Shown piece by piece: positions 1 through 64,000 of a stretch of 64,000 bases of DNA. The notes beneath the pieces were generated by a model. That model was given only the letters and a program-made list of their open reading frames with translations. It did no database searches and was not told where the DNA came from. How positions within the stretch are numbered: position 1 is the stretch's first letter; the number at the start of each line of letters is the position of its first letter. This DNA comes from Escherichia coli. GTDB taxonomy: Bacteria > Pseudomonadota > Gammaproteobacteria > Enterobacterales > Enterobacteriaceae. The stretch lies in NCBI RefSeq assembly GCF_044324785.1, contig NZ_CP172127.1. One strand, given 5' to 3'. Both the position numbers and the translations under genes were made by a program.

Positions 1-10343: not shown

Positions 10344-10862
10344 ATGTCCATCCGTTTTGCCCGCAAAGCCGACTGTGCTGCCATTGCGGAAATTTATAAC
10401 CACGCTGTGTTGTATACGGCGGCTATCTGGAATGACCAAACGGTGGATGCAGATAACCGCATTGCCTGGTTCGAAGCGCGGACTTTAGCAGGTTATCCAG
10501 TGCTGGTGAGCGAGGAAAACGGCGTAGTGACGGGATATGCCTCGTTTGGCGACTGGCGTAGTTTCGATGGTTTTCGCCATACCGTGGAACATTCGGTTTA
10601 TGTCCATCCCGATCATCAGGGCAAAGGTCTGGGGCGTAAATTGTTAAGCCGATTGATTGATGAAGCGCGGGATTGCGGGAAGCATGTCATGGTCGCGGGG
10701 ATCGAATCACAAAATCAGGCTTCGCTGCATCTGCACCAGTCGCTGGGATTTGTCGTCACCGCACAAATGCCGCAGGTGGGCACTAAATTTGGGCGCTGGC
10801 TGGATCTGACATTTATGCAGTTGCAACTCGACGAGCGCACTGAACCGGACGCGATTGGATGA
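10344..10862 (+). CDS. mnaT: GNAT-family L-amino acid N-acyltransferase
   Basis: ATG at 10344 (MSIRFARKADCAAIAEIYNH…), 172 aa, GNAT motifs. The ORF-track start at 10110 is an upstream extension. Confidence 0.85.
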   Translation: MSIRFARKADCAAIAEIYNHAVLYTAAIWNDQTVDADNRIAWFEARTLAGYPVLVSEENGVVTGYASFGDWRSFDGFRHTVEHSVYVHPDHQGKGLGRKLLSRLIDEARDCGKHVMVAGIESQNQASLHLHQSLGFVVTAQMPQVGTKFGRWLDLTFMQLQLDERTEPDAIG

Positions 10863-11308
10863 ATCAGTCGCTTACCCTTGCTTTTTTGATTGCCGCCGGA
10901 ATTGGTCTGGTGGTGCAAAACACGCTGATGGTGCGCATCACCCAGACCTCCTCTACCATTCTCATCGCCATGCTGCTGAACTCACTGGTGGGGATTGTGC
11001 TCTTTGTATCTATTTTATGGTTTAAACAAGGCATGGCGGGGTTTGGCGAACTGGTGTCCAGCGTGCGCTGGTGGACACTTATACCTGGCTTGCTGGGATC
11101 GTTTTTTGTCTTCGCCAGTATCAGCGGATATCAGAATGTGGGGGCGGCTACGACTATTGCGGTACTGGTCGCCAGTCAGTTGATTGGCGGTCTGGTGCTG
11201 GATATCTTTCGCAGTCATGGCGTACCACTACGGGCGTTGATCGGCCCAATTTGTGGCGCAATTTTACTTGTGGTTGGTGCCTGGCTGGTGGCCAGGCGCA
11301 CATTTTAA
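10859..11308 (+). CDS. ydcZ: Inner-membrane protein, DUF606 family
   Basis: 149-aa hydrophobic ORF; its start overlaps the mnaT stop (ATGA). Confidence 0.8.
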   Translation: MNQSLTLAFLIAAGIGLVVQNTLMVRITQTSSTILIAMLLNSLVGIVLFVSILWFKQGMAGFGELVSSVRWWTLIPGLLGSFFVFASISGYQNVGAATTIAVLVASQLIGGLVLDIFRSHGVPLRALIGPICGAILLVVGAWLVARRTF

Positions 11309-11542
11309 TCAGAGGATGGTGCCACCTTTGGTTAACTGTTCGTGGCGCGCTTCCATATCTTCTTTATGCTTGCGACCGTGATGAGCAATAGCGGTGCGCA
11401 AACGCTGCTGCTGGGTGTAGCGATCTTCCCGACTTAACTCCGCGTCATCGCTCAGGGCGATTAATAATTCGTTCATATGGGCAATGACGCTCTCTTCAAT
11501 CGCGGCATCCACGCGCGCGATGACTTCATCCAGATGCGACAT
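11309..11542 (-). CDS. ydcY: Small uncharacterised protein
   Basis: 77-aa ORF convergent with ydcZ, the two stop codons abutting; synteny. Confidence 0.7.
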   Translation of the reverse strand: MSHLDEVIARVDAAIEESVIAHMNELLIALSDDAELSREDRYTQQQRLRTAIAHHGRKHKEDMEARHEQLTKGGTIL

Positions 11543-11627
11543 ACTTTCTCCTTAGCCACTTGTGAAATTTATCGATTCATCCAAATGATATAAGTCTGCG
11601 TGGTGCCGTCAAGCCAGTGCGTAAGAT

Positions 11628-11801
11628 TTAAAACAGAGAAAACAACAGCGCCACCGGGAAACTCATCGGCCATGTAGCCCCCACCAGAAAGGCACTTAAG
11701 AAACGGATGCGTTTCTTATCGTGAGAAAGAAACCAGGTGATAAGAAATGCGATTGCTGCCATAACCGCATAAAAAACAAGCATGTGTTGATAGAGAGACA
11801 T
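11628..11801 (-). CDS. ortT: Small membrane toxin-like protein OrtT (YdcX), 57 aa
   Basis: Internal Met of the 73-aa track ORF gives MSLYQHMLVFYAVMAAIAFLITWFL…, which I recognise as OrtT. Confidence 0.75.
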   Translation of the reverse strand: MSLYQHMLVFYAVMAAIAFLITWFLSHDKKRIRFLSAFLVGATWPMSFPVALLFSLF

Positions 11802-11995
11802 GTACGGGCGTCCAGCCAGATGAATAAAACGCGCGCAAATATGCGTCATTTTTTGACGTGCATCAAGTTTTTTAACCGGTTTGAGAAGAAAACATCAAAC
11901 AGCAACTTGCCCTTATCCATCTTCAGAATGAGTATTATTGCGGATTTTCTTAACCCGTACTATACACATAGGGGCAATGATAAAAGGTGGCAAAA

Positions 11996-12091
11996 ATGAA
12001 TGTTTCCAGTAGAACTGTAGTACTGATAAATGTCTTTGCTGCTGTTGGTTTGTTTACTCTTATCTCTATGAGATTTGGCTGGTTTATTTGA
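11996..12091 (+). CDS. yncL: Small membrane protein YncL, 31 aa
   Basis: Hand translation: MNVSSRTVVLINVFAAVGLFTLISMRFGWFI*. Below the ORF-track length cutoff; matches the known small protein YncL. Confidence 0.7.
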   Translation: MNVSSRTVVLINVFAAVGLFTLISMRFGWFI

Positions 12092-12492
12092 TGTAGTGAT
12101 TTTGCACGCAGCACGTACTGTCAGAGAAATCAACTCTCTGACAGTACACAAGATCTTCTCATACTCTCCAGGTTTACAACATTATCCTTAATATTTACTT
12201 CTTTTTGCTGGCATCTACATTGAAATGAGTAGAAAACATCCCCCTACTGTCGTCTATACAAACAGCTTACTGATTCAAAGGGAATCTTGTTTTCACATTT
12301 TTCTATCATCAATACTTTAGACGCGCGGGAGTCTATAAATGCTTTATACTTTCAAGGAATAACGTAAATATAAAAAGATGGCGTAAAGTATATGCATGGC
12401 AGGATGATTGCAACCTCCTTGATGACGCTGTCCCATTGAAATTGCAAACCCCGCACTGGTTATCTTACTCATTTATCATGTAAAACAGACAA

Positions 12493-13302
12493 TTATAGGT
12501 CTCTGAATATCTCAGAAAGATTGAATTTTTTATAGTCCCTCTCTTGAATATTTCCATTTGATATCAATCGATTCATCTCTTCAACAAAATAATTTATATC
12601 ATCACATTTGTTATTATCCGGAAGATCTGAGTAATTATAATTCCACCACTTTATTCTCAACAATTCATCAATAATATTTGAATCAAATCTAAATCTGATT
12701 ATTTTTGCAGGAACTCCTGCAACTATGGCATATGGGGGCACATCTTTGGTAACAACGGAATTGGCAGCAATAACAGCACCATCACCTATTGCGATACCAC
12801 CTTTCAATACAACATCATTTCCTATCCAGACATCATTTCCTATAATCGGATTTTCAGGTTTGGTAATGAATGGTTTCAATGCCCAGCTACGTTCAAACTC
12901 ACTCATAGCAAACTTATCAAATTCACCGTTATAAGTCATCATGTGAGTAGTAAAACGATTCAAAGGATGATTTCCACCCATTATTTTTACATTTGATGCA
13001 ATACTACAAAATCGACCTATATGTATATTCCCTGTAAAATGACAGGTCGGAAATGAAAAAGCGCCGACACTGGAGAAATTTTTTACAGGCATTGTTGAAT
13101 ATTCTTCAGCAATAACATTATCTTCAATTGTTATCTTGTCACCTTTTGAGAAAAGAAATAAATTCCTTTCTTTATACGACTTCTTCCCCTTATGATTTAA
13201 AAAGATTTTATTATCCATACAAAACTCAAAGTGTTTTTTCGTCCACCTGAAGGTAAGGGTTTTATTTTTATCTTCCGTGAATTTATACAATTGAACTTTC
13301 AT
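12493..13302 (-). CDS. Hexapeptide-repeat (left-handed beta-helix) acetyltransferase of the xenobiotic acetyltransferase family, Vat/CatB-like
   Basis: 269-aa ORF in an AT-rich island. C-terminal block IGNDVWIGNDVVLKGGIAIGDGAVIAANSVVTKDVPPYAIVAGVPAKIIRFRFD…LLRIKWWNY closely resembles the Vat(D)/CatB signature as I remember it. True start may be an internal Met. Confidence 0.75.
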   Translation of the reverse strand: MKVQLYKFTEDKNKTLTFRWTKKHFEFCMDNKIFLNHKGKKSYKERNLFLFSKGDKITIEDNVIAEEYSTMPVKNFSSVGAFSFPTCHFTGNIHIGRFCSIASNVKIMGGNHPLNRFTTHMMTYNGEFDKFAMSEFERSWALKPFITKPENPIIGNDVWIGNDVVLKGGIAIGDGAVIAANSVVTKDVPPYAIVAGVPAKIIRFRFDSNIIDELLRIKWWNYNYSDLPDNNKCDDINYFVEEMNRLISNGNIQERDYKKFNLSEIFRDL

Positions 13303-13477
13303 TGTTAATACTTCTACTTATAAATTATTAGGTTAATAACGATACTCTAAAGCCTTATGCGAATCAACTATGACAGGATGAAAAATCACCAACATACATT
13401 TAGATCATAATAACTGCCTAATTTTTCCGCTAGTTATTAATGTAATCATTCTGATACTTAATCACCATTACACTCAG

Positions 13478-13516
13478 AACCTAAAACGATAGTGGCCGCC
13501 CTATAACAGCCACTAA
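13478..13516 (-). terminator. Putative patD terminator hairpin
   Basis: Inverted repeat tagtggc / gccacta just downstream of the patD stop, with a T-run following on the minus strand. Confidence 0.4.
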
Positions 13517-13524
13517 CATTTAAC

Positions 13525-14949
13525 TTAATGTTTAACCATGACGTGGCGGACGACGGTGTAATCCTCCAGCCCATAAAGTGACATATCCTTGCCGTAACCA
13601 GAAAGTTTCTGCCCACCGTGCGGCATTTCACTTACCAGCATGAAATGGGTATTGACCCAGGTACAACCATATTGCAGCCGCGCGCTGACGCGATGCGCCC
13701 TGCCCACATCTTTCGTCCATACCGAGGATGCAAGTCCGTACTGGCTGTCATTTGCCCAGTTCACCACCTGTTCTTCGTTGTCGAAATGCGTAACACTCAC
13801 TACCGGACCAAATACCTCTTTTTGCACGATGGCATCGTCCTGTAATGCGCCAGCCAGTAGCGTCGGCGCATAGTAATAGCCATTACCCTTGCGCTTTTCA
13901 CCGCCAGTGATCACTTTGATGTGCCCTGTCGCTTTCGCCTCTTCTACCGCTTTGCTGACGCGTTCGAGATGCGCCAGCGAGCTTAAAGGTCCAAGCTCCG
14001 TAGACTCGTCATCCGGTGCACCAGATTTTAACGTTGCCACTGCAGCACCGAGTTTTTCCACCAGCGTATCGTAAATACCTTTTTGCGCGTAGATCCGACA
14101 AGCCGCAGTACAATCCTGTCCGGCATTGTAATAGCCAAAAGTACGTACACCTTCGGCCACCGCTTCAATATCCGCATCATCAAAAACTATCACTGGCGCT
14201 TTGCCTCCAAGTTCCATATGAGTACGCTTTATGGACGGCGCGGTATGGCTGATGATGTGCTCGCCAGTGGCGATAGAGCCCGTCAGTGACACCATCCGCA
14301 CTTTGGGATGTCCGGTCAGCGGATCGCCCACCGTTTTGCCTCTGCCAAACAGTACGTTAATCACGCCTGCCGGGAAGATATCTTTCGCCAGCTCTGCCAA
14401 CTTCAACGCTGTCAGCGGGGTAATTTCTGATGGTTTGAGCACTACGCAGTTCCCTGCCGCCAGCGCCGGAGCCAGTTTCCACGCAGCCATCATCAGCGGA
14501 TAATTCCACGGTGCGATAGAAGCCACGACCCCCAACGGATCGCGACGGATCATCGAAGTATGACCTTCAAGATATTCACCTGCCGCCAGACCATGCAGGC
14601 AGCGAGCTGCTCCGGCGAAAAAGCGAAAGACATCGACAATCGCCGGAATTTCATCATTGAACGCACTATGCAGCGGTTTACCACAGTTACGGGACTCCAG
14701 TTCGGCAAAAACCTGACCATTTTCTTCGATAACATCAGCCAGTTTCAGCAGGCATTCCGCACGCGCTTTCGGCGTGGTTTGCCCCCATTCGGCAAATGCT
14801 GCATCTGCCGCGCGCACAGCAGCATCCACCTGTTCTGCGGATGCCTCGGAAATCTCCAGTAAAACGTCCCCCGTTGCCGGATTATAGACAGGCTGTTTTT
14901 CCCCTTCGCCGCTAACCAGTTCTCCGTTTATCAGTAACTTATGTTGCAT
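13525..14949 (-). CDS. patD: Gamma-aminobutyraldehyde dehydrogenase (aldehyde dehydrogenase family)
   Basis: 474-aa [21 protein letters not shown]…; ALDH catalytic motifs; synteny with ydcSTUV. Confidence 0.9.
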
Positions 14950-14970
14950 AGCATATTCCTGTATCAGTGG

Positions 14971-15765
14971 TTATTGACCATTGTCGCCTTCGCGGGTTAG
15001 CCACCAGGCTCCCAGGATCGGCAAGGTTGTTACCAACATAACCAGCAGTGCCACCACGTTGGTTACCGGTACATCACGCGGTCGCCCAAGCTGATTGAGC
15101 AACCACAACGGTAACGTTCGTTCATGACCTGCCGTAAAGGTCGTCACGATGATTTCATCGAACGACAAGGCAAACGCCAGCATTCCTCCTGCCAGTAGCG
15201 CCGAACTGAGATTCGGCAACACTACGTAGCGGAAGGTTTGCCAGCCATTGGCCCCAAGATCCATTGACGCCTCAACCAGACTCCAGGAGGTGCGGCGAAA
15301 ACGGGCGATGACATTGTTAAACACCACCACTACGCAAAAAGTCGCATGACCGACCACGATGGTGAAAAATCCCGGCTCCAGATCGATGGTTTTAAAGGCG
15401 GTTAATAGCGCCAGACCAGTGACAATGCCCGGCAGCGCAATGGGCAGCAGCAGTAACAGCGAAATGGCGTTTTTGCCGAAAAAGTCTCGTCGCCACAGCG
15501 CGGCAGCGGCCAGCGTCCCTAACACCAGCGCAATTAATGTCGCCAGCGCCGCCACTTTAAGTGACAGTGTCACGGCATCAAGAATATCACTACGCTGTGC
15601 TGCCACGCTAAACCAGCGCAGCGTCAGGCCTTGCGGTGGAAAACTAAACGCCGCATCTTCAGTGTTAAACGCATAGGCGGCGATAATCAGGATGGGAAAA
15701 TGTAGGAAAACTACGCCGCCCCAGGCCGCCAGTTTGAGGAAAAACGGTGCGCGTTCAGAGTGCAT
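14971..15765 (-). CDS. ydcV: ABC transporter permease
   Basis: 264-aa multi-TM ORF; last gene of the ydcSTUV operon. Confidence 0.9.
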
Positions 15766-16696
15766 CGAACGCTCCCAGACGTTTCACGAACGCCAGGTAC
15801 AGTGCGATGAGAACAATCGGCACCAGGGTGAATGCCGCCGCCATCGGCATATTGCCAATCGCCCCCTGCTGGGAATAAACCATATTGCCGATAAAATATC
15901 CTGGCGGGCCAACCAGCTGCGGGACGATAAAATCGCCCAGTGTGAGTGAGAAGGTAAAGATAGAGCCAGCGGCAATACCCGGGATCGCCAGCGGCAGCAC
16001 CACATAGCGAAAGGTTTGCCGTGGACGTGCGCCGAGATCAGCTGACGCCTGCAACAATGACGGCGGCAAACGCTCAAGCGCCGCCTGCACGGGCAGGATC
16101 ATGAACGGCAGCCAGATATAGAGAAACACCAGAAAGCGCCCCAGCCCGGAAGTTGACAGCGTATTGCCGCCCACCGCTGGTAATGTAAGGAACGCAGTCA
16201 GCAGTGGTTCCAGCCCCAGATGTTGTAAAAACCACTGAGCCACGCCATCTTTTGCCAGCAATAACGTCCAGGCATAGGCTTTAACAATGTAGCTCGCCCA
16301 CATCGGCAACATTACCGCGATATAAAAAAACGCTTTCATTTTTCCGCTGGTATAGCGCGCCATATACCACGCCATTGGAAAAGCCAGAATGGCGCTGGCG
16401 ATAGTGACTGCCACAGCCATAGTCAGCGTGCGGAGAATGATGTCGTAATTCGCCGGATTAAACAGCGCACGGATATTCGCCAACGTCAGTTCCGGCGTTA
16501 CCGACATGGTGAAATCGTCAAAGGTATAAAAGCCCTGCCATAACAGCGTTAGCAGCGAGCCGAAATAGACAATGCCAAACCACATTAGCGGGCCAAGCAG
16601 CAGTAAAAACAGCCCCAGCCCCGGATTATGCCAGAAGAAACCGGACACCTTACCCAGACCTGGACGTGAAGGTGATTGCAATACATTCATCGCCAT
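15755..16696 (-). CDS. ydcU: ABC transporter permease
   Basis: 313-aa multi-TM ORF; overlaps ydcV by 11 bp. Confidence 0.9.
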
Positions 16697-17710
16697 TCAC
16701 CTCTCCTCAACCAGCGGTACCATCACATCACGCGACCAGGAAACCATCACCTGTTGTCCGGGCGTGAGCGCGGCAGGCAGTTCTTCGCCTGTCATATTGG
16801 CCTGACTCACAAGCAGTTTTTCACCGCCGTTCAATTTCAGTTCAAAACGAGTTGCCGCGCCCTGATATTGCACCGCCTGGATCGTGCCATTGGCCTGCAG
16901 TTCACCAGGGGTGTTGAGGCGGATATGTTCCGGTCGCAGGGCGAAGCTTCCCGTCATGCCACAAAGTTTCTCTGCCATCAGTCCATCAAAAACATTCGAT
17001 GTCCCAACGAATCCCGCAACAAACGGCGTGCGCGGGCGCATATAGAGATCGCGCGGGGAATCGACCTGCTCAATGCGACCATTGTTGAATACCGCCACAC
17101 GATCGGACATCGATAACGCTTCGCCCTGATCGTGGGTAACGAAGATAAAAGTGATACCGAGAGACTGTTGCAGCTTTTTCAGTTCCAGCTGCATCTGCTC
17201 ACGCAATTTGAGATCCAGTGCGCCGAGCGGTTCATCCAACAGCAATACGCGCGGTTCATTCACCAATGCTCTGGCGATAGCAACCCGCTGGCGCTGACCA
17301 CCAGAAAGTTGTGACGGTTTACGTTGCTGTATAAACCCCAACGCCACTTTCTCCAGCGCCTCTTGCGCCATTGCGTGCCGCTGCTTTTTATTCACGCCTT
17401 TGACCATCAGCCCATAGGCGACATTGTCAAGAATCGACATATGCGGGAATAGCGCGTAGTCCTGAAAGACAGTATTCACGTCCCGCTCCCACGGTGGCAG
17501 ATTGCTGGCGGGTTTACCAAAGATAGAGATAGCCCCGCCGGAAAGCTGTTCGAAGCCAGCAATCAGGCGCAGGCAGGTGGTTTTGCCGGAGCCGGACGGC
17601 CCCAGCATAGAGAAGAACTCACCATCTTTTATCGCAATACTGACGCCATCTACTGCGCGCACGTCACCGTACAACCGCGAGACGTTGTCAAACTCCACTG
17701 CGTACGTCAT
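16697..17710 (-). CDS. ydcT: ABC transporter ATP-binding protein (PotA-like)
   Basis: 337-aa ORF with Walker A GPSGSGKTT, signature LSGGQRQR and Walker B LLLDEP. Confidence 0.9.
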   Translation of the reverse strand: MTYAVEFDNVSRLYGDVRAVDGVSIAIKDGEFFSMLGPSGSGKTTCLRLIAGFEQLSGGAISIFGKPASNLPPWERDVNTVFQDYALFPHMSILDNVAYGLMVKGVNKKQRHAMAQEALEKVALGFIQQRKPSQLSGGQRQRVAIARALVNEPRVLLLDEPLGALDLKLREQMQLELKKLQQSLGITFIFVTHDQGEALSMSDRVAVFNNGRIEQVDSPRDLYMRPRTPFVAGFVGTSNVFDGLMAEKLCGMTGSFALRPEHIRLNTPGELQANGTIQAVQYQGAATRFELKLNGGEKLLVSQANMTGEELPAALTPGQQVMVSWSRDVMVPLVEER

Positions 17711-17727
17711 AAAACACCCCAGCGAAG

Positions 17728-18873
17728 TTAGCGACCGCCCATAATGGCAATGTAATCCTGCGTCCAGCGACTGTAGGGAACAAACTTGCCCCCTTCTGCT
17801 ATAGGCGTTTTCCAGAAGGCGATTTTATCGAAATAGTTAAAACCGTTGGTTTCACAACCTTTTTCGCCTAATAACGGACTGGCTTTACACCCTTCCGGCA
17901 CTACCGGTAACGAGCCAAACCAGGCCGCCACATCACCCTGCACTTTTGGCATTAATGACCAGTTCATCCATTTGTAGGCGCAAACCGGATGTTTCGCTTC
18001 GCTATGTAGCATGGTGGTGTCAGCCCAACCGGTAACGCCCTCTTTCGGGAAAACGGTAGCGACAGGCTGGCCTTCGGCTTTCAAGGCGTTGGCCTGATAG
18101 GGCCAGGCACTGGAAGCAACCACACCCTCGTTTTTGAAATCGCTCATTTGCACGGTAGTGTCATGCCAGTAGCGATGGATCAAACTATGTTGATCGCGCA
18201 GCACTTTCAGCACCGCCTGGTACTGTTCTTCGGTGAGTTGATACGGATCGCTGATGCCCAACTGCGGCTGAGTGGCTTTAACGAACAACGCAGCGTCCGC
18301 AATGTAGATAGGGCCATCATAAGCCTGGACGCGGCCTTTATTGCTCTTGCCGTCCGGCAGATTCTGCTCAACAAAAACCACTTGCCAGCTATCCGGCGGC
18401 GTCGGGAAGGTTTTAGTGTTGTACATCAGCAGGTTCGGCCCCCATTGGTAAGGTGTGCCGTAAACTTTGCCACTAACGTTAAACCAGTCGCCTTTAACCA
18501 CGCGCGGATCGAGCGTTTTCCAGTTGGGAATCAATGCGGTATTAATCGGCTGCACGCGTTTGCCCATAATCAGGCGCAGCGAGGCATCGCCGGATGCCGT
18601 AACCAGATCGTAACCCCCTTTGGCCATCAGACTGACCATTTCATCAGAAGTCGCGGCGGTTTTAACATTCACCGCGCAGCCTGTCTCTTTTTCGAACTGC
18701 GTTACCCAGTCGTATTGTTTATCAGTTTGTCCGCGTTCGATGTATCCCGGCCAGGCGATAATATCCAGTCGCCCTTCCGGTTTATCTAAATTGGTAGGTG
18801 GTTCGGCGGCGTGAGCGGTCATTATTGTCATGGTGAGCGCACACAGGCTGCTGCGGGCAAATGTCTTGCTCAT
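17728..18873 (-). CDS. ydcS: Periplasmic polyamine-type substrate-binding protein
   Basis: 381-aa ORF with signal peptide; PotD/PotF-like. Confidence 0.9.
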   Translation of the reverse strand: MSKTFARSSLCALTMTIMTAHAAEPPTNLDKPEGRLDIIAWPGYIERGQTDKQYDWVTQFEKETGCAVNVKTAATSDEMVSLMAKGGYDLVTASGDASLRLIMGKRVQPINTALIPNWKTLDPRVVKGDWFNVSGKVYGTPYQWGPNLLMYNTKTFPTPPDSWQVVFVEQNLPDGKSNKGRVQAYDGPIYIADAALFVKATQPQLGISDPYQLTEEQYQAVLKVLRDQHSLIHRYWHDTTVQMSDFKNEGVVASSAWPYQANALKAEGQPVATVFPKEGVTGWADTTMLHSEAKHPVCAYKWMNWSLMPKVQGDVAAWFGSLPVVPEGCKASPLLGEKGCETNGFNYFDKIAFWKTPIAEGGKFVPYSRWTQDYIAIMGGR

Positions 18874-19117
18874 AAAGTCTTACTCCTGTCGTAATTAATT
18901 GTTCAGCCGCCGTGCCGTAAAAATATCTCCTTGTTTAACCATAGACGGCGGCTAGCAGGCACACCTTCGCCCCTGAGAAAATTTAATCAGGTTGTGAGCT
19001 ACCGCGCATTATGCCGTCTGTAAGGTTATCTTCTGGAGTATAGACAAGGAGTTAGGAATTATGACTGCTATTCGAAATTCATATTACCCAACCTGAGAGG
19101 AATTTAATTAAACGCTA

Positions 19118-20524
19118 TTACAGCCGTTCTTGAATAAGTTTGCCTAATTGTTTAACCGCCTGTTCTTCGCGCTCGCCCCACTGCCACGCGGTATTAAAAC
19201 GGAAAAAACGTGACCAGTTTTCACCGGTAGAAAACATTTTACCCGGCGCAATACTGATATGATGCGTCAGTGCCGCCTGGCTTAATTCGCCCGCATCTAA
19301 CGGCGCGGGGAGCTCCAGCCAGAGAAAATAACCGCTGTCATTATGATGAATTTTCACTTCCGCAGGCAGATAACGCAGCAGTGCCTGCCAGGCACGTTGT
19401 TTACGTTCCGCGAGCTGGCGACGCAAGCGACGAAGATGGGCGTCGTATCGGCGCGTGGAAAGGTAATCCACCAGTGCAAGCTGCATCGGTGAGCTGGTGG
19501 AAAGCGTACTCATCAACTGCAAGCGTTGAATTTTACGTGCATGTTTTCCGGCGGCGACCCAACCAATACGAAAACCAGGCACCAGGCATTTCGAAAACGA
19601 AGAGCAATGCAAAACACCATCGTGGTGATCCCACGCTTTCGCAGGCAGCGGTTTTTCCCGTCCAAAATAAAGTTCGCTATAAACGTCATCTTCAATCAGC
19701 GTTACGTTGTACTGATTGAGCAACGCTACCAGCCGCGCTTTTTTCTGCGGCGTTAAGGTAAATCCGAGTGGATTCTGGCTATTAGTCATCAGCCAGCACG
19801 CTTTCACCGGATACTCCTGCAACGCCAGTTCCAGCGCCTTGAGATCAATCCCTTCTTTAACGTCCGTCGCCACCGATAACGCCTTCAGCCGTAACCGCTC
19901 CAGCGCCTGCAACGCGCCGTAGAAACAAGGATTCTCTACTATCACCCAATCGCCCGGTTCAGTGACCGCTTGTAAACTGAGGTTTAATGCCTCTAACGCC
20001 CCGGCGGTAATGACAATTTCATCAGGAGAAATAGTGATGCCCTGTAAGGCATAGCGACGAGCAATAGCCTGACGCAGTTCTGCGTTTCCTGGCGGTAAGT
20101 TTTCAATCACGCTCATCGCCGTGGCGGTTTTGCTTACCTGCGCCAGCGAGCGGTTTAGTTGTTGGAGGGGGAAAAGTCGCGGGTCGGGAAAGGCCGAGGC
20201 AAACGGAACGACCGACGGGTCGCGACTGGCCTGCAACATATCAAAAATATAGGTGTTGATATCGACTGCTTCATCTCGAGTGACTGGAATGACTGGCGCT
20301 TTCGGCATTTTTATTGCCTGTGGCGCAACGTAATAACCCGACTGCGGTCGCGCGATAATATGTCCCTGACTTTCGAGCAACTGATAGGCATGGCTGACAG
20401 TCATAAAGCTCATGCCAGAAAGCGCCACCTGGTCACGCAACGAAGGCAAACGATCGCCGGGTTGCCAGATACCCGACGCAATCTGCTCGCGTAATTGTTC
20501 TGCAAGCTGCTGGTATTTTTTCAT
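19118..20524 (-). CDS. ydcR: MocR-family regulator (GntR HTH fused to aminotransferase-like domain)
   Basis: 468-aa ORF; N-terminal HTH and class I aminotransferase-like C-domain. Confidence 0.9.
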   Translation of the reverse strand: MKKYQQLAEQLREQIASGIWQPGDRLPSLRDQVALSGMSFMTVSHAYQLLESQGHIIARPQSGYYVAPQAIKMPKAPVIPVTRDEAVDINTYIFDMLQASRDPSVVPFASAFPDPRLFPLQQLNRSLAQVSKTATAMSVIENLPPGNAELRQAIARRYALQGITISPDEIVITAGALEALNLSLQAVTEPGDWVIVENPCFYGALQALERLRLKALSVATDVKEGIDLKALELALQEYPVKACWLMTNSQNPLGFTLTPQKKARLVALLNQYNVTLIEDDVYSELYFGREKPLPAKAWDHHDGVLHCSSFSKCLVPGFRIGWVAAGKHARKIQRLQLMSTLSTSSPMQLALVDYLSTRRYDAHLRRLRRQLAERKQRAWQALLRYLPAEVKIHHNDSGYFLWLELPAPLDAGELSQAALTHHISIAPGKMFSTGENWSRFFRFNTAWQWGEREEQAVKQLGKLIQERL

Positions 20525-20602
20525 TATCGAATCGTAATTATGTGCAGATGATTCGGCAGTCTATATCAGTTGTTAAAAATGACAACTTTTCATTAACTGT
20601 TA

Positions 20603-21019
<417 letters not shown>

Positions 21020-21064
21020 AATTTCGACTGTCTCTCGCATGTCATTAACCTTTCTAATTGGCGA

Positions 21065-21241
21065 TTAACTCAAACCGAGTTGTTTCAGGATTGCTTTACG
21101 CAATGGTTCTTTAATCTCATCGCAGGGGTGACGCGGCATGACACTGCGCCTCCCATGAAACCTGAGTTTCAAATGGTTGCTGCCATTCGCTACATCGACG
21201 CCCTGAGATTCGAGCCAACGTCTGAACTCGCTTTGTTTCAC
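21065..21241 (-). CDS. hicA: HicA mRNA interferase toxin, 58 aa, GTG start
   Basis: Hand translation of the minus strand: (GTG)KQSEFRRWLESQGVDVANGSNHLKLRFHGRRSVMPRHPCDEIKEPLRKAILKQLGLS*. Absent from the ORF track because it is under 60 aa and lacks an ATG start. Confidence 0.8.
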   Translation of the reverse strand: MKQSEFRRWLESQGVDVANGSNHLKLRFHGRRSVMPRHPCDEIKEPLRKAILKQLGLS

Positions 21242-21462
21242 ATCGCCTCCCTGCCGCTGAGTATATCAACAAAGTAAACATTAGTGTTTACCTCCGTGTG
21301 TAATTTGCTCGAAAATAGCACTAAATCGCCGCAACGGCAGAATGCAATGCAAAATCAGGAAGGAAGATTCCAGAATTTCTTTGCGCTAATTTGCAAAACT
21401 GAATAATAACCTCAAGAAACGATCGGCATCATAGCGGCAAAAGGTAAGAAAAAGGTGGCAGG

Positions 21463-21693
21463 ATGTTTACGAAGGCGTTATCGGTTGTCTTATTAACGTG
21501 TGCGCTGTTCTCAGGACAACTCATGGCAGGGCACAAAGGACATGAATTTATGTGGGTAAAGAATGTGGATCATCAACTGCGTCATGAAGCGGACAGCGAT
21601 GAATTGCGTGCTGTGGCGGAAGAGTCGGCGGAAGGTTTGCGCGAGCATTTTTACTGGCAAAAATCGCGCAAACCAGAAGCGGGACAACGTTGA
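21463..21693 (+). CDS. yncJ: Small secreted protein YncJ
   Basis: 76-aa ORF with signal peptide (MFTKALSVVLLTCALFSGQLMA); synteny. Confidence 0.7.
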   Translation: MFTKALSVVLLTCALFSGQLMAGHKGHEFMWVKNVDHQLRHEADSDELRAVAEESAEGLREHFYWQKSRKPEAGQR

Positions 21694-21784
21694 GTCAGTT
21701 ATTGCCGGATGCGGCGTGACGCCTTATTCGGCCAACAATATCATGCAGATTCAATAAGTTGTGAGTAACCAGAAAACTGGCGTT

Positions 21785-23788
21785 TTACCCTTTTCGCTTC
21801 GGCAATGTTTTCAGCAGCTCATCCGGACTTACGGAGGCGACAACACTTCCCGGTAACGGCATTTTCAGAATGTGATTTTTAATTTTGCCGATGACGTGCA
21901 TCTCACACGGACGGCAATCGAACTTTAGCGTTAATACTTCATCGCCATTAACCAGTTGCATTGGCGTCGCCTTCCAGCTTTTGATATTGCCTTTCGCCTG
22001 TTTCGGGCACAAATTAAAGGCAAAGCGCAGACAATGCTTGGTGATCATCACCGGGACTTCGCCCTTCTCTTCATGTGCCTCATACGCCGCGTCAATCAGC
22101 TGCACACCATAGCGATGATAAAATTCACGCGCTTTCTGGTTGTATACGTTCGCGAGGAAACTCAGATGCGTTTGCGGATAAACCGGCGCAGGATCAGCAA
22201 CCGGTTTACGGCTGCCGCGCTGGTAACTGGCAAGACGCGCAGCATCCAGCATGTCGGCGGCTTCACGGCGGAACTGGTTTAACAGACTGTTTGGTACAAA
22301 CAGCGCCCCGGGCAAATTAATTTGCACATCGCGGGCGTAATAGATGGTTTGCCCCAGTTTTGCCAGACCATCCTTCAGATTGTTCATTGCTTTTTCGGCG
22401 TTATTGGCTTCGTCGAATTGCCCGTCCAGGGTATGCGTGACGCTGACACCCTCTTCACTGGTGAGGGTCAGAATCAGTTGTTCCTGCCAGCCGCCCAGTT
22501 CAATGTCTACCGCCACCCGACGTTCGCTGGAGGTTTTTGTCAGTGCCTGCTGCCAGTTATGATCAAGATTACGGTTTAGTGGGTGATGCGGGCGAATTTT
22601 GTGCAAATCTGCTGGCATTTCATTGGGCCAGACGCGGTACTGATTTTCTCCGGTTTTTTCGACTGTATTGGCGCGAAAGCCAACCACTTCACGTTTAATC
22701 ATCACATTCAGACCATCGCCATTTGCTAACGGCTCGGTGACGGCAACATCGAGATGATCCTTCGCCACTTTTAATACTTCACCGACCGGGAGGCCGATAA
22801 ACTTGGGGGAGTCGAACGCGCCGATATCCCCTTTACGGGCGTTAACAAAGTAGTCGGTACTGCCACGATGGAAGGTTTTTTCCGTCGACGGTACGAAGAA
22901 ATGCTCGGTACGACCGGATGAAGCACGCGCCAGATCGCCACGTTCGTCAATAATGGCATCCAGCATCTGGCGATAATGCGCGGTGATATTCTTCACGTAG
23001 CTCATATCTTTGTAACGCCCTTCAATCTTGAAGGAGCGCACGCCAGCATCAATCAGCGCGCCAAGGTTGGCAGTCTGATCGTTATCTTTCATCGACAGCA
23101 GATGTTTTTCATAAGAAACCACCCGCCCCTGATCGTCTTTCAATGTGTATGGCAAACGGCATGCCTGCGAGCAATCGCCACGGTTGGCGCTACGCCCTGT
23201 TTGCGCATGAGAAATGTAGCACTGACCAGAATAGGCCACGCACAATGCACCATGAATAAAGAATTCAATGGTCGCGTCCGTGGCCTGGTGAATCGCGCGG
23301 ATCTGCTCAAGATTCAGCTCTCGCGCCAGCACAATCTGCGTGAAGCCAACATCAGAGAGGAACTTCGCTTTTTCTACTGTGCGAATATCGCACTGCGTAC
23401 TGGCGTGCAGTTCAATCGGCGGAATATCAAGTTCCAGAATCCCCATATCCTGAACAATCAGCGCATCGACGCCGGTCTGGTAGAGGTCAGTAATCAGCCG
23501 TTGCGCGGGTTCCAGCTCATCATCATGCAAAATGGTGTTAAGCGTGACGAAAATTTTTGCACCATAACGATGGGCAAATGGCACCAGTTCGGCAATATCT
23601 TTCAGGCTATTACTGGCATTATGACGAGCACCAAAACCAGGGCCGCCGATATAAACAGCATCGGCACCGTGCAAAATAGCTTCGCGGGCAATGGCGGCAT
23701 CGCGTGCCGGGCTTAACAGTTCAAGTCGATGAGAAGATACGGTCACATTCTTATCCAGTAGCTGAAAAATGGCGGCTATTTTAGCCAC
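21785..23788 (-). CDS. rlhA: Peptidase U32-family protein (23S rRNA hydroxycytidine synthesis RlhA / YdcP)
   Basis: 667-aa ORF; the real start may be the GTG 14 codons downstream (23746). Confidence 0.85.
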   Translation of the reverse strand: MAKIAAIFQLLDKNVTVSSHRLELLSPARDAAIAREAILHGADAVYIGGPGFGARHNASNSLKDIAELVPFAHRYGAKIFVTLNTILHDDELEPAQRLITDLYQTGVDALIVQDMGILELDIPPIELHASTQCDIRTVEKAKFLSDVGFTQIVLARELNLEQIRAIHQATDATIEFFIHGALCVAYSGQCYISHAQTGRSANRGDCSQACRLPYTLKDDQGRVVSYEKHLLSMKDNDQTANLGALIDAGVRSFKIEGRYKDMSYVKNITAHYRQMLDAIIDERGDLARASSGRTEHFFVPSTEKTFHRGSTDYFVNARKGDIGAFDSPKFIGLPVGEVLKVAKDHLDVAVTEPLANGDGLNVMIKREVVGFRANTVEKTGENQYRVWPNEMPADLHKIRPHHPLNRNLDHNWQQALTKTSSERRVAVDIELGGWQEQLILTLTSEEGVSVTHTLDGQFDEANNAEKAMNNLKDGLAKLGQTIYYARDVQINLPGALFVPNSLLNQFRREAADMLDAARLASYQRGSRKPVADPAPVYPQTHLSFLANVYNQKAREFYHRYGVQLIDAAYEAHEEKGEVPVMITKHCLRFAFNLCPKQAKGNIKSWKATPMQLVNGDEVLTLKFDCRPCEMHVIGKIKNHILKMPLPGSVVASVSPDELLKTLPKRKG

Positions 23789-23818
23789 AAGCGCGACGTT
23801 GCGAAATAGTTTTCCCGC

Positions 23819-24355
23819 TTAACTGCGTGGGTAATGGATGAGGGAATGAAAATGTACGATTTGCTCCCCACCATTACGATAGACATGCGTAACGTCTGCA
23901 GCAAATCGAGCGCCTTTTCCACAATTAAGGCTCTGCCATTCACCATCAACGCACAGATCAAGTTGCCCATCAATGACGACAACATGTTCGATTACTCCCT
24001 TCTCATGGGGCGTCGATTCACTTATTGCACCAGGTGCCATCTGAATCGAGAAGTGTTCAAAGCAGAGTTGTGGATCATAAGGAAACAGCGAAGTGATCAC
24101 CATCGCCTGCTGTTGTGGATCATAAACTGAAGGCGTAGCGGACTGTGGCGGAGAAATAAATGTCGAAAATGGCACGTTCAACCCGGTGGCAATTTTCCAT
24201 AATGTCGCGACCGTCGGGCTGGATTCATTACGCTCAATCTGCCCTAACATCGCTTTAGAAACGCCCGTCGCTTCTGCCAGTCGCGAAAGACTCCAGCCGC
24301 GCTGCTGACGTAGTTGTTTAAGTGTGGTGGATAAAAAGCGAGTGAGATTTTCCAT
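23819..24355 (-). CDS. sutR: XRE-family HTH regulator with C-terminal cupin domain
   Basis: 178-aa ORF; HTH (…LSRLAEATGVSKAMLGQIERNES…) plus cupin. Confidence 0.85.
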   Translation of the reverse strand: MENLTRFLSTTLKQLRQQRGWSLSRLAEATGVSKAMLGQIERNESSPTVATLWKIATGLNVPFSTFISPPQSATPSVYDPQQQAMVITSLFPYDPQLCFEHFSIQMAPGAISESTPHEKGVIEHVVVIDGQLDLCVDGEWQSLNCGKGARFAADVTHVYRNGGEQIVHFHSLIHYPRS

Positions 24356-24446
24356 GTGACTCCTCCGGCAAAGCGGAAGTTTATCACTTGTGCGTTATAA
24401 CGGACAAATGCTACGGTACCTGTACGCTATAACGCACGAGGTGACC

Positions 24447-25616
24447 ATGCGTCTGTTTCCTATTCCTCCACCCACGCTACTGGCGGGGTTTCTGGCGGTA
24501 TTAATTGGCTACGCCAGTTCAGCGGCAATAATCTGGCAAGCAGCGATTGTCGCCGGAGCCACCACTGCACAAATCTCTGGCTGGATGACGGCGCTGGGGC
24601 TGGCAATGGGCGTCAGTACGCTGGCTCTGACATTATGGTATCGCGTACCTGTTCTCACCGCATGGTCAACGCCTGGCGCGGCTTTGTTGGTCACCGGATT
24701 ACAGGGACTAACACTTAACGAAGCCATCGGCGTTTTTATTGTCACCAACGCGTTAATAGTCCTCTGCGGCATAACGGGACTCTTTGCTCGTCTGATGCAC
24801 ATTATTCCGCACTCGCTTGCGGCGGCAATGCTTGCCGGGATTTTATTACGCTTTGGTTTACAGGCGTTTGCCAGTCTGGACGGTCAATTTACGTTGTGTG
24901 GCAGTATGTTGCTGGTATGGCTGGCAACCAGGGCCGTTGCGCCGCGCTATGCGGTAATTGCCGCGATGATTATTGGGGTCGTGATCGTTATCGCGCAAGG
25001 TGACGTTGTCACAACTGATGTTGTCTTTAAACCCGTTCTCCCCACTTATATTACCCCTGATTTTTCGTTTGCTCACAGTCTGAGCGTTGCACTCCCCCTT
25101 TTTCTGGTGACGATGGCATCGCAAAACGCTCCAGGTATCGCAGCAATGAAAGCAGCCGGGTATTCGGCTCCTGTTTCGCCGTTGATTGTGTTTACTGGAT
25201 TGCTGGCGCTTGTTTTTTCCCCTTTCGGCGTTTATTCCGTCGGTATTGCGGCAATCACCGCGGCTATTTGTCAAAGCCCGGAAGCGCATCCGGATAAAGA
25301 TCAACGTTGGCTGGCAGCTGCCGTTGCAGGCATTTTTTATTTGCTCGCAGGTCTGTTTGGTAGTGCCATTACCGGGATGATGGCTGCCCTGCCCGTAAGT
25401 TGGATCCAGATGCTGGCAGGTCTGGCGCTGTTAAGTACCATTGGCGGCAGTTTGTATCAGGCGCTGCATAATGAGCGTGAGCGAGACGCGGCGGTGGTGG
25501 CATTTCTGGTAACGGCAAGTGGATTGACGCTGGTCGGGATTGGTTCTGCGTTCTGGGGATTAATTGCCGGAGGCGTTTGTTACGTGGTGTTGAATTTAAT
25601 CGCTCACAGAAACTGA
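24447..25616 (+). CDS. ydcO: BenE-family inner-membrane transporter
   Basis: ATG at 24447 preceded by GAGGTGA; about 389 aa, multi-TM. The ORF-track start at 24390 is an extension. Confidence 0.85.
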   Translation: MRLFPIPPPTLLAGFLAVLIGYASSAAIIWQAAIVAGATTAQISGWMTALGLAMGVSTLALTLWYRVPVLTAWSTPGAALLVTGLQGLTLNEAIGVFIVTNALIVLCGITGLFARLMHIIPHSLAAAMLAGILLRFGLQAFASLDGQFTLCGSMLLVWLATRAVAPRYAVIAAMIIGVVIVIAQGDVVTTDVVFKPVLPTYITPDFSFAHSLSVALPLFLVTMASQNAPGIAAMKAAGYSAPVSPLIVFTGLLALVFSPFGVYSVGIAAITAAICQSPEAHPDKDQRWLAAAVAGIFYLLAGLFGSAITGMMAALPVSWIQMLAGLALLSTIGGSLYQALHNERERDAAVVAFLVTASGLTLVGIGSAFWGLIAGGVCYVVLNLIAHRN

Positions 25617-25620
25617 TAAT

Positions 25621-25645
25621 AAAAAGCGCCATCTTACGATGGCGC
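25621..25645. terminator. Bidirectional terminator between convergent ydcO and ydcL
   Basis: aaaaa-GCGCCATC-ttac-GATGGCGC: 8-bp stem with an A5 flank, giving a U-tract on the minus strand. Confidence 0.55.
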
Positions 25646-25653
25646 GGCTGGAA

Positions 25654-26322
25654 TTACTTTTTGTTAACGTCAAACATAGTGGCATCGGTCGCCATGTCAT
25701 CAATAACTTGTTTAATATTTTCGAAAGCCATTGGCGTACTTTCGTTATTCAGGTCTTTACCTTCGCCCTGACGAACGACTTTGATAACCGGTTTATTAGT
25801 CGATGCATCAATCAGCTCACCTTCAAAATACAGGCGAGTATCCATGGTACGGTGGCCCGTCGCCATTTGCGTCCCCGCGACCACTAATGCGACAGGAACC
25901 ACTTCATAGAATTGCAGCCCTTCTTTGCTGGTATCTACACCGGTAATGGCCCCACGAAAAATCAGACTACGCGGCCCAGCGGTGGTAACCAGTGGTTTAC
26001 GCTGCGCTATCGCTTCTTTCATTTCGGTGTTGGTATAGTTCAAAATTTTATCCAGAACTTTCTGCCCTACCTGGGTAGAAGGTTTTGGCACCGGATAATA
26101 AGTGATTGGGTTCCAGACGATGCTGTCATATTTGCTTTGATCAAAACTCGGGTCTACCCAACGTAAAACAGGTTTACCTGTTGCCGAGGTTGTTTCTTTT
26201 AAATCAGAGTAATTGTTTAAAAAACCAGAATATTTATCTGGCTGGGTGATTTTAGAGGCACAACCAGACAGAGCCAACAAGCCGCATAAAGCTGCAACTT
26301 TCGCAATTGATGTGGTACGCAT
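25654..26322 (-). CDS. ydcL: Lipoprotein YdcL
   Basis: 222-aa ORF with lipobox (…LALSGCAS…). Confidence 0.85.
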   Translation of the reverse strand: MRTTSIAKVAALCGLLALSGCASKITQPDKYSGFLNNYSDLKETTSATGKPVLRWVDPSFDQSKYDSIVWNPITYYPVPKPSTQVGQKVLDKILNYTNTEMKEAIAQRKPLVTTAGPRSLIFRGAITGVDTSKEGLQFYEVVPVALVVAGTQMATGHRTMDTRLYFEGELIDASTNKPVIKVVRQGEGKDLNNESTPMAFENIKQVIDDMATDATMFDVNKK

Positions 26323-26624
26323 GAATAGTTTCCTGAGATGATTATATTACTTTCTAAGTTATAGCAAAAAGCGCCGCTTCGTGTTGTGGCAAAAAAAGTG
26401 TTGGTGAAAATAAATTTTTCAGCCCCTTTTCAGACGACATAGTCAATGCCGAAAAAGGGGCTAAGTCAATCATCAGTAGTTAAATTTCAGTAAGTTAAGC
26501 TGCTAAAAAACTTCGACTACTGTGATTAATTTCACATCCATTCGATAAAAATTATGCTTACCGAAAAGAAGAACAGTAAACCATCTCAGCGGGGGGAATT
26601 TTCACGCGCCTTGTTCTTAGCGGG

Positions 26625-27218
26625 TCATTTTTTACGTGCCAGCATCGTGGCGAAACGCAGTTTAATACGATTACCGTTGGCGTCGGTGCGGTGCAGCTCG
26701 CCGACGTCTTCATTGTATTTCACCCTCTCCCAGCCTTCGTAATATCGACGTAATTCTCCCTCTTTGAAGGCAAACGGGAAGCCGACGGTACATGGATAAT
26801 CAGCGGTATCCATCGCCGCCACAATCAGGTTGTAACCGCCAGGTTTAGTGCAACGTTGCATATTGGCAATCAGCCCTGGGATGGTTTTAGCCTCAAGGAA
26901 CATCAGCACCACAGTCGAAAGAATAAAATCGTATTGCCCATCAAATGTGAGGTTATTCAGATCAACGACCCGGGTATGTAAATTATCCAGATTTTCAATG
27001 GATTTAATACGCTCGACGTTGGCGATACTCATGGCATTTTTATCCCATGCGTCAACTTCATAACCATTGGCTGCCAGGTAAAGACTGTTACGACCATTGC
27101 CACAGCCCAGATCCAGCGTTTTACCGGGTTTAACCACTTTCACCGCTTCCAGTACTTCAGAGTGTGTGCGGGTTAATTCATACTTATCAGTAAAATAGTT
27201 TTCGTCACGAATGATCAT
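26625..27218 (-). CDS. tehB: Tellurite-resistance SAM-dependent methyltransferase
   Basis: 197-aa ORF with SAM motif [10 protein letters not shown]; overlaps tehA by 4 bp. Confidence 0.9.
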
Positions 27219-28207
27219 TCTTTGTCCTCAGCTTTCATTAAAACGGCGCGCTCGGTTCTGATTAACAATTTCCCCTGCATCAGAAGCGCGAAAGTACGGA
27301 TGAGCAGTATTGCAATTATAAAATTGGTAAAGATAAACAGCGGCACCGCCAGCGTATGGAAAAATCCATTATCGCTGCCACTCCCCAGATGTAAGCCGGT
27401 GGTTGCCAGTGCAGATACGCCGAACGAGAAACTCCAGAATGAAGCATTAAATGGCTGGGAGAGATACCATGGCATCAGACGTAGCATAAACAGCAGTTGC
27501 AGCAGCCCATAACCGAAAAGCATTTTCGCCAGCGTGTCACCCTCGCCGCCGTTGACGCTCAGCCAGGCACTACAGGCCACCAGCGCAGGAGCGAGCTGAA
27601 TGCCGAGTGATGTCCGCAGCGCCGTGGGTAATTCTCCCGAACTGCGCAGACGCTGCAAGATCACCGGTTCAAGGCTTAGCCATGAGAAAACGCCTGCGCC
27701 TAAAAACACCAGACCGGCGTCGGTGTAGCCCAACGCACCACAGGCCATTGCGCTGATAAAGTTGTTGGCAACTGTCGGCAGATACAGTCCAGGCGTGGTA
27801 GCTTCTTCAGGATGAGATCCGCGCCATAATCCCGCAGTTTGCCAGGCGGCATAAGCCAGTTGCACCACGACGCCAAAACTGAACAGGCACACCGCCAGTG
27901 GGCGAAACCACGGAACAAAACCAATCGCCACCAGCATCGTCGTTGCCGGAAACAAACTCACAAAACTGCTCAGCACTGGATGGCGAACTTCCGCCAGCAC
28001 GCTATGCGGAAAGCGTATGAGTCGGGTAATAAATGCGCTAGTCAATAATCCCCAGATGATCATCGCCAGAATCACCAGCCCATCCCCTAACCAGTGGCTG
28101 ACCTGCCAAACCTGGCTGGCATAGCGCCAGGCAAATCCCATCCCTATCGTCCCCAACACAATACCAAAGTAGCCTGCCGGCAAATTGAGCACTTTATCGC
28201 TCTGCAT
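27215..28207 (-). CDS. tehA: Tellurite-resistance / dicarboxylate-transporter-family membrane protein
   Basis: Internal start [19 protein letters not shown]… gives 330 aa. The 36-codon extension in the track ORF is judged spurious. Confidence 0.9.
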
Positions 28208-28330
28208 CTTCTTACTCATTTTGTTTAATTTATAAAGTATATTTGAAATGCATTTTATGGAATTTTCTCGAGCATAGCCAGAGCCGCAGAATTTGCTACG
28301 GTTATAGTAAGTCACCTGTGGGAAAACGCT

Positions 28331-29311
28331 ATGCGCAAATATCGTCTAAGTGAAGAACAGCGAGCCTTTAGTTATCAGGAAGATGGCACTAAAAAAAGTG
28401 TGTTATTACGGCAGATTATCGCCATTAGCGATTTTAACGATGTGATAGCAGGAACCGCTGGCGGCTGGATCGATCGCGAAACGGTGTTAGCACAGGAAGG
28501 AAATTGCTGGATTTACGACCAGAATGCTATTGCGTTCGGCGGAACGGTGATTTCCGGTAATACGCGCATCACCGGCACCAGCGTACTGTGGGGAGAGGTT
28601 TACGCAACGGATAACGTCTGGATCGATAATAGTGAAATCAGCCTGGGTGCATATATAAGTGACAGCGTCACCATTCGTGGCTCATTAGTTTGCGGTCAAT
28701 GTAGAATATTTGGTCACGCCTTAATTGATCAACATTCTATGATCGTCGCCGCACAAGGCTTAACGCCCGACCATCAACTCCTGCTCCAAATTTATGATCG
28801 CGCAAGGGTTAGCGCCTCGCGTATTGTCCACCAGGCACAAATTTATGGCGATGCCGTCGTCCGGTATGCTTTTATTGAACATCGCGCCGAAGTTTTTGAT
28901 TTTGCCAGTGTTGAAGGTAATGAAGAGAACAACGTCTGGCTATGTGATTGCGCTAAAGTTTACGGTCATGCGCAGGTGAAAGCTGGCATAGAAGAAGATG
29001 CCATTCCGACGATTCATTACAGTTCACAGGTGGCGGAATATGCCATTGTGGAAGGTAATTGTGTGTTAAAACATCATGTCTTGATTGGCGGAAATGCCGT
29101 GGTACGTGGCGGACCGATTCTGCTCGACGAGCACGTTGTAATACAAGGTGAGAGCCGTATTACAGGTGCGGTGATAATTGAAAACCATGTGGAGTTAACC
29201 GACCACGCCGTCGTTGAAGCCTTTGATGGCGACACGGTTCATGTCCGTGGTCCAAAAGTCATTAACGGCGAGGAGCGCATTACGCGAACGCCGCTGGCAG
29301 GGTTATTGTGA
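28331..29311 (+). CDS. ydcK: Uncharacterised beta-helix-repeat protein
   Basis: 326-aa ORF with repetitive hexapeptide-like segments; synteny. Confidence 0.85.
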
Positions 29312-29842
29312 ATCGATAATACGCGCGTATAAGTTCACATCATCATAGGCATCGTTCAGGAATTCAGCCTGTTTCAGGCAACCTTCAAGGATAAAACCAT
29401 TGCGCAAAGCGACCTGGTTGCTTTGCGCATTGTCCACCCGACATTTGATCACGAAGCGTCTAAGTTCACCAGACTGAGCGTAATGATTAATCAATGCCTG
29501 CAGCGCCTGAGAAATGATCCCCTGCCCCTGATGAGATTCGTCCAGCCAGTAGCCGATTTCAGCGGTTTTATTCAGTGGTTCAATACGATTAAACGAGATA
29601 ACGCCGATAAGTTCATCTTCTTTGAAAATCATGAACATTTTGGCATATCCGCGTTGATGCAACATTACATTGCCCTGCACCGTTTTTCGCGTGTCCTCTT
29701 CACTTTGAACAAACTGCGGCCAGTTTAGCGACTGCTGTAACCAGGTTCTATTTTTACAGATTAACTGATAAAGAGGTGTGACATGACTTTCTGCAACAGC
29801 ATGTAATTCAAGTGATTCACTTACTTTTATCGTTTCGGTCAT
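29303..29842 (-). CDS. rimL: Ribosomal-protein-serine N-acetyltransferase (GNAT)
   Basis: [16 protein letters not shown]…, 179 aa; its 3' end overlaps the 3' end of convergent ydcK by 9 bp. Confidence 0.85.
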
Positions 29843-29869
29843 CTTATCTCCAGTCAATCCATGCAGTTG

Positions 29870-29897
29870 TTAAAAAAGCCGCCTGGCTGGCGGCTTA
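29870..29897 (-). terminator. Rho-independent terminator downstream of ydcH
   Basis: AAGCCGCC-tggct-GGCGGCTT hairpin with an A6 flank, giving a U-tract on the minus strand. Confidence 0.55.
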
Positions 29898-29904
29898 GGA
29901 AAGT

Positions 29905-30129
29905 TTACACCTCTTTGACACTCTCCTGCTGCAGGATTTTGAGCATCTCATCTTTTAACTGTAGCTTTTGTTTTTTCATGCGGACCACTTCCGCATTGTA
30001 CCCTCGACCGTCGGAACCTTCCTTTCTGGCAATTTCATGATCAAGTTTATTGTGTTTATCGAACAAGGACATAAAGCGAGGATTTTCGTTTTTCAGACGG
30101 GATATTAAATCTCGGTATTCTGGAAACAT
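29905..30129 (-). CDS. ydcH: DUF465-family small protein
   Basis: About 74 aa (MFPEYRDLISRLKNENPRF…); synteny. Confidence 0.7.
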   Translation of the reverse strand: MFPEYRDLISRLKNENPRFMSLFDKHNKLDHEIARKEGSDGRGYNAEVVRMKKQKLQLKDEMLKILQQESVKEV

Positions 30130-30268
30130 ACGCACTCCCTGTTAGTGGCTGACAAGGTGTATATGAAATACACACTATCAGATTACTCATTTAACTTAGG
30201 GAAAAATGCGAGCGGGATCGTGTTTAACCAGACGGCACCTCCCGAAGAAGGTGCCGAAGAAAAAACGA

Positions 30269-31924
30269 CTAACTCATCACGCGGTCGTCAACATACTGAC
30301 GTTTATCCGGCGCTGGCGGGAAATACTGATAGAGCCATGTTTCACTGATAGCGTCGCCCTGACAACGCAGATACATCCGCATATCGACCGGATCAGTGGA
30401 GTCCGAAGTCGGATACCAGTCAAACTGAATACGATAACCATCAATGGGTTCAATATAGAGAATTTCGATTTGCTTCGCTTCCCCACTGGAAAGCGTAATC
30501 ACCGGCTCAATGCCTTTTGGTGCGGCAGCTTTCAGATCACCACCAACGAAATCGACGGCAAAACGACGCGCCCATTTTTCGGGATAGTGTTCACCAGGCG
30601 CCCAACCTTCCGGGAAACCGCCCATGCCGGTACGCGTTGCCATAACGCGCGCTAATGGGCAATGAACAGGCGGTTGCGCACTCCAGTACAGACGATACTG
30701 GAATGCAAACTCATCACCCGCTTTTACAGCTTTTTCTGGCTGCCAGAAGCAGACAATGTTATCCAGCGTTTCGCCCGTTGTTGGGATTTCCATCAGGCCG
30801 ATGGTGCCCTTACCCCACTTGTTACGCGGCTCCACCCACAGACTTGGGCGTTTGTTATACCAGCCCATAATGTCCTGATAATGGGAGAAATCACGATCCA
30901 GTTGCAATAAACCAAACCCTTTCGGGTTGTTGTCGGTGTAAGCATTGAACTGCAATTTTTGCGGATTATTCAGCGGACGGCAAATCCACTCGCCGTTGCC
31001 CCGCCACATGGACAGACGATCTGAGTCATGGATTTGCGGATGAATGGTGTCGCACATCCGACGTTCATTAGTACCGCAGCTGAACATGCTGGTCATCGGC
31101 GCAATGCCCAGCTGTTTAATGTCTTTGCGCGCATACAGGTGATTTTCCACATCCATAATCACCTGACTTTTCTCACAATGGATAGTGAACTTATAGGCAC
31201 CAGTAATGCTGGCGCTATCGAGCAACGCATAAACGGTAAAGGTGGTTGCCCCCGGTTTTACCGTATCAAACCAGAAGGCGGTAAAGTCGGGGAACTCTTC
31301 TTTACTGTCGGTGTAAGTGTCGATCGCCAGGCCGCGAGCCGACAAACCGTATTGATATGTATCATCAACCGCGCGGAAATAACTCGCGCCGAGGAATGAT
31401 ACGACATCACGGCGCGCCAGTTCGGGGGCTTTAAACACGCGAAAACCGGCAAAACCGAGATCGCTTTGCCCTTCTAATTGTTTGGTATCAACACCCGCAT
31501 CGTTGTATTTGAACAACTCCGGGCGAAAGTGAATTTCACGCGCCAGATGTGTTGCGGGATCAACAGAAAACATACGAACGCGGCGACGGAATCCCATTCC
31601 CATATGGAAGAACTGAGCGTCCAGTTGACGGTTCTCAACGTTATGCCAGAGCGATTTTTCGGCGTCGTATTGAATACTGTTATAAGCCTGCGGCGTCATT
31701 GTCGCCAGAGTGTCAGGTAACGGACGCGGCGCACCACGCCACGCGGTTTGCGCTAAGTCGTGCGCCATTGACTGTAGAATGGAGAAGTCAAAACGCTGGG
31801 TTTGCCCGTCGGCAATATCAGAATCTGCCGCGAATGCCGCCTGAGAAAAAAGAGAAGCAATGCCGCTGGTACCGCACACGGCGGCCATAGCCATTGAACC
31901 TTTAATAAATCGTCTACGATCCAT
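30269..31924 (-). CDS. opgD: Periplasmic glucans biosynthesis protein D, Tat-secreted
   Basis: 551-aa ORF with twin-arginine signal [23 protein letters not shown]…. Confidence 0.9.
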
Positions 31925-32148
31925 ACCTGAAAGTGAGTCCTTCTGGTGTTGTGAGTGGTCCCGCGCTGGTCGTTTTCAGCGGCAAGAAAGTGCTTATTTA
32001 TGACCGCTCACTCTAGACAATATTTATTAATAATCCAATTGTTGAACTCAGAGAATATGCATAAATCGGCAATTTTTTTATGTCGATGGGATGAGCCTGA
32101 TTCGTTTGTAAAATCAGGCAAATTTTTGCAAAGGCGGATGATCAGAAT

Positions 32149-33492
32149 TTAAAGCAAACCACAGCGACGTTTACTGCGTTCTTCCGCTTCCTGATAAAGC
32201 TGGAACTCATCCAAAACCGGGCAGCCCAACGCCTGCTCAAATGCTTCGCGACTGGCATTACCGTGACTGCGTGCCTGCGTTTCATTACCCAGATTTGACT
32301 GGAAGATCCCCGCCGCGCTAACAGGCAAGAAATCTTCATAGGTAATGGGTTGCGCCACTACCCAACCACGTTCAATTAAGGGCTGTGGATCGTCTCCGGG
32401 ATGAATCGCCTGACGATGCGCCTCACCTGAAGGCGTCAGACGGTACCGGAACCATGCCAACCCTTGCTGACGCATTAAAAACTCACTGTCAGGAAAAGTG
32501 CGGAAGGTTTCCTGTAAATGCATTTGGTGAGTGAGATTATCCTGCCCGGTTCCAGCGTTCCGCAGTAGATCATCATACAGTTGTCGCCCTTTCGGCGTTA
32601 ATGCCACGCCACGCTGCTCTATTTCACCAAAGCGCGCGGTATGCGTGCCCTGTTTCTGCCCTACAAACAACACCGTCTCTTCCAGTGCTTTAAAGCTAGT
32701 CTGGCGTAGTAAAATCGGTACCTCGCGGCGCGGCGGCCCTTCGATCAGAATTTTTGGTTCAATTCCGCATTCAGGCATCATCGACTGCACCCGGTCAATA
32801 TCCAGCGTGCGTGGCGTCAGGTGGTTGATATGGCATCCAGGAAAACAGACCACATCAGCAATCAGACGATGTTCGTTATGCAAGGCGCGATAGGTTACTT
32901 CATCCACCGTTGCTGACTGGTGCCAGCGAAACGTTTCCAGAGCTTCCTGCACAAACTCCTGTGCCTGTGTTTCGTTAAAACCGCCCTGCTGCTCATATTC
33001 CTCTAACAGTTGTCGACAACATGGGGTGAAGATATCGCGCTGACGCAGAATCTCCGCCGCTTTCTGGCGCAAAATTTCGTTCTCGATAAGCTCAAGGCGG
33101 AGTAATGAAGTAAAAACGCGGAAGGGATTACGCGCCAGAGAAGCATCATCAATGGGCCGAAATGCTGTCGAATGTACCGGCACCCCCGCCTGCGAGAGAT
33201 CGTAATAGCTCACCGGGTACATCCCCATAATGGCAAACATCCGCCGAAGAGTAGCAAGCTCTTGTGCAGTCCCAACACGAATCGCCCCATGACGTTCAAC
33301 ATTCAGTCGCGCCAGCTCGTCTGCATTTACCATTTTTTCGTGCAGTTGAGGATTGTTTTCCAGCACAGCCAGATTCACATCAGCTACCAGTTCCAGCAGC
33401 GTACCGTACTGCGGAACTTCTTGCTGGTACATGGCTGACATTGCCTGCGAAAACTGTTCCCGAATCTCATCCGCCGTGATGCTGTTCGCCAT
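32149..33492 (-). CDS. ydcJ: DUF1338-family protein
   Basis: 447-aa ORF; synteny with opgD and ydcI. Confidence 0.85.
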   Translation of the reverse strand: MANSITADEIREQFSQAMSAMYQQEVPQYGTLLELVADVNLAVLENNPQLHEKMVNADELARLNVERHGAIRVGTAQELATLRRMFAIMGMYPVSYYDLSQAGVPVHSTAFRPIDDASLARNPFRVFTSLLRLELIENEILRQKAAEILRQRDIFTPCCRQLLEEYEQQGGFNETQAQEFVQEALETFRWHQSATVDEVTYRALHNEHRLIADVVCFPGCHINHLTPRTLDIDRVQSMMPECGIEPKILIEGPPRREVPILLRQTSFKALEETVLFVGQKQGTHTARFGEIEQRGVALTPKGRQLYDDLLRNAGTGQDNLTHQMHLQETFRTFPDSEFLMRQQGLAWFRYRLTPSGEAHRQAIHPGDDPQPLIERGWVVAQPITYEDFLPVSAAGIFQSNLGNETQARSHGNASREAFEQALGCPVLDEFQLYQEAEERSKRRCGLL

Positions 33493-33708
33493 AGTGTCTG
33501 CCTCCAGTGGTCAGTAATCTGGAGTGTAGGTAACCGCATTCACTCTGGCGGGAAGAATTTACAAACTGTGATCTCGCCGCGAAAACATCAATATTATCCA
33601 TTTTGCTGTAACATAATTGCTTTAATTGTTAATAATATTTTGCAATCAAGTTATCATAATCAAACAACTTCACTTGTCAGCGACACCGCTTCGTTTTTAA
33701 CATCGCTT

Positions 33709-34632
33709 ATGGAAAAAAATAGTCTGTTTAGTCAGCGCATCCGTTTGCGCCACCTTCATACATTCGTAGCTGTCGCACAACAAGGAACTTTGGGGCGCGC
33801 GGCTGAAACCCTTAATTTGAGTCAACCTGCGCTCTCTAAGACATTGAATGAACTGGAGCAGCTGACGGGCGCTCGCTTGTTTGAGCGTGGTCGTCAGGGG
33901 GCGCAACTTACCTTACCCGGCGAACAATTTTTAACGCATGCAGTCAGAGTTCTTGACGCCATCAACACTGCCGGACAGTCGCTTCATCGTAAAGAAGGTC
34001 TTAATAATGATGTCGTCAGGGTTGGTGCACTACCTACTGCGGCACTGGGGATATTACCTTCGGTTATAGGTCAGTTTCATCAGCAACAAAAAGAGACGAC
34101 CTTGCAAGTTGCGACAATGAGTAACCCTATGATTCTTGCGGGTTTAAAAACCGGGGAAATCGATATCGGCATTGGTCGGATGTCAGATCCTGAACTGATG
34201 ACCGGACTTAATTACGAACTGCTGTTTCTTGAATCGCTGAAGCTGGTTGTCCGCCCTAATCACCCGCTACTTCAGGAGAACGTAACGCTAAGCCGGGTGC
34301 TGGAATGGCCGGTCGTTGTATCACCAGAAGGCACTGCGCCACGCCAGCATTCAGATGCATTAGTGCAGAGCCAGGGCTGTAAAATTCCTTCGGGTTGTAT
34401 CGAAACGCTGTCTGCTTCGCTATCTCGTCAACTTACGGTTGAATACGACTACGTGTGGTTTGTCCCTTCTGGCGCGGTAAAAGACGACCTGCGTCATGCC
34501 ACGCTGGTGGCCCTGCCTGTTCCGGGTCATGGTGCAGGCGAACCGATTGGAATACTGACCCGCGTAGATGCGACGTTCTCTTCTGGTTGCCAGTTGATGA
34601 TTAACGCTATTCGAAAATCAATGCCGTTCTGA
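33709..34632 (+). CDS. ydcI: LysR-family transcriptional regulator
   Basis: Internal start MEKNSLFSQRIRLRHLHTFVAVAQQG… gives 307 aa with a LysR HTH. The ORF-track start at 33568 is an extension. Confidence 0.85.
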   Translation: MEKNSLFSQRIRLRHLHTFVAVAQQGTLGRAAETLNLSQPALSKTLNELEQLTGARLFERGRQGAQLTLPGEQFLTHAVRVLDAINTAGQSLHRKEGLNNDVVRVGALPTAALGILPSVIGQFHQQQKETTLQVATMSNPMILAGLKTGEIDIGIGRMSDPELMTGLNYELLFLESLKLVVRPNHPLLQENVTLSRVLEWPVVVSPEGTAPRQHSDALVQSQGCKIPSGCIETLSASLSRQLTVEYDYVWFVPSGAVKDDLRHATLVALPVPGHGAGEPIGILTRVDATFSSGCQLMINAIRKSMPF

Positions 34633-34637
34633 AAGGT

Positions 34638-34662
34638 GAAGGGATCTGTCGATCCCTCCTTT
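34638..34662 (+). terminator. Hairpin between convergent ydcI and trg
   Basis: AGGGATC-tgtc-GATCCCT inverted repeat followed by T-rich sequence. Confidence 0.45.
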
Positions 34663-34669
34663 AACATTT

Positions 34670-36310
34670 TCACACCGTAGCGAAACTAACTGGTTCACCA
34701 GCTCCGCGAGGTTCTGCCGACACAGAATGTTTGTTCAGACGGAATACGTCCACCGCCTCAGTTAATCGTGCCGCCTGTTCTTCAAGGGACACCGCCGCCG
34801 CTGAGGCCTCTTCTACCAGAGAAGCATTCTGTTGCGTCACCTTATCCATTTCAGAAATCGCCTGGCTAACCTGTGTTATGCCTCTGCTTTGTTCATCCGA
34901 GGCGGCGGCGATTTCCTGCATGATATGTGTGACACTCGCGACGGCATCAACAATAGTGCTCATGGTTTTCCCTGCCGTTGCCACCTCATCCGACCCCAGG
35001 TCAATTAACCTGACTGATTCACTGATCAAGCCTTCAATCTCTTTCGACGCCTGAGCGCTGCGGCTTGCGAGTGTCCGTACTTCGCTGGCGACAACGGCAA
35101 ATCCACGCCCTTGCTCACCCGCTCGCGCGGCTTCAACGGCAGCATTCAGTGCCAGAATATTCGTCTGGAAAGCAATACTGTTGATGACGGCGGTGATCTC
35201 AGAAATTTTCTTCGAACTCGTGGAGATAGCGCCCATCGTTTTTACTACACCGGAAACCGTCTGCCCGCCATCGCTGGCTTTAATAGAAGCCTCCTGCGCC
35301 AGTTTGCTGGCATAATGCGCGTTATCCGCATTCTGTTTCACCGTCGCAGTGAGTTGCTCCATGCTGGCGGCAGTTTGTTCAATTGCCGCCGCTTGTTCTT
35401 CAGTGCGAGATGAAAGGTCCGCATTGCCAGCGGAAATTTCGCTGGTGCCACGATAAATCTCTTCCGCGCCCTGTCGAACGGTCCCTACTGTCATCCCCAG
35501 TGAATGCTGCATTTGCTGTAAATGACGACTTAAGCGACCGATTTCATTACGACCCGCCGGTTCATCATTCATCGTCAGATCGCCACTGGCGATTTTTTCA
35601 ATTCGTTGTGCGGCATGTTGCAGTGGACGAATGACAATCCGACGTAGCACTATAAATGTTATCAGCGTCATGACCAGGGCAAGCACAAACGCGCCAATCA
35701 TGAACATCCCACCCAGGCGGGTGCGCTGATGGGCCAGTTCCGCCAGTTGGTTGGCTCTGGTGCTACGTATCTTAACGGCTTTGCTCAAAATATCGGTATA
35801 AGCATTATCCAGCGGTCGGATCTGCTCACTTTCATGATTGATAATCGCTTCAAACATGCCATTTTTGGCATATTTCAACATCGGTTGCATACCCGTGATA
35901 TAAGCCTGGAAGCGTTGATTTAATTCAGTGTCGAGGGCTTCATCAGCAGGTGTTTTCACCGGCCGATTCTGATAAGCACGATACCCTTGCTGCGACTGTT
36001 TAATCTCCGATTCGGCTTGCGCAATATTTCGCTTCATTGCTTCCATTTCCGCAATACGACTCGCTGCCCCGGCCTGAATCATATTGATCCGGGCTGAACG
36101 CAAAAAATCTGAACTGTTCGCTAACCCGGTCCGAATCTCAATCTCCGCAGTAACATCCCGCTGATCGCGATCGGCCTGCCAAAGGAAATAGCCGGCCAGG
36201 GCTGAACTTAATGCGAATAGAACTAAGATACCGCCAAGAATGCAGGCAAATAACGGAACCAGCCTGATGTGATGCAAAAAACCTAATCGCTGTGAGGGAG
36301 TTGTAATCAT
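34670..36310 (-). CDS. trg: Methyl-accepting chemotaxis protein III (ribose/galactose sensor)
   Basis: 546-aa ORF with two TM segments, HAMP domain and conserved MCP signalling domain. Confidence 0.9.
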
Positions 36311-36349
36311 TACCGTTGTCTCTCGTCCAGGTTTACTCCTGATAGAAAG

Positions 36350-36376
36350 TCATCGGCACTTGACGGTAATTACTTA
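36350..36376 (-). promoter_or_regulatory. Putative sigma-28 (FliA) promoter of trg
   Basis: On the minus strand, TAAG-N15-GCCGATGA matches the sigma-28 consensus TAAA-N15-GCCGATAA, about 40 to 65 nt upstream of the trg ATG. Confidence 0.5.
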
Positions 36377-36594
36377 TGACCAAAAACCTCTTTGCGTCAC
36401 ATTTTTACAACAATTATGGCAGAGAAGAATAATGCCATTGGAATGAAGAGAGTAACGAATGGCTAAACCGAATGACGAAAAATTCTGGAAAACAGCACGC
36501 AATTTCGTCAAGTGATTATTTTCGTCCCTAAGGAAACCTCATAGGATGCCTGCGGGTGCCTGAGACTTTCTGTTTTCAGGCTAACCGGGAATCA

Positions 36595-36641
36595 GAAAGA
36601 CGAAGGCCCCGACCGATATTTCTATCAACCGAGGCCAACGA

Positions 36642-36660
<19 letters not shown>
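36595..36660 (-). ncRNA. sokB: Possible SokB antisense RNA (type I antitoxin); position approximate
   Basis: Inferred only from the hok/sok paradigm: the antisense RNA should overlap the mokB translation start at 36642. Ends are not determinable by eye. Confidence 0.25.
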
Positions 36661-36849
<189 letters not shown>

Positions 36850-36920
36850 GGGCAAGCGCGGGGATTTTCCCCGCGCATCTGACTAGCAGATTCATTTTCT
36901 CATGGCACCCCTTTTACACT

Positions 36921-37094
36921 TCAGTTAGTGCATGTTTTTTTCGATGCACTAATAGAACCATCATTACAGACAAATTTGCCGCCTGCCGTACAGTGTGAGA
37001 TCCCCCCTTTCGAACCAGAACAGGGTTTGCGCCCGGCATCGGCATAAAAGGAAGCAAGCGCTCCCATAACCAAGATAAGTGCCAGTTTTTTCAT
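36921..37094 (-). CDS. ydcA: Small secreted protein YdcA, 57 aa
   Basis: Hand translation: MKKLALILVMGALASFYADAGRKPCSGSKGGISHCTAGGKFVCNDGSISASKKTCTN*; signal peptide; GGAGG SD upstream. Confidence 0.8.
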   Translation of the reverse strand: MKKLALILVMGALASFYADAGRKPCSGSKGGISHCTAGGKFVCNDGSISASKKTCTN

Positions 37095-37264
37095 ATAACC
37101 TCCATGGTTTATCGAATCTTATGTTCGATTTGAACGTTATACGCTGGTTTATTTTGATACCGTTGATGAGATCAAAGATCGGGTGAATTGATTAAAAATA
37201 AGCCAGATGGACGTATGGGCAAGGATTATGGTTTTATTTGTCATACAAATAAATATAATAGGCG

Positions 37265-37328
37265 CTTCCGATGTAGACCCGTATTCTTCGCCTGTACCAC
37301 GGGTCGGTTTTAGTACAGGCGTTTTCTT
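37265..37328 (+). ncRNA. rydC: RydC small regulatory RNA (Hfq-dependent)
   Basis: Sequence cttccgatgtagacccgtattcttcgcctgtaccacgggtcggttttagtacaggcgttttctt matches RydC as I remember it; ends in a hairpin plus U-tract; located between ydcA and cybB. Confidence 0.8.
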
Positions 37329-37338
37329 TAAATATCCT

Positions 37339-37869
37339 TCAGGAACGTTTACGCGGCATCATGCGTAGAAGTGTGTTGTCCTTCCAGAAATAGTGGTGTG
37401 CCAGTGCAGCCGCAGCGTGCAACCCGATGACAAAGTATCCCAGATTCGCCAGCGTTTCATGCCACGACTTTAAGCTATCAACCCGTTCGAAATTGGCCTC
37501 TGATGCATAAGGCATCGTCATACCAAACGCAAACCACGGGTTACCCCGGTTATACATCATCACCAAACCAATCACTGGCAGCGCAATAAACAGGAGATAG
37601 ATCACCAAATGTCCCAAATGCGCCAGTCCCGTCATCATCGGTTTTGGCTTAGGTATAATCGGCGGGGTTGGGTATTTCAGCCTTAACAAAAGACGAACCA
37701 CCATCAGCACGAGAATTGTGATGCCACAGGAAACATGAATCATGTTGATGAGCGGCCGATCGCTACGTGGGAAGAAACCACGAAACTCCATTGCGCAATA
37801 CGCTGCGATAACCAGCAAAAAGACCAGCCAGTGAATGCTGATTTGTAACCTTGAGTATTTATTTTCCAT
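37339..37869 (-). CDS. cybB: Cytochrome b561
   Basis: Internal start MENKYSRLQISIHWLVFLLV… gives 176 aa with four TM helices. The 12-codon extension in the track ORF is judged spurious. Confidence 0.9.
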   Translation of the reverse strand: MENKYSRLQISIHWLVFLLVIAAYCAMEFRGFFPRSDRPLINMIHVSCGITILVLMVVRLLLRLKYPTPPIIPKPKPMMTGLAHLGHLVIYLLFIALPVIGLVMMYNRGNPWFAFGMTMPYASEANFERVDSLKSWHETLANLGYFVIGLHAAAALAHHYFWKDNTLLRMMPRKRS

Positions 37870-38057
37870 AACATTTCCTGCTTTAAAACAATTTGCCGTT
37901 AACATAACGAGCTTTTCTTAAAATTTCATTAAATATTGTTCACCCGTTTTCAGTACGTTACGTTTCACGGCAAGAATGTAGATTGCCCATCCCGCCATCC
38001 TGGTCTAAGCCTGGAAAGGATCAATTTTCATCCGAACGTTCCTGACAGGAGAAGACC

Positions 38058-39059
38058 ATGAGTAAAGTTGGTATTAACGGTTTTGGTCGTATCGGTCGAC
38101 TGGTGTTGCGTCGATTACTTGAAGTCAAAAGCAACATAGACATTGTTGCTATTAATGATCTCACTTCCCCAAAAATTCTCGCCTACCTGTTGAAACATGA
38201 TTCAAACTACGGACCGTTCCCCTGGAGCGTTGATTTTACGGAAGATTCACTTATCGTTGATGGAAAAAGCATCGCGGTTTACGCCGAAAAAGAGGCTAAA
38301 AATATTCCATGGAAAGCGAAAGGCGCAGAAATCATTGTCGAATGTACTGGCTTTTATACCTCCGCCGAGAAATCGCAGGCGCACCTTGATGCTGGTGCGA
38401 AGAAGGTGTTGATTTCCGCCCCTGCCGGTGAAATGAAAACCATCGTTTATAACGTCAATGACGACACACTGGATGGCAACGACACCATTGTTTCCGTGGC
38501 GTCATGCACCACTAACTGCCTTGCGCCGATGGCCAAAGCCTTGCACGACAGTTTCGGAATAGAAGTCGGCACGATGACGACCATTCATGCCTATACCGGC
38601 ACTCAGTCACTGGTGGATGGTCCGCGAGGTAAAGATCTACGCGCTTCACGTGCAGCGGCAGAAAATATCATTCCCCACACTACAGGTGCGGCAAAAGCCA
38701 TTGGTCTGGTGATCCCGGAACTGAGCGGCAAACTGAAAGGTCATGCGCAACGCGTGCCGGTGAAAACAGGTTCGGTCACTGAGCTGGTATCGATTCTCGG
38801 AAAAAAAGTGACTGCCGAAGAGGTGAATAACGCACTTAAACAAGCAACCACCAATAACGAGTCATTTGGTTATACCGATGAAGAAATAGTCTCTTCCGAT
38901 ATCATTGGCAGCCATTTCGGTTCGGTGTTTGATGCCACGCAAACGGAAATTACCGCCGTGGGCGATTTACAACTGGTGAAAACGGTCGCCTGGTACGATA
39001 ACGAATATGGCTTCGTCACGCAGCTTATTCGCACCCTCGAAAAATTCGCTAAACTCTGA
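38058..39059 (+). CDS. gapC: Glyceraldehyde-3-phosphate dehydrogenase, full length
   Basis: 333-aa uninterrupted ORF with NAD-binding GFGRIGR and the active-site Cys motif [10 protein letters not shown]. Confidence 0.9.
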
Positions 39060-39066
39060 CGCGCAC

Positions 39067-39095
39067 AGGCGGAGGAAAAAACCTCCGCCTCTTTC
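39067..39095 (+). terminator. Hairpin terminator between convergent gapC and aldA
   Basis: AGGCGGAGG-aaaaaa-CCTCCGCCT, a perfect 9-bp stem, followed by ctttc. Confidence 0.45.
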
Positions 39096-39100
39096 ACTCA

Positions 39101-40540
39101 TTAAGACTGTAAATAAACCACCTGGGTCTGCAGATATTCATGCAGGCCATGTTTACCATCTGCGCCGCCAATACCAGATTTACGCCATCCGGCGTGGAAG
39201 CCTTGCATAGCTTCGAAGTTTTCACGGTTGATGTAAGTTTCACCAAACTTCAGCCCTTTAATGGCTTTCATCGCGACGTTCAGATTTTGGGTATAGATTG
39301 ATGAGGTCAGGCCGTAATCACTGTCATTAGCCATTGCGATAGCGTCTTCCAGCGTGTCAAATGCGACCACTGGCAGCACCGGGCCAAAGGTTTCCTCGTG
39401 CATAATCGACATTTCCTGGCGAACATCCAGTAGCAATGTCGGCGGATAATAATATCCTTTCCCCTCTACCGCTTTGCCACCCAACGCCACTCTCGCCCCT
39501 TCTTCTACTGCGCGCGCCACTTTTTGCTCGACCCTTTCCAGCGCCGCGGCGTTAATCAACGGCCCCATCGCAATGTCGTTGCGTTCAGCGGGGTTACCAA
39601 ATTGAACCGCCTGCATCGCTTCACCCAGCCGATTGACGAACTGATCATAAATGCCTTTCTGTACATAAACACGTTCTGCACAGTTACACACTTGCCCACT
39701 ATTAATGACGCGTGAATCAACGATGGCTTTGACTGCCAGTTCAAGATCGGCATCGTCCATTACGATAGCTGGTGCTTTACCACCCAATTCCAGACACACT
39801 TTGGTGATGTTTTTCGCCGCAGTCGCCATGATCTTTTCACCTGCAGAGACGCTGCCTGTCATACTGACCATTGCGACCTTTGGGTTACCCGCCAGTTCTT
39901 GCCCAACGGTTTCACCACGCCCCAGAACAAGGTTAAACACGCCGCGCGGAAGGCCTATTTCATCGACGATTTTGGCGAATGCAATCGCATTGTTTGGCGT
40001 AAATTCACTGGGTTTAATGACAATGGTATTACCAGTCAAAAGAGCGGGAGCCATTTTGCGGGCAATGAGGAAGAACGGGAAGTTCCACGGCAGAATGCCG
40101 GTAGTCACACCAAGCGCACGTTTAAACAGAAGAATATTTTCTCCTGGACGATCGCTTTGAATAATCTCGCCCTCGTAACGCCGTGCCCACTCCGCCATGT
40201 AATCGATATAGTCCGCAGTAAAAGCCACTTCGACTTCAGCCAGCTGCTGGATCTTGCCCCCTTCTTCAACAATCAGCGCACTGATTTCACTGGCGCGTTC
40301 GCGGATCCCGGCGGAGATTTTGCGCAACCAACTGGCGCGTTCAATGGCAGGCAACGCTTCCCATTCTGGTTGTGCACGTTCTGCTGCATCGATTGCCTTA
40401 CGGGCATCCTCGGCCTGACCATCGGGAATGCGGGAAATGACAGCCTCAGTAGCAGGGTTTACCACATCAATCCATGCGTCTCCACGCCAGGTAACAAACT
40501 GTCCATCGATATACATAGGATGTTGAACGGGTACTGACAT
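39101..40540 (-). CDS. aldA: Lactaldehyde / aldehyde dehydrogenase A
   Basis: 479-aa ORF MSVPVQHPMYIDGQFV… with ALDH motifs. Confidence 0.9.
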   Translation of the reverse strand: MSVPVQHPMYIDGQFVTWRGDAWIDVVNPATEAVISRIPDGQAEDARKAIDAAERAQPEWEALPAIERASWLRKISAGIRERASEISALIVEEGGKIQQLAEVEVAFTADYIDYMAEWARRYEGEIIQSDRPGENILLFKRALGVTTGILPWNFPFFLIARKMAPALLTGNTIVIKPSEFTPNNAIAFAKIVDEIGLPRGVFNLVLGRGETVGQELAGNPKVAMVSMTGSVSAGEKIMATAAKNITKVCLELGGKAPAIVMDDADLELAVKAIVDSRVINSGQVCNCAERVYVQKGIYDQFVNRLGEAMQAVQFGNPAERNDIAMGPLINAAALERVEQKVARAVEEGARVALGGKAVEGKGYYYPPTLLLDVRQEMSIMHEETFGPVLPVVAFDTLEDAIAMANDSDYGLTSSIYTQNLNVAMKAIKGLKFGETYINRENFEAMQGFHAGWRKSGIGGADGKHGLHEYLQTQVVYLQS

Positions 40541-40736
40541 TGGCGACTCCTGTGATTTATATGTTTGTTTTTGGTAAATGCATTGTTAATTAACATCAAT
40601 CATCATAGAGACGGCATCGTGAAAGGACAATTCTGTGAAGGGCTTCATAAAAACAAGTGTAAAAGGAATAAAAGGCAGAAATAAACGTCAGGAGTCATGC
40701 CCGTTTGCAAACAAATGGTTAACAAACGGGCAATTT

Positions 40737-41537
40737 TTAACGTAACGAGCGACTTTCCATCGCCTCGATGAGCACCGCATCGTGTTTCAGCGTTTGCCAT
40801 GCCTGGATGACTTCTGCCGGAAAATCAACGTGAACGATAAAATCTCGCCCGCGTGGACCGTAGCCATCGCTATCATCGCGTAAACGTGGCAGCTCGCCAG
40901 TGAGTAGTGAGAGATAACGCTCAACCGGCCATAATCCTTGCAACGGATTAACAAAGATTACACTGTCTGCGTTGTTTCCTAGCTGAGGAACGAATCCGGG
41001 ATAACTTAACCAGCGAGGTGCATCGGGATTGTCCCCAGTCATACGGCGGAACGTCGCCATCGTGCGCCGCTGCATGGTGGGGTCCTGAACAACGATAGCC
41101 GTATGAACTCGTTCTACGGCCTGATTCAATAGCGCGATGCTAAAGCGTGCGTTTTCACCGCAGTTTGTTGACTGGTCTTCAATCCAGATTTTTTCATGCG
41201 GAATGTGCCAGAACTGATGAGCGATATCCGCCAGGATGGTCGCTTCTGCTCTGCCAGTGGTGCGAATAGTGTTGTAGTGCGGATGCTGTGCGATGGCACT
41301 ATACAAAAAAGTTGTCGAGTGACCGATACCACCACTAATCAGTAGAGGAATTTGCTGATCGCGGGCAATCTTGCATGCCGCATCGATAGTTGGCATAACC
41401 GCATTGCCTGCAAGGATCACGCAATCGGCCTGATACGGCATCTCACCGGAGAAATCATCCTGCGCCAGCCACTGACCGATAACATTTATGGCATCTATGG
41501 TTGCCGGCGAAAGCGTCGGAAACGGGGTAATGTTCAT
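40737..41537 (-). CDS. ydcF: DUF218-domain protein
   Basis: 266-aa ORF; synteny next to aldA. Confidence 0.85.
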
Positions 41538-41926
41538 GGTTCCTCCTTATCGTTTCCTTAAGAATACTGCGTGAGATAATAATGAGAAGCGGAGCACTCT
41601 GAAAGGAAGATGATGCTTTTTCTATCGCGCCATCGCGAACCAGACACTGGTTTTAGTCATACTGTATTTGCGGAGAAACTGTTGATAAAACATCTATAAC
41701 ATAATGTTCTATCATTTTTAAGTGACAGATAAGTTGGTGTGATATTTATGAAATATTCATTCTTATATTTCTCAATCAATGAGAACATTTGCAACACGCT
41801 CATTAATGGGAAATCCTTAAATTTAAATTGAATAATATCTGGCCTGAGCTATAAACTACTATCCGTCTAAGGAGACAAATTGTCCTTTTTATTCATCAAC
41901 ATAATACTATATGTCGAGAAACATAC

Positions 41927-42421
41927 ATGAAAAAAATGTTTCAACTTTTAGAAACCGCCTGGCCTGCCGTAAAAACAACAGGACTTACAGGTTGCGTAAC
42001 CGCTCCGGAAACTGAAGATAACCTTCTTTTATTAGAGGATAAATACGCAACACATATTCCAAAAGACTATCGGCAGTTATTGTCTCATTTTGGCGCATGT
42101 CATTTTGCCGATCCTCAAATTTATACTTTGAAGGATCTGGACAGATATTACCCTCTATTTTTGCAACAATGGGAAGATTATAAAAAAGAATATCCATTAT
42201 TGAACAACATTGATCCTTTTCCTGTTGGCAGTTTTGGCGATGGGAGTGTAGCTTTTCTTGACCGCAACAGCCTAAAAATTTATATTCTCATTCATGATTT
42301 TGGTATATTTTCCGATGATGTCGGTGATTTCCCTTGTGAGTTATGCTTTGAAAATTTTGGTGAGTTAGTGGAAATGCAAGTTGAAATGATTCTTTATTTA
42401 CAGCAATGTGGAGTCTCATGA
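41927..42421 (+). CDS. SUKH / SMI1-KNR4-family protein (immunity-protein-like), 164 aa
   Basis: AT-rich ORF; motif blocks LLLEDKYATHIPKDYRQLLSHFGA and PFPVGSFGDGSVAFLD fit the SMI1/KNR4 pattern as I remember it. Not a gene I place at this position in K-12. Confidence 0.55.
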   Translation: MKKMFQLLETAWPAVKTTGLTGCVTAPETEDNLLLLEDKYATHIPKDYRQLLSHFGACHFADPQIYTLKDLDRYYPLFLQQWEDYKKEYPLLNNIDPFPVGSFGDGSVAFLDRNSLKIYILIHDFGIFSDDVGDFPCELCFENFGELVEMQVEMILYLQQCGVS

Positions 42422-42717
42422 AAAATAAAATCATCACTCCTGTCCTTACTGAAAACAAAGTGAATTTGATAGCAGAAAAATATTGTAAAAAGTATAATCT
42501 TAATGGCTCGCTGGCATACAAAATCACTGCTATTAAATTTCTTCCTGATGGTATGAAATCATACGACCTTGATATTCCATTATGGATGGTAGTCAGAGAT
42601 GTTAAAGGTTGGGATGATATGGAAATTACGATTTTTATTTCTGACAAAAACAGTGAAGTTCTTTGTTGCAGTAATATTTGGTATCCAGTATATCGTCCTC
42701 ATCAAGCAGATTTGTAA
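42418..42717 (+). CDS. Hypothetical protein, 99 aa, translationally coupled to the upstream SUKH gene
   Basis: ATG at 42418 overlaps the upstream TGA (ATGA); GGAG lies 5 to 8 nt upstream. The ORF track lists the same frame starting at 42406. No recognisable domain. Confidence 0.5.
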   Translation: MKNKIITPVLTENKVNLIAEKYCKKYNLNGSLAYKITAIKFLPDGMKSYDLDIPLWMVVRDVKGWDDMEITIFISDKNSEVLCCSNIWYPVYRPHQADL

Positions 42718-42763
42718 TAAGCACGTAAGGAGTATCTCCCTTGCTATTTTTCAGAATTCATAA

Positions 42764-42800
42764 AGAAAAAACCCGGCGCTAAATGCTTACCGGGTTTTAG
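42764..42800. terminator. Bidirectional terminator shared by hrpA and the inserted two-gene cassette
   Basis: aaaaaa-ACCCGG…CCGGGT-tttt hairpin immediately downstream of both convergent units. Confidence 0.5.
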
Positions 42801-42822
42801 ATTTATCAGTCAAATAGCAGGG

Positions 42823-45800
42823 TTAACCGCTAATCTGCTCCATCGCCTGCAAAATACGCTTATCTGAAATCGGATAAGGCGTACCAAGTTGTTGAGCGAA
42901 GTAACTAACGCGCAACTCTTCTATCATCCAACGGATCTCTTTCACGTCTTCATCCTCACGACGTGCGGGCGGCAGTTTGTTGATCCATTGCTGCCACGCC
43001 TGCTGGACGTTTTCGACTTTCAGCATCTGAGCACGGTCGCGATGCGGATCAACCGCCAGTTTTTCCAGCCGTTTTTCAATCGCCTGCAAATATCGCAGCG
43101 TGTCGCCCAGCCGTTTAAAACCGTTGCCAGTGACAAAACCGCGATACACCAGCCCGCCCATCTGCGCTTTAATGTCAGAAAGCCCCAGCGCCATGGTCAT
43201 ATCCACCCGCCCTTTCAGGCGTTTGTTGATATTGAACACTGCCGTAAGGATTTGCTCGACCTGCTTTGCAATATCCACCACCGTGTCGTTCAGTTCAGCG
43301 CGAACTTTTTCATGCAGCGCAGCAAAGCCTTCTTCCGTCCAGACCGGGCCACCATTGGCGTCGATCAGTTGATCCACACCGCAGGAGATACAGTCGTCGA
43401 TCAGCTCCAGCACTTTGCCATACGGGTTAAAGTACAGCCCAAGTTTGGCTTTGTTTGGCAACTTCTCATGCAAGTATTTGATTGGTGAAGGAATATTCAG
43501 CAGCAGTAAACGACGAAGACCGTTCCACATCGCTTGCTTTTGTTCCAGCGGGTTATCAAACAGTTTGATCGCCACGCTGTCGCGCTCATCCACCAACGCT
43601 GGCCACGCCTTCACTTTGTAGTTGCCACGCTTCTGTTCGTAGCTTTCCGGCAGCTGACCAAAACTCCAGATATGTAAGCCGCTCTGCTCGATACCGTCAT
43701 CCGCCACCGCAGACAGCGTTTCCTGCACTTTGCCTTTCAGAGCATCTTTCAGATCCTGTAATGAGCGCCCTTCTTTTAACTTCTTGTTTTTGTCATCCAC
43801 CACACGGAAGGTGATTTTCAGGTGATCGGGCACCTGATCCCAGTGCCAGTCTTCGCGGTCAACGGTGACGCCAGTCATCCGCCGTAGCTCTCGTTCAAGA
43901 CTGTCGAGCAACGGCAATTCCAGCGGTGTGACGCGGCCTAGAAACGCTTCGGCGTAGTTTGGCGCGGGCACAAAATTACGGCGTACTGGTTTCGGCAACG
44001 ATTTAATCAGTGCGATGATCAGTTCACGACGCAGGCCGGGGATCTGCCACTCAAACCCGTTCTCCTCAACCTGATTAAGCAGCGGCAGCGGGATATGCAC
44101 AGTCACACCGTCAGCATCCGCGCCGGGCTCAAACTGATAACTCAAACGCAGCTTGAGATTGCCCTGATGCCAGAAGTTCGGGTAATCCAGCTTGCTGATC
44201 TTTTCCGCCCCTTCTTTGATCAACATGCTCTTTTCAAAGTTGAGCAAATCAGGCGTTTCGCGGCTGACTTTTTTCCACCAGCTGTCGAAGTGACGTGCGG
44301 AGATCACATCGTGGCTGATGCGCTGGTCGTAAAACTCAAACAGCGTTTCGTCATCCACCAGAATATCGCGGCGACGTGTTTTGTGTTCCAGTTCTTCCAC
44401 TTCGGCCCGTAGTTTCAGGTTTTCACGGAAGAATGCGTGACGCGTCTGCCAGTCACCTTCCACCAGCGCATGGCGAATAAAGAGTTCACGGCATAACGCC
44501 GGATCGATCTGGCTGTAGTTGACCTTACGCGCGGCAACAATCGGCAACCCGTAAACAGTGACTTTTTCCGTTGCCATCACCGCGCCCTGCGCCCGTTCCC
44601 AGTGTGGTTCGCTGTAGGTGCGTTTAATTAAATGCTGAGCAACTGGCTCCACCCATTCTGGATCGATGCGTGCCGCAATGCGCCCCCACAGGCGGCTGGT
44701 TTCTACCAGTTCCGCCACCATTACCCATTTCGGCGGTTTTTTAAATAAGCCGGAACCGGGGAAAATGGAGAAACGCGCGTTACGTGCGCCGGTATATTCT
44801 TGTTTATCGGCATCTTTCATGCCGATATGGGAAAGTAAACCCGTCAGCAACGCAATATGAATTTCACGATACTCCGCCGGTTCGCTGTTAACCGGAATGC
44901 CAAGTTCTTTCACCACCTGGCGCAACTGGGTGTAGATATCCTGCCATTCGCGCACGCGCAGATAGTTGAGATAATCGGTACGACACAGGCGACGGAAGGC
45001 GTTTGAAGAAAGCGCCTTTTGCTGCTCGCCAAGATAATTCCACAGATTTACAAACGCGAGGAAGTCGGATTCTTTGTCGTGGAAGCGACGATGTTTTTCG
45101 TCCGATGCCTGCTGTTTGTCCATCGGTCGTTCGCGCGGATCCTGGATGGAGAGCGCGGACGTGATAATCATCGCCTCACGCACGCAGCCATGTTTTTGCG
45201 CTTCCAGCACCATACGCGCCAGACGAGGATCGACAGGCAACTGCGAGAGCTGGCGACCGAGCGGCGTCAGTTTATAGGCGCTGGCCTGTTCATCCGTGGT
45301 GATCGCGCCCAGCTCTTCGAGCAGACGCACGCCATCCTGGATATTACGTTTATCCGGTGCTTCGACAAATGGGAACGCGGCGATATCGCCCAACCCCAGC
45401 GCGGTCATCTGTAAAATAACCGAGGCCAGGTTGGTACGCAGAATCTCCGGATCGGTAAACTCCGGGCGCGAGAGGAAATCGTCTTCGGAATAGAGACGAA
45501 TACAGATCCCTTCGGACACACGACCACAGCGGCCTTTACGCTGGTTGGCAGACGCCTGCGAAATGGGCTCAATCGGCAAACGCTGCACTTTGGTGCGATA
45601 GCTGTAGCGGCTGATACGCGCCGTACCTGGGTCGATAACGTATTTAATCCCCGGTACGGTCAGCGACGTTTCCGCGACGTTGGTCGCCAGCACAATGCGC
45701 CGTCCACTGTGCGACTGGAACACGCGGTTCTGTTCGCTGTTCGAAAGCCGCGCATAAAGCGGCAAGATTTCGGTATGGCGTAAGTTCAGCTTGTTCAGCG

Positions 45801-46725
45801 CATCGGCGGTATCGCGAATTTCCCGCTCACCGCTCATAAAGATCAGAATGTCGCCGGGACTTTCCTGGCTCAGTTCGTCTACGGCGTCAAAAATCGCCTG
45901 CAACTGATCGCGCTCGGTGTCATCGGCTTCTTCAACAATCGGGCGATAGCGCACTTCCACCGGATAGGTCCGACCGGAGACTTCGATAATCGGCGCATTA
46001 TTAAAGTGGCGCGAAAAGCGTTCCGGGTCGATAGTCGCGGAAGTGATAATGATTTTTAGGTCAGGACGCCGCGGCAGCAACTCTTTCAAATAGCCGAGCA
46101 GAAAATCGATATTCAGGCTGCGTTCGTGCGCTTCGTCAATAATGATAGTGTCGTACTGCATCAGCAGGCGGTCTTGCTGGATCTCCGCCAGCAGGATACC
46201 GTCGGTCATCAGCTTGACCATCGTGTTATCACTTACGTGATCGCTGAAACGCACTTTGTAACCGATGCAACCGCCCGGCTCAGTTTTCAGCTCTTCCGCA
46301 ATACGGTTGGCCACCGTTCGTGCCGCCAGACGACGCGGCTGGGTATGGCCGATCAGCCCTTTAATCCCGCGGCCCAACTCCATACAGATTTTCGGTAGCT
46401 GAGTCGTTTTACCGGAACCCGTTTCCCCGGCGACGATCACTACCTGGTGATCACGAATTGCTTCGAGAATGTCCTGCTTTTTCTGACTAACCGGCAAATT
46501 GTCAGGATAAGTGATTTCCGGTCGTGCCGCTTCACGCAGCAGGACTTTCCCTGCCGCATGGTCAATCTCTTTCGCCATCTCCTGGAAAATGGCCTGTTGT
46601 GCATCAGGATTTTTAACCTTCTTCACGCCGTGCAGACGGCGAGAAAAACGCAGTCTGTCGCGCAGCATCAGCGAATCCAGCCGCTGCTGCAAGGCCGTAA
46701 AGGTCAATTTTTGTTGTTCTGTCAT
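42823..46725 (-). CDS. hrpA: ATP-dependent RNA helicase HrpA (DEAH-box)
   Basis: 1300-aa ORF with Walker A GETGSGKTT, DEAH box (IIIDEAHERSL) and helicase C-terminal domains. Confidence 0.95.
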   Translation of the reverse strand: MTEQQKLTFTALQQRLDSLMLRDRLRFSRRLHGVKKVKNPDAQQAIFQEMAKEIDHAAGKVLLREAARPEITYPDNLPVSQKKQDILEAIRDHQVVIVAGETGSGKTTQLPKICMELGRGIKGLIGHTQPRRLAARTVANRIAEELKTEPGGCIGYKVRFSDHVSDNTMVKLMTDGILLAEIQQDRLLMQYDTIIIDEAHERSLNIDFLLGYLKELLPRRPDLKIIITSATIDPERFSRHFNNAPIIEVSGRTYPVEVRYRPIVEEADDTERDQLQAIFDAVDELSQESPGDILIFMSGEREIRDTADALNKLNLRHTEILPLYARLSNSEQNRVFQSHSGRRIVLATNVAETSLTVPGIKYVIDPGTARISRYSYRTKVQRLPIEPISQASANQRKGRCGRVSEGICIRLYSEDDFLSRPEFTDPEILRTNLASVILQMTALGLGDIAAFPFVEAPDKRNIQDGVRLLEELGAITTDEQASAYKLTPLGRQLSQLPVDPRLARMVLEAQKHGCVREAMIITSALSIQDPRERPMDKQQASDEKHRRFHDKESDFLAFVNLWNYLGEQQKALSSNAFRRLCRTDYLNYLRVREWQDIYTQLRQVVKELGIPVNSEPAEYREIHIALLTGLLSHIGMKDADKQEYTGARNARFSIFPGSGLFKKPPKWVMVAELVETSRLWGRIAARIDPEWVEPVAQHLIKRTYSEPHWERAQGAVMATEKVTVYGLPIVAARKVNYSQIDPALCRELFIRHALVEGDWQTRHAFFRENLKLRAEVEELEHKTRRRDILVDDETLFEFYDQRISHDVISARHFDSWWKKVSRETPDLLNFEKSMLIKEGAEKISKLDYPNFWHQGNLKLRLSYQFEPGADADGVTVHIPLPLLNQVEENGFEWQIPGLRRELIIALIKSLPKPVRRNFVPAPNYAEAFLGRVTPLELPLLDSLERELRRMTGVTVDREDWHWDQVPDHLKITFRVVDDKNKKLKEGRSLQDLKDALKGKVQETLSAVADDGIEQSGLHIWSFGQLPESYEQKRGNYKVKAWPALVDERDSVAIKLFDNPLEQKQAMWNGLRRLLLLNIPSPIKYLHEKLPNKAKLGLYFNPYGKVLELIDDCISCGVDQLIDANGGPVWTEEGFAALHEKVRAELNDTVVDIAKQVEQILTAVFNINKRLKGRVDMTMALGLSDIKAQMGGLVYRGFVTGNGFKRLGDTLRYLQAIEKRLEKLAVDPHRDRAQMLKVENVQQAWQQWINKLPPARREDEDVKEIRWMIEELRVSYFAQQLGTPYPISDKRILQAMEQISG

Positions 46726-46916
46726 AACGTTAGTGGGCAGTAGGCTGCCTGATTAATTTTCTTTTAAATGATAGATATAGAGTACCACATCGCGGCTTTC
46801 TATGCGTTGTTCAATAAATTCGAACATAGGCTTCGATTTATTGCGCTATCTCTGTGGCAGGATTGTGAATAAAGTGTCAACAAGCAACGGGGCATCGCCC
46901 ATTCAAACATCTATAA

Positions 46917-47531
<615 letters not shown>

Positions 47532-47584
47532 CCGGACACGGTCTTGATGTGGACTGTAGATATTCAGTCCACATCTCAATCCAC

Positions 47585-50648
<3,064 letters not shown>

Positions 50649-50663
50649 TTACTCTATTTTCCT

Positions 50664-51560
50664 TCAGTAACAGCAGTAGCGAATAAAATAAAAAAATACC
50701 GGAGCGGTGAAAATTAATGAGTCAATCCTGTCAAGGAGTCCGCCATGTCCTGGTAATAGTTTTCCGCTATCTTTAACACCAACATCTCGTTTGATGGCTG
50801 ACATCACTACATCGCCGCAAAAACCACTAATACCAATTAACAAACCCGCTAATAATGCCTGTAATGTATCTAGCGGTGTCAGCAACGGTCCAATAATCAG
50901 TGACGCAATCATGGTGGTGATTACGCCGCCCATCAGACCTTCCAATGTTTTTCCCGGGCTGACTTTAGGGACCACTTTTCTTCTGCCGCAGGATTTTCCC
51001 CATAAATACTGTGCAATATCGTTTGACTCGGTTAATGCCAAAAGAAATAACACCAGTAACGCCCCGCCCTGGATATTTGTGGTTGGCAACATTAATAACC
51101 AGGCGGCATGACTCAAGGTGAAAACGGTCATTATCCAGCCACAAAAAATGGCACTCACGGTATGCAGAAAACCAGAGGGGTCACCCACTAAAACTCGCCA
51201 GGTGGCTAATATCAGAAACCCAGCCAAAGGTATAAATAACAGAAACAGCTCAAAGCAATTAAAACCGATAAGCAAATAGTTAAGAGGAATACCCCAATAT
51301 AACCAACGCGGAAAATGTACAGATATAAGCGTACAATATTCTTTCAATGCCAGAAAACTTATCAGCGCAAAAAACGTCAATGTCATCCAGCGTGGACCTG
51401 AAATCACCATTGAAAAACAAATGACGATGCCCCACCAGGTACGAATACGTAATGTAACTTCATCCCCTTTTCTCTCCGGTAACCGCCATACTAGAAAACG
51501 GTTTATCAGCGTTGCTAAAATTAACAACGCGAAAAGTGTTGCCAGAGATTTTTCCAGCAT
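50664..51560 (-). CDS. ynbB: CDP-diglyceride synthase (CdsA) paralogue
   Basis: 298-aa multi-TM ORF with cytidylyltransferase-like C-terminal region. Confidence 0.85.
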   Translation of the reverse strand: MLEKSLATLFALLILATLINRFLVWRLPERKGDEVTLRIRTWWGIVICFSMVISGPRWMTLTFFALISFLALKEYCTLISVHFPRWLYWGIPLNYLLIGFNCFELFLLFIPLAGFLILATWRVLVGDPSGFLHTVSAIFCGWIMTVFTLSHAAWLLMLPTTNIQGGALLVLFLLALTESNDIAQYLWGKSCGRRKVVPKVSPGKTLEGLMGGVITTMIASLIIGPLLTPLDTLQALLAGLLIGISGFCGDVVMSAIKRDVGVKDSGKLLPGHGGLLDRIDSLIFTAPVFFYFIRYCCY

Positions 51561-52165
51561 TATCTTTCAGCGCTCATAAGAAGCACACTCCGACAACGAT
51601 TAATCGCAGTCCAGAGAAGCAGAATTGAAGCAATGCTCCATAAAAGATTATTCCATTGCATCCATTGTGGATAAATGGCAATGGCCAGCCCCCACAGACC
51701 AAATATTAACGCGCGATCGCTTTTGCCAAATGGACCGACATAACTACAAATACCGTTAATCGTCTGCGCGAGTAAACCGCAAAACTCGGTCAATATGGTG
51801 CAAAATAACATGAGTATCACGAGTGATGCATTACTTTCAGGTAAAAATAAAAACGGTAAATAGAGCGCAATATCGGAAATAACATCGCCAGTCTCATTCA
51901 AAATCGCCCCAAGACGTGTTTGCTGATTGCACTCGCGCGCCAACATGCCATCCAGCGCATTGAGTGCCATACGAATAAAAAGCACGATGGGCAATAGCAA
52001 AAAGAGGATGGGTTGTGCGACCAACATCAACAGCAATCCGGTAAAAAGAGAAAGCGCCAGTGCAGCAAGAGTGATGTGATTCGCTGTAACATGGTGCTTA
52101 TAAAGCCAAAACATCGTCGGCCTTAACAGCGACTGAAAGAGCGGTTTTATCTGGTAGAGCGTCAT
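51560..52165 (-). CDS. ynbA: CDP-alcohol phosphatidyltransferase-family membrane protein
   Basis: Motif DGMLAREC…GAILNETGDVISD fits the D-G-x2-A-R…G-x3-D-x3-D signature. The track ORF extends two codons upstream, to 52171. Confidence 0.85.
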   Translation of the reverse strand: MTLYQIKPLFQSLLRPTMFWLYKHHVTANHITLAALALSLFTGLLLMLVAQPILFLLLPIVLFIRMALNALDGMLARECNQQTRLGAILNETGDVISDIALYLPFLFLPESNASLVILMLFCTILTEFCGLLAQTINGICSYVGPFGKSDRALIFGLWGLAIAIYPQWMQWNNLLWSIASILLLWTAINRCRSVLLMSAER

Positions 52166-52335
52166 TATCAATCCTTGATAATTCTGTTTGCGCTATGGTG
52201 CATCAATTCCCCTGACGGAGATATCGCAACACGCCGCTTCATTAAAAATTCAGAATATATCAAGGTATTGGGGACTCACCGTCAGGAATGCTTATCCCCA
52301 ATAAATCAAGTGGTTAAAAATTATTACGCTGTTAT

Positions 52336-54648
52336 TCAATACAACTCATCAAGTTTTCTCATCGCTTGTTCCCGTATTGCGCGCGTCTTACCGTTAAGCG
52401 CCAGCTGCCGAACTAAATCCAGTTCAGGGTTAACAAGCTCTAACGCCAGCAAAGGATCACGTTTCAGCCTCGCCTTTAATACATCAACTGGAAAACGGGG
52501 ATTATTCATCGCCACAATCCACCACTCGGGATCAATTTCTGCCGCCAGTACTGCAGGCGGTGTGTGGCGGTTGTTAAGTGCGCCGAACTTGAAAAATGTG
52601 AGATTGCTTTTCGCCAGTGTACTCCACCATATACGATCCGGTTGTTTTGCCAGTACATCCAGTTGTGCTAACGCATCGGGGTCTAGTGCATAATAAACAC
52701 GTAACGCTTCGTTAACCTGCGCACGGGAACTGTTTTCCTGCCTCAGAAAAAACTTCGCCCAAATATCATTGCGTGGCATATTTTGCTGTAATTCCTTGAG
52801 GACAACAGCGGGTAAATTATCCCAACTAACTAATGCACTCTCTAAAAAGTCCCAGCCTTCCGAACGTATCAGAGAGGTGGCATTTAATAGCATCTGGTCA
52901 TCAACTTCACCGTGGCTAATCAGCTCAGACAAAATCATATCAGCGCTGGTTTCATATGCATCTGAATCTGCTTTCGGATTATTTTTTCGATGCGATAAAG
53001 CGCGATGCCAAATTTTTTGTTTCATCGCCGTACTCAGATACTGATTTTTCGCCAGATTACTCCACCCCGCAGGATCGTTGAAACGTGTCAATAACCGTTG
53101 TAAAGCAGCGTCAGAGTGAATTACCTGCATATCCCCACAGCAAAAATAGGCAGGAAATTTTTTCTCCATCTTTTTAACAAAATTAAACTGTAAGTTATCT
53201 GGCAATGCTAAAAATAACACACGTATTAGATCATCGTCATTCTCGAATTTTTGGTGTAAATATACTGCTATTTTGTCACTCTCTTGTGGCGTCATCCGCA
53301 ACAATTGACCATGGTGTTTCATCTCTGCCAGCTTTGACGCTAAGCTTGTGACAACATCGTTTGATGAATCGTTCGCCAACTGCATTGCCTGATTGTAGGT
53401 GAGTTGTCCTCCAGCACCGACCTGACGAATAGAGAAATCATCACTGCGGATATAGCCATCAATAATGGATTCGGGCAATAACCACGCATCTTTATAAAGC
53501 TCCTGAATGATCATACCCCAATCTCTTTTCGCCAGAGTCATGACGATATCCAGAGGGAGATTTTCACGTAGCGCAAGATTCAACGGACCGACACCATCAG
53601 GTAGATGACTAATTCGCGTCATTATTTCGACAGAGAGCGGTTCACGGTCGAGCAACCCCAGAACAACAGGCTGGTAACCCAATTGCTGATCGGTCAACTC
53701 CAGAATCTCATTGTCAGGCATATATCTCGCCATACTTGCAATCGTTTGTCCATCATTGCTATTAATAAGTTGTTTGCGTAGGTTAGCTGAAATTCCTTTA
53801 AGCCTTGGGAGAGTTCGCATTATGGCAAGATCAAATGTCGCAATGTCTCGTCCTTCAAATGCAGCAACTTTGCCTTCATCCAGCATTTGTAATTCCTGCA
53901 CTAATTCAGGTGAAGGCTTAGGGCGAAACAGCGCTTCTTTTTTCATCTGATTACAGACATTCCCTGCTATGCGAATATTGCTTCGCTTAAAAATTTCTTT
54001 CAGAGCATCTTCATCATTTATTAGCCCCCAATAATATGCATCAGGATTTATTATCATCAGCGCTTTTTTGACATTTTCAGTGTCATTTTTGTCACTCGCA
54101 CGGACCATGAATTCACTATTTGTCGAAGACGCAACAACAGGTGCAATTATGTCATTGATAAATATCCCACGCGCATTAATACTCCCCTTAATCGTAGACG
54201 GATTATCGTAATATGAGTCGATAAATACCAGTCCACTTGCATTTATCGAACCGGTAATTAACAGTGGTGAATCCGTAACTATATTCGTTGCCGTCACGTT
54301 ACCGAGAATAACCCATGGATTAGAAAGAGAGAAAGTGGAAATATTACCTTTGACTGTCAAATTGCCAAGAACAATCAATTTTTGATTACTCTCTATATTA
54401 CCTTCTACCACTAAATCGCCACGATGCACTTTCCAGTCCGATGCAGATAAACCGAAGGGGACAAGATTCACGCTACTGTTGATAGCTTGTTCAACTTGTT
54501 GTTTATCTTCAGCGGTAGCCGCAGAAAAAAATGGTTCAATATCAACTGCATTTGCAACACATCGAAGTTCCGCCTGTACTGGAAGACTCAGCATAAACAG
54601 GGGAAGTAAACCTATCCAGCTGCAAATCCTGGGCTTAAACATATGCAC
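52336..54648 (-). CDS. ydbD: Large uncharacterised secreted protein YdbD
   Basis: 770-aa ORF with signal peptide; synteny between ynbA and ydbC. Confidence 0.85.
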   Translation of the reverse strand: MHMFKPRICSWIGLLPLFMLSLPVQAELRCVANAVDIEPFFSAATAEDKQQVEQAINSSVNLVPFGLSASDWKVHRGDLVVEGNIESNQKLIVLGNLTVKGNISTFSLSNPWVILGNVTATNIVTDSPLLITGSINASGLVFIDSYYDNPSTIKGSINARGIFINDIIAPVVASSTNSEFMVRASDKNDTENVKKALMIINPDAYYWGLINDEDALKEIFKRSNIRIAGNVCNQMKKEALFRPKPSPELVQELQMLDEGKVAAFEGRDIATFDLAIMRTLPRLKGISANLRKQLINSNDGQTIASMARYMPDNEILELTDQQLGYQPVVLGLLDREPLSVEIMTRISHLPDGVGPLNLALRENLPLDIVMTLAKRDWGMIIQELYKDAWLLPESIIDGYIRSDDFSIRQVGAGGQLTYNQAMQLANDSSNDVVTSLASKLAEMKHHGQLLRMTPQESDKIAVYLHQKFENDDDLIRVLFLALPDNLQFNFVKKMEKKFPAYFCCGDMQVIHSDAALQRLLTRFNDPAGWSNLAKNQYLSTAMKQKIWHRALSHRKNNPKADSDAYETSADMILSELISHGEVDDQMLLNATSLIRSEGWDFLESALVSWDNLPAVVLKELQQNMPRNDIWAKFFLRQENSSRAQVNEALRVYYALDPDALAQLDVLAKQPDRIWWSTLAKSNLTFFKFGALNNRHTPPAVLAAEIDPEWWIVAMNNPRFPVDVLKARLKRDPLLALELVNPELDLVRQLALNGKTRAIREQAMRKLDELY

Positions 54649-54705
54649 TCCATGCCATTAAAAAAGAAACAAAAGGGAAATGCATCTTTCCCTTTTGTAT
54701 ATTCG

Positions 54706-55566
54706 TTATTCTCGCGAAATACCATCCAACGTAGACAACACTTCCTCAGAAAAATGCAATTTTTCAGCAGCCATATTCTCCCGTAAATGCGCAACAGAAG
54801 ATGTTCCAGGAATCAACAAAATATTCGGTGAACGTTGTAACAGCCACGCCAGCGCCACCTGCATTGGTGTTGCACCCAGGCTCGCTGCTACATCCGAAAG
54901 TGTGGAGGATTGCAGCGGCGTAAAGCCCCCAAGCGGGAAGAACGGCACGTAGGCAATGCCATCGCGGGCCAAATCATCAATCATTGCGTCATCAGCACGA
55001 TGAGCAATGTTGTATTCGTTCTGCACACAGACGATTTCGGTAATCTTACGCGCCTCTGCGACCTGCGTCGGTGTGACGTTGCTCAGGCCAATATGTTTTA
55101 CCAGGCCTTGTTGTTGCATCTCTGTCAGCACGGTCAGGCTGGCTTCAATCGATCCTTCCGCCGGGCCATGACCATCCCCCATCATGACGCGCAGGTTAAC
55201 CACATCCAGTACGTCCAGGCCGAGATTACGTAGATTATCGTGTACCGCTTTTTGCAGCTCTGCCGGAGAAAATGCGGGCAACCAGGAAGCATCCTCACCA
55301 CGCCGTGCACCAATTTTAGTGACAATTGTCAGGTCGTCAGAGTAAGGATGTAGCGCTTCGCGGATAATCTGATTGGTGACGTGCGGACCATAAAAGTCGC
55401 TGGTATCAATGTGATTGACGCCCAATGCCAGCGCCTCGCGCAGCACGGTTATAGCAACGTGGCGATCTCTTGGGGGGCCAAAAACCCCAGGGCCTGCCAG
55501 TTGCATCGCGCCATAACCAAGACGGTTAACGGATTTTGTACCGAGAGTAAATGTGTTGCTGCTCAT
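54706..55566 (-). CDS. ydbC: Aldo-keto reductase
   Basis: 286-aa ORF of the AKR family. Confidence 0.9.
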   Translation of the reverse strand: MSSNTFTLGTKSVNRLGYGAMQLAGPGVFGPPRDRHVAITVLREALALGVNHIDTSDFYGPHVTNQIIREALHPYSDDLTIVTKIGARRGEDASWLPAFSPAELQKAVHDNLRNLGLDVLDVVNLRVMMGDGHGPAEGSIEASLTVLTEMQQQGLVKHIGLSNVTPTQVAEARKITEIVCVQNEYNIAHRADDAMIDDLARDGIAYVPFFPLGGFTPLQSSTLSDVAASLGATPMQVALAWLLQRSPNILLIPGTSSVAHLRENMAAEKLHFSEEVLSTLDGISRE

Positions 55567-55719
55567 CGCACCCTGCCCTGTAATAAAACGGATTAAGAAA
55601 AATCAGTATAGAAACGAAAAGAGATAAATAATGCGAAGGCGTAAACAAGATTACTGGATGAGTTGCTCTATTGTCCTTGAAGACACCAAAACAAAACGCC
55701 TAAAGCATCGCATCCGGCA

Positions 55720-55755
55720 ATAAAAAACCGCAACCTGTATCAGCATTGCGGTTTA
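55720..55755 (-). terminator. Rho-independent terminator downstream of ydbA
   Basis: AACCGCAA…TTGCGGTT hairpin with an A6 flank, giving a U-tract on the minus strand, about 20 nt after the ydbA stop. Confidence 0.55.
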
Positions 55756-55773
55756 GGTATCACATGCTAAAAA

Positions 55774-58700
55774 TTAGAACGTTTTCTTGAAGTTCAGCAT
55801 CACGCCTTTATCGCTGATGCCGTCCTCTTTCCAGTGGTAAGCATCCAGATTCAGCGAACTTTCTTTGCTGCTGTACTTCACGCCGACACTTGCCAGGCTG
55901 TTGATGCCGCCGCCCTTCTGTCCGTCATCGACGTTAAAGTGCTGACTGCCTGCGCCTGCCAGGCTTGCCGTACGCTGGCTCTTCGCGTAGCTCAGGTTCG
56001 GCCCGCCTTCCAGCGTAGCGCTAGCGCTCCAGCCGTCTTTACCTGCATAGTCCAGTTTCAGCCCGACGATGCTGTCCACCGCCGTTTCGCTGCCACTGTT
56101 CATATTCAGGTTAAAGTCTCCGGCATTGCGCTCCTGATAGCCACCTTCCAGTGTGTGACGCAGTTTAACACCCGCATATGGCGTAACCTTCAGTCCTTCG
56201 CTCGGTTCGAAAGTCTTCGCCCCTTCGCTGCGGAACTCCAGGTACTGCTGCTTCACGTCGGTATCAGCCGTTTTGTTTGTGTTGCTAAATGCAATCGAAC
56301 GGCTGCTGTCAAGGTTGTGAACGTCATAACGCAATGCGTTATTCCAGTTCATGCCGTTGTCGAAGGACATCTGATGTTTCAGGCCAAAGAACTGGCTATA
56401 ACCGCCTGTAACGCCATTATCACCCGCTTTCTGCGCACCGTCGCCATCGAGGCGCGCGATACCGTACTCCAGACTCATCGTCTGGCTTTCGCTCAGGTCG
56501 ATGGTTTTACGCAGTGCCAGCATGTCGTACTCGGTATTGTTCCCCAGCTCCGCGCGCGGATCGCCTTTCGCCACCACGTTGAACGCCAGACCGTTACCCA
56601 CTTTCGGTGCGGCATCCGCCAGCATGCTAAAGCGGTTGCTGAGCACACGCGCTTCGCGGAATACCGTGGTCGCCTGGCTACCGCTGACCTGTTTCAGGGC
56701 ACTGTTCAGTTCGGCAGTCGTGCCGACGTTCAGGCTGGTATACAGCTCGTTGTTGGTGTAACCCGCATCCAGTGCTTTCGCGACGTCATTAACCGAAGCA
56801 TCGGTCGCCACATCGGTATAAGCGTTTTTGCTCATAGTGACGTCAACGTTGCCGCTGGCATCGGTACTGCCTTTAGCGTTCCAGACAACTGAAGAGGAAG
56901 TGATATTCTCCGCGCCGCTGATATTTTCACCTTTGAAAACATCATCAATCACCACGGTAGTATCAGCAGTTCCTGCACTAAAGCCAGTATTTACCTTGAC
57001 GTTGTCACTGATAACAAGGTTATTGGCTTTCAAGGTGCCGGAACTTCCGTCGCTATTAGTACCAATAGTGTAATTGGTAAGTTTTTGCTGACTTACAGCA
57101 TTGACTGGTGCCGCAGGAACATTACCTTGCCCAGGCGTCGCAGAAGCGACCGGTACGATTATATCCGCAGTTCCATCCTGACTGTTTCTCGTCCCTGTGG
57201 TATTTGGCGCATAAATCTCGCAACCAATATTACACAACAGGTTGATTATCCCATTATTCACAATCGCTTTAGTGGAACCACCAAACGCCCATGAATTATC
57301 TGCATAAACGTTAATGACACCGTCTTTAGTATTATTAATCGTTGTTGCAGAACCATTTCCTTTGATGCCAATCAGACCTTCACCGTTGCTTCCATCTGCT
57401 TTGCCCTGTTCAGTACCCACGTTAATTGTGCCGCTGTTCACTAACTGAACAGTATAGCTGGTGGTGCCTCCGCTAATAGCAACTGAACCATCACCCTGAA
57501 CATTAATTGTTCCGGCGTTAGCAAAATTATACCCGCGACCTAAATCAATCAGTGGAGCATCTGGATTGATACCATTAATTACACCGTTTTCTGTATTCCA
57601 AATCCATTTGCCGTTGCTGTTAGAGCCTGTGCTGGCAGTTTTAATCGCACTGTAACCGTTTGTAGCGATAATTTTGCCGCGGTTAACCTGTGAAAGAGAA
57701 TCACTGGTGCGTGTGATATTAACGATGGCATTTTCCCCTCCCGCAATAGCATTGCCGCTATTTGTAAGCGTTGAGCCGGCTTCATTATAAAGTACGAAAC
57801 TGCCGTTAATTAAGGCACTACCATCTGTGGCAGTTGTCATCTCCCCCGTATTTACAACGTTTTGTTTATAACTATCACCGCTAATTACACCGCTAAAGCT
57901 TCCCTCATTGAAGAAGGCAGACCCGCCTTTTAACATTAACAGTTCGGTTGTCATACTGCCCGAGGCGCGATTGTAAACACTGGCATTGGCAGTAAGCTTG
58001 TCGACATCCATGCTCCCGCTGTTTTCCAGCCCCTGGACAATATTCAAATCACCATTAACTGTCAGGCTGGCCTTATCCTCGTTATATAACCATAGATTGG
58101 CATCGACATCGCCGTTCAGTATTTCTGTACCATAATTAGCCAGCGGTTTAATGGTAACAAAGCCATCTCGGGTAACTGTTTTGGTAATGTTCTCTCCACT
58201 GGCACTCAATTCAGATAACAGTTCCAGATTCTCTGCAGGAGCACCATAATGAGAGTCGGCGCTATCAATTTCCGCTCCGTTGAGATTAATCTCACCATAG
58301 TTGAGGATAATGCCTGTACCATCATTATAAAACGCCTGGCCCGTATCAACATTAATATTGATTACACCAGTTTGGTCGTTTATTGCCGTAGCACCTTTAT
58401 ACACTGCCATCCCTACCAGCGTATTACTACCCAGGTTTGCATCGTAATCTGCATTTTTCTCGAGGTTAATGATTCCCTGGTTAATAACCATATTACTGTT
58501 ACCGTAGGCGGCCATACCGGCACCTGCGTTATATACAGTAATTACACCACCTTCCAGGTTGGTCGCAATAGCGTTGTTACGAGCGCCACCCCCGGTGTCT
58601 GTCCCGGTTGCCATACCAACGCCATAATCTTTTGCCGTTGCCCCCGGAAGATCGGTACGCAAACTGGTGGTGTCATTGTCATCAATCCATAACGTATCCA

Positions 58701-61700
58701 CCGTAATATTGCCTGCATTATCCGCCGTTGAGTTATCGATGGCTAACATGCCAATGCTACCGCGTCCATACATATCAATGACAGCACCTTCGGCATTGAG
58801 AACAGAGCCTTTATTATACGCCTCCATCCCCATCATGCTTGCTACGCTGTTATTAAACACGCGCTGATCCGTTGACCCCGTGAGTGCAGCCATATTAACA
58901 ACGCTATGTTGCTCCATTACTTTTGAGGTAATTACCCCTTTGTTTACTGCTCTGCCGCCGTTAGAGGTCAAGAAGGCCGTGTTATCTGGTTCCGGTGCTG
59001 GCGTATTAGTTGAGGCATAATCATACAGAGAAAGTGTGATATTCCCGTTATTGATACCTGTGGTATTTTCGCCAAAGATACCAGCAAAGCTGATATTCCA
59101 GATATCAACATTACCGTTATTTATAACCTCAGAGCTACTTTCTGCCTTTATAATCTGTGGTGTTTGTGCATAGTAATGATCATAATTTTCAATATCCCGC
59201 ATATTGAAAGTAGCTTCACTGCCAATCTCAATAGCTGCTTTATTTTTTAACTGGATAAGGCTTGCATATCCTAGTTGCAGATCACCACTGATCGTTGAGT
59301 CACCATTCAGATATATCTTCGATTCACCATCAATACCAATAAGTGGCGTATTACCGAAGAAAGTCCGTTTGTTAGCAATGGCTGAACCATCGGTCAGCGC
59401 ATTTATTTCACCAACAAATGCAATCCCGCCATTCAGATTGATGTTGTTACCATCACCGGAAACAATAAGACCAGAAATATTTTCCTGGCTACCGTCAAAA
59501 TTCGAGACATCACGTGTGGTAGTTTCACCATCCGCAACAAGCGTTAATTTACCATCCAGTGTCACATTGTTATTATGACCACTGACATTTACGCCCACGG
59601 AAGCGTCATAAAAATACTCTGCTGCATTGTCTGCGCTCTGATCTTTATCAACCAGAATATTACCAGTTATATCAATTGTATTGGCATCACCGGAGACGTT
59701 AATACCTGTAGCTTTCTGACCAACGACATTAAGATCCTGCATTGCCATTGTCAGGCTATTATTATCGCCAGTTAATGTCAGCCCTGTTGAAAAATCACCG
59801 ACCTGCATACTTCCCGCGAGGGAGATTTTCCCCTCGTCGCTGGTAATAGCAAATCCCGTCGCTGAATTGCTGACATCCACATCACCGGTATTGGCAAGTG
59901 TCGCGTTGTCGCCATTGATCAGTACACCGATCGAGTCTGCGTCCGTGACGGTCATATTGCCTTTGTTATCGACGGCGGCATTATCGCCAGAAATATCAAT
60001 GCCGTGACCGCCGCCGCTGACATCCAGATCGCCATCCTGGATAACTTTTCCGTTATTGCCGTTGATTTCCGTGCCGGTGGAGTCTTTACCGTCAACGGTG
60101 GTTTTGCCGCTGTTGTTCGCCGTGGCGTCGTCACCGTTAATCTGTGTACCGGTGCCGCCGTTGGTGATGGTGCTCTCGCCTTCGTTGTTAACAACCGCCT
60201 TGTCGCCGTCGATCTGAATACCGATGGACTCCGGATCGGTGACAGTCATGGTACCCTTGTTGTCCACCGTTGCGCTGTCACCGGTAATATCAATCCCGTG
60301 ACCGCCGCCGCTGACGTCCAGATCGCCGTCCTGGATAACTTTTCCGTTATTGCCGTTGATTTCCGTGCCGGTGGAATCTTTACCGTCAACGGTGGTTTTG
60401 CCGCTGTTGTTCGCCGTGGCGTCATCACCGTTAATCTGCGTACCGGTGCCGCCGTTGCTGATGGTGCTGTCGCCTTCGTTGTTAACAACCGCCTTGTCGC
60501 CGTCGATCTGAATACCGATGGACTCCGGATCGGTGACAGTCATGGTACCCTTGTTGTCCACCGTTGCGCTGTCACCGGTAATATCAATCCCGTGACCGCC
60601 GCCGCTGACGTCCAGATCGCCGTCCTGGATAACTTTTCCGTTATTGCCGTTGATTTCCGTGCCGGTGGAATCTTTACCGTCAACGGTGGTTTTGCCGCTG
60701 TTGTTCGCCGTGGCGTCATCACCGTTAATCTGCGTACCGGTGCCGCCGTTGCTGATGGTGCTGTCGCCTTCGTTGTTAACAACCGCCTTGTCGCCGTCGA
60801 TCTGAATACCGATGGACTCCGGATCGGTGACGGTCATGGAGCCCTTGTTATCCACCGTTGAACTGTCACCGGTGATATCAATGCCGTGACCGCCGCCGCT
60901 GACATCCAGATCACCGTCCTGGATAACTTTTCCGTTATTGCCGTTGATTTCCGTGCCGGTGGAATCCTTGCCGTCAACGGTGGTTTTGCCGCTGTTGTTC
61001 GCCGTGGCGTCATCACCGTTAATCTGCGTACCGGTGCCGCCATTGCTGATGGTGCTGTCGCCTTCGTTGTTAACAACAGCCTTGTCGCCGTCGATCTGAA
61101 TACCGATGGACTCCGGATCGGTGACGGTCATGGTGCCCTTGTTATCCACCGTTGAACTGTCACCGGTGATATCAATGCCGTGACCGCCGCCGCTGACATC
61201 CAGATCACCGTCCTGGATAACTTTTCCGTTATTGCCGTTGATTTCCGTGCCGGTGGAATCCTTGCCGTCAACGGTGGTTTTGCCGCTGTTGTTCGCCGTG
61301 GCGTCATCACCGTTAATCTGCGTACCGGTGCCGCCGTTGCTGATGGTGCTGTCGCCTTCGTTGTTAACAACCGCCTTGTCGCCGTCGATCTGAATACCGA
61401 TGGACTCCGGATCGGTGACAGTCATGGTACCCTTGTTGTCCACCGTTGCGCTGTCACCGGTAATATCAATCCCGTGACCGCCGCCGCTGACGTCCAGATC
61501 GCCGTCCTGGATAACTTTTCCGTTATTGCCGTTGATTTCCGTGCCGGTGGAATCTTTACCGTCAACGGTGGTTTTGCCGCTGTTGTTCGCCGTGGCGTCA
61601 TCACCGTTAATCTGCGTACCGGTGCCGCCGTTGCTGATGGTGCTGTCGCCTTCGTTGTTAACAACCGCCTTGTCGCCGTCGATCTGAATACCGATGGACT

Positions 61701-63459
61701 CCGGATCGGTGACGGTCATGGAGCCCTTGTTATCCACCGTTGAACTGTCACCGGTGATATCAATGCCGTGACCGCCGCCGCTGACATCCAGATCACCGTC
61801 CTGGATAACTTTTCCGTTATTGCCGTTGATTTCCGTGCCGGTGGAATCCTTGCCGTCAACGGTGGTTTTGCCGCTGTTGTTCGCCGTGGCGTCATCACCG
61901 TTAATCTGCGTACCGGTGCCGCCATTGCTGATGGTGCTGTCGCCTTCGTTGTTAACAACAGCCTTGTCGCCGTCGATCTGAATACCGATGGACTCCGGAT
62001 CGGTGACGGTCATGGTGCCCTTGTTATCCACCGTTGAACTGTCACCGGTGATATCAATGCCGTGACCGCCGCCGCTGACATCCAGATCACCGTCCTGGAT
62101 AACTTTTCCGTTATTGCCGTTGATTTCCGTGCCGGTGGAATCCTTGCCGTCAACGGTGGTTTTGCCGCTGTTGTTCGCCGTGGCGTCATCACCGTTAATC
62201 TGCGTACCGGTGCCGCCATTGCTGATGGTGCTGTCGCCTTCGTTATTGACAACCGCCTTGTCACCGTCAATCCGGATACCCATGGACTCCGGATCGGTGA
62301 CAGTCATCGTGCCCTTGTTATCCACCGTCGCACTGTCACCGGTGATATCAATCCCGTGACCGCCGCCGCTGACGTCCAGATCGCCGTCCTGGATAACTTT
62401 CCCGTTATTACCGTTGATTTCCGTGCCGGTGGAGTCTTTACCGTCAACGGTGGTTTTGCCGCTGTTGTTCGCCGTGGCGTCGTCACCGTTAATCTGCGTG
62501 CCGGTGCCGCCGTTGCTGATGGTGCTCTCGCCTTCGTTATTGACGATGGCCTTGTCACCGTCAATCCGGATACCCATGGACTCCGGATCGGTGACAGTCA
62601 TGGTGCCCTTGTTATCCACCGTCGCGCTGTCGCCGGTGATATCAATGCCGTGACCGCCGCCGCTGACGTCCAGATCGCCGTCCTGGATAACTTTCCCGTT
62701 ATTACCGTTGATTTCCGTGCCGGTGGAGTCTTTACCGTCAACGGTGGTTTTGCCATTGTTGTTTACTGTGGCATTATCACCCGTAATAACAAGCTCACCG
62801 TTGTGATTGTATTGCCACTTCGTTGCGCCATCTGCGCTCACCCCTTCAAGGGCAACAGTGTTATTTGCTTCATCAATCTGCCAAAGATTAATTGTTGCCT
62901 TACGACCACTGTTATCTTGCAGAGAAATAGTCCCGTCAGCATTCTCGGTATAAGTAAAAACTGAATCGCGAATAGTTAACGTTTTTTCTGTTTTATCGAG
63001 AATAACGTCATTATTAAACGAAATCGGTTTGGAAGGTGTAGGGGTATCATCCGGATCGTCCGGTATTATCTCATCTCCGCCTGGAGTTGGAGGCACTGGA
63101 GTATCGTCTGAATCATCATCGGGTGGTGTCGGCGGTACAGGGGCATTGTTGCGATGATGATGATTACCATCGTCGTTTAGTTCGACGACCGCCAGCGCGG
63201 TGATTAATGCAAAGGCACCAGAGGCAACCCACGGCATAAGGTTTTGCTGTACTTGTGGAGAACATTCGGGAGGTATTTGCTTTAACGCTTCCGGAGTCAG
63301 CATGTCAGGGTCTGCCGGACAAGTCACATTGGTATTTTTCTTTTCGCCTGTGGCCGTTTCTGTCTCTGTAATATCAGCCGCCCACCCCTGACCACTCAGA
63401 GCTAATGCAATACAGGCTGATAATAGGGTTTTCCTTTGCATAATAAATCCTTCTGACAA
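55774..63459 (-). CDS. ydbA: Giant autotransporter adhesin-like protein YdbA, uninterrupted
   Basis: 2561-codon ORF. Signal peptide (MQRKTLLSACIALALSGQGWA; the start may be the internal ATG at 63441), Pro/Asp-rich linker, repetitive passenger domain, and a C-terminal beta-barrel region ending in F. Confidence 0.9.
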   Translation of the reverse strand: MSEGFIMQRKTLLSACIALALSGQGWAADITETETATGEKKNTNVTCPADPDMLTPEALKQIPPECSPQVQQNLMPWVASGAFALITALAVVELNDDGNHHHRNNAPVPPTPPDDDSDDTPVPPTPGGDEIIPDDPDDTPTPSKPISFNNDVILDKTEKTLTIRDSVFTYTENADGTISLQDNSGRKATINLWQIDEANNTVALEGVSADGATKWQYNHNGELVITGDNATVNNNGKTTVDGKDSTGTEINGNNGKVIQDGDLDVSGGGHGIDITGDSATVDNKGTMTVTDPESMGIRIDGDKAIVNNEGESTISNGGTGTQINGDDATANNSGKTTVDGKDSTGTEINGNNGKVIQDGDLDVSGGGHGIDITGDSATVDNKGTMTVTDPESMGIRIDGDKAVVNNEGDSTISNGGTGTQINGDDATANNSGKTTVDGKDSTGTEINGNNGKVIQDGDLDVSGGGHGIDITGDSSTVDNKGTMTVTDPESIGIQIDGDKAVVNNEGDSTISNGGTGTQINGDDATANNSGKTTVDGKDSTGTEINGNNGKVIQDGDLDVSGGGHGIDITGDSSTVDNKGSMTVTDPESIGIQIDGDKAVVNNEGDSTISNGGTGTQINGDDATANNSGKTTVDGKDSTGTEINGNNGKVIQDGDLDVSGGGHGIDITGDSATVDNKGTMTVTDPESIGIQIDGDKAVVNNEGDSTISNGGTGTQINGDDATANNSGKTTVDGKDSTGTEINGNNGKVIQDGDLDVSGGGHGIDITGDSSTVDNKGTMTVTDPESIGIQIDGDKAVVNNEGDSTISNGGTGTQINGDDATANNSGKTTVDGKDSTGTEINGNNGKVIQDGDLDVSGGGHGIDITGDSSTVDNKGSMTVTDPESIGIQIDGDKAVVNNEGDSTISNGGTGTQINGDDATANNSGKTTVDGKDSTGTEINGNNGKVIQDGDLDVSGGGHGIDITGDSATVDNKGTMTVTDPESIGIQIDGDKAVVNNEGDSTISNGGTGTQINGDDATANNSGKTTVDGKDSTGTEINGNNGKVIQDGDLDVSGGGHGIDITGDSATVDNKGTMTVTDPESIGIQIDGDKAVVNNEGESTITNGGTGTQINGDDATANNSGKTTVDGKDSTGTEINGNNGKVIQDGDLDVSGGGHGIDISGDNAAVDNKGNMTVTDADSIGVLINGDNATLANTGDVDVSNSATGFAITSDEGKISLAGSMQVGDFSTGLTLTGDNNSLTMAMQDLNVVGQKATGINVSGDANTIDITGNILVDKDQSADNAAEYFYDASVGVNVSGHNNNVTLDGKLTLVADGETTTRDVSNFDGSQENISGLIVSGDGNNINLNGGIAFVGEINALTDGSAIANKRTFFGNTPLIGIDGESKIYLNGDSTISGDLQLGYASLIQLKNKAAIEIGSEATFNMRDIENYDHYYAQTPQIIKAESSSEVINNGNVDIWNISFAGIFGENTTGINNGNITLSLYDYASTNTPAPEPDNTAFLTSNGGRAVNKGVITSKVMEQHSVVNMAALTGSTDQRVFNNSVASMMGMEAYNKGSVLNAEGAVIDMYGRGSIGMLAIDNSTADNAGNITVDTLWIDDNDTTSLRTDLPGATAKDYGVGMATGTDTGGGARNNAIATNLEGGVITVYNAGAGMAAYGNSNMVINQGIINLEKNADYDANLGSNTLVGMAVYKGATAINDQTGVININVDTGQAFYNDGTGIILNYGEINLNGAEIDSADSHYGAPAENLELLSELSASGENITKTVTRDGFVTIKPLANYGTEILNGDVDANLWLYNEDKASLTVNGDLNIVQGLENSGSMDVDKLTANASVYNRASGSMTTELLMLKGGSAFFNEGSFSGVISGDSYKQNVVNTGEMTTATDGSALINGSFVLYNEAGSTLTNSGNAIAGGENAIVNITRTSDSLSQVNRGKIIATNGYSAIKTASTGSNSNGKWIWNTENGVINGINPDAPLIDLGRGYNFANAGTINVQGDGSVAISGGTTSYTVQLVNSGTINVGTEQGKADGSNGEGLIGIKGNGSATTINNTKDGVINVYADNSWAFGGSTKAIVNNGIINLLCNIGCEIYAPNTTGTRNSQDGTADIIVPVASATPGQGNVPAAPVNAVSQQKLTNYTIGTNSDGSSGTLKANNLVISDNVKVNTGFSAGTADTTVVIDDVFKGENISGAENITSSSVVWNAKGSTDASGNVDVTMSKNAYTDVATDASVNDVAKALDAGYTNNELYTSLNVGTTAELNSALKQVSGSQATTVFREARVLSNRFSMLADAAPKVGNGLAFNVVAKGDPRAELGNNTEYDMLALRKTIDLSESQTMSLEYGIARLDGDGAQKAGDNGVTGGYSQFFGLKHQMSFDNGMNWNNALRYDVHNLDSSRSIAFSNTNKTADTDVKQQYLEFRSEGAKTFEPSEGLKVTPYAGVKLRHTLEGGYQERNAGDFNLNMNSGSETAVDSIVGLKLDYAGKDGWSASATLEGGPNLSYAKSQRTASLAGAGSQHFNVDDGQKGGGINSLASVGVKYSSKESSLNLDAYHWKEDGISDKGVMLNFKKTF
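59900..62760. repeat. Tandem in-frame repeats inside ydbA: about 10 copies of a 294-bp (98-codon) unit
   Basis: Protein unit GKTTVDGKDSTGTEINGNNGKVIQDGDLDVSGGGHGIDITGD…NGGTGTQINGDDATANNS recurs about ten times. Alternate-frame shadow ORFs recur at exactly 294-bp spacing (60246, 60540, 60834, 61128, 61422, 61716, 62010, 62304), several with identical translations. Confidence 0.9.
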
Positions 63460-63924
63460 ATATAAAGAACGCCAGAATTCATAAAGATCATTGAAATCAA
63501 CAACCCTTACAAATATCTGACTGTAAAATATTCAAAAAATATATGATAAGCATTCTATATTGTCAGCAGTACATTATTCAACCTATTTTGTTGATGTTTC
63601 CTAAATATAGATGCGGTGAATGTATAACAACATAAAAACAATATTTATATATGATTAAAAATCTTCTCAAGACAATAATAATTTCGATGTTAAATTCGCA
63701 CAGAGAATATTATTAATGTTGATTATTTGTTGGGGTTATTTATTTGATGAGCAGCAATTCACTAGAGTTGCAAACGCCTCTCTTGTAAGACATTCATCTT
63801 TTCTCAGGAATGCCGATGTAATCGGTGTGCTCCTTTGCAGCAACACGCTGCTCTATGATCTTGTTAACTAATACCCTATTTTTCACCGACTACTACCAAA
63901 TGGTGTTTGAACTACCGTTGCATG

Positions 63925-64000
63925 TTATTTCCGTATCCACATACCATTTATGCCCTGCACGTATTCACCGGGTTTTGCCTTTTCCAACAGCTTCGTCCCT
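63925..64000 (-). CDS. Possible 3' end of a minus-strand CDS running off the right edge; identity unknown
   Basis: Open minus-strand frame over 24 codons (…KLLEKAKPGEYVQGINGMWIRK*) ending at TAA 63925..63927, in sequence with coding-like GC content. Too short to identify. Confidence 0.3.
   Translation of the reverse strand, partial: GTKLLEKAKPGEYVQGINGMWIRK

Follow-up and report, generated by a model that had tools for sequence, protein, structure and literature searches.

A predicted XAT-class acetyltransferase related to Campylobacter Orf11, encoded by an AT-rich single-gene insert between yncL and patD in a subset of Escherichia coli

Introduction

Orf11 of Campylobacter jejuni O-acetylates C-9 of the terminal sialic acid on lipo-oligosaccharide (LOS) (Houliston et al. 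2006, J Biol Chem 281:11480, work that PMC2174954, PMC8319020 and PMC3513307 cite); the same three papers describe orf11 as the sialic acid acetyltransferase gene of class A/B LOS loci, and GD3-FCHASE has served as acceptor in assays of the enzyme (PMC3513307). Among acetyltransferases that modify antibiotics, the residues of VatD that contact streptogramin have been assigned (bioRxiv 2025.01.31.635826), and CatB hydrogen-bonds chloramphenicol through Pro8, Gly11, Tyr30, Ser32 and His79 (PMC8096840). The canonical XAT architecture includes a helical C-terminal region (PMC7885111).

Here we analyse a gene in a 64,000-nucleotide stretch of E. coli DNA (contig NZ_CP172127.1; hereafter the window), for which an initial annotation, made from the sequence alone, had suggested a cryptic antibiotic-modifying or acquired resistance-like role. 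RefSeq already annotates the kind of gene, naming the product of the orthologue “CatB-related O-acetyltransferase”; a literature search by RefSeq accession, product name and phylogroup terms found no paper on the gene. One E. coli paper uses the same product name for a different gene, which lies in the ST131 capsule operon.

Results

The insert and its gene

The stop codons of yncL (12091) and patD (13525) are separated by a gap of 1,433 bp (12092..13524), occupied by an insert of ~1.33 kb with 33% GC; the low-GC gene island of the initial annotation, between yncL and patD, is therefore confirmed with its exact interval. GC content is 0.334 for the insert and 0.325 for its ORF, compared with 0.488 for the 64-kb window and 0.533 for patD. 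The insert carries a minus-strand ORF of 269 aa that starts with the ATG at 13302 (Table 1). None of 1,000 shuffled versions of the insert gave an open frame as long as the 274 codons seen here (mean 76, maximum 163), and at this composition a run of 270 open codons has an expected probability of ~1e-10; the ORF is not a product of chance, and the insert is a real, intact, single-gene, AT-rich segment. At the empty, K-12-like site the spacing between yncL and patD is just 96 bp, and K-12 has no gene at this position, as the initial annotation supposed.

Table 1. Features of the yncL-patD interval (positions in the window)
Feature	Position	Strand	Remarks
CDS, predicted XAT-type left-handed beta-helix acetyltransferase	12493..13302	-	ORF, Pfam, PDB/NCBIfam matches, AF2, Foldseek, dN/dS, RefSeq
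Upstream block, ~80 bp, accompanies gene	13303..13383	-	conserved with Citrobacter
Candidate sigma-70 promoter 1	TTGATT 13367..13362, 17 nt, TATCGT 13344..13339	-	conserved in Citrobacter
Candidate sigma-70 promoter 2	TTTAGA 13351..13346, 16 nt, AATAAT 13329..13324	-	-10 not conserved
Terminator-like hairpin just 3' of patD stop, within insert	13490..13515	-	11-bp stem, loop of 4, then TCGTTTTAGG
Non-coding DNA 3' of gene, 295 bp, part of insert	12198..12492	-	
Left copy of imperfect 20-nt direct repeat (family D1)	12178..12197	+	AACATTATCCTTAATATTTA
Right copy of direct repeat	13515..13534	+	AACATTTAACTTAATGTTTA; overlaps patD stop and last three codons
Perfect 13-bp hairpin 3' of yncL (inverted repeat I10), context only	12115..12147	.	

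DNA homology to the Citrobacter locus is limited to 13383 to 12506. The two candidate sites in the upstream block may serve as promoters, and a promoter consensus scan found sites no more numerous than in shuffles. The 3' non-coding DNA showed neither homology to the Citrobacter locus nor an RNA-family match; an Rfam scan of 11700..13700 with E up to 1 returned one chance-level match (snR76, 18.9 bits vs a gathering score of 55). The hairpin just 3' of patD, also recorded as inverted repeat I18, is the sole terminator-like site in 11900..13700: the initial annotation was right that this hairpin exists, but had it bound the insert, whereas at 13515..13490 it falls inside. In empty-site genomes the only hairpin between yncL and patD is the one that follows yncL.

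A scan of the insert for mobile elements and integrons found no terminal inverted repeats, transposase, integrase or attC-like structure, and the sole mobility-type feature is the imperfect direct repeat. The final 11 nt of its left copy (CTTAATATTTA) agree with the end of patD at 10 of 11 positions, and the left repeat region is identical in all three filled haplotypes examined. The empty site holds one hybrid copy of the repeat (ATTATCCTTAATGTTTA), which fits deletion between the repeats or insertion with later mutation; neither simple insertion nor simple deletion fits, however, because the 13 nt to the left of the repeat (12168..12180) are too divergent, differing from the empty allele at 7 of 13 positions.

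Fold and catalytic residues

The assignment to the hexapeptide-repeat acetyltransferases of the XAT class, already made in the initial annotation, held up. The protein matches Pfam Hexapep (E 1.8e-9), as expected for a left-handed beta-helix, and in the AF2 monomer model (pLDDT 90.8) the helix begins near residue 56, preceded by one strand and one helix. The model further contains the loop typical of XAT enzymes, a non-beta insertion at residues ~109-152 with a helix at 126-136, and the helical C-terminal region (helices 208-217, 236-248 and 262-268). All of the best 40 Foldseek matches are Vat (including VatA and VatD), CatB, PaXAT or ApmA structures.

The segment GGNH112PLNRFTT aligns with GANH82RMDG of VatD, and the same alignment pairs H82 with H112, W121 with W159 and S68 with S100; W219/W220 align with the WWNW of Vat and CatB. 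H112, P113, D157-V158-W159 and W219-W220 are invariant in 41 homologues. Sequence and model together indicate that the protein is an XAT-class left-handed beta-helix acetyltransferase in which the predicted catalytic histidine (H112) and acetyl-site tryptophan (W159) are conserved.

Relationship to Vat, CatB, ApmA and Orf11

As noted at the outset, the protein does resemble streptogramin A and type B chloramphenicol acetyltransferases: VatD matches residues 61-230 with E 2.8e-29 and 34% identity, and CatB matches have E values of ~1e-23 to 1e-27. Scores against the curated profiles nevertheless fall well short of their cut-offs, with 124.4 bits vs 300 for Vat (NF000311), 107 bits vs 350 for type B Cat (NF000490) and 83 bits vs 550 for ApmA (NF000084). 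The drug contacts are mostly replaced as well. Among the VatD streptogramin contacts tested, Y54 to F84 is the only conservative change, and Y37, P90, N92, L93, P103, L108 and P109 correspond to T70, H120, M122, T123, S134, F145 and I146. Of the CatB residues that hydrogen-bond chloramphenicol, His79 alone has an identical partner (H112): Tyr30 is replaced by T70, Ser32 lies in a deletion, and the N-terminal segment with Pro8 and Gly11 is missing from the E. coli protein. Comparison with ApmA gave Foldseek TM-scores of 0.36-0.45, and the N-terminal regions do not superpose. Given these scores and replacements, we reject an identity as Vat, CatB or ApmA.

A closer relative was found in C. jejuni. 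Protein P0127 is encoded by the sole hexapeptide gene in a locus of cgtA, cgtB, cst, neuB, neuC, neuA, X, GT2 and waaF, and we take it to be Orf11 on the basis of this gene position rather than a published sequence. BLASTP aligns it with the E. coli protein over ~210 aa, up to the C terminus, with 141 bits and 38-39% identity. Members of the clade score 141-177 bits and Vat and CatB3 102 bits each, whereas Vat and CatB3 score 149-159 bits against each other. What sets the clade apart is a longer loop, a C-terminal tail of ~40 residues, ~35-50 extra residues at the N terminus, and the motifs EEY, MGAFS and HPxxRFTT; neither Vat nor CatB3 has these extensions and motifs. By scores and alignment, the Orf11-like proteins are thus nearer to the E. 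coli protein than Vat and CatB are, and it appears to belong to a separate clade of which Orf11 is the one studied member. Relative to Vat the E. coli protein extends ~33 residues at the N terminus (query 61 = VatD 28) and ~22 at the C terminus; the N-terminal extension that the initial annotation described is real, but had been put at ~85 residues, and it is a clade signature held in common with Orf11.

Gene neighbourhoods differ within the clade. Linkage to genes for sialic acid synthesis or sialyltransferases is seen only in Campylobacter, where the C. lari relative lies within a cst, neuB, neuC, neuA operon, and in Providencia, where the relative lies at the end of a prophage, in divergent orientation to a GT52 gene; it is not seen in E. 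coli, where patD and yncL are the neighbours. The Listeria relative lies directly 5' of gtfA-gtfB, and those of Kluyvera and Dickeya occupy phage cargo positions. In the closest relatives, those of Citrobacter (78%), Cedecea (71%), Apirhabdus (53%) and Rahnella (47%), the gene is solitary and has no glycan-synthesis neighbour. No relative adjoins resistance genes among the loci examined.

Distribution, mobility and selection

The insert occupies the same site in ~1,150 of 5,426 complete E. coli genomes (~21%), in keeping with the accessory status first proposed; carriers include O26:H11 and O111:H8 EHEC and many untyped strains, and the gene is absent from K-12-like strains, O157:H7, O145 and ATCC 25922. 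The best homologues are not housekeeping acyltransferases, and the gene is not universal core sequence of known function. Among sampled full-length copies, 37 of 39 are annotated as one intact CDS, and IS1 disrupts some copies (H62 and H67). The dN/dS ratio is 0.13-0.24 in comparisons between E. coli alleles and 0.07 in comparison with Citrobacter, so the gene is under purifying selection.

A scan of one genome per species placed close relatives in two Citrobacter genomes, a ‘Raoultella’ MAG and Enterobacter sp. Ag1 alone; it found none in other Escherichia species, each represented by one genome, in a set whose E. coli representative itself lacks the gene. This distribution leans, weakly, towards acquisition within E. 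coli. A tblastn search of plasmids gave one close match, to a record of 4.9 Mb, clearly a chromosome, and the remaining matches are below 60% identity; the corresponding phage search gave no match with 80% query coverage or 60% identity. The protein matches no defence-system family in PADLOC, and its best match in PHROGs is phrog_16087, of unknown function.

Discussion

We propose that the insert encodes a soluble, acetyl-CoA-dependent XAT acetyltransferase of the Orf11-like clade that acts on a sugar or glycoconjugate and belongs to a one-gene cassette; taken as a whole, we give this proposal an even chance of being correct. The enzyme is probably a homotrimer whose subunits would each combine the left-handed beta-helix with the inserted loop and the helical C-terminal region; by analogy with Vat, CatB and PaXAT, His112 on the loop would act as general base toward the acceptor hydroxyl in a pocket between subunits, and acetyl-CoA would lie along the helix near Trp159. 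As acceptor we consider most likely the hydroxyl of a sugar or glycoconjugate (a free sugar, or a glycan of the surface or derived from a host) rather than streptogramin A or chloramphenicol, a preference that follows from the activity of Orf11, the one studied member of the clade, on sialic acid. Two considerations qualify this reading: the gene is solitary in E. coli and its closest relatives, so that no acceptor pathway is indicated, and a serotype-specific O-antigen is disfavoured as the acceptor because the gene is present whatever the serotype (O26, O111, many untyped). The gene would move as an AT-rich cassette together with ~80 bp of its own upstream DNA, and, in a subset of E. coli, would have become fixed between patD and yncL. 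A more specific scheme seems to us decidedly doubtful. In it, a mobile cassette that Providencia, Kluyvera and Dickeya carry as cargo of prophages or satellites, and that is fixed in the chromosome of one E. coli lineage, O-acetylates sialic acid or another surface-glycan precursor from the cytoplasm and thereby alters a phage receptor or host-facing antigen; such a glycan modification, independent of serotype, would be new to E. coli and would concern the ~21% of genomes with the gene, O26:H11 and O111:H8 EHEC among them.

The protein could instead be a cryptic chromosomal O-acetyltransferase of antibiotics or other xenobiotics (streptogramin A, chloramphenicol or another hydroxyl-bearing drug) that is silent or masked by intrinsic resistance. 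The nearest solved structures and best named HMMs are indeed those of Vat, CatB and ApmA, the catalytic histidine and the residues of the acetyl site are retained, resistance genes too are usually solitary and have an upstream region of their own, and ApmA offers the precedent of an XAT enzyme with an extra N-terminal part and an unexpected antibiotic substrate (PMC7885111). However, the profile scores lie 2.4- to 6.6-fold under the curated cut-offs; this sub-threshold pattern is no sign of an antibiotic substrate, because the sialate O-acetyltransferase Orf11 gives the same one; the contact residues for streptogramin and chloramphenicol are not conserved; and we found no true plasmid or phage copy, no integron or IS features and no relative beside resistance genes. 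We therefore consider the antibiotic-related role put forward in the initial annotation unlikely, also in view of the higher score to Orf11 (141 bits) than to Vat and CatB (102 bits).

Acetylation of an amine (an amino sugar, an aminoglycoside or another amine) in the manner of ApmA is improbable in our judgement: ApmA, at 274 aa, is about as long and is likewise extended at the N terminus, but its HMM gives 83 bits against a cut-off of 550, its TM-scores are just 0.36-0.45 with the N-terminal region unaligned, the modelled N-terminal part of the E. coli protein (one strand, one helix) is unlike that of ApmA, and the nearest characterised relative is an O-acetyltransferase. We attach very little probability to the gene being a functionless, hitch-hiking remnant of an old horizontal acquisition, kept by linkage alone and probably silenced. 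H-NS silences AT-rich DNA, and the DNA here is AT-rich (33% GC); IS1 has disrupted some copies (H62, H67), and most E. coli lack the gene with no known consequence. Yet the dN/dS values (0.13-0.24 among E. coli alleles, 0.07 vs Citrobacter) speak against a remnant, as do the retention of full length, including both extensions, across genera and the intactness of the majority of copies.

About one in five E. coli genomes, including major non-O157 EHEC serotypes, thus carries an intact, selectively maintained gene for a predicted acetyltransferase. Because its database name and best named matches suggest antibiotic resistance, the gene could be misread as a resistance determinant in genome screens; by comparison of sequences such a label appears unsafe, as a glycan-modifying enzyme gives the same pattern and the residues that bind the drugs have not been retained. 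Modification of a surface or host glycan could change the antigenicity or phage sensitivity of a whole lineage; with a drug as acceptor, the gene would constitute a silent resistance reservoir.

Compared with known systems, Vat enzymes (VatD, 1KHR; VatA, 4HUS), the top Foldseek matches, likewise show the XAT architecture and an aligned catalytic histidine, but lack the N-terminal extension and long C-terminal tail of the E. coli protein, and their genes are found on plasmids and phages, whereas the E. coli gene is on no true plasmid or phage record. Type B chloramphenicol acetyltransferases and PaXAT (CatB3, CatB7 2XAT, 6MFK) have the fold class in common, with 43% identity over a core of ~150 residues; catB genes, however, are integron cassettes on plasmids, unlike the solitary chromosomal E. 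coli gene. ApmA (7JM0; 274 aa) is of XAT type and likewise has an extra N-terminal region, but this domain consists of four strands and two helices that are missing from the E. coli model, and ApmA is an aminocyclitol N-acetyltransferase for which the histidine is not needed (PMC7885111). Orf11 (P0127) ends an operon for sialic acid synthesis and transfer, whereas its solitary E. coli counterpart is flanked by patD and yncL; over their first 45-65 residues the two proteins are barely alignable, and as these are left uncovered and identity is only 38-39%, specificity may well differ from that of Orf11. The two are nonetheless of similar build (276 aa for Orf11 vs 269 aa), show an identical pattern of sub-threshold NCBIfam Vat/CatB matches, and have in common the N-terminal extension with N-I-[FY], EEY, MG(A/S)FS, the longer loop, H-P-x-x-R-(F/I)-(T/S)-T after the catalytic histidine, WWxYxFxD and the C-terminal tail of ~40 residues.

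Results

An AT-rich insert carries a single acetyltransferase ORF

Alignment of the window to a K-12-like genome, in which just 96 bp separate yncL and patD, revealed 1,326 bp of extra DNA within the 1,433-bp gap between the stop codons of the two genes, and this gap contains a 269-aa ORF. The insert has a GC content of 0.334 and the ORF one of 0.325 (0.278 at third positions), compared with 0.488 for the whole window and 0.533 for patD. The open frame spans 274 codons, whereas the longest frame in 1,000 shuffled inserts averaged 76 codons and never exceeded 163; an ORF of this length is therefore not a product of chance in such AT-rich DNA.

Features of the yncL–patD interval (window coordinates)
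Feature	Position	Strand	Remark
yncL	11996..12091	+	stop bounds the gap on the left
Hairpin 3' of yncL	12115-12147		perfect, 13 bp
Direct repeat, left copy	12178-12197		AACATTATCCTTAATATTTA; imperfect
Insert	12198..13523		extra DNA
Acetyltransferase	12493..13302	-	ORF call
Terminator-like hairpin for patD	13515..13490		inside the insert
Direct repeat, right copy	13515-13534		AACATTTAACTTAATGTTTA; imperfect; overlaps last codons and stop of patD
patD	13525..14949	-	stop bounds the gap on the right

The two copies of the direct repeat are identical at 16 of 20 positions; the empty allele, which lacks the insert, has a single hybrid copy, and the junctions are identical across three filled haplotypes. 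Filled and empty alleles differ at 7 of the 13 positions left of the repeat (12168-12180), so the insertion or deletion event was not clean. Repeat and feature analysis found no transposase, integrase, terminal inverted repeat or attC-like structure in the insert. The loop of the yncL hairpin and the sequence directly after it vary between filled and empty haplotypes; this is the sole hairpin between the convergent yncL and patD in empty-site genomes, and patD has its own within the insert in filled ones. Elsewhere in the window, the mechanical ORF over mnaT (10110-10862) is 250 aa long and the annotated gene, starting well downstream, 171-172 aa; the additional N-terminal stretch probably goes untranslated.

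Distribution, alleles and upstream block

Among 5,426 complete E. coli genomes, the flanks were matched in 5,415. The insert is present in 1,150-1,158 (21%), in every case at the yncL–patD locus. Carriers include O26:H11 and O111:H8; the site is empty in K-12-like strains, O157:H7, O145 and ATCC 25922. RefSeq names the product “CatB-related O-acetyltransferase”. The two main E. coli alleles are ~98.2% and ~96.0% identical to the insert of the window, and 241 recorded contigs encode exactly the protein of the window. Compared with E. coli strain N3, the window shows 100% identity at 30000-34000 but only 97.1-97.7% around the insert (6380-16718), where N3 has the empty site. Given this difference, and as no complete E. 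coli genome reaches 99% identity to the insert, the chromosome is mosaic here or belongs to a lineage missing from the complete RefSeq genome collection.

No true plasmid or phage record carrying the gene was found; the only “plasmid” with a close copy, NZ_CP141089.1, is a 4.94-Mb E. coli record filed among plasmids and is evidently a chromosome. The close relatives found in a scan of one genome per species were confined to Citrobacter and a small number of other enterobacteria, and none came from other Escherichia species. A 97% identical copy of the E. coli gene lies on JAIJJM010000727.1 (1,576 bp), a contig binned to a Collinsella MAG, and is almost certainly E. coli contamination.

DNA homology with Citrobacter covers the ORF and ~80 bp upstream (13383..12506) and nothing beyond; the gene thus travels with its own upstream block. 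E. coli and Citrobacter have in common a candidate promoter in this block (TTGATT, 17 nt, TATCGT), which is a suggestion only, because a promoter scan found sites no more numerous than in shuffled sequence. At 12812-12843, two exact 14-nt copies of ACATCATTTCCTAT, 18 nt apart, code for repeated IGNDVW hexapeptides; in strain 2012EL-2448 an in-frame duplication of 18 bp at this place extends the protein to 275 aa with an additional WIGNDV turn, probably through replication slippage that added one β-helix coil segment.

Fold and predicted chemistry

Pfam identifies a hexapeptide-repeat protein. Among solved structures, its best sequence matches are VatD (E 2.8e-29, query residues 61-230), VatA (about 1e-27, about 58-230), CatB enzymes (1e-23 to 1e-27, about 62-229) and ApmA (1e-22, 85-230), and the top Foldseek matches of an AlphaFold model (41 homologues; mean pLDDT 90.8) are all Vat, CatB, PaXAT or ApmA. 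All canonical parts of xenobiotic acetyltransferases (XATs; PMC7885111) are found: the β-helix; an inserted loop of ~40 residues, bearing a predicted catalytic H112 that aligns with VatD His82 and is invariant across the family; and a helical C-terminal region with a WW motif. With all these parts present, acetyl transfer from acetyl-CoA with histidine as general base is well supported by analogy. The initial annotation had proposed an XAT-like hexapeptide protein encoded in low-GC DNA, at a position where it placed no gene in K-12; the ORF is confirmed at the coordinates given there, and the fold assignment and accessory status hold.

Relationship to Campylobacter Orf11

In C. lari, the gene for a homologue (39% identity) closes a cst, neuB, neuC, neuA operon. 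The corresponding C. jejuni protein is P0127 (276 aa; 1,560 member sequences), and the gene order around it, cgtA, cgtB, cst, neuB, neuC, neuA, P0127, GT2, waaF, is that of the class A/B LOS locus. According to PMC2174954, PMC8319020 and PMC3513307, the product of orf11 in this locus is the sialic-acid O-acetyltransferase that Houliston et al. 2006 characterised; we identify P0127 as Orf11 by gene position rather than by direct sequence comparison. In BLASTP the E. coli protein scores 141 bits against P0127 (210 residues, reaching the C terminus) and 102 bits against either Vat or CatB3; Vat and CatB3 score 149-159 bits against each other, and P0127 scores 92-94 bits against either.

Discussion

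Most likely, the gene product is an O-acetyltransferase that depends on acetyl-CoA and belongs to the XAT structural class and the Orf11-like clade, and roughly one E. coli genome in five carries the gene as an AT-rich cassette of its own. The gene already has an annotation, under a generic name, in more than 1,000 genomes, and a literature search turned up no publication about it. Its closest relatives offer no functional hint because the gene is solitary among unrelated genes: patD and yncL in E. coli, a GNAT gene and a PNP/MFS/Tsx cluster in Citrobacter, a chemoreceptor gene and colicin locus in Cedecea, and unrelated neighbours in Rahnella and Apirhabdus. Homologue contexts point away from antibiotics, and where neighbours hint at anything, they hint at glycan modification or phage cargo: the homologue is divergent from a GT52 gene at a prophage end in Providencia, directly upstream of gtfA-gtfB in Listeria, just past P2-type tail-fibre genes in Kluyvera, and within a primase and terminase element in Dickeya. 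That prophage end in Providencia rettgeri (around 7000-9400 of the Providencia sequences) also holds defence-type cargo varying by strain, with DarT and a NADAR-type DarG in one strain and a reverse transcriptase and AAA_21 ATPase in another.

The acceptor would be, with nearly an even chance, a hydroxyl of a sugar or glycoconjugate. The initial annotation had suggested an antibiotic-modifying enzyme or an acquired resistance-like gene as possibilities; an antibiotic or other xenobiotic acceptor is suggested by the structural matches, yet no test run supports it, and we regard it as unlikely. No resistance gene lies beside any relative among the contexts examined. The NCBIfam scores for Vat (124 bits, cut-off 300), CatB (107, cut-off 350) and ApmA (83, cut-off 550) are all far under the curated cut-offs, as is the best match, the uncharacterised TIGR03308 (131, cut-off 202); these scores, together with the drug contacts lost relative to Vat and CatB, rule out identity with any of the three. 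Since Orf11 shows the same sub-threshold pattern of Vat, CatB and ApmA matches, this pattern says nothing on an antibiotic substrate. An amine acceptor, as with ApmA, is improbable, and an acceptor class outside all these readings is about as doubtful as a xenobiotic, if not slightly more so. That the gene lacks a present function is the most remote reading: comparing the window allele with the two main E. coli alleles gives dN/dS of 0.24 and 0.15, comparing these two with each other gives 0.13, and the comparison with Citrobacter gives 0.07, values that bespeak a working gene. Of 39 full-length copies sampled across the matching records, 37 are annotated as a single CDS and the other two are split by IS1. 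In some chicken isolates (NZ_CP148483.1, NZ_AP038814.1) the gene is split by IS1A, and each piece has an annotation of its own, either “antibiotic acetyltransferase” or “LbetaH domain-containing protein”.

Comparison with characterised enzymes separates the acetyl site from the drug-binding site. VatD residues were mapped through solved-structure alignment, in a numbering that recovers all the residues discussed in the VatD fragment study (bioRxiv 2025.01.31.635826): the acetyl site (H82, W121, S68) is kept, whereas the streptogramin contacts are replaced (Y37→T70, N92→M122, L93→T123, P90→H120, P103→S134, L108→F145, P109→I146). Of the CatB residues that hydrogen-bond chloramphenicol (Pro8, Gly11, Tyr30, Ser32, His79; PMC8096840), only the histidine has a counterpart. 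A multiple alignment shows a feature set, absent from Vat and CatB, that the E. coli family shares with Orf11 and with many relatives of 250-280 aa from Firmicutes, Vibrio, Shewanella and Treponema: EEY and MGAFS motifs; H-P-x-x-R-F-T-T past the catalytic histidine, with a longer loop; WWxYxFxD followed by a ~40-residue tail; and an N-terminal extension that contains the motif N-I-[FY]. This extension, initially put at ~85 residues, is real but measures ~33 residues relative to Vat in the solved-structure alignment, and it is a signature of the Orf11-like clade.

Follow-up and report, generated by a model that had tools for sequence, protein, structure and literature searches.

Within the 64-kb stretch of Escherichia coli DNA analysed here (referred to in its entirety as the window), the local gene order is curA, mnaT, ydcZ, ydcY, ortT and yncL (on the + strand), followed by an AT-rich segment that carries an acetyltransferase gene, and then by patD (on the − strand). 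The yncL gene encodes a small membrane stress protein of only 31 amino acids, and the products of related loci match the Pfam family PF28073:YncL. Between the yncL stop codon and the AT-rich segment, the sequence is occupied by a short spacer, a perfect hairpin and a C-rich tract, positioned as follows.

11996–12091, + strand: yncL coding sequence, 31-amino-acid small membrane stress protein (open reading frame; annotated as yncL in RefSeq genomes that have the identical region)
12092–12114, + strand: 3′-UTR spacer of 23 nt, from the yncL stop to the hairpin (alignments)
12115–12127, + strand: 5′ arm of the stem, GTACTGTCAGAGA
12128–12134, + strand: loop AATCAAC, whose sequence and length vary among lineages (AAATCAGTG, 9 nt, in K-12)
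12135–12147, + strand: 3′ arm of the stem, TCTCTGACAGTAC
12148–12156, + strand: putative 3′ end of the mature yncL mRNA, transferred from K-12 by homology
12148–12247, + strand: C-rich, G-poor tract, candidate Rho-loading region (composition count)
12178–12197, no strand: left direct-repeat copy AACATTATCCTTAATATTTA, left junction of the island; context, outside the hairpin element
12493–13302, − strand: acetyltransferase gene, 269 amino acids, hexapeptide-repeat protein
13515–13534, no strand: right direct-repeat copy AACATTTAACTTAATGTTTA, right junction of the island, overlapping the last codons and the stop of patD; context
13525–14949, − strand: patD open reading frame

An inverted-repeat search recovered exactly the arms and the loop described by the first-pass annotation, namely two arms of 13 nt, 100% complementary to one another and separated by a 7-nt loop, with the hairpin starting 23 nt past the yncL stop codon. 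The RNA fold calculated for the window hairpin has an energy of −20.1 kcal/mol (z = −6.2 versus shuffles) and the stem, being a perfect palindrome, folds equally on either strand. The stem had been described as unusually long and perfect, and it is the sole perfect inverted repeat of at least 13 bp with a loop of 3–12 nt in the 64-kb window, against a chance expectation of 0.01 on average and of 1 at most in 100 dinucleotide shuffles. Searching the window for the hairpin sequence with up to 3 mismatches returned 1 match, and none of the curated Rfam families searched over positions 11000–14000 gave a match overlapping the hairpin, even at E values up to 10. Two shorter perfect hairpins are found elsewhere in the window, one at 47546–47575 (11 bp, 8-nt loop, devoid of T-tract) and another at 54669–54698 (12 bp, 6-nt loop, ACAAAAGGGAAA/TTTCCCTTTTGT), the latter with an A-rich run ahead of it and the appearance of an intrinsic terminator working in both directions.

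A canonical intrinsic terminator would have at least 5 T in the 8 nt directly after the stem. The 8 nt beyond the yncL stem read ACAAGATC on the + strand and GTGCTGCG on the − strand, i.e., 1 T and 2 T, respectively; there is thus no T-tract next to the stem on either strand, as had been stated at first pass, and the site was not called by the terminator scan. No A-tract flanks the hairpin on either side, and six of the 13 pairs are G-C, a proportion that passes the stem rule of the scan and yet does not make the stem GC-rich. The absence of a U-tract disqualifies the hairpin as a canonical intrinsic terminator, and the view that it is something other than a simple terminator of this type stands. 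A promoter-like hit overlapping the hairpin at 12138–12165 (score 9/12) was dismissed, such hits being no commoner in the window than in shuffled sequence.

A 47-nt query centred on the hairpin found matches in 5411 of the 5426 complete E. coli genomes; the matches fell at a median of two “places” per genome, and local BLAST identified the second place as the same locus on the opposite strand, as expected of a palindrome. The hairpin is therefore present at a single locus per genome and is not a REP element. A known repetitive extragenic element, the origin that would have spoken against the first-pass reading of the palindrome, does not fit one locus per genome in 5411 genomes and the lack of any Rfam match. 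The K-12 form of the hairpin (CGTACTGTCAGAG-AAATCAGTG-CTCTGACAGTACG) is carried by 4292 genomes and the window-type loop by 1089, where it closes a 14-bp stem; at position 12148, the window harbors a private G-to-A change that abolishes the outermost (14th) C-G pair of the other island-type genomes, and the 47-nt query has no exact match among the complete E. coli genomes. Together with the adjoining 40 bp on its right side (12128–12186), the loop allele makes up a haplotype linked to the presence of the acetyltransferase island (1089 genomes with the window-type loop, 1153 with the island). The same flank allele is present in cryptic Escherichia lineages with an empty site (L005), and strain A10 (L002) is recombinant when compared with K-12 (L001/L004), as it combines the K-12 loop with the island-type flank and the island.

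The history of the neighboring island was read from a 1.6-kb regional query that matched 5415 of the 5426 complete E. coli genomes. The acetyltransferase segment is present in 1153 of these and the others display an empty site, with a gap of 96 bp between yncL and patD. The island itself spans 12198–13514 and is flanked by imperfect 20-nt direct repeats (12178–12197 and 13515–13534) identical at 16 of 20 positions; its first base lies 50 bp to the right of the hairpin, and the left repeat copy at 31–50 bp. The single repeat copy of K-12 resembles a hybrid of the two, and a deletion between direct repeats is as plausible as an insertion in accounting for the island. No recombinase gene is encoded within it, and terminal inverted repeats were looked for, with none convincing. 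A diverged copy of the left end of the island is found in Escherichia sp. MOD1-EC7003 (L007), which lacks patD as well as the upstream ydcSTUV region (positions 1–2100 of that locus); the diverged remnant of the island, downstream of yncL, has a U32-peptidase-like gene (rlhA/ydcP-like, 456 amino acids, partial) as its neighbor.

The island protein is a relative of xenobiotic acetyltransferases, with matches to the Vat, CatB and phosphonate-transferase families at E values of 1e-31 to 1e-38. Naming it a Vat or a CatB resistance enzyme was rejected, as it falls below every curated NCBIfam cut-off; its RefSeq name is “CatB-related O-acetyltransferase”. A terminator-like hairpin on the − strand (13490–13515, TAGTGGC...GCCACTA followed by TCGTTTTAGG) immediately follows the stop codon of patD, at the right-hand extremity of the island. 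As it lies inside the island, the structure at the 3′ end of patD differs from that of K-12 in island-bearing strains.

Conservation of the hairpin was followed outside E. coli by a scan of species-representative genomes anchored on YdcY, YncL being too short a query at 31 amino acids. Among the 80 YdcY-anchored loci, 74 were uninformative, and ortT and yncL were found beside ydcY only in Escherichia loci. The hairpin follows yncL in E. whittamii, in E. albertii and in four further Escherichia lineages, and a change of downstream neighbor does not part it from yncL: it is retained in E. albertii (L008) and also in L007, which has lost patD and carries rlhA-like DNA next to it. In the resulting alignment of 8 Escherichia lineages (a small sample of lineages related to one another, so that the covariation is supportive rather than conclusive), 95% of the cells are paired; out of 15 stem pairs, 4 show double changes, none a one-sided change, 8 never vary and 3 depart only through unpaired cells. 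By comparison, control structures slid by 1–3 columns have 22–50% of their cells paired and 0–2 double changes. In the outer part of the stem, substitutions preserve Watson-Crick pairing (G-C replaced by A-U, U-A by C-G and, in E. albertii, U-A by A-U), the inner 8–9 bp of the stem are highly conserved, and the loop is free to vary in sequence and length, so that the hairpin, both arms included, spans 31 or 33 alignment columns. The spacer that separates the stop codon from the hairpin (12092–12114) hardly changes within Escherichia, being better conserved than the 3′ flank or the loop, and its GCA.GCAG core is invariant. As for the protein, the databases contain a YncL variant of 82 amino acids (P0002) whose reading frame continues beyond the usual stop codon, through the hairpin and on into DNA antisense to patD; presumably, this reflects either a miscalled gene or a rare allele that has lost the stop or shifted frame.

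These comparisons bear on two readings in which the palindrome would act as DNA. The first-pass annotation had placed it at the edge of the AT-rich island and proposed that it could mark an insertion junction; in that case, the hairpin would be an attachment site, a target or a scar of the acquisition of the acetyltransferase island, an idea that draws on the proximity of AT-rich island DNA, only 50 bp away, and on the linkage between loop allele and island. However, those 50 bp separate the hairpin from the first island base, the junctions sit at the island's own direct repeats, no recombinase is encoded by the island, and strain A10, with its island and its K-12-type loop, reduces the linkage to mere haplotype structure. 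Above all, the hairpin is essentially unchanged and at the same distance from yncL in empty-site genomes aligned with island-bearing ones (K-12 lineage and O157), and it is intact in other empty-site Escherichia, including other species (L005, L006, L009 and L010). The comparison with the yncL-patD region of K-12, proposed at first pass as a check, thus found the palindrome at no junction, and the alignments indicate that the hairpin is ancestral and part of the yncL transcription unit, the island having apparently been gained or lost 50 bp beyond it. The attachment-site reading is, on this comparative evidence, refuted, and we regard it as extremely improbable. The other reading, also offered at first pass, makes the palindrome a protein-binding site, for instance the operator of a dimeric regulator with LexA-like or TrpR-like half-sites (GTACTG...CAGTAC). 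Its perfect symmetry and the strong conservation of the inner 8–9 bp would suit such a site, and the K-12 allele even contains a CTGT-N8-TCAG motif resembling a LexA box. This box was rejected, since its second half belongs to the loop, which is variable, and neither the window allele nor other Escherichia species have that half. Moreover, outer positions vary as compensatory pairs (4 of 15), the site is located downstream of both neighboring genes and not at a promoter, binding data for it were looked for and none were found, and the distance between the arms shifts by 2 nt among lineages, a change in spacing that a dimeric operator would not tolerate; the operator idea fails for these reasons and is very unlikely to be correct. 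Compensatory pairs, the absence of one-sided changes and a variable loop instead suggest that selection maintains an RNA helix and not an operator.

Beyond Escherichia, distant YncL homologues were collected from a search of 1.84 billion representative proteins and their contigs compared. In one of them (L087), where the order ortT-yncL-aldehyde dehydrogenase is found, a perfect hairpin of 11 bp (TCGATTATCCG/CGGATAATCGA), unrelated to that of Escherichia and likewise without a U-tract, lies 41 nt past the yncL stop. Three others (L088–L090), with a Klebsiella-like context, have a canonical terminator after yncL, made of an A-tract, a GC stem and a U-tract. Since the 3′ structures differ across genera, the conserved requirement is a 3′ stem-loop after yncL and not this particular sequence; judging from these contigs, both the sequence and the type of the stem-loop have been replaced during evolution. 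Adjacency of ortT, yncL and an aldehyde dehydrogenase gene is kept in all four of these contigs (L087–L090). In the non-Escherichia loci of the YdcY scan (L011–L084; Citrobacter, Enterobacter, Salmonella, Klebsiella, Kluyvera and others), ydcY is not found within 2.5 kb of ortT, yncL or patD, and the ydcY-ortT adjacency thus appears to be specific to Escherichia.

All the RNA data that bear on the hairpin come from K-12, from which the window strain differs in the downstream DNA (the island), in the loop and in one flanking base. By coordinate mapping, the hairpin corresponds to 1517043–1517075 of MG1655; the K-12 form folds at −18.1 to −21.6 kcal/mol and is followed by the bases GCAAGATC, with no U-rich tract. 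A curated Term-seq 3′ end is located at 1517039 (−), on the yncL strand and 4 nt beyond the stem (Adams et al. 2021, PMC7815308); its sequence reads ...GUACGCAA-3′, given also as ...CUCUGACAGUACGCAA-3′, and it is supported by 75,265 reads in LB at OD 0.4, 536,300 in LB at OD 2.0 and 433,399 in M63 (PMC7815308 supplementary file 1), which ranks it with the stronger ends of the minus strand in the portion of that table consulted. Being more than 50 nt from yncL, this end is labeled only “antisense to patD” in the table. A TRS study independently reports a “Primary” yncL terminus at 1517034/5, i.e., 8–9 nt beyond the stem, with the same fold at −21.6 kcal/mol and a 66-nt 3′ UTR whose coverage is higher than that of the coding sequence (PMC10687069). 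The Term-seq position corresponds to 12151 in the window and the TRS position to 12155–12156; the site is not listed in the TERMITe supplements. Together with the covariation, the RNA 3′ end that K-12 displays 4 nt past the stem identifies the palindrome as the RNA structural element that had been put forward at first pass as the other option.

Further downstream on the same strand, a Rho termination region is reported in K-12 at 1516753 (−), about 290 nt beyond the hairpin, with a Rho score of 16.6 and p = 5e-21 (PMC7815308 supplementary file 2). Upstream and downstream reads at this region amount to 220 and 9 in untreated cells and to 106 and 72 in the presence of bicyclomycin (PMC7815308); the score is computed over 800-nt windows, and part of the downstream bicyclomycin signal could stem from transcripts other than yncL. 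The structure of the stem, its conservation, the position of the 3′ end and the Rho-sensitive region are established in K-12. In the window, the ratio of C to G beyond the hairpin, read in the direction of yncL, is 3.6 and falls to 1.8 over the first ~100–125 nt (12 C and 3 G in the first 50 nt), and in K-12 it is 2.1 and then about 1.0–2.1, a modest bias. This C-rich tract is a candidate rut-like region for Rho loading, a role suggested by the general pattern described for Rho-terminated transcripts (PMC6061677) and by the K-12 Rho region at 1516753.

Several observations describe the transcript to which this 3′ end belongs. A strong SELEX peak of the RpoS holoenzyme is found at the E. coli yncL promoter region (PMC5493296), and the yncL RNA of Salmonella, first described as the sRNA STnc1110, is detected as a discrete, sigma-S-dependent band of 195 nt (PMC4014581, PMC5437024), with an extra band of 120 nt; the 195-nt RNA fits a short discrete transcript that ends at a 3′ structure. 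yncL has also been reported as a RIL-seq/TRIC-seq partner of RprA and KilS. A crude prediction of the RprA-yncL duplex gave −44.4, no better than controls (shuffled mean −43.9), and this prediction provides no evidence for the hairpin or the 3′ UTR as the site of RprA pairing.

Taken together, these data make us confident that the hairpin is the 3′-terminal stem-loop of the yncL mRNA. This raises the question as to how the 3′ end is generated. Stable stem-loops devoid of a U-tract have been described as a class in which transcripts terminated by Rho acquire precise steady-state 3′ ends just past the structure (Dar and Sorek 2018, PMC6061677); the sequence downstream is biased towards C over G, and the ends are made by PNPase and RNase II trimming the RNA back to the structure (PMC6061677). 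By the same route, RNA polymerase would transcribe through the hairpin of the short sigma-S-dependent yncL unit, Rho would load on the C-rich, G-poor RNA beyond it and terminate transcription diffusely downstream, in a zone that is antisense to patD in K-12 and would lie within the AT-rich island in the window. Exonucleases acting from 3′ to 5′ (PNPase, RNase II) would then degrade the tail as far as the hairpin, which would block their progress and thereby provide the mRNA with a precise 3′ end and with stability. This sequence of read-through, downstream Rho termination and trimming, with the hairpin fixing and protecting the yncL 3′ end, is probably what takes place; the read-through of yncL itself, the exonuclease trimming, the stabilizing effect and the transfer to the window strain are what we infer.

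A rival account, not exclusive of the former, holds that the hairpin is itself an intrinsic terminator devoid of a U-tract, or a pause hairpin, possibly in both directions; head-on collisions of polymerases between the convergent genes might assist it, and Rho would only clear the read-through. The sharp and very abundant 3′ end a few nt past the stem would be expected of such an element, as would the location of a perfect palindrome, able to fold on both strands, between convergent genes, and weak intrinsic termination and Rho may coexist (PMC6061677). The patD-yncL pair is also listed in the MG1655 “excludome” of convergent pairs with overlapping transcripts (PMC12288877), a listing that cuts both ways, as it implies that transcription crosses the intergenic region. 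Against this account stand the absence of a U-tract or an A-tract on either side and the strong bicyclomycin-dependent rise downstream, unexpected after an efficient intrinsic terminator; in addition, the two published tables searched (PMC7815308, PMC10687069) give 3′ ends on the yncL strand only and none in the patD sense. Termination at the hairpin itself is thus rather unlikely as the principal source of the 3′ end. More doubtful still is the combined proposal that the hairpin is an active two-way boundary setting the extent of the patD-yncL excludon, where it would halt or pause polymerases coming from yncL and from patD or the island gene, and that the hairpin-capped 3′ UTR fragment is a stable regulatory RNA. 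The latter part is hinted at by the TRS coverage, higher over the 3′ UTR than over the coding sequence, and by the extra 120-nt band of STnc1110. Read-through followed by Rho termination and trimming back to the hairpin remains the preferred reading.

In terms of significance, the hairpin is an ordinary element, effectively recorded already in published 3′-end tables, and no paper discusses the site individually. For the window strain, the result defines the boundary at which the yncL transcription unit ends on its 3′ side, and it matters little beyond annotation. As the island lies beyond this boundary, read-through from yncL would enter island DNA in the window strain instead of sequence antisense to patD. 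The hairpin also constitutes a further clean, covariation-supported case of the known protective stem-loops that lack a U-tract, and the comparison across genera suggests that 3′-end structures were swapped in evolution while their position was kept (U-less in Escherichia and in L087, a terminator in the Klebsiella-like loci).

In comparison with known systems, the yncL hairpin shares with canonical intrinsic terminators the presence of a stem-loop at the 3′ end of a gene and a folding energy in the same range; it differs from them by the lack of a U-tract and of an upstream A-tract, by the low proportion of G-C pairs (6/13) and by the Rho signal found downstream. It is reminiscent of the bidirectional terminators of convergent genes (Ju et al. 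2019, as cited in PMC7815308) in that it is located between convergent genes and has a symmetric stem that folds on both strands; unlike these terminators, it has no flanking A and U tracts, and its mapped end is on one strand only. REP/BIME elements are likewise extragenic palindromes able to block 3′ exonucleases and to stabilize the upstream mRNA, but the yncL hairpin is found at one locus per genome, has no REP consensus and is confined to the yncL 3′ UTR. Salmonella STnc1110 offers a parallel as the orthologous short, sigma-S-dependent transcript of ~195 nt that contains yncL, a likeness in transcript size and regulation. Closest are the U-less protective stem-loops (PMC6061677). Among these, the perfect stem of 13–14 bp stands at the long end of the range and trimming is, here, something we infer; like them, the yncL hairpin is a stable stem-loop without a U-rich tail, with a precise 3′ end a few nt downstream, more C than G in the sequence that follows and a bicyclomycin-sensitive region further down.

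Follow-up and report, generated by a model that had tools for sequence, protein, structure and literature searches.

Spurious intergenic open reading frames (ORFs) led by a Shine-Dalgarno (SD) sequence are the closest described counterpart of the element studied here, an 11-codon mini-ORF lying between ydcR and ydcS in a stretch of 64,000 nucleotides of Escherichia coli DNA (contig NZ_CP172127.1), hereafter the window. Like them, the mini-ORF is short, arises at chance frequency, is restricted to a lineage, is unannotated and shows no purifying selection. Unlike them, it has an SD-like motif that appears to be under strong selection for a function of the other strand, so that its ribosome-binding site (RBS) looks better conserved than a random one.

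Two kinds of control region can be compared with the DNA that the mini-ORF overlaps. The sigma-S/sigma-70 promoters with a KC-TAYRCT -10 region and a weak -35 (dps, rssA and ychH in Peano et al. 2015, Table S3, and the ydcS promoter P1) resemble a conserved element that we term block B, which reads TC-TATACT or TC-TATAAT, has an upstream TG, no conserved -35 and an invariant T-12, A-11 and T-7, and is found ahead of an RpoS-dependent operon. Block B departs from those promoters in that the centre of the E-sigma-S peak is at P1, which is 100 bp further downstream, and in that nothing in the consensus corresponds to the block B segment CTAACTCC. Composite activator-dependent regions (class I CRP, LysR/Nac-type) are the second comparison. 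As in these, the conserved blocks upstream of ydcS are phased in steps of ~10.5 bp and include a CRP-like half-site layout, and expression is cAMP- and RpoS-dependent and reportedly Nac-controlled. In contrast to class I CRP sites, the match in block C is moderate (TGCGC-N6-TCACA) and its distance from the P1 hexamer departs by ~2 bp from the classical positions, the factors being putative.

The ydcS gene serves as an RpoS reporter, and both ydcS and ydcU are ~9-fold down in cAMP-deficient as well as in rpoS mutants (PMC4512719). The ydcSTUVW genes are also cited as Nac-controlled, at second hand, and our literature search found no paper linking Nac binding with ydcS. At ydcS, an E-sigma-S ChIP-seq peak spans 1509526-1509697, with a validated transcription start site (TSS) at 1509623 and the -10 sequence TATGGT (Peano et al. 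2015, Table 1 and Table S3, PMC4447067). This start, P1, is the only ydcS TSS that we found in the literature. The genes, the mini-ORF and P1 are placed in the window as follows.

ydcS coding sequence: 17728 to 18873, minus strand, with its SD AGGAG at 18887-18883.
P1 -10 hexamer TATGGT: 18938 to 18943, minus strand, the published sigma-S-dependent ydcS promoter, with the TSS at ~18928-18932.
SD-like heptamer CAAGGAG: 19045 to 19051, plus strand, the reverse complement of the sense-strand CTCCTTG within block B.
Mini-ORF MTAIRNSYYPT followed by a stop, 11 codons: 19061 to 19096, plus strand, judged fortuitous.
ydcR coding sequence, encoding a MocR-family regulator: 19118 to 20524, minus strand.

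P1 and the ChIP peak were positioned with an offset of 1976 bp, which we take to be the difference between U00096.2 and U00096.3; this value agrees with the ydcS start at 1511654 in K-12. After conversion, the E-sigma-S peak covers 18854-19025, is centred on P1 and ends 12 bp short of the block B hexamer described below. In E. coli, the P1 -10 and TSS are bracketed by a perfect 9-bp GC-rich inverted repeat, AGCCGCCGT/ACGGCGGCT (18905-18913 and 18945-18953). Other genera read CGGCACGGCTGCCGC at this stretch, with a small CGGCA/TGCCG hairpin and a sigma-54-like GG-N10-GC spacing; this sigma-54-like motif is broken in Escherichia.

The mini-ORF starts with ATG at 19061-19063, continues with the codons ACT GCT ATT CGA AAT TCA TAT TAC CCA ACC and stops with TGA at 19094-19096. 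It is contained in the ydcR-ydcS intergenic region of 244 nt and, since ydcS and ydcR are both on the minus strand, it is antisense to both flanking genes. The layout is that of a small ORF, with a start, a stop and an SD at workable spacing. The gap between the GGAG of the SD-like motif and the ATG, TTAGGAATT, is A/T-rich. The original prediction had given the heptamer, the ATG, the peptide and the strand as we find them, with a spacer of 8 nt that measures 9 nt. Its description of the frame as antisense to the presumed ydcS promoter region is broadly right, yet the mapped P1 is ~100-120 nt downstream in the sense direction and the element itself falls in conserved upstream control DNA. A role as leader peptide or upstream regulatory ORF of ydcS does not agree with its location on the strand opposite to ydcS and ydcR.

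A second antisense mini-ORF, MPSVRLSSGV (10 codons, 19011-19043, plus strand, no SD), is present just upstream of MTAIRNSYYPT and shows again how easily such ORFs arise in this intergenic DNA. The pattern AAGGAG-N5-10-ATG occurs 6 times in the 64-kb window against 2.38 ± 1.52 in dinucleotide-preserving shuffles, several of these 6 sites being real gene starts. Across genera, an ATG is found 4-12 nt past the SD-like heptamer in 11 of 68 sequences, where ~9.6 are expected randomly, and the peptides that follow are unrelated. The pair of SD and ATG in the mini-ORF is no commoner than chance would give, and the configuration is not statistically unusual.

Annotation and expression resources were also examined. 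The ydcR-ydcS intergenic region of K-12 MG1655 has no annotated feature, and no annotation lies beneath the mini-ORF match in ~5,400 complete E. coli genomes. The literature search returned no record of the peptide; the 11-aa 'sORF12' of PMC10746267, considered as a match, belongs to OmrB and has nothing to do with it. Neither the Stringer 2021 small-ORF supplement nor the Cappable-seq supplement lists the locus in its accessible portion. A sigma-70 consensus scan of the region called no promoter-like site on the mini-ORF strand, and an Rfam covariance-model scan gave a sole match (E = 7.2, a nematode snoRNA, inside ydcS), i.e. no known non-coding RNA family.

We then compared the locus among species. 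Eighty ydcS loci were collected, one genome per species; 77 of these have ydcR upstream of ydcS, the two genes being 154-443 nt apart. One of these loci (L022, CACSKA010000006.1), labelled Chryseobacterium sp. 18061, has a ydcR-ydcS locus of the Enterobacteriaceae type and a YdcS 92% identical to that of E. coli; the assembly is probably mislabelled or contaminated. The alignment comprised 78 orthologous ydcR-ydcS intergenic regions, 5 from Escherichia and 73 from outside this genus. The ATG is aligned in 3 of the 78 only (the window, E. coli E69 and E. albertii), and the start-codon columns hold ATA in two further species, E. whittamii and Escherichia sp. E1V33 (loci L005 and L006). E. coli E69 carries a weaker SD (CAAGGGG), and the K-12 allele encodes MTAIRNSYYPI with a TAA stop. 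The differences within the mini-ORF among Escherichia are T2A, A3S, N6I, T11I, M1I and TGA to TAA, with no synonymous change. Every substitution is thus nonsynonymous or start-destroying, and purifying selection on the peptide is not seen. The invariant codons of the mini-ORF coincide with another conserved DNA element, block A.

The frame is kept in all main E. coli alleles examined and in E. albertii. For the E. coli alleles this carries little weight, since an intact frame is expected at 94-99% identity. In one strain (L089, NZ_CM136149.1, E. coli PRO_A-1551-6M-A_ESBL) a mobile-element insertion cuts the mini-ORF after codon 7; a gene for a 'plasmid pRiA4b ORF-3 family protein' is part of this foreign DNA, which has taken the place of the ydcR side.

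Antisense ORFs are also present in other genera, with sequences of the type M-(R/H/Q)-ISY-(D/G). These have 7-35 codons and differ in start, length and sequence, and their ATGs come from the GCAT of block A. A conserved antisense peptide M-x-ISY was considered and rejected, as it derives from block A, with starts that differ and a codon 2 that varies between R, H and Q. The recurrence of such ORFs is best read as the signature of a conserved DNA rather than of a conserved peptide.

The conserved DNA consists of four deeply conserved blocks, A to D (window 18975-19086, minus strand; loci L004-L082), separated by DNA that cannot be aligned. The blocks and the elements within them that concern us are the following.

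Block A: 19068 to 19086, minus strand, reading TAATATGAATTTCGAATAG in E. coli and CATAGGAAATnnGCATAG in most other genera; it overlaps mini-ORF codons 3-9.
Block B: 19033 to 19055, minus strand, reading CTAACTCCTTGTCTATACTCCAG, and in other genera ending ...TATAATCCAG; putative cis-regulatory DNA of ydcS.
-10-like hexamer TATACT of block B: 19037 to 19042, minus strand, preceded by TGTC, with a predicted TSS at ~19030 (K-12 ~1511497).
Block C core TGCGC-N6-TCACA: 18993 to 19008, minus strand, a CRP-like dimer site ~70 nt upstream of the P1 TSS.

The consensus of block B is a 23-bp sense-strand sequence, CTAACTCCTTGTCTATA(A/C)TCCAG, that is near-invariant across the Enterobacteriaceae. In the 73 non-Escherichia sequences, from more than 15 genera, at least 95% conservation was found at nearly every position. 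The block B pattern matches 68 of the 78 sequences and has 2 variable positions only, one of them position -8 of the hexamer. The heptamer CAAGGAG is exact in 45 of the 78 regions and reads CAAGGGG in most others, whether or not an ORF follows; it is conserved because it is the reverse complement of the CTCCTTG inside the near-invariant block B. Between blocks A and B the DNA varies, and it is here that the mini-ORF has its ATG. Within the 64-kb window, blocks A and B are each unique.

A terminator-like hairpin followed by a T-run is present between ydcR and block A in 37 of 63 non-Escherichia sequences (L007-L017, L027, L077 and others), and the stems show compensatory changes in Citrobacter. 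As this terminator precedes block A, blocks A and B are part of the control DNA of ydcS rather than of the ydcR 3'-UTR. No such hairpin was found between ydcR and ydcS in any of the 5 Escherichia sequences. The last codons and the stop of the mini-ORF are in Escherichia-specific sequence adjoining the ydcR stop, at the place where other genera have the terminator. In this part of Escherichia (19097-19117 region) the hairpin is lacking and the intergenic region has 244 nt versus ~270-350 nt elsewhere. With the shorter intergenic region and no terminator-like hairpin, ydcR transcription may run on into ydcS in E. coli.

Such a read-through ydcR-ydcS mRNA is the starting point of an alternative explanation, in which UCAUAAUUCCUAACUCCU would pair with the ydcS SD and start (AGGAGUAAGACUUUAUGA) and repress translation in Escherichia. 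In the inverted repeat I1, one arm of which coincides exactly with the ydcS SD and ATG, 14 of 18 positions are indeed complementary, and in a repeat I2, formed with a second CAAGGAG, 12 of 14 are; the lack of a ydcR-ydcS terminator in Escherichia also fits. Beyond the invariant CTCCT:AGGAG core, however, the pairing in the 73 sequences of other genera is 5.5 of 13, where 4.9 is expected randomly, and it reaches only 6-7 of 13 even in other Escherichia. An 18-nt repeat matching at 14 of 18 would by our rough estimate occur in a 271-nt region with a chance of ~0.15 or more. Moreover, the terminator precedes the element in most genera, and the element lies ahead of both the mapped P1 TSS and the TSS proposed below for block B, so that it would be absent from transcripts of the ydcS promoters. 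We consider an anti-RBS leader formed by I1 and I2 to be highly improbable and rejected it on the random-level pairing outside the core and on its location upstream of the mapped TSS.

The hexamer of block B is situated ~100 nt upstream of the published sigma-S promoter P1. Among the 68 matching sequences it reads TATAAT in 37 and TATACT, as in E. coli, in 31, with A or C at -8. The five other positions are fixed, T-12, A-11 and T-7 being invariant, and a C is found at -13. The TG upstream of the hexamer is at -16/-15, as compared with -15/-14 in the canonical extended -10. Neither the alignment nor sigma-70 scans of E. coli, Leclercia, Citrobacter and Raoultella showed a conserved -35 upstream of the hexamer, and it is because of the missing -35 that the scans call no promoter at block B; what they did detect were ydcR terminators. 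Readings of block B for sigma-E, -32, -28 and -54, judged by eye, have the wrong spacing or motifs. Two variants were seen at block B: K-12 (L003) and some other strains have CTCCTTGACTATACT versus CTCCTTGTCTATACT, a T-to-A change just upstream of the hexamer (window equivalent 19044), and strain 200112 has TATGCT in place of TATACT.

These features suggest a function of block B as DNA, the likeliest being that of a -10 region (TC-TATACT or TATAAT) in an upstream promoter, P2. P2 would be an activator-dependent sigma-70/sigma-S promoter of ydcSTUV-patD with no conserved -35, and block A, a probable transcription-factor site, could be its activator site, centred near -46. The additional conserved segment CTAACTCC would occupy the spacer of P2, and its conservation suggests an additional or alternative protein site.

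The blocks are also spaced in a regular manner. The A-to-B distance is 31/32 or 42/43 nt, with a shift of exactly 11 bp in 20 sequences, the B-to-C distance is 43 or 64-67 nt and the C-to-D distance is 59 or 69 nt. The inter-block distances therefore differ among genera by ~11, 21 and 10 bp. These steps amount to a single helical turn or to two and speak in favour of proteins that sit on the same face of the helix; they suggest a phased nucleoprotein architecture upstream of ydcSTUV-patD. In block C the half-sites are conserved and the spacer is variable; a CRP-type site is a lead only. A sigma-54-like GGCAC-N-GC reading of block D was also tried and fails in Escherichia.

The same spacing can be accommodated by a different role for block B, that of an operator for a DNA-binding or DNA-bending protein (e.g. 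IHF-like, LysR/Nac-type or YdcR) acting with blocks A and C on P1, in which case the ORF would still be fortuitous. The helical-turn steps linking A-B, B-C and C-D are in line with an operator, and so are the 23 consecutive conserved bases, including CTAACTCC, which exceed the needs of a -10 element. The sole mapped TSS is P1, on which the E-sigma-S peak is centred, and the second-hand Nac citation points in the same direction. On the other side, the hexamer is a perfect TATAAT or TATACT with variation confined to the least critical position, and the spacing rests on only three independent events (p roughly 0.02-0.03 by our own estimate), which is suggestive only. No factor can be assigned either: the regulon reconstruction of Suvorova and Rodionov assigns ylaC to YdcR in E. 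coli rather than ydcS, and their supplement names ylaC without site sequences. We regard a phased operator on P1 as a possible, somewhat unlikely account and prefer a P2 promoter at block B.

Whether block B is a promoter or an operator, the mini-ORF itself is very probably a fortuitous antisense reading of conserved cis-regulatory DNA upstream of ydcS. Its 'SD' is nothing else than the complement of CTCCTTG in block B, codons 3-9 are the reverse complement of block A, and the start codon, placed in the unconserved stretch that separates A from B, arose only in the E. coli / E. albertii lineage. What speaks for translation is an RBS that is good on paper, with AAGGAG, a 9-nt A/T-rich spacer and an ATG. 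The original prediction had left the choice between a fortuitous frame and a small regulatory ORF and proposed conservation of the frame as the check. The frame proved not to be conserved, with a start in 3 of 78 regions that is lost in two other Escherichia species, and this supports the first choice; for the second we found no purifying selection, no annotation, no ribosome-profiling record in the accessible tables and no promoter-like site on the strand.

A genuine, young, Escherichia-specific translated micro-ORF, perhaps carried by a divergent transcript that would start from the symmetric -10 region of block B at ~19046-19049, is very unlikely to be the explanation. Besides the strong SD, the acceptable spacer and the ATG, it can call on the intact frame in all main E. 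coli alleles and E. albertii. On the reverse strand the hexamer region reads GAGTAT (GATTAT in other genera), whose A2 and T6, read together with general knowledge of bidirectional promoters, make divergent initiation conceivable. Against it stand the start lost in two Escherichia species, the exclusively nonsynonymous substitutions, the weakened SD of E. coli E69, a strand with no promoter-like site, the missing annotation and the absence from the small-ORF tables in the portion available. A divergent TSS would, in addition, be placed inside or just before the SD and leave little or no leader. More improbable still is a specific form of this idea, in which block B would also fire antisense in E. 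coli and E. albertii and yield a short-leadered RNA with AGGAG and ATG at its 5' end, i.e. a recently born, lineage-specific micro-ORF that might interfere with the use of the ydcS promoter.

As a gene candidate, the mini-ORF does not matter and should stay unannotated. It is a cautionary case, since an SD-like motif may look conserved when the opposite strand holds a conserved promoter or operator sequence, and a conserved 'RBS' by itself is no evidence of a small ORF. The by-product of the analysis is a map of the four phased blocks that precede ydcSTUV-patD, one of which has a consensus -10 box ~100 bp above P1. The block architecture appears to be that of an ordinary composite bacterial control region, seemingly undissected before, and the map offers testable sites for the control of an RpoS-, cAMP- and reportedly Nac-dependent operon that is used as a general-stress reporter.

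Follow-up and report, generated by a model that had tools for sequence, protein, structure and literature searches.

Among the closest described systems are the insertion sequences IS608 and ISDra2, which insert 3' of TTAC or TTGAT by a single-strand 'peel and paste' route and do not duplicate their target. Their single-strand insertion takes place on the lagging-strand template, and IS200/IS605 elements excise seamlessly, leaving no scar. Characterised TnpBs use a guide whose template is the DNA just outside the right end of the element. In E. coli K-12, the feature 'insertion sequence:IS609' is annotated in NC_000913.3 at 1503161-1504908 (1748 bp), between ydcL (which ends at 1503125) and ydcO (which ends at 1504905). 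It contains insQ (ydcM, b1432; TnpB) and the tnpA pseudogene yncK. A sequence-only reading of the DNA studied here had put the K-12 copy at this place; the annotation confirms it and rules out a location elsewhere in K-12.

We examined the same locus in a 64-kb stretch of E. coli DNA (the window), where ydcO and ydcL are convergent and the gap between them is exactly 37 bp. The following features are used below:

24447 to 25616, plus strand: ydcO, a BenE-family transporter (ORF list; Pfam BenE, E 2e-161; RefSeq annotation of strain N3).
25597 to 25618, minus strand: bases that would border the right end of IS609 in an occupied allele, the putative TnpB guide template (from the published TnpB mechanism).
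25617 to 25653, no strand: ydcO-ydcL spacer, the unoccupied form of the K-12 IS609 locus (colinear with the K-12 flanks minus the 1748-bp IS609).
25619 to 25622, minus strand: TTAT, the IS609 target and left-end cleavage motif (junction alignment, BLAST break and other IS609 sites).
25619 to 25645, minus strand: predicted intrinsic terminator of ydcL, with a stem-loop from 25645 to 25626 (GCGCCATC GTAA GATGGCGC) and a T-tract TTTTTAT from 25625 to 25619 (terminator scan, fold and conservation).
25654 to 26322, minus strand: ydcL, a DUF3313 lipoprotein (ORF list; Pfam DUF3313, E 4e-63; RefSeq annotation).

Neither IS609 DNA nor an InsQ homologue was found anywhere in the 64 kb (blastn and tblastn), so the 37-bp spacer lacks the element, as first read. 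Strain N3 has a spacer identical to that of the window, and RefSeq names its flanking genes ydcO and ydcL. The open frame of ydcO reaches upstream to a GTG at 24390 (ORF 24390-25616, plus strand). A sequence search of YdcL against the PDB returned chance matches only (E at least 0.4). An Rfam scan of positions 24000-27000, with E up to 1, found nothing at the spacer; its two matches were chance hits to eukaryotic families, far under the gathering scores.

Aligning the window with the K-12 region fixed the insertion point between positions 25618 and 25619, which leaves 2 nt between it and the ydcO stop and 7 nt between it and the spacer hairpin. In BLAST comparisons the break falls at query position 1229/1230, again window 25618/25619, and is at the same base in ~3,270 genomes with a split locus. 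With a slash marking each junction, K-12 reads ...GATGGCGCTTTTTAT / CCGGTGCGCC...(1748 bp)...GGAGGATGTCAA / TATCGG... in the ydcL sense, and O55:H7 and ST131 read ...GATGGCGCTTTTTAT / TATCGG.... In the orientation of the window, K-12 reads ...GAAACCGATA / TTGACATCCTCCACGCC...(IS609)...TTTTACGGCGCACCGG / ATAAAAAGCGCCATC..., and the empty alleles of O55:H7 USDA5905 and ST131 4993 read ...GAAACCGATA / ATAAAAAGCGCCATC..., which is what K-12 gives once the element is taken out: no base is repeated and none is missing. The window spacer, too, is K-12 minus 1748 bp, save a few point differences. On the ydcL-sense strand the site is GCGC-TTTTTAT^TATC, and IS609 therefore lies 3' of the TTAT that ends the T-tract. 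At both junctions, adding the element to the empty allele yields the occupied one, whether K-12 is set against O55:H7, ST131 or the window; no target sequence is duplicated or deleted, as expected for IS200/IS605 elements. The ATA on either side of the K-12 copy (cgATA-IS-ATAaaa) could be mistaken for a 3-bp target duplication; this is ruled out, as the empty sites already read ATAATA.

The window shares with the K-12 locus the flanks, the TTAT target and the sequence on either side of the insertion point. It differs from K-12 in having TGA instead of CGA at the ydcO stop, in its hairpin loop (TTAC instead of TAAC) and at two positions of the would-be guide region. The first of these differences changes where YdcO ends. 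In the window and in N3 there is a TGA (25614-25616 in the window) where all other strains examined read CGA, and it is followed by TAA TAA. The window protein thus ends ...HRN-stop with two further in-frame stops behind it (25611-25622). Compared with it, YdcO has one more residue in O55:H7 and ST131, whose frame terminates CGA TAA, and two more in K-12. The K-12 frame reads AAC CGA TAt tga, and its TGA stop comes from the right end of IS609 (K-12 locus L001, 6906-6913).

By its sequence, the K-12 element has the hallmarks of the IS200/IS605 family and the standard 'peel and paste' anatomy. Pfam identifies OrfB_IS605, Cas12f1-like TNB and HTH_OrfB domains in InsQ, and the protein matches the solved structures of the ISDra2 TnpB RNA-guided endonuclease in the PDB with an E-value of 1.9e-54. 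Translated yncK is an IS200-like transposase (Y1_Tnp, E 1e-40) interrupted by a stop codon. The left and right ends carry the subterminal hairpins CCCCATCCTTCAGGGCGGGG and CCACGTCCTTCAGGGCGTGG, which share the core ...C(G/A)TCCTTCAGGGCG...; the right end finishes TCAA, and there are no terminal inverted repeats. The left end of the K-12 copy points toward ydcL and the right end (...GGAGGATGTCAA) toward ydcO, and the hairpin remains attached to ydcL. At three other independent sites of IS609 or its solo derivatives (L025, L026 and L027) the left end likewise follows TTAT, and in a plasmid copy (L024) the left end is preceded by GGATA, not TTAT. In a survey of TnpB-containing elements, TTAT is among the motifs at which IS605-group elements are most often cleaved at the left end, and TCAA among those at the right end (PMC9956272).

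The empty sites of IS608 and ISDra2 are a close parallel in several respects: these elements and IS609 insert next to a 4-nt motif, on its 3' side, and duplicate no target; they have subterminal hairpins, and their right end finishes in TCAA. Unlike in those systems, the IS609 motif is TTAT, it is known here from sequence comparison, and the in-place E. coli copies that we inspected have a broken tnpA. The two systems may also agree in the strand that is used. The GC skew of the window's plus strand is -0.048, which makes the TTAT-bearing strand the G-rich one and, as with IS608 and ISDra2, the presumed lagging-strand template. An IS609 encoding both the Y1 transposase TnpA and TnpB/InsQ would have entered single-stranded DNA just 3' of the TTAT that ends the ydcL T-tract. 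Its target, by extension from the work on IS608 and ISDra2, would have been the ydcL-sense, G-rich strand serving as lagging-strand template.

If InsQ works like characterised TnpBs, its guide would come from TATCGGTTTCTGTCAGCG... and its target would be TTAT, acting as the TAM, followed by TATCGGTTTCTGTCAGCG. That target is exactly the O55:H7 empty allele; ST131 has one mismatch to it and the window two. Over the would-be guide region the window reads TATCAGTTTCTGTGAGCGATTA and K-12 TATCGGTTTCTGTCAGCGATTA, with differences at positions 5 and 14. A literature search on insQ, TnpB and E. coli found nothing relevant.

The IS609 target forms the tail of the hairpin in the spacer, which had been described as a clean bidirectional terminator. 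The hairpin itself is real: a perfect 8-bp GC-rich stem-loop, GCGCCATC-TTAC-GATGGCGC, at 25626-25645. On the minus strand, the sense of ydcL, the stem (8 pairs, 6 of them G-C) is followed by TTTTTATTAT, giving the stem and U-tract of an intrinsic terminator. It resembles Rho-independent terminators in its 8-bp GC-rich stem, its 4-nt loop and its TTTTTAT tail, all directly after the ydcL stop. The 61 nt around the hairpin fold on this strand at -16.2 kcal/mol (z = -3.0). The bidirectional part of the description did not hold, as just one of the strands has a canonical tail: the plus strand, the sense of ydcO, has GGCTGGAATTAC after the stem, without a T-run, and the terminator scan calls the hairpin on the minus strand alone.

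Comparison with other genomes points the same way. All 10 orthologous sites from Escherichia and Citrobacter keep every pair of the stem, and its loop and flanks vary. The E. albertii hairpin (GCGCCGTC...GACGGCGC) has one compensatory change, from A-U to G-C, although this is thin covariation (a single compensatory pair, a level that 40 of 500 shuffles equalled or beat). Lelliottia and Enterobacter carry a different, unrelated hairpin with a T-run at the same position after ydcL. Because ydcL is the constant partner of the hairpin across genera, we assign the hairpin to ydcL as its predicted intrinsic terminator, which keeps its position across Enterobacteriaceae, and do not regard it as shared by the two genes.

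One could still argue that the hairpin serves both ydcO and ydcL, in which case IS609 would uncouple ydcO from its terminator in K-12, where the element sits between ydcO and the hairpin. The two convergent genes are only 37 bp apart, the stem is symmetric with an A-run on the ydcO side, and the plus-strand RNA of the same 61 nt folds well (-20.3 kcal/mol, z = -5.3, with none of 200 shuffles as good). We nevertheless regard this as unlikely given the plus-strand tail and the single-strand scan call, and given that a hairpin with a T-run follows ydcL in Citrobacter, Lelliottia and Enterobacter, where the retrieved locus either has ydcO ~2 kb off or does not contain it. In Citrobacter, Lelliottia and Enterobacteriaceae RIT714, the intervening ~2 kb holds two ORFs (L015, 2885-4825; also L012, L016, L017 and L022). 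Judged by eye from the translations, we take these to resemble an AraC-type regulator and an EamA/DMT-type transporter. Since this DNA parts the two genes in those three groups, the tight ydcO-ydcL junction is specific to Escherichia.

We then consider how the two alleles are distributed. With the K-12 ydcL-IS609-ydcO query, 3251 of 5423 complete E. coli genomes (~60%) prove to carry IS609 at this place. At least 80% of the window's ydcO-ydcL query is covered in one place in 2138 of 5416 complete genomes, a count of contiguous loci that can include insertions of up to ~1.4 kb, such as the IS200C of strain AR_0067. In a spread sample of these short forms, 20 of 21 rows span exactly or almost exactly 1876 bp and are truly empty. 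Named strains with the empty allele include O157:H7, O55:H7, O25b:H4-ST131 and ATCC 25922, and those with the occupied allele include K-12, B and ATCC 8739. Strains of phylogroups B2 and E are among the empty ones, a statement about this handful of named strains. The lineage of the window is itself rare: N3, isolated from a human rectal swab, is the one complete E. coli genome that matches it at 99% identity or more over 20 kb (window 26400-46400), and the other 5418 are at most 98.0% identical over that length.

The in-place copies look old. STEC2018-607 and K-12 are 98.2% identical inside IS609 and 98.9-99.0% identical in the flanks, and both IS609 genes of STEC2018-607 are annotated as pseudogenes. 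No transposition of IS609 was seen in K-12 mutation-accumulation lines (PMC5009759). This pattern fits one old insertion that would now be inert and decaying in place, and we infer a single origin for the E. coli copy.

For the polarity of the two states, species-representative genomes were scanned with a degenerate DNA pattern for the YdcL motif WNPITYYP. The scan returned seventeen loci, two of them chance matches in Leptospira; E. fergusonii, E. marmotae, E. ruysiae and the E. coli type genome were not among them, and the E. whittamii locus stopped inside ydcL, leaving its junction unreadable. Four outgroup Escherichia genomes have no IS at the junction:

'E. coli' E69, 88.9% identical to the window: ydcO, the same hairpin and ydcL; no IS.
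SCPM-O-B-8794, 88.2% identical to the window: ydcO, the same hairpin and ydcL; no IS.
Escherichia sp. E1V33, 87.1% identical to the window: ydcO, the same hairpin and ydcL; no IS.
E. albertii, 86% identical to the window: no IS; the hairpin lies beside what is left of the ydcO 3' end, with sutR and ydcO deleted.

In E. albertii NBRC 107761 (L007, 1083-3300), sutR and nearly all of ydcO are missing, and rlhA adjoins the ydcO 3' stub and the ydcL hairpin. Escherichia sp. MOD1-EC7003, at 95.5% identity to the window the nearest outgroup that was recovered, differs from these four in carrying a 46-bp IS609-derived unit, CCAGTGCGCCTTATATCCCCGTCCTTCAGTGCGTGGAGGATGCCAA (L021, 243-288), exactly at the TTAT of the ydcL terminator, with ydcO and most of sutR deleted. 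With this remnant at the same junction, occupation of the site is not confined to one E. coli clade.

Because E69, SCPM-O-B-8794, E1V33 and E. albertii all lack the IS, the empty state is most likely ancestral and is the most parsimonious reading, although scarless excision leaves room for a past occupation. The earlier suggestion of a likely ancestral empty site is thereby supported, with that caveat and the MOD1-EC7003 remnant attached to it. We are fairly confident that the window spacer is an uninterrupted, probably never-occupied ydcO-ydcL junction and that IS609 was gained in the line of descent of K-12 and of many other E. coli. The inserted copy would then have decayed in place and been passed on vertically, and the original sequence would have been kept in the lineage of the window, in the B2 and E strains and in Escherichia species further removed.

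It is much less probable, and we give it little credence, that the site was once occupied, in the E. coli ancestor or in the lineage of the window, and later emptied by precise TnpA excision or by recombination with an empty-site donor, which would make the spacer a secondary empty site. Such a history could draw on the seamless excision that is known behaviour of the family, on the ~60% of complete E. coli genomes with IS609 in place and on the remnant in the nearest outgroup at the same TTAT. It would also agree with the 2 of 22 bases at which the window departs from the K-12 right-end flank, as expected if escape from TnpB re-cleavage mattered. Yet the three outgroups at 87-89% identity and E. 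albertii have no IS, and the presumed B2 and E strains are empty too, which together would call for several independent losses against one or two gains. The tnpA gene is a pseudogene in both in-place copies inspected, and the element was immobile in the mutation-accumulation lines (PMC5009759). Nor does the remnant argue for shared ancestry: its left-end subtype is TTATAT, matching the IS609 copy L026 and the plasmid-borne unit L024, and the in-place copy of K-12 has GTAAAA. Because of this difference, the MOD1-EC7003 unit suggests an insertion event separate from that of K-12 IS609.

A third insertion lies at almost the same spot. In E. coli AR_0067, a 709-bp IS200C (L003, ~1475-2185) lies in the T/A-run of the same spacer, 3 bp from the IS609 point (window ~25621-25623). 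It is the second IS200/IS605-family element found in the tail of the ydcL terminator. The K-12-type IS609, the 46-bp derivative of MOD1-EC7003 and the IS200C of AR_0067 make three insertions within 3 bp at this TTAT, in a window that has 769 TTAT sites. Their closeness hints at a preferred landing site beside a stable hairpin.

Units like that of MOD1-EC7003 occur elsewhere. Each 46-bp solo consists of left-end nt 1-20, one hairpin and a right-end tail, and a match to it is present in 800 of 5426 E. coli genomes. Solos recur 3' of TTAT at unrelated chromosomal sites in STEC, and a near-identical copy follows GGATA on ~60-kb plasmids (the units are at 401-446 in L024, L025 and L027). They could be products of repeated recombination between the two near-identical subterminal hairpins, or tiny mobilisable units. 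The chromosome of E. coli E308 carries a second IS609-type copy at another TTAT (~23.1 kb; L026, 401-837); its left end is a perfect palindrome (GCGCCTTATATCCCC...GGGGATATAAGGCGC), and its tnpA is frameshifted. Two or more left-end subtypes of IS609 therefore circulate in E. coli. We offer only tentatively, as a possible but somewhat doubtful reading, that the TTAT of the ydcL terminator is a recurrent landing pad for IS200/IS605 elements and that the 46-bp solos may be their smallest mobilisable derivatives, not just deletion scars.

What the window holds is an ordinary, already known IS presence/absence polymorphism at a locus that is annotated in K-12. The comparison fixes the insertion point and target of IS609 to the base (TTAT, no duplication) and shows that K-12 ydcO takes its stop codon from the right end of the element. 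The empty allele could serve as a natural target for testing InsQ/TnpB as a guide-directed nuclease, with the window allele as a version carrying two mismatches. Last, the repeated use of a terminator-adjacent TTAT and the 46-bp solos may interest those who work on the IS200/IS605 family.

Follow-up and report, generated by a model that had tools for sequence, protein, structure and literature searches.

Convergent overlapping genes of prokaryotes are reportedly the subject of works by Fukuda (2003) and by Johnson and Chisholm (2004), and Rho-dependent antisense termination in E. coli is said to have been treated by Peters et al. (2012). For E. coli, 58 convergent overlaps have been counted (Lillo and Krakauer, 2007; PMC2174442), and 23 of the 116 convergently overlapping genes carry a predicted Rho-independent terminator, which necessarily lies within the partner gene. 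Among the Rho termination regions mapped in E. coli, 51.5% are antisense to genes, and the ends left by Rho are shortened by exonucleases (Adams et al., 2021; PMC7815308). ExcludonFinder has called 165 convergent excludons in at least 50% of 58 MG1655 transcriptomes, the rimL-ydcK pair among them (NAR 2025; PMC12288877), and excludon pairs as a class show higher synteny and less single-cell co-expression. A further model, in which polymerases collide at a required junction hairpin, has been proposed for many convergent pairs of E. coli (bioRxiv 10.1101/2022.10.23.513370).

Here we compare with these systems two tail-to-tail gene pairs, ydcK/rimL and ydcZ/ydcY, found in a stretch of E. coli DNA of 64,000 nucleotides (hereafter the window). 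Both are most probably ordinary compact tail-to-tail junctions of E. coli and not a special device. The layout seems ordinary because it is common, has long been annotated, and has transcripts that end inside the neighbouring gene, mainly via Rho.

Geometry and frequency of the two junctions

The window is oriented in reverse relative to K-12, and K-12 positions were converted to window coordinates in this analysis. The annotation of strain N3 was mapped onto the window, with an identity of 97.6–98.9% overall and of 100% over positions 28300–29900; among the complete genomes searched, none matches the window without differences. The features discussed below are collected in Table 1.

Table 1. 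Features of the ydcZ/ydcY and ydcK/rimL junctions, in window coordinates.
Feature	Position	Strand	Basis
ydcZ CDS, 149 aa, DMT_YdcZ family transporter	10859..11308	+	ORF list, annotation, Pfam PF04657 on orthologues
ydcY transcription continuing antisense to ydcZ	10909..11271	-	K-12 Rho region, C/G
Equivalent of K-12 ydcY Term-seq 3' end 1517918	11272	-	Position checked on K-12 sequence
GC-rich hairpin, 10 pairs, encoded by ydcZ codons 140-147 (GAWLVARR)	11277..11299	both	Terminator-like scan, folds
ydcY CDS, 77 aa, DUF2526	11309..11542	-	ORF list, annotation, 681 homologues, PF10735
ydcK CDS, 326 aa, YdcK family putative acyltransferase	28331..29311	+	ORF list, RefSeq annotation, Salmonella YdcK structure 2F9C/2PIG
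Untranslated rimL transcript continuation, antisense to ydcK, C-rich/G-poor	28903..29302	-	C/G, K-12 Rho region
Tail-to-tail ydcK/rimL overlap, 9 bp, TTATTGTGA	29303..29311	both	Sequence
rimL CDS, 179 aa, ribosomal protein L7/L12 serine acetyltransferase	29303..29842	-	ORF list, annotation, Salmonella RimL 1S7F/1Z9U

In the raw sequence ydcK ends in GGG TTA TTG TGA, with its TGA stop at 29309–29311, and the TAA stop of rimL is the reverse complement of the tta at 29303–29305. These are facing coding genes on opposite strands with 9 bp in common, where a single shared nucleotide is enough to define a convergent overlap. The shared TTATTGTGA codes for Leu-Leu-stop of YdcK on the + strand and for Ser-Gln-stop of RimL on the − strand, the codons of both genes being in register. 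At the other junction the end of ydcZ reads ACA TTT TAA, with the TAA stop at 11306–11308, and is directly adjoined by the TGA stop of ydcY (the tca at 11309–11311, read in reverse complement). With 0 bp between the stop codons and no common base, ydcZ and ydcY abut, and the shared nucleotide that defines an overlapping pair is lacking.

RefSeq places the gene ends identically in strain N3 and in K-12 MG1655 at both junctions, the K-12 MG1655 coordinates being 1498938–1499477 for rimL and 1499469–1500449 for ydcK, and 1517648–1517881 for ydcY and 1517882–1518331 for ydcZ. The 9-bp overlap and the abutting stop codons of the original prediction are thus borne out by the ORF listing, the raw sequence and RefSeq alike. 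Within the species, the 61-bp ydcK/rimL junction was found in 5412 of 5426 complete genomes, and the annotated 9-bp overlap is retained in the two divergent E. coli examples that were inspected. The 81-bp ydcZ/ydcY junction of the window gave megablast matches in only 329 of the 5426 genomes, and the 3' end of ydcZ in the window is a different allele from that of K-12, with 4 differences within the hairpin described below.

The 12 convergent pairs of the window have spacings of −23, −9, 0, 35, 37, 37, 41, 53, 91, 102, 112 and ~402 bp, which amounts to 2 overlaps (ydcK/rimL and hokB/yncP) and 1 abutment. A count of 58 per genome leads to an expectation of ~0.8 convergent overlaps per 64 kb, and the corresponding Poisson probability of observing at least 2 is ~0.19, meaning that the overlaps of the window are not above chance. 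As a separate observation, the pair with −23 bp is hokB/yncP, which overlaps at 36827–36849 and was missing from the list of the original prediction.

Transcript ends and junction hairpins

A consensus terminator scan found terminator-like sites no more frequently than in shuffled sequences in both regions, with none 3' of the four stops, and an independent scan for a hairpin followed by a U-tract found no such intrinsic terminator downstream of any of them. To this extent the original prediction, which held that no room is left for separate terminators, is correct: there is no intergenic space and no canonical terminator 3' of the four stops. Nothing unusual follows from this, as the termination signals of E. 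coli lie routinely within the coding sequence of a neighbour (the 51.5% of antisense Rho regions and the 23 of 116 genes cited above).

Published RNA-seq of K-12 MG1655 (DirectRNA-seq with and without bicyclomycin) gives a Rho termination region at 1499587(+), antisense to ydcK, with a score of 4.3 (p = 1.5e-8) and downstream/upstream coverage of 20/82 without bicyclomycin and 144/137 with it (Adams et al., 2021; PMC7815308). A second region, at 1518196(+) and antisense to ydcZ, has a score of 15.8 (p = 2e-25) and downstream/upstream coverage of 9/164 without and 185/213 with the inhibitor (PMC7815308). These positions are approximate, being drawn from 800-nt coverage windows, and they put the peaks ~110 nt beyond the rimL stop (window ~29193) and ~315 nt beyond the ydcY stop (window ~10994). 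The RNA past both stops should be a good Rho substrate since it is untranslated, C-rich and G-poor. Over the 400 nt past the rimL stop the C/G ratio is 1.53, with values of up to 2.27 in 80-nt windows. Past the ydcY stop the ratio is 1.32, rising to 2.08, and the RNA that follows ydcK (1.26) and ydcZ (1.13) has lower values. The rimL and ydcY transcripts thus display both traits of Rho-dependent termination, namely read-through that is sensitive to bicyclomycin (in K-12) and RNA of the appropriate composition.

Term-seq of K-12 adds a 3' end at 1517918(+), classed as "primary ydcY, antisense ydcZ" (PMC7815308, supplementary file 1, where this end has two listings with differing read values). 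It is situated 37 nt beyond the ydcY stop and 5 nt beyond the hairpin encoded by ydcZ, as counted in K-12. The K-12 data of Adams et al. (2021; PMC7815308) report no Term-seq 3' end for rimL, and neither a 3' end nor a Rho region for the ydcK and ydcZ transcripts; a literature search on ydcY and ydcZ returned nothing relevant.

In K-12, these published data show that the rimL and ydcY transcripts pass their own stops into the antisense strand of the partner and are terminated by Rho, and we infer the same transcript ends in this strain. The antisense overlap of 3' ends that had been predicted is confirmed in K-12 by the excludome entry for rimL-ydcK, by the Rho regions antisense to ydcK and ydcZ, and by the Term-seq end of ydcY inside ydcZ. 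Transcriptional interference, in the sense of transcription of one gene altering the expression of its partner, is unproven for either pair.

A simple sequence of events probably accounts for these ends. Past their stops, the rimL and ydcY mRNAs run antisense to the partner as untranslated, C-rich, G-poor RNA and, in K-12, are ended there by Rho. The stable 3' end of ydcY would then most simply be the product of 3'-to-5' exonuclease trimming back to the stem-loop encoded by ydcZ. In the opposite direction, the mnaT-ydcZ transcript may be ended by Rho inside the antisense ydcY, with the hairpin and the UUUU across the ydcZ stop acting perhaps as a weak terminator or pause site, and the ydcK transcript, which has no conserved signal, would probably also be ended by Rho, inside the antisense rimL. 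Whenever both partners are transcribed, the complementary stretch of their RNAs would measure from tens of nucleotides up to a few hundred.

Hairpins are found at all 12 convergent junctions of the window, the best hairpin per junction ranging from −11 to −23.5 kcal/mol, and in the ten spacer-bearing pairs the junction hairpin lies mostly within the spacer. The ydcZ hairpin folds with −17.7 kcal/mol on the + strand and −12.9 kcal/mol on the − strand, and matches in strength the hairpins that the other pairs have in their spacers. On the + strand ACATTTTAAT comes after it and extends across the ydcZ stop, and on the − strand the hairpin occupies the stretch 10–32 nt beyond the ydcY stop. Together with ACAUUUUAAU it is placed on the + strand upstream of and across the stop of its own gene, with a spacer of 2–3 nt and only 4 U, and because of this position, spacer and short U run it is at best a weak candidate for an intrinsic terminator.

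Of 8 genera, 7 have this hairpin, with energies between −12.9 and −22.2 kcal/mol when folded in the ydcY sense, and it is weak in Enterobacter; the ydcY-sense RNA forms the more stable hairpin in 4 of 5 non-Escherichia genera, the exception being the weak one of Enterobacter. No compensatory changes were found in it across the 8 genera, synonymous-site conservation is only slightly higher than in the gene as a whole (0.67 compared with a mean of 0.55 ± 0.24), and the stem is completed by a rare arginine codon, AGR, in place of which two genera have CGA. Given that compensatory changes are lacking and synonymous conservation is unexceptional, the hairpin may for the most part be a by-product of the peptide GAWLVARR, which is conserved.

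The best hairpin at ydcK/rimL is the weakest of the 12 junctions (−11.0 kcal/mol on the + strand and −13.8 kcal/mol on the − strand), and no conserved RNA structure was detected just past the rimL stop among 24 loci of other species (RNAalifold −1.98 kcal/mol, 0 compensatory pairs). Separately, a 13-pair hairpin inside rimL (29401–29429), 90 nt beyond the ydcK stop, was considered as a 3'-end element of ydcK and rejected as incidental. It is present in K-12 and broken from E. albertii outward, and no 3' end has been reported there.

The hairpin data also bear on collision-assisted bidirectional termination, in which the ydcZ hairpin would pause polymerases arriving from both sides and head-on and trailing collisions would release them. 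We regard this as improbable for the present junctions. The strength of the ydcZ/ydcY hairpin relative to the spacer hairpins of other pairs, its presence in 7 of 8 genera, the sharp ydcY 3' end 5 nt beyond it and the proposal of the model for so many E. coli pairs are all in keeping with it. However, the terminator class is described as Rho-independent (bioRxiv 10.1101/2022.10.23.513370), and ydcY read-through is strongly Rho-dependent (15.8). A bidirectional terminator would be flanked by Rho-independent 3' ends of both transcripts, and what has been reported is the ydcY end, with its strong Rho dependence, and no 3' end on the ydcZ strand. Collision termination is also described as working better at highly expressed pairs (bioRxiv 10.1101/2022.10.23.513370). 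At ydcK/rimL the model is inapplicable since no conserved hairpin exists there. At ydcZ/ydcY collisions could contribute to termination, a contribution at odds with the strong dependence on Rho.

Conserved spacing and competing readings

A scan for YdcK with one genome per species gave 38 usable loci, in 37 of which a convergent rimL stands immediately downstream. The spacing is exactly −9 in 31 of these 37 Enterobacteriaceae loci, at YdcK identities down to 55%, and the loci concerned belong to Escherichia, Citrobacter, Superficieibacter, Pluralibacter, Yokenella and Trabulsiella. The remaining spacings are +3 (one Superficieibacter), 0, 0 and 0 (Cedecea and Dryocola), −4 (one enterobacterium) and +22 (Buttiauxella). 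The overlap bases themselves vary between loci (TTATTGTGA, TTATTCTGA, TCACTCTGA, CTATTGTGA, TCACTCTAA, TCACGTTGA and TCACTTTGA), and both stop codons vary as well. The −9 pattern can be traced to a conserved YdcK tail combined with a variable RimL tail: the C-terminus of YdcK is conserved as …ITRTPL-x-G-[L/S]-[L/F]-stop, and the core of RimL ends in …YARI[I/V][D/E], after which comes a short tail that varies, being SQ in Escherichia and xxSE in Citrobacter and missing from Cedecea, Dryocola and Buttiauxella.

The two tails are also linked through the code. The RimL stop is the reverse complement of the third-last codon of YdcK (TTA, CTA or TCA), and the last two residues of RimL are set by the last codon and the stop of YdcK. 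Beyond its stop, the RimL frame of the window meets no other antisense stop for more than 15 codons, and loss of the RimL stop would therefore lengthen the protein substantially. The overlap probably originated when the spacer was lost and RimL translation ran into the end of ydcK, up to the first in-frame antisense stop. Thereafter the −9 geometry would be held: a protein would become longer if either stop were lost, and both tails would suffer from an indel within the shared 9 bp. Judged from these sequences, ordinary purifying selection on the stops and on the YdcK tail would be enough to freeze the geometry.

For the other pair, the ydcY/ydcZ spacing is 0–3 bp in 7 of 7 other genomes with both genes: Escherichia sp. 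and Kosakonia have 0 bp between the genes, Trabulsiella and Yokenella have 2 bp, and Enterobacter and Lelliottia have 3 bp. Beside ydcY, ydcZ is absent in S. bongori, in one Citrobacter and in one Pluralibacter locus.

Conserved spacing of this kind, together with the place of rimL-ydcK on the list of 165 convergent excludons, would also be expected of a functional convergent excludon, in which the overlap of rimL/ydcK and ydcY/ydcZ is selected and the partners repress each other via RNA polymerase interference or cleavage of the duplex by RNase III. Across Enterobacteriaceae rimL and ydcK remain convergent neighbours with a spacing close to zero, and the synteny and single-cell co-expression of excludon pairs as a class point the same way. 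We nevertheless consider this reading unlikely. The listing adds little because overlapping coding sequences score as transcript overlap whenever both genes are expressed, which makes an entry near-automatic; the same excludome table contains trg-ydcI, rlhA-yncJ, patD-yncL and yncP-hokB from the window, and ydcY-ydcZ is absent from it (PMC12288877). Transcript overlap as such is present in the published K-12 data, with one direction documented per pair. The literature yielded no pair-specific reciprocal expression data, there is no known functional link between the partners, and read-through of rimL and ydcY is limited by Rho to about 100–300 nt. The conserved geometry can be accounted for by stop-codon and C-terminus constraints alone, and in the S. 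bongori, Citrobacter and Pluralibacter loci ydcZ is simply missing beside ydcY.

It is similarly doubtful that the hairpin of ydcZ codons 140–147 is a selected dual-use element, which would encode GAWLVARR and at the same time set the 3' end and stability of the ydcY mRNA, and perhaps serve mnaT-ydcZ termination at the ydcZ stop, with antisense coupling of expression keeping the spacing of both pairs at zero or below across Enterobacteriaceae.

Finally, the idea that a stop or frame has been miscalled and that the genes neither overlap nor abut, which the original prediction had named as its possible refutation, is scarcely credible, and nothing was found in its favour: the reading frames fix the stop codons, miscalls are ruled out by the match of the window proteins, end to end and to the last residues, with the full-length solved structures of Salmonella RimL (1S7F/1Z9U, 179 aa) and YdcK (2F9C/2PIG, 326 aa plus tag), lengths and stop positions are kept across genera, and every genome examined has the same RefSeq annotation.

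Comparison with known systems

With both junctions read as ordinary, most of what they display is already known. Both have been part of the K-12 annotation for decades, convergent overlaps are a class already well documented, and antisense read-through, Rho dependence and the excludon call are on record in the genome-wide maps of 2021 and 2025. Two minor points are new: the −9 geometry is kept in 31 of 37 loci despite base changes and has a simple explanation in the protein tails, and the junction hairpin at ydcZ/ydcY is shifted into the codons of ydcZ. The significance of the two junctions is low, and they serve as a tidy illustration of transcript ending in E. coli where a spacer is missing, with Rho acting inside the neighbour and a hairpin borrowed from the codons of the neighbour. 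In genome engineering it is worth bearing in mind that the partner's C-terminus or mRNA 3' end can be altered when the final codons of ydcK or ydcZ are recoded or when either gene is deleted.

Compared with the convergent excludons (the Listeria paradigm and the E. coli map), the loci are alike in the 3' overlap between transcripts of facing genes, and the published list includes rimL-ydcK. The outcome that defines an excludon is reciprocal repression with RNase III processing, whereas the resemblance of rimL-ydcK rests on transcript overlap and ydcY-ydcZ is unlisted. The bidirectional hairpin terminators of Ju et al. (2019), as they are described in bioRxiv 10.1101/2022.10.23.513370, have a symmetric GC-rich junction hairpin, and in this ydcZ/ydcY and other pairs of the window are similar. 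They differ from that description in that the ydcZ/ydcY hairpin lies within a coding sequence and read-through is Rho-dependent, and in that ydcK/rimL is without a conserved hairpin.

The likeness to Rho-terminated antisense read-through in E. coli (Adams et al., 2021) is closer, as both loci have untranslated C-rich/G-poor RNA and termination that is sensitive to bicyclomycin in K-12. The 3' ends of this class are trimmed to a hairpin, and the ydcY end can be likened to them. Relative to the class as a whole, the read-through at these loci is mapped for the rimL and ydcY transcripts in K-12.

The convergent overlapping pairs of prokaryotes (Lillo and Krakauer, 2007) share with ydcK/rimL a short 3'-3' overlap whose two stops each serve the partner as a sense codon, and such overlaps are explained by loss of a stop codon or extension into the neighbour, as would fit ydcK/rimL. 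The phase in which codon boundaries coincide (123:321) makes up ~1/3 of convergent overlaps of at least 5 nt (PMC2174442) and is also that of ydcK/rimL. As a class, convergent overlaps tend toward conservation between species, and ydcK/rimL again conforms. The ydcZ/ydcY pair differs from this class in its 0-bp gap, and nothing essential sets ydcK/rimL apart from it.

Hairpins and alleles at the convergent junctions

The internal control for the junction analysis was provided by the other convergent pairs of the window, whose spacers of 35–112 bp carry textbook symmetric hairpins with A/T tracts on their flanks; these six hairpins (listed in the table) look like shared bidirectional terminators. 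The ydcZ/ydcY 3'-end junction (11268-11348) exists as two alleles within E. coli, with the window allele giving a megablast match in only 329 of the 5426 complete E. coli genomes searched. Because the K-12 and window alleles differ at 4 positions inside the ydcZ hairpin, the better stem switches strand between them, lying in the ydcZ sense in the window and in the ydcY sense in K-12.

Features of the window
Feature	Position	Strand	Remark
Spacer hairpin, ansP/yncE	4717-4739
Spacer hairpin, pqqU/mcbR	8234-8257
CatB-related O-acetyltransferase gene	12493-13302	-	269 aa; between yncL and patD, in low-GC segment
Spacer hairpin, ydcO/ydcL	25626-25645
Hairpin within rimL	29401-29429	ydcK-sense	13 pairs, TGCGCAAAGCGAC-CTG-GTTGCTTTGCGCA
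hokB	36700-36849	+	type I toxin gene
Strong hairpin near hokB/yncP overlap	36856-36876
yncP	36827-36895	-	small-protein gene, 22 aa
Spacer hairpin, gap/aldA	39067-39090
Spacer hairpin, hrpA junction	42768-42798
Spacer hairpin, azoR/ynbD	47546-47575

A hairpin inside rimL and the ydcH/rimL transcripts

The hairpin within rimL, located 90 nt downstream of the ydcK stop codon, retains 11 pairs in K-12 and is disrupted in E. albertii and in every other genus examined; no 3' end has been reported at the equivalent K-12 position. Term-seq in K-12 places a “primary” 3' end at 1498877(+), just 2 nt past the ydcH stop codon (Adams et al., 2021; PMC7815308). This corresponds approximately to window position 29903 on the - strand, directly after the ydcH stop and 61 nt before the start of rimL. 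Since the end sits between the two genes, ydcH and rimL may be at least partly separate transcripts.

Accessory sequence and the window ends

The 1.3 kb segment at 12198-13523 has a GC content of 30–36% vs. approximately 51%, is missing in K-12 and in strain N3 (the E. coli strain whose RefSeq annotation was mapped onto the window), and is found in about 1150 of the 5426 genomes, which gives it the look of a small accessory insertion. Judged from the alignment to N3 (only ~97.6% identity over 1-1218), the first bases of the window belong to a type VI secretion vgrG gene; directly upstream of this gene, N3 has a frameshifted RHS core gene. Toward the other end, long tandem repeats (59902-63708; unit ~294 bp, copies 87–94% identical to each other) are part of a very large gene, whose annotation in N3 is “beta strand repeat-containing protein” and which is adjoined by an autotransporter pseudogene.

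A third convergent overlap

hokB and yncP form a third convergent overlap, of 23 bp (36827-36849), which was missing from the overlaps listed in the original prediction. The yncP-hokB pair is included in the published list of convergent excludons of MG1655 (PMC12288877).

Follow-up and report, generated by a model that had tools for sequence, protein, structure and literature searches.

A FliA (sigma-28) promoter aided by cAMP-CRP upstream of trg in an Escherichia coli genome

The element found upstream of trg in a 64,000-nucleotide stretch of E. coli DNA (the window) is almost certainly the trg promoter used by the FliA (sigma-28) RNA polymerase, aided by cAMP-CRP. The trg promoter is already known and has been experimentally characterised. 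The K-12 data on FliA occupancy, fliA dependence, transcription start, CRP binding and CRP activation come from DNA that agrees base for base with the window, beginning at 36343 and reaching at least 36418 (-1 to -76); the same regulation would be expected in the strain analysed here, with CRP presumably acting by the mechanism worked out at aer. FliA would recognise TAAGTAAT as -35 and GCCGATGA as -10 element, set 11 nt apart, and transcription would proceed from the A at 36343, giving rise to a 33-nt leader. The core departs from consensus, most clearly at the -35 element, and cAMP-CRP bound at 36383..36404, about 49.5 bp upstream of the start, would assist it. By way of CRP, the ribose/galactose receptor would be expressed according to carbon-source status. 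Both the placing of trg in the late flagellar regulon and the link made by CRP between ribose/galactose chemotaxis and carbon source have been published. What is added here is where exactly the start and the CRP site fall in the window, together with a footprint across genera; beyond correct annotation, the consequences are few.

The window is part of an E. coli chromosome. In genome comparisons the 2.1-kb segment over the site had an identity of 100% with strain N3, and of 95-99% with more than 5,400 complete genomes; the genes annotated there are ydcI, trg and hokB. The downstream gene, starting with the ATG at 36310 on the minus strand, is trg according to the RefSeq record, whose sequence shows no difference across the 2.1 kb compared (100% identity). 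Its product matches methyl-accepting chemotaxis protein models; no Trg-specific NCBIfam model was found at its cut-off, and the NCBIfam matches were to general chemoreceptor models, below their cut-offs. Because of this, the identity of trg rests on the RefSeq annotation and on near-identity to K-12 trg. All coordinates were taken from the genome sequence, and not from the published trg100 text, in which reading errors such as extra A's occur. The features of the region, all on the minus strand, are the following.

34670..36310, minus strand: trg coding sequence, 546 aa, intact (ORF list and translation, matching the RefSeq annotation)
36311..36342, minus strand: remainder of the leader, with a weak GAGAG ribosome-binding region (from the start-to-ATG distance)
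36343, minus strand: transcription start, +1 = A (51-mer of Cho et al. mapped to the window)
36349..36376, minus strand: 28-nt FliA (sigma-28) promoter motif TAAGTAATTACCGTCAAGTGCCGATGAC (direct reading, pattern search and the table of Fitzgerald et al.)
36350..36357, minus strand: -10 element GCCGATGA, -14 to -7, matching GCCGATAA at 7/8 positions, with the CGA core intact
36369..36376, minus strand: -35 element TAAGTAAT, -33 to -26 from the mapped start, matching TAAAGTTT at 4/8 positions
36383..36404, minus strand: CRP binding site AAATGTGACGCAAAGAGGTTTT, centred near -49.5/-50.5 (published binding and activation on the K-12 fragment, and aer-like spacing)

Read on the minus strand the site is 5'-CATAAGTAATTACCGTCAAGTGCCGATGACTTT-3', and the coding-strand sequence upstream of trg is CATAAGTAATTACCGTCAAGTGCCGATGACTTTCTATCAGG. 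TAAG is found at 36376..36373, and is followed, after a 15-nt spacer, by GCCGATGA at 36357..36350. The earlier note on this DNA had described this arrangement as a FliA-type promoter; TAAG-N15-GCCGATGA lies exactly at 36350..36376 and is the sole such match in the window. The looser pattern TAAR-N15-GCCGATRA similarly occurs once in the 64 kb, both strands considered, with 0.02 matches expected from dinucleotide shuffles. Both spacings, 11 nt between the octamers and 15 nt between TAAG and GCCGATGA, are canonical. The -35 octamer retains just TAA of the TAAA core and is weak taken alone; its match is within the range of FliA-bound sites, such as that of cvrA (TAAGTAAA).

A weight matrix was derived from Table 2 of Fitzgerald et al. 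2014, using the 51 FliA sites other than that of trg, or only the 24 strong ones. The trg site scores 14.7-15.8 bits, which makes it the second or third best of 128,000 window positions, and ranks mid-range, 27th-32nd, among 52 published FliA sites. Matches equally good arise by chance 0.3-0.7 times per shuffled 64-kb window, and 0.001-0.002 times per 300-nt upstream region on one strand. The motif match is not significant at the scale of the window, and is significant given its position and strand before trg. As a stand-alone test the matrix is not decisive, 2-3 window positions scoring as well. The scan, which the earlier note had suggested, puts the trg site among the top three of the window, and this is the only one of them correctly placed upstream of a gene. 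The motif by itself would be unconvincing; the case is carried by position, orientation and outside evidence. The frequency of chance matches is also what gives some room to the view that the resemblance is fortuitous, and that trg is read by the sigma-70 or sigma-38 polymerase, from another promoter between trg and hokB.

Two other FliA-motif matches score as high as the trg site. One, CAAATTTCACATCAGTAATGCCGATAAA, is located at 47412..47439 (-), antisense within azoR; the other, TACAAATCTGCTTGATGAGGACGATATA, at 42689..42716 (-), antisense within a hypothetical gene. For neither was a counterpart found among published FliA ChIP-seq peaks. FliA often binds silent sites within genes, and these two are either such sites or mere coincidences of sequence.

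Evidence for FliA dependence comes from several studies in K-12. Fitzgerald, Bonocora and Wade 2014 (PMC4183435) list TAAGTAATTACCGTCAAGTGCCGATGAC as the trg FliA ChIP-seq motif, with a signal 23-fold above threshold. In the same study deletion of fliA lowered the trg RNA-seq value of motile MG1655 from 108 to 4, a significant change. In the microarrays of Zhao et al. 2007 (PMC1935009) trg was 2.0-fold down in a fliA deletion and 2.2-fold up with sigma-F induction, and a trg::lacZ fusion was found to be sigma-28-dependent by Hollands et al. 2010 (PMC2859248). In the genomic SELEX study of Shimada et al. 2017 trg is unmentioned in the main text. The comparison of fliA-positive and fliA-negative backgrounds, by which the earlier note proposed to check the promoter, had therefore been made in K-12, with loss of trg RNA upon removal of fliA. 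The FliA-type promoter is thus borne out by the identity of the 28-mer to the published ChIP-seq site, by this loss, and by the position of the start.

The start is known from Table S4 of Cho et al. 2014 (PMC3923258), which reports a 5'-triphosphate-enriched end at MG1655 position 1490461 (+), with 8 reads, in one condition, stationary phase. The 51-mer given there for -50 to +1 matches the window at 36393..36343 (-) without mismatch and sets +1 at 36343, 7 nt past the -10 octamer as mapped in MG1655. A start inconsistent with the element had been named as the outcome that would speak against a sigma-28 promoter; the published +1, 7 nt after GCCGATGA, fits it. Initiation by sigma-70 or sigma-38 at another point between trg and hokB finds some ground in a weak sigma-70-like site, TTGACG-18-CAGAAT (9/12), located at 36511..36482 (-), 130-170 nt farther upstream, and in the sigma-70 and sigma-38 ChIP-chip signal detected over the region by Cho et al. 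(PMC3923258). However, the start at 36343 is the single one listed for trg by Cho et al., none being reported at the sigma-70-like site; trg RNA is 27-fold lower without fliA (PMC4183435); and the ChIP-chip region spans also the hokB and sokB promoters, which could explain the signal. Taken with the conservation described below, this makes a chance resemblance extremely unlikely, and the hypothesis is largely refuted.

Alternatively, the start may be shared by the sigma-28 and sigma-38 holoenzymes, trg receiving in this way a stationary-phase input outside the flagellar cascade. Cho et al. (PMC3923258) attribute this start to sigma-38 as well; it bears the label 'SF' (binding plus motif) in their data, and was seen in stationary phase. 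Their ChIP-chip data are, however, of low resolution, and the FliA ChIP-chip data of the same group were judged rich in false positives by Fitzgerald et al. (PMC4183435). No sigma-70/38-type -10 hexamer is found at the right distance from 36343, and the b1421 row of an rpoS-deletion microarray shows no significant change. A shared start is judged very improbable; any sigma-38 or sigma-70 input would be minor, because trg RNA falls 27-fold without fliA. Usage of the start by the FliA polymerase remains the preferred reading.

The trg 5' leader, from 36343 to 36311, +1 included, is 33 nt long. A structured leader was considered and rejected, because the hairpin CAGG-N6-CCTG is no stabler than shuffled sequence; z-scores range from -0.35 to +0.6 versus shuffles for leader hairpins of both the E. 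coli and the Enterobacter/Citrobacter types. A match to the Rfam family SNORA29 at 36352..36476 (E = 0.92) was dismissed as fortuitous.

A second component of the promoter is the CRP site. Hollands et al. 2010 (PMC2859248) tested 8 well-characterised sigma-28-dependent regulatory regions, and found direct activation by CRP at aer and trg only. CRP shifts the trg fragment in gel assays, and full activity of the trg100::lacZ fusion needs both sigma-28 and CRP (PMC2859248). The trg CRP site is spaced from the promoter elements as the site at aer, the centre of which is at -49.5 (PMC2859248). In the window the CRP 22-mer is followed by 6 nt and then by the -35 octamer TAAGTAAT. In the aer promoter sequence, rebuilt from the primers of Hollands et al., the CRP 22-mer is likewise 6 nt from the -35 octamer. 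Compared to TGTGA-N6-TCACA, the trg 22-mer matches at 5/5 positions in the left half and at 0/5 in the right half, and at 13/22 positions overall; it is identical in a K-12-like strain.

These data modify in part what had been read earlier from the letters. The assignment to sigma-28 stands; the implied plain class 3 promoter does not, as CRP activates trg directly from a site upstream of the -35 element. An activator-free class 3 promoter, with the upstream TGTGA irrelevant, could be argued for from the absence of any match in the right half of the site, from the finding that transcription of aer in vitro is CRP-independent at high RNA polymerase concentration, and from genera that keep the sigma-28 element and lack TGTGA at this position (see below). 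It is contradicted by the binding of CRP to the trg fragment and by its activation of trg100::lacZ when FliA is supplied, whatever the crp status, from a plasmid (PMC2859248), by a spacing between CRP site and -35 element identical to that at aer, and by the conservation of TGTGA in most orthologous segments. An activator-free promoter is thus very unlikely, and CRP-aided transcription is retained.

A natural test of CRP dependence at trg is provided by E. coli GPEC1176, where unrelated DNA adjoining a helix-turn-helix gene replaces all that lies upstream of CAAAGAGG (locus L005, 335..410, corresponding to the window from about 36395 on in the upstream direction). The replacement leaves the sigma-28 core untouched and takes away the TGTGA half of the CRP site.

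The trg promoter can be compared to other known promoters. The 28-mer, the CRP 22-mer, the start, the leader and the ATG of the K-12 trg promoter (PMC4183435; trg100, PMC2859248) are all the same in the window. Relative to a K-12-like strain, the window differs over a 171-bp segment by 4 substitutions upstream of the CRP site, and by 1 further substitution in trg codon 2, Ile for Asn. The promoter of aer resembles that of trg in having a sub-consensus sigma-28 core, a CRP 22-mer 6 nt from the -35 element and a chemoreceptor-type product. It differs in its -10 (GCCGACAT) and -35 (TAAAGATA) elements. Its CRP site is closer to consensus (17/22 versus 13/22, by our own count on the primer-derived aer sequence), and its start, determined by primer extension, is 6 bp past the octamer versus 7 nt at trg. 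Mechanistic detail, i.e. placement of the alpha-CTD and in vitro reconstitution, comes from aer only. The class 3 promoters of tar, tsr, fliC, motA, flgM and flgK have in common with trg the TAAA-N15-GCCGATAA architecture and FliA dependence. The promoters of tar, flgMN, motAB, tsr, flgKL and fliDST score 20-29 bits, whereas fliC, at 15-16 bits, is about equal to trg (15-16). At these canonical class 3 promoters no direct effect of CRP was seen, 6 fragments being without clear CRP binding (PMC2859248); CRP does bind at tsr, 132.5 bp ahead of the promoter, with no detectable effect on expression (PMC2859248).

To assess conservation, the N-terminal 288 residues of Trg were searched against 100,044 species genomes, and 80 loci with 56-88% identity were retrieved (loci are denoted by L and a number). 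They belong to more than 20 genera of Enterobacteriaceae, among which Escherichia, Citrobacter, Enterobacter, Lelliottia, Leclercia, Kluyvera, Kosakonia, Phytobacter, Trabulsiella, Pluralibacter, Mangrovibacter and Buttiauxella. TAA-N16-GCCGATGAC is carried by 79/80 loci, and in as many the best weight-matrix match in the 300 nt upstream is this same element; at the remaining locus, L054, the assembly is interrupted by a gap just where the site would be. This constancy argues further against a chance resemblance. Scores of at least 12 bits were obtained in 69/80 loci, versus 1% of 395 control regions, and the spacings of 11 nt and 15 nt are held in all 79 sites. The element ends 33-52 nt before the inferred start codon in 76 of the 79 loci. 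Two Mangrovibacter loci, L082 and L083, are out of this range, probably because the start codon was placed too far downstream by the script, since a third Mangrovibacter locus, L084, has the same promoter 48 nt before an ATG. In the remaining out-of-range locus, L035 of Enterobacter mori, a GC-rich, repeat-like insert of about 190 bp (1228..1470) is interposed between the sigma-28 promoter and the trg start codon, and lengthens the leader to about 240 nt.

Conservation was monitored position by position in 79 distinct promoter segments (78 from orthologous loci plus the window), anchored on the -10 element. In this element G-14, C-12, G-11, A-10 and T-9 are invariant, C-13 is conserved in 99% of the segments, and 92% have the non-consensus G at -8. 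In the -35 element T-33 and A-32 are conserved in 99%, A-31 in 100% and A-27 in 90% of the segments. The spacer between the two elements is essentially unconstrained. Conserved elements separated by a free spacer are the footprint expected of a two-element promoter. Upstream, a T-tract at -42..-39 is 94-97% conserved, and 71/79 segments have TGTGA where Escherichia has it, or shifted by 1 bp. Kluyvera, Mangrovibacter, Dryocola and Buttiauxella lack it there, and all keep the sigma-28 element. In most non-Escherichia genera (L010-L081) TGTGA is 1 bp farther from the -35 element than in Escherichia (36397..36401), and the right half of the CRP site is (T/C)GGCG versus GAGGT. The shift might mean that the unusual geometry of the CRP site is tolerant of a change of one base, or adapted to it.

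The footprint, a sigma-28 core with a non-consensus G and a CRP half-site conserved in most trg-bearing Enterobacteriaceae, supports the published model and supplies natural variants to test it. The G of GCCGATGA is rare in the other E. coli FliA sites, being found in 2/51 by our own count on the table of Fitzgerald et al. The non-consensus G (92% of the segments, more than 20 genera), the weak -35 element and the CRP half-site are all kept, and on this account the departures from consensus might themselves be selected, selection keeping the promoter below its optimum and Trg, in consequence, a scarce receptor gated by CRP. We regard this as a tentative idea, rather doubtful at present.

Among 5 diverse E. 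coli strains the 28-mer differs at one position only, a spacer base in O157:H7. The 171-bp promoter segment was found in 4,499/5,426 complete genomes, and about 17% are without it. A deletion known in the B2 phylogroup removes the 5' part of trg, the promoter and mokB, and leaves a truncated regulator gene, tls (PMC12623472); the genomes without the segment largely reflect this deletion.

The trg promoter is flanked upstream by the hokB/mokB/sokB type I toxin-antitoxin locus (36554..36849, plus strand), which is divergent from trg. Within it the Rfam family sok is matched at 36554..36705 (111 bits), and the annotated hokB gene occupies 36700..36849. The start published for hokB/mokB, MG1655 1490241, falls at about 36563 in the window; its distance to the trg start is 220 bp. 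A 14-bp stem with a T-rich tail, found inside the hokB/sokB region at 36605..36636 (-), could represent the terminator of sokB, or else belong to the fold-back structure of the hok mRNA. A full-length RydC small RNA gene (Rfam RF00505, 92.5 bits) is located at 37265..37328 (+). In some strains IS150 is found between trg and hokB, as in E. coli E7-1N7 (L087, about 2220..3700, corresponding to about window 36600-36700). The insertion lies in the part that encodes the hokB mRNA leader, about 300 nt ahead of the trg ATG, and should therefore disrupt hokB and not the trg promoter.

Follow-up and report, generated by a model that had tools for sequence, protein, structure and literature searches.

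The window, a 64,000-nucleotide stretch of Escherichia coli DNA, carries gapC at positions 38058–39059 (+ strand) as a single uninterrupted ATG-to-TGA open reading frame (ORF) of 333 codons followed by TGA, located at exactly these coordinates in the ORF list; the product is assigned to the type I NAD-dependent phosphorylating glyceraldehyde-3-phosphate dehydrogenases (GAPDH). The gene is flanked on one side by trg, hokB/sokB, ydcA, RydC, and cybB (divergent), and on the other by aldA (convergent) and ydcF; the order trg–hokB–cybB–gapC–aldA–ydcF is that of K-12 MG1655, and the placement between cybB and aldA, divergent from the former and convergent with the latter, is the one by which the orthologue group is recognised. 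The gene of strain N3 that is 100% identical to the window gapC is annotated in RefSeq as an intact gap gene (WP_000048646.1). The sok antitoxin RNA lies beside hokB (36554–36705, + strand; Rfam 111.5 bits) and the RydC sRNA just downstream of cybB (37265–37328, + strand; Rfam 92.5 bits), both above the gathering score and both as in K-12.

A Shine-Dalgarno motif, AGGAG, was read directly at 38047–38051 (+ strand), 6 nt 5′ of the gapC ATG, and is unchanged in all five E. coli lineages aligned; it makes a good ribosome-binding site. The divergent cybB–gapC intergenic region of 188 bp (37870–38057, + strand; start position of cybB taken from the annotation of strain N3) is presumed to hold the gapC promoter. 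Alignment of most of this region (window 37890–38075) from five lineages, including K-12, gave a mean column identity of 98%. No sigma-70-like promoter was returned by a consensus scan of 37300–39300, against 2.2 expected. Downstream, the 41-bp gap between the convergent gapC and aldA contains a GC-rich hairpin with a 9-bp stem and an A6 loop (39067–39090, not assigned to a strand), for which an RNA fold of −18.5 kcal/mol was calculated (z = −4.18; none of 200 shuffles as stable). This hairpin is a probable terminator shared by gapC and aldA. A terminator scan of 37300–39300 gave five terminator-like calls, none of them within the gapC–aldA gap, and the hairpin was missed because its tail (CUUUCAC) is T-poor.

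The predicted protein has the domain order of a type I GAPDH, an NAD-binding N-terminal domain followed by a catalytic C-terminal domain. Both Pfam matches are far over their cut-offs: PF00044 (Gp_dh_N, NAD-binding; residues 3–102, 122.7 bits, E = 8.6e-36) and PF02800 (Gp_dh_C, catalytic; residues 155–313, 195.2 bits, E = 6.5e-58). TIGR01534, the type I GAPDH equivalog of NCBIfam, is matched over its whole length (profile positions 1–330 of 330) with 446.7 bits, the cut-off being 367.2. Residues of the cofactor site comprise the GxGxxG motif (G8-F-G10-R-I-G13) and Asp34, in AINDL; an aspartate in GAPDH selects NAD over NADP. The catalytic residues, C150 in VASCTTNCL (S149-C150-T151-T152-N-C) and H177 in TTIHAYT, are invariant between GapC and GapA; the phosphate-site (Ps/Pi) residues T180, R198, T209-G210, and R232 are all present and conserved with GapA, and N315 is present and aligned with GapA. 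The preliminary description of this DNA had claimed an intact 333-codon gapC frame with NAD-binding and catalytic Cys motifs, and both the frame and the motifs were found where it had placed them; it had also named alignment with gapA as the check by which a loss of essential catalytic residues would become visible, and all residues checked in that alignment are retained. No other GAPDH gene was found within the 64-kb window.

GapA (b1779), the housekeeping glycolytic GAPDH, shares with GapC the fold, domain order, catalytic Cys/His, NAD motif, and phosphate-site residues, but the two proteins are only 48% identical and gapA is found at a different locus. An assignment of GapC as GapA was rejected (PRK15425 equivalog: 301.9 bits, cut-off 662). 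The window gapC is thus a paralogue of gapA and no duplicate of it. Epd (GapB, the erythrose-4-phosphate dehydrogenase of gamma-proteobacteria) belongs to the same GAPDH superfamily and aligns with GapC over its full length; GapC is not an Epd, since its scores are about half of the Epd cut-offs (279.8 bits, cut-off 539; 276.5 bits, cut-off 530.55). The ArsJ-associated GAPDH was likewise rejected (307.3 bits, cut-off 450; neighbours cybB and aldA, no arsJ).

The closest solved structure is EcGAPDH1 (PDB 7C5F), which is identical to the window GapC at 332 of 333 residues (E = 1.9e-219), the sole difference being I29V. Together with the Pfam E-values given above (6.5e-58 and 8.6e-36), a match of this strength to a solved E. 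coli GAPDH means that the GAPDH identity does not arise by chance. EcGAPDH1/GapC (PDB 7C5F and related entries; WP_000048646.1) is the product of the same gene at the same locus, and the window protein is identical to WP_000048646.1. Ile29 of the window protein, Val in 7C5F, is also Ile at the equivalent position of GapA, and the change is conservative. EcGAPDH1 has glyceraldehyde-3-phosphate (G3P) dehydrogenase activity with formation of NADH and a Km of 0.73 mM for G3P, determined under non-physiological assay conditions of pH 10 and 50 °C (PMC8615399); this activity was measured on the Val29 allele, and that of the Ile29 allele of the window would follow from it by near-identity. Activity was abolished in the C150A mutant and was lowered roughly 10^4-fold in C150S and H177A, with about 8000-fold for H177A (PMC8615399).

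Selection on the gene was estimated from 14 intact alleles (window, N3, and 12 spread over the identity range), for which mean dS was 0.102, mean dN 0.0041, and dN/dS about 0.04; one of the intact alleles differs from the window by 22 synonymous and no non-synonymous changes. Since the 7C5F enzyme is active and the selection analysis agrees, it is close to certain, as far as can be predicted from a protein sequence, that the window GapC is catalytically competent. The suggestion made earlier, that this strain may carry a second functional GAPDH, is thereby supported at the level of prediction (332 of 333 residues shared with an active enzyme; 48% identity to GapA; catalytic residues intact). 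In the reaction envisaged, Cys150, activated by His177, would attack glyceraldehyde-3-phosphate; NAD+ in the N-terminal Rossmann domain would accept the hydride; and inorganic phosphate would release 1,3-bisphosphoglycerate from the thioacyl enzyme.

A different main activity within the GAPDH family, whether Epd-like, NADP-dependent, or ArsJ-associated and arsenate-detoxifying, has to be weighed on account of the sub-threshold NCBIfam matches to the Epd and ArsJ-type families and of the NADP dependence of ‘GapC’ in other organisms, e.g. Clostridium (PMC11123869). The Epd and ArsJ-associated models remain below their cut-offs, however, and there is no arsJ neighbour; Asp34 is NAD-specifying. 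Moreover, NADH is formed when the near-identical enzyme acts on G3P (PMC8615399), and we regard another main activity as very improbable.

In K-12 MG1655 (NC_000913.3), gapC (b4493; formerly gapC_1/gapC_2, b1417/b1416) is annotated as a pseudogene of 1001 bp; it is the orthologue of the window gene, with the same neighbours in the same orientation, and MG1655-derived gapC is flagged by RefSeq as ‘frameshifted; internal stop’. Alignment of the window and K-12 genes gave 97.2% nucleotide identity, with 27 substitutions and one 1-bp deletion; 24 of the 27 substitutions are synonymous, and the others are R18G, I29V, and a stop. The stop lies at codon 39 (38172–38174, + strand), which is AAA (Lys) in the window and TAA in K-12 (A115T); the deletion lies in a run of seven A (gene positions 744–750; 38801–38807, + strand), which is A6 in K-12 and causes a frameshift. 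K-12 gapC thus carries Lys39 to TAA, A7 to A6, and R18G, none of which is present in the window allele. The statement of the preliminary description that K-12 gapC is a disrupted pseudogene is borne out by the NC_000913.3 annotation, the RefSeq flag, and the aligned lesions, and the pairwise alignment it had proposed placed both lesions in K-12 and neither in the window allele. K-12 gapC is barely decayed, which points to a recent loss.

The A-run is also where an open frame might be owed to a sequencing or assembly artefact, such as a miscounted homopolymer masking a frameshift, because the K-12 frameshift falls in it and such runs are classic sites of length errors. Against this, gapC is 100% identical in the independent complete genome of N3; none of the 14 intact alleles departs from A7; the exact A7 60-mer occurs in 1562 genomes; and the exact protein is found on at least 1000 contigs. 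The probability left to an artefact is negligible.

Among 5426 complete E. coli genomes, gapC was present in 5417, with 95–99% identity to the window gene in 5253 and at least 99% in 81; its nucleotide identity to the gapC of other E. coli is at the level of the species (5417/5426), as expected for one orthologue group. At least 1000 public contigs encode exactly the GapC protein of the window, and the 90% cluster of this protein holds 4797 sequences. A 42-mer around codon 39 was found with AAA in 3717 genomes and with the TAA of K-12 in 1155, about 545 gapC-carrying genomes matching neither form. The exact A7 60-mer was found in 1562 genomes and the exact K-12 A6 59-mer in 1041; only the exact-match counts of these probes are usable, the identity bands being partly informative because neighbouring SNPs push many genomes into the 95–99% band. 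In an evenly spaced sample of gapC matches, 30 of 39 full-length alleles measured 1002 bp and nine measured 1001 bp; all 12 of the 1002-bp alleles sampled were annotated as intact (including those of O157:H7, O145:H28, ST131, and O6:K2:H1), and all four of the 1001-bp alleles sampled were pseudogenes. Intact gapC is the majority state, in roughly three quarters of complete genomes, a figure that rests on the sample (30/39; 12/12) because of the approximately 545 genomes that matched neither 42-mer.

About 1041–1155 of the 5426 genomes, about a fifth, carry the double lesion of K-12, a TAA codon 39 together with the A6 run. Isolates with the K-12 lesion come from pigs, chickens, dogs, humans, wildebeest, wastewater, seawater, and marine sediment. 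The double lesion most likely arose in nature, in a lineage from which K-12 descends, instead of during domestication, contrary to the phrasing used in the literature. A separate case was observed in O157:H16, in which gapC has an independent 1-bp deletion near gene position 798, with Lys39 and A7 kept and the first stop at codon 277; the RefSeq flag is ‘frameshifted’ only. These data suggest at least two losses of gapC, one as a double-lesion haplotype (approximately 20% of complete genomes) and one as the O157:H16 frameshift. The gene is dispensable in nature, and its contribution is therefore conditional or small. For comparison, gapA was present in 5425 of the 5426 complete genomes, with an identity of at least 99% in 5424, whereas most gapC alleles fall at 95–99%, so that the two paralogues differ strongly in nucleotide diversity. 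Plasmid-labelled records gave five matches to gapC and two to gapA.

Intact gapC had been reported outside laboratory strains as early as 1998 (Espinosa-Urgel and Kolter, via PMC2949598), and a review by the discovering group, citing that study, describes the gene as intact in environmental isolates (PMC2949598; see also PMC1796617). An intact gapC is thus an already known condition of E. coli, and as a common one it is no peculiarity of the present strain.

Expression was considered from K-12 data. A ChIP-seq peak of sigma-S RNA polymerase lies in the homologous gapC–cybB interval of K-12 (PMC4447067); gapC transcripts are raised in slow-growing PTS− strains and lowered on inactivation of rpoS (PMC2759082), and they are also found in a data set on carbon limitation (PMC4512719). 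From these reports we infer that expression of gapC is conditional and linked to stress or starvation, as for an auxiliary isoenzyme. Transcription would probably depend on conditions such as sigma-S activity, carbon limitation, and stationary phase, and possibly on aquatic or low-temperature conditions; GapC would then act as an auxiliary isoenzyme, the main glycolytic enzyme being another.

It could be held instead that the frame is intact and the enzyme workable, but that the gene is silent or physiologically irrelevant, a cryptic gene drifting to loss and not yet hit in this lineage. The lack of a consensus sigma-70 promoter upstream would fit such a gene, as would its repeated loss in nature (the K-12 lesion in approximately 1041–1155 of 5426 genomes, wild isolates among them, and the O157:H16 deletion) and the presence of a universal and far more conserved gapA (at least 99% identity in 5424 genomes). 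However, a dN/dS of 0.04 at a dS of about 0.10 across divergent lineages is unexpected for neutral sequence; the ribosome-binding site and the upstream region are conserved; and even in K-12 the promoter has kept its regulation and its binding of sigma-S RNA polymerase (PMC4447067, PMC2759082, PMC2949598). A silent gapC is therefore considered unlikely.

Our preferred reading, held with high confidence, is that the window gene is an intact chromosomal gapC allele encoding what would be a competent NAD-dependent phosphorylating type I GAPDH, auxiliary and conditionally transcribed in vivo; as a part of the same joint explanation and with the same high confidence, the K-12 pseudogene is read as a recent, lineage-specific loss and intact gapC as the norm of the species. 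A more specific proposal is made only tentatively, namely that GapC is a niche-specific isoenzyme (sigma-S, carbon starvation, aquatic or low-temperature conditions) that strong purifying selection maintains in most E. coli, and that its loss, in at least two events, may reflect ecological shift and not neutral decay.

Apart from correct annotation, an intact gapC is of little importance. GapA is taken to be the only GAPDH in metabolic models and engineering designs that start from K-12; most natural E. coli, and this strain too, would encode a second competent one. In non-K-12 strains, a second GAPDH could have a bearing on the phenotypes of gapA knockouts, on redox engineering, and on studies of GAPDH ‘moonlighting’. 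The conditions under which gapC is used, and the reason for its loss in some lineages, make up a modest question that has been recognised since 1998.

Other parts of the window were noted in passing. The neighbouring aldA (39101–40540, − strand) is an intact ORF of 479 codons; the aldA of N3, the closest complete genome, is marked as ‘frameshifted’. Over 25 kb of the window (26000–50999), N3 is 99.3% identical and is the sole record at 99% or above, all other genomes among the matches listed being at 97.9% or below; for gapC taken by itself, in contrast, 81 genomes reach 99% or more. Either the lineage of the window is sparsely sampled, or the 25-kb region is a recombination mosaic. Collinearity with N3 over the whole window was rejected, as it fails at the left end with an offset in ORF positions: window 1–4500 is not collinear with N3, and yncG lies at 2325–2942 in the window and at 3663–4280 in N3-based coordinates. 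An ORF of 353 amino acids (64–1125, + strand) had no Pfam match, and N3 has VgrG and an RHS core gene in the same place.

Between ydcF and hrpA, the window contains two small genes (41927–42717, + strand), coding for a SUKH/SMI1-KNR4 protein of 164 amino acids and an overlapping ORF of 103 amino acids. The former is immunity-protein-like (PF14568 and PF09346, just over their cut-offs), and the latter gave no match in Pfam; in K-12, the ydcF–hrpA gap is only about 270 bp long and both small genes are absent. The two genes may be an orphan immunity cassette.

At 55774–63459 (− strand), a single uninterrupted ORF of 2561 codons has a BigA/YdbA N-terminal barrel and BigA beta-sandwich domains; its N3 counterpart is annotated as a frameshifted, incomplete autotransporter fragment and a separate repeat protein. 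With K-12 ydbA, which we take to be an IS-interrupted pseudogene, this ORF would be another case of a gene intact here and broken in K-12.

What the first reader, a model, noticed from the sequence alone, without database searches (positions are those of the whole stretch)
55774..63459. ydbA is an uninterrupted 2561-codon autotransporter gene
In K-12 this gene is recalled as a pseudogene split by IS2 and IS30 insertions. Here one continuous frame encodes signal peptide, Pro/Asp-rich linker, repeat passenger and C-terminal beta-barrel, so this strain may express a functional giant adhesin.
Basis: partly seen in the sequence, partly recalled or inferred. Interest (0 to 1): 0.45.

Follow-up and report, generated by a model that had tools for sequence, protein, structure and literature searches.

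The report
Intact ydbA/upaH autotransporter gene
This E. coli strain carries an unbroken copy of the giant surface-protein gene that is wrecked by insertion elements in K-12, but unbroken copies are common, this exact protein is already in RefSeq, and the gene is the already-studied biofilm factor UpaH, so the finding is real but ordinary.

Summary
The ORF is real. It lies on the minus strand at 55774..63459 with no internal stop. The likely start is the ATG at 63441, preceded by an AAGGA ribosome-binding site, which gives 2555 codons rather than 2561. It sits at the ydbA position (ydbL | gene | pdxI | ydbD). K-12 ydbA is confirmed as a pseudogene split by IS2D and IS30C.

The product has a signal peptide, Pro/Asp-rich linker, BigA_N domain, ten 98-aa tandem repeats, further beta-helix, BigA_beta domain, helix and 12-strand barrel. 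Predicted structures match autotransporter translocators and parallel beta-helices.

It is not new. The identical protein is RefSeq WP_395765644.1. Intact homologues of 1673-3161 aa are abundant, and one paper reports full-length copies in about 42% of phylogroup A. Published upaH primers match exactly inside the CFT073 gene at this locus, so ydbA is upaH, a characterised, H-NS-repressed biofilm and colonisation autotransporter.

Particular to this allele:
- A high repeat count that includes a perfect 882-bp duplication.
- A divergent AT-rich upstream region found in only two other complete E. coli genomes.

Expression is untested. Interest is low.

The parts
55774..63441 (-). ydbA/upaH coding sequence, 2555 codons plus TAA stop. 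The mature protein is about 259 kDa with pI about 4.1.
   Evidence: The product is identical to RefSeq WP_395765644.1.
63442..63459 (-). Six extra codons (TTG..) of the mechanical ORF. They are probably not translated and contain the AAGGA ribosome-binding site (63452..63448).
   Evidence: All homologues start at MQRKTLL.
63379..63441 (-). Sec-type signal peptide, aa 1-21 (MQRK n-region, hydrophobic core, GWA|A cleavage-type site).
   Evidence: Read from the sequence. It is conserved across the family. No signal-peptide predictor was available.
63178..63240 (-). Conserved Gly/Ala-rich hydrophobic segment, aa 68-88. It is preceded by two conserved Cys (C41, C60). Its role is unexplained.
   Evidence: It is the most hydrophobic 19-aa window in the protein (Kyte-Doolittle score (KD) 1.99, against 1.34 for the signal peptide). 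It is conserved in 15 divergent family members.
63025..63177 (-). His/Asp/Asn-rich run followed by the Pro/Asp-rich linker, aa 89-139. Its length varies across the family as (PPDDGG)n-like repeats.
62782..63024 (-). BigA_N domain (Pfam PF25784), aa 140-220.
   Evidence: E = 3.1e-32. It is modelled as an all-beta domain with pLDDT 83-92.
59842..62781 (-). Tandem array of ten 294-bp (98-aa) units. The last unit is degenerate. Each unit is modelled as four beta-helix coils of about 24.5 aa.
   Evidence: TRF: 9.8 copies, 95% matches. Unit table. AF2 model pLDDT 95.8.
60430..62193 (-). Perfect 882-bp direct duplication. Units 3-5 (62193..61312) are identical to units 6-8 (61311..60430) with 0 differences.
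57076..59841 (-). Non-repetitive part of the passenger, aa 1201-2122. This is the most variable region between alleles. The points equivalent to the K-12 IS2D and IS30C insertions lie at about 59160 and 59110 (approximate).
   Evidence: Identity to K-12 is 29-79% and to CFT073 50-80% in 150-aa windows.
57839..57843 (-). G5 run (coordinates accurate to a base or two). The closest genome, strain N3, has G4 here and is therefore annotated as frameshifted.
56821..57075 (-). BigA_beta sandwich domain (Pfam PF25783), aa 2123-2207.
   Evidence: E = 3.2e-27. Beta strands in the AF2 model.
56611..56679 (-). Long alpha-helix, aa about 2255-2277, predicted to occupy the barrel pore.
   Evidence: Helix at residues 160-182 of the 460-aa AF2 model. 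Its position in the pore is inferred from the solved structures that match.
55777..56589 (-). C-terminal outer-membrane beta-barrel (translocator), aa about 2285-2555, ending in ...KKTF.
   Evidence: Pfam PF03797 E = 2.6e-18. The model has about 12 strands. Foldseek top hits are EstA, AaaA, NalP, EspP and BrkA.
55719..55754 (-). Intrinsic-terminator-like hairpin (AAACCGCAA...UUGCGGUUU followed by UUUUAUU), about 20 nt after the stop codon.
   Evidence: Fold -21.7 kcal/mol, z = -2.3. The consensus scan missed it because the loop is long.
63442..63924 (-). 483-bp AT-rich (about 28-32% GC) ydbL-ydbA intergenic region. This is a lineage-restricted version of the upstream region.
   Evidence: GC content. 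Found in only 2 of 5426 complete E. coli genomes. 83.5% identical to the Escherichia sp. E4694 locus.
63538..63566 (-). Best sigma-70-like match (CTGACA-17-TATATT, 10 of 12), ending 97 nt upstream of the ATG. It is a candidate promoter only.
   Evidence: The 15 matches in the region do not exceed the shuffles (11.6 +/- 4.0).

Best explanation
The feature is an intact allele of the E. coli ydbA locus. This is the same locus whose CFT073 allele has been characterised under the name upaH. It encodes a 2555-aa classical (type Va) autotransporter of the BigA/YdbA family.

Inferred mechanism. These steps come from the established autotransporter pathway and were not tested here:
- The Sec signal peptide takes the precursor to the periplasm.
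- The C-terminal roughly 270 residues are inserted by BAM as a 12-stranded outer-membrane barrel, with an alpha-helix in its pore.
- The roughly 2200-residue acidic passenger is threaded out and folds into a long right-handed beta-helix.
- Within that beta-helix, each 98-aa repeat adds four coils.

Unequal recombination between the near-identical 294-bp units changes passenger length between strains. By homology with UpaH, the exposed beta-helix would promote biofilm formation and binding to extracellular matrix, and transcription would probably be silenced by H-NS under laboratory conditions.

The ORF, the domain architecture, the predicted folds, the orthology with K-12 ydbA and the equivalence of the locus with upaH are shown. 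Export, surface display, function and expression in this strain are inferred.
For: Intact frame and start.

Synteny. The order ydbL | gene | pdxI | ydbD is the same in N3, 19KM1831, CFT073, SE15 and Escherichia sp. E4694. K-12 and ST2747 have the fea/paa island in between.

K-12 comparison. The IS2D and IS30C interruption is confirmed, the joined fragments give an open 2020-aa frame, and identity is 82-96% at the N-terminus and 99% in the barrel.

Domains:
- BigA_N, E = 3e-32; BigA_beta, E = 3e-27; Autotransporter PF03797, E = 3e-18.
- NCBIfam auto_BigA aligned over profile positions 374-1874 of 1875.

Structure:
- The C-terminal model (pLDDT 76) has a long helix plus about 12 strands. Its best PDB matches are autotransporter translocators: EstA 1e-9, AaaA, NalP (TM 0.65 on the target), EspP-BAM complexes and BrkA.
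- The passenger model (pLDDT 95.8, pTM 0.90) is a regular three-strand solenoid. Its PDB matches are weak, but all are parallel beta-helices, including the passengers of TibA, Fap2, Vag8, Ag43, pertactin and Hbp.

Repeat-number polymorphism:
- Lengths in the 90% identity cluster fit 1575 + 98n, with n = 1-10.
- The unit occurs 1-11 times per genome.
- SE15 has 14.5 units.
- Arrays differ even between close relatives.

Equivalence with upaH:
- Both upaH primers designed on GenBank FJ719778.1 (PMC11658850) match exactly inside the CFT073 gene that lies between ydbL and pdxI.
- That gene's product is 64% identical to the window protein over 100% of its length.

UpaH literature:
- Largest AIDA-I-type autotransporter; biofilm formation and bladder colonisation; passenger variants (PMC12525524).
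- Binds extracellular matrix (PMC9289746).
- Surface-expressed; its repeats were misassembled in the first CFT073 genome (PMC5595812; PMC3419190).
- Repressed by H-NS (PMC5012682).
Against: - Nothing here shows transcription, export or function in this strain.
- The upstream region is not the one shared by K-12 and CFT073, which are 81% identical over 321 bp. It is a divergent version seen in only two other complete E. coli genomes. Regulation known for CFT073 upaH may therefore not transfer.
- The central passenger is only 45-80% identical to CFT073 UpaH, and UpaH variants are reported to differ in function.
- The protein scores below NCBI's cut-off for Salmonella BigA (2081 against 3400 bits).
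- The TM-like hydrophobic segment after the signal peptide does not fit the simple export scheme.
- The link between upaH and ydbA rests on exact primer matches and synteny. FJ719778.1 itself was not aligned, and no paper in the library states the equivalence.
Confidence: 0.88

Rival explanations
1. The frame is intact but the gene is cryptic in this strain. It is not transcribed at useful levels, either because H-NS silences the AT-rich upstream DNA or because the divergent upstream region lacks an active promoter. On this reading the ORF is a not-yet-decayed copy at a locus that is often lost.
For: - The upstream intergenic region is about 28-32% GC.
- upaH is reported as H-NS-repressed.
- Promoter-like matches are no more frequent than in shuffled sequence.
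- The upstream version is rare.
- The locus is broken in many strains by different events: IS2 and IS30 in K-12, a 1-bp deletion in N3, a frameshift with IS1 upstream in CFIAFB20180511, and two CDSs in O157:H7.
Against: - A 7.7-kb frame with a 2.9-kb recombinogenic array would not stay open for long without selection.
- Intact copies occur in several distinct allele classes and in another Escherichia species.
- The best sigma-70-like match lies at a sensible distance from the ATG.
- H-NS silencing is conditional, not a loss of function.
Confidence: 0.3
2. The repeat region is partly an assembly artefact. On this reading the count of ten units and the perfect 882-bp duplication do not reflect the real chromosome, and the true gene may be shorter, longer or frameshifted.
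For: - Units 3-5 and 6-8 are identical over 882 bp.
- The same gene was misassembled in the first CFT073 genome.
- Short forms of 1673 aa, with one repeat unit, are very common among draft assemblies.
- CFT073 gives 2555 aa in one draft. I recall 2845 aa for the cloned upaH gene, but this is from memory and not verified.
Against: - The frame is open through the whole array.
- The flanking units differ from one another in an ordered way.
- The record is a 5.48-Mb contig, that is a closed chromosome.
- Related complete genomes carry 8, 11 and 14.5 units.
- A miscount of whole 294-bp units would not change the reading frame.
Confidence: 0.1
3. The protein is exported, but its role is not adhesion to host cells. 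It could instead act mainly in biofilm matrix or cell-surface architecture, or as a variable surface antigen.
For: - A review states that UpaH does not promote aggregation or adherence to bladder epithelial cells but strongly affects biofilm formation.
- Salmonella BigA is still only a candidate adhesin.
- The passenger is highly variable between alleles.
Against: - Another review groups UpaH with adhesins that bind host extracellular matrix.
- The beta-helix passenger is the common scaffold of AIDA-I-type adhesins.
Confidence: 0.3

Closest known systems
UpaH of uropathogenic E. coli CFT073 (GenBank FJ719778.1 / ACX47353.1)
   Same: - Same chromosomal locus, between ydbL and pdxI.
- Same Pfam architecture: BigA_N, BigA_3rd, BigA_4th, BigA_beta, then the barrel.
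- 64% identity over the full length.
- A tandem-repeat beta-helix passenger.
   Different: - The central passenger is only 50-80% identical.
- The CFT073 repeat is a 441-bp super-unit, against 294 bp here.
- The upstream region differs beyond about 30 bp from the ATG.
- The published upaH primers do not match this allele.
ydbA (b4492) pseudogene of E. coli K-12 MG1655
   Same: - Orthologous position next to pdxI.
- N-terminus 82-96% identical and barrel 99% identical.
- Same 294-bp repeat unit.
   Different: - K-12 is split by IS2D and IS30C.
- It has 3 full units rather than 10, giving 2020 aa when rejoined.
- Its mid-passenger is 29-79% identical.
- It is preceded by the fea/paa island and ynbG.
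BigA, the Salmonella enterica autotransporter (NCBIfam NF033178)
   Same: - Alignment over profile positions 374-1874 of 1875.
- Shared BigA_N and BigA_beta domains.
- Shared N-terminal module.
   Different: - The score of 2081 bits is below the curated 3400-bit cut-off, so this is a homologue and not BigA itself.
- BigA function is still uncharacterised.
AIDA-I-type self-associating autotransporters (AIDA-I, Ag43, TibA)
   Same: - Type Va organisation with a beta-helix passenger.
- The literature calls the BigA and UpaH passengers AIDA-I-like.
- TibA and Ag43 appear among the fold matches.
   Different: - The fold matches are weak (E >= 5e-3, TM 0.15-0.4).
- Coils are about 24.5 aa long. I recall 19-aa coils for AIDA-I-type repeats, but this is from memory and was not checked here.
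- The barrel was grouped with NalP-type barrels rather than the AIDA-I/Ag43 barrel.
- The BigA_N and BigA_beta domains and the N-terminal hydrophobic module were not found described for those proteins in the sources read here.
NalP / EstA / EspP translocator domains (solved structures 1UYN, 3KVN, 3SLO, 8BNZ)
   Same: They are the best structural matches of the C-terminal model, which has a 12-strand barrel with a preceding helix.
   Different: - No detectable sequence similarity to any PDB chain.
- Sequence identity in the structural alignments is 13-16%.
- The passengers are unrelated: protease or esterase there, repeat beta-helix here.

Membership tests
Classical (type Va) autotransporter | N-terminal Sec signal peptide | tested here: met
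   MQRK n-region, hydrophobic core and a GWA|A site are read from the sequence. The segment is conserved in 15 relatives. This is by inspection only, because no predictor was available.
Classical (type Va) autotransporter | C-terminal autotransporter beta-domain: a 12-strand barrel with an alpha-helix linker | tested here: met
   Pfam PF03797 E = 2.6e-18. The AF2 model has a helix plus about 12 strands. Foldseek top hits are EstA, AaaA, NalP, EspP and BrkA.
Classical (type Va) autotransporter | C-terminal aromatic residue (beta-signal for BAM) | tested here: met
   The protein ends ...NFKKTF. A terminal F, or FR in some members, is conserved in relatives.
Classical (type Va) autotransporter | Passenger between signal peptide and barrel, typically a right-handed beta-helix | tested here: met
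   The AF2 model of aa 135-534 (pLDDT 95.8) is a regular three-strand solenoid. All fold matches are parallel beta-helices, though weak.
Classical (type Va) autotransporter | Passenger actually translocated to the cell surface | not testable with these tools
   This needs protease shaving or immunofluorescence. It is reported for the CFT073 allele.
BigA/YdbA family | BigA_N domain (PF25784) | tested here: met
   E = 3.1e-32, aa 140-220, covering 80 of 80 model positions.
BigA/YdbA family | BigA_beta domain (PF25783) before the barrel | tested here: met
   E = 3.2e-27, aa 2123-2207.
BigA/YdbA family | BigA_3rd (PF27417) and BigA_4th (PF27415) domains | not tested
   These families are not in the Pfam copy searched here. 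They are precomputed on every close homologue, but not on this exact sequence.
Salmonella BigA proper (NCBIfam NF033178 auto_BigA) | Whole-protein score above the curated cut-off of 3400 bits | tested here: not met
   The score is 2081 bits. This is a homologue, not the Salmonella protein.
ydbA orthologue | Same chromosomal position as K-12 b4492 | tested here: met
   pdxI and ydbD lie immediately downstream. On the upstream side, K-12 has the fea/paa island between ydbL and ydbA, and here it is absent.
ydbA orthologue | Sequence collinear with the three K-12 fragments | tested here: met
   blastp covers K-12 1-676 and 219-2020. Identity by segment is 82-96%, then 29-79%, then 99%.
upaH allele | Same locus as the cloned CFT073 upaH gene | tested here: met
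   Both published upaH primers match exactly in the CFT073 gene between ydbL and pdxI. FJ719778.1 itself was not available for alignment.
upaH allele | UpaH phenotypes (biofilm, ECM binding, H-NS repression) | not testable with these tools
   Known from the literature only, for other alleles.

The most novel reading that the evidence does not exclude
The whole BigA/YdbA(UpaH) family shares an N-terminal module: a signal peptide, a pair of conserved cysteines, a TM-like Gly/Ala-rich hydrophobic segment that is more hydrophobic than the signal peptide itself, a His/Asp-rich run, and a Pro/Asp linker of variable length. This module could be an uncharacterised tether or anchor that changes how these giant passengers are secreted or held on the cell. 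If so, the family would not be a plain type Va system. Separately, this lineage's divergent upstream region, which resembles that of a non-coli Escherichia, could give the gene a different expression programme from CFT073 upaH.
Probability: 0.12. Interest if true: 0.45.

Novelty: already known. Interest (0 to 1): 0.1.

Why it matters
It matters little as a discovery. The exact protein is in RefSeq, intact alleles are widespread, and the CFT073 allele of the locus has been studied since 2010 as UpaH.

Three things are useful by-products:
- The explicit link ydbA = upaH, which no paper in the searched library states.
- Published upaH primers do not match this allele class, so PCR surveys would undercount the gene.
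- Many RefSeq and GenBank records name these proteins 'EntS/YbdA MFS transporter', a confusion of ydbA with ybdA.

For this strain, the practical point is that it has the coding capacity for a roughly 260-kDa surface beta-helix protein with an unusually long repeat stalk.

Tried and rejected
- **Sequence search of the PDB.** The C-terminal 460 aa gave no match at E <= 1, and the N-terminal 220 aa gave only chance hits.
- **Rfam on 55000..64000.** No match.
- **Source contig of the exact protein.** Not on record.
- **Upstream region in GTDB species representatives.** Two exact-pattern scans, each with a motif from the upstream region, found nothing. The related Escherichia sp. E4694 locus was found through its protein instead.
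- **Lipoprotein idea (LSAC at aa 7-10).** Rejected, because Cys10 leaves an h-region of only about 5 residues and a normal GWA|A site follows.
- **The second hydrophobic segment as the true signal peptide, with a start at Met69.** Rejected. It has no positive n-region, Met69 is not conserved, and RefSeq and all homologues use MQRK.
- **'Exceptionally long allele'.** Rejected. 2698-2700-aa forms are common, and SE15 has 3161 aa with 14.5 units.
- **'Upstream DNA unrelated to other E. coli'.** Softened. blastn finds it in only two other genomes. A MAFFT alignment shows weak residual similarity to the K-12/CFT073 upstream region around the promoter-like element. The region is also 83.5% identical to the Escherichia sp. 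E4694 locus.
- **Primary UpaH papers (PMC2849410, PMC3486098).** Not held in the library. Details I recall from them are from memory and marked as such: an 8.535-kb gene, a 'hydrophobic region' and a 'conserved region' in the passenger, and H-NS repression. Only the H-NS point and the misassembly are confirmed through citing papers.
- **Antisense and out-of-frame ORFs inside the gene.** These are by-products of the repeat and were ignored.
Full report
**Observation**

The window holds one open frame on the minus strand from 63459 to 55774 (2561 codons from a TTG), and its translation has no internal stop. The TTG is only the first start-type codon after the upstream stop. Six codons downstream lies an ATG at 63441, preceded by AAGGA at a 6-nt spacing. 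From that ATG the product is 2555 aa. It is identical, residue for residue, to RefSeq WP_395765644.1 / GenBank XJR02741.1, an 'autotransporter domain-containing protein' on a 5.48-Mb E. coli contig. All homologues, including K-12, begin MQRKTLL.

**Which gene it is**

Downstream on the same strand are pdxI (54706..55566) and ydbD (52336..54648). Upstream, the window ends inside ydbL.

In K-12 MG1655, ydbA (b4492) lies directly upstream of pdxI. Joining the three fragments gives a 2020-aa frame with no stop.

Identity of the window protein to that reconstruction, by region:

| Window aa | Identity to K-12 |
|---|---|
| 1-110 | 82% |
| 111-220 | 96% |
| 2251-2550 | 99% |
| middle of the passenger | 29-79% |

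The points equivalent to the K-12 IS insertions fall near window 59160 and 59110, and the window is continuous there. K-12 carries the fea/tynA/paa island between ydbL and ydbA. The window does not, and neither do strains N3, 19KM1831, CFT073, SE15 and Escherichia sp. E4694.

The window genome is E. coli. A flanking 25 kb is 97.7% identical to most complete genomes and 99.2% identical to strain N3.

**Anatomy**

- **Signal peptide and N-terminal module.** A Sec-type signal peptide covers aa 1-21. About 45 residues with two conserved cysteines follow. Next is a hydrophobic Gly/Ala-rich segment (aa 68-88), then a His/Asp-rich run and a Pro/Asp-rich linker up to aa 139.
- **BigA_N.** Pfam places it at aa 140-220 (E = 3e-32).
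- **Repeats.** Ten 98-aa units follow, encoded at 62781..59842. TRF reports a 294-bp period, 9.8 copies and 95% matches.
- **Rest of the passenger.** About 920 residues of non-repetitive passenger follow the repeats.
- **BigA_beta.** aa 2123-2207 (E = 3e-27).
- **Autotransporter beta-domain.** aa 2329-2526 (PF03797, E = 3e-18). The protein ends in ...KKTF.
- **Terminator.** A hairpin with a U-tract lies about 20 nt past the stop codon.

**Fold tests**

An AlphaFold2 model of the last 460 residues was built on a 14-sequence alignment (mean pLDDT 76). It shows a small beta-sandwich, a 23-residue helix and about twelve long strands. Its best PDB matches are the translocators of EstA, AaaA, NalP (TM 0.65 normalised on NalP), EspP (including BAM-EspP complexes), BrkA and Hbp.

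A model of aa 135-534 (pLDDT 95.8, pTM 0.90) is a perfectly regular solenoid with three strands per coil of about 24.5 residues, so each 98-aa unit gives four coils. Its PDB matches are weak (E >= 3e-3). All are right-handed parallel beta-helices, and they include the passengers of TibA, Fap2, Vag8, Ag43, pertactin and Hbp.

The defining features of a classical type Va autotransporter that sequence can address are therefore met. Export itself cannot be tested here.

**Family**

NCBIfam's auto_BigA model aligns over almost its whole length but scores 2081 bits against a cut-off of 3400. The protein is thus a homologue of Salmonella BigA, not BigA itself. Celik et al. described BigA as having an AIDA-I-like passenger on a NalP-type barrel (PMC3419190). 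BigA is still only a candidate adhesin.

**The gene is upaH**

A search of 5.8 billion proteins returned over a thousand relatives. The best 120 are all from Escherichia, nearly all E. coli, and 1844-2700 aa long. One of them is a 2555-aa protein from CFT073, 64% identical over the whole query.

The contig that encodes this CFT073 protein has the order ydbH-ynbE-ydbL | gene | pdxI-azoR-hrpA. The two upaH primers published with GenBank FJ719778.1 as their source (PMC11658850) match exactly inside that gene, 665 bp apart. They do not match the window allele or the other fetched loci.

The ydbA locus is therefore the upaH locus. No paper in the searched library mentions both names. What the literature reports on UpaH:

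- It is the largest AIDA-I-type autotransporter of E. coli.
- It binds extracellular matrix proteins (PMC9289746).
- It is surface-expressed, and its repeats were misassembled in the first CFT073 genome (PMC5595812; PMC3419190).
- It is repressed by H-NS (PMC5012682).

The primary papers are not held. From memory only, they also describe a 'hydrophobic region' in the passenger whose deletion reduced biofilm formation. That region may be the segment at aa 68-88.

**How ordinary an intact copy is**

The 90% identity cluster of this protein has 1070 members. Their lengths fit 1575 + 98n (1673, 2065, 2163, 2261, 2555 aa).

States of the locus in the sampled genomes:

| Strain | State |
|---|---|
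| 19KM1831 | intact, 2359 aa |
| ST2747 | intact, 2163 aa |
| SE15 | intact, 3161 aa |
| K-12 | broken by IS2D and IS30C |
| N3 | frameshifted |
| CFIAFB20180511 | frameshifted, with IS1 just upstream |
| O157:H7 | split into two CDSs |

Goldstone et al. reported full-length versions in about 42% of phylogroup A genomes (PMC4951805). Being uninterrupted is common.

**What is particular to this allele**

*Repeat number.* The 294-bp unit occurs 1-11 times per genome (median 3) among the 2371 complete genomes where megablast detects it. The window's ten is near the top of that range. SE15 has 14.5 units of a more divergent type.

*A perfect duplication.* Units 3-5 and 6-8 are identical over 882 bp. 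This points to a very recent unequal crossover or, less likely, an assembly artefact. Arrays differ unit by unit even between the window and its closest relatives, so the array turns over quickly.

*The closest genome is broken.* N3 is 99.2% identical outside the array. It has eleven units and one G missing from a G5 run at about 57843, which is why it is annotated as frameshifted. Whether that is a real mutation or a sequencing error cannot be decided here.

*A rare upstream region.*

- The 483-bp region upstream of the ATG is about 28-32% GC.
- Even with sensitive blastn, it is found in only two of 5426 complete E. coli genomes, N3 and 19KM1831.
- K-12 and CFT073 share 81% identity over 321 bp upstream of the gene. 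Clear similarity between the window and either of them stops about 30 bp before the ATG.
- The window version is 83.5% identical to the corresponding region of Escherichia sp. E4694, whose protein is also 99% identical over aa 1-110.
- The 5' end of the locus is thus an old, divergent haplotype shared with a non-coli Escherichia.
- Two exact-pattern scans of GTDB species representatives, each with a motif from this region, found nothing.

**Promoter**

The best sigma-70-like match in the region is CTGACA-17-TATATT at 63566..63538, which ends 97 nt upstream of the ATG. The number of such matches is not above that in shuffled sequence. In a MAFFT alignment this element lines up with a weaker CTGGCA...TGTTTT in K-12 and CFT073, but alignments of AT-rich DNA are unreliable. 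H-NS silencing is the expectation by analogy with upaH.

**Unexplained**

The hydrophobic segment at aa 68-88 is the most hydrophobic 19-residue window of the whole protein (KD 1.99, against 1.34 for the signal peptide). Its character is conserved in 15 divergent family members, as are the two cysteines before it and the variable Pro/Asp linker after it. A TM-like segment just after a cleavable signal peptide is awkward for a passenger that must cross two membranes. I have no tested explanation.

**Verdict**

The finding is a correct reading of the sequence, and it is ordinary. The gene is an intact ydbA/upaH allele that encodes a BigA/YdbA-family type Va autotransporter. It is already present in RefSeq and belongs to a studied protein. 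Novelty: already known. Interest: low.

Noticed in passing
Related proteins, for example P0008-P0010, the CFT073 protein P0033 and the UTI89 hit H127: Hundreds of YdbA/UpaH homologues in NCBI records are named 'EntS/YbdA MFS transporter'. This looks like a confusion of ydbA with ybdA, since these are 2300-2700-aa autotransporters and not MFS transporters.
   Followed up: partly
window 63178..63240 (aa 68-88) and the family alignment: There is a conserved TM-like Gly/Ala-rich hydrophobic segment, more hydrophobic than the signal peptide, downstream of two conserved cysteines. It is present throughout the BigA/YdbA family. It is topologically awkward for a type Va passenger and remains unexplained.
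   Followed up: partly
window 63442..63924, and locus L011 2514..3000: The upstream intergenic region is a rare haplotype, seen in only N3 and 19KM1831 among 5426 complete E. coli genomes. It is 83.5% identical to Escherichia sp. E4694. The last roughly 76 nt of ydbL also diverge from K-12.
   Followed up: yes
window 63925..64000, compared with K-12 L005 and L002: The fea/tynA/paa (phenylacetate) island that separates ydbL from ydbA in K-12 is absent here. It is also absent in N3, 19KM1831, CFT073, SE15 and Escherichia sp. E4694.
   Followed up: partly
L003 (strain N3), equivalent to window ~57843: The closest genome has a single G missing from a G5 run, and this is the only reason its copy is annotated as frameshifted. 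It could be a sequencing error or a real inactivation.
   Followed up: partly
L010 (CFT073) 7108 and 7753-7772, compared with the window: The published upaH PCR primers lie in the most variable part of the passenger. They do not match the window, K-12-type or SE15 alleles even with 3 mismatches allowed, so PCR surveys with them would miss these allele classes.
   Followed up: yes
L007 (SE15) 71..9556: The SE15 allele is 3161 aa with 14.5 copies of the 294-bp unit. It is annotated only as 'hypothetical protein', and it is larger than the window allele.
   Followed up: partly
L008 (O157:H7) 1..5110 and L006 (CFIAFB20180511) 1785..9166: The locus has decayed independently in other strains. In O157:H7 it is split into a 'proline-rich domain' CDS and an 819-aa barrel CDS. 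CFIAFB20180511 has a frameshifted copy with IS1 directly upstream. ydbD is also frameshifted in that assembly, which hints at assembly errors.
   Followed up: no
window 60430..62193: There is an exact 882-bp tandem duplication (units 3-5 = units 6-8) inside the coding repeat array.
   Followed up: yes
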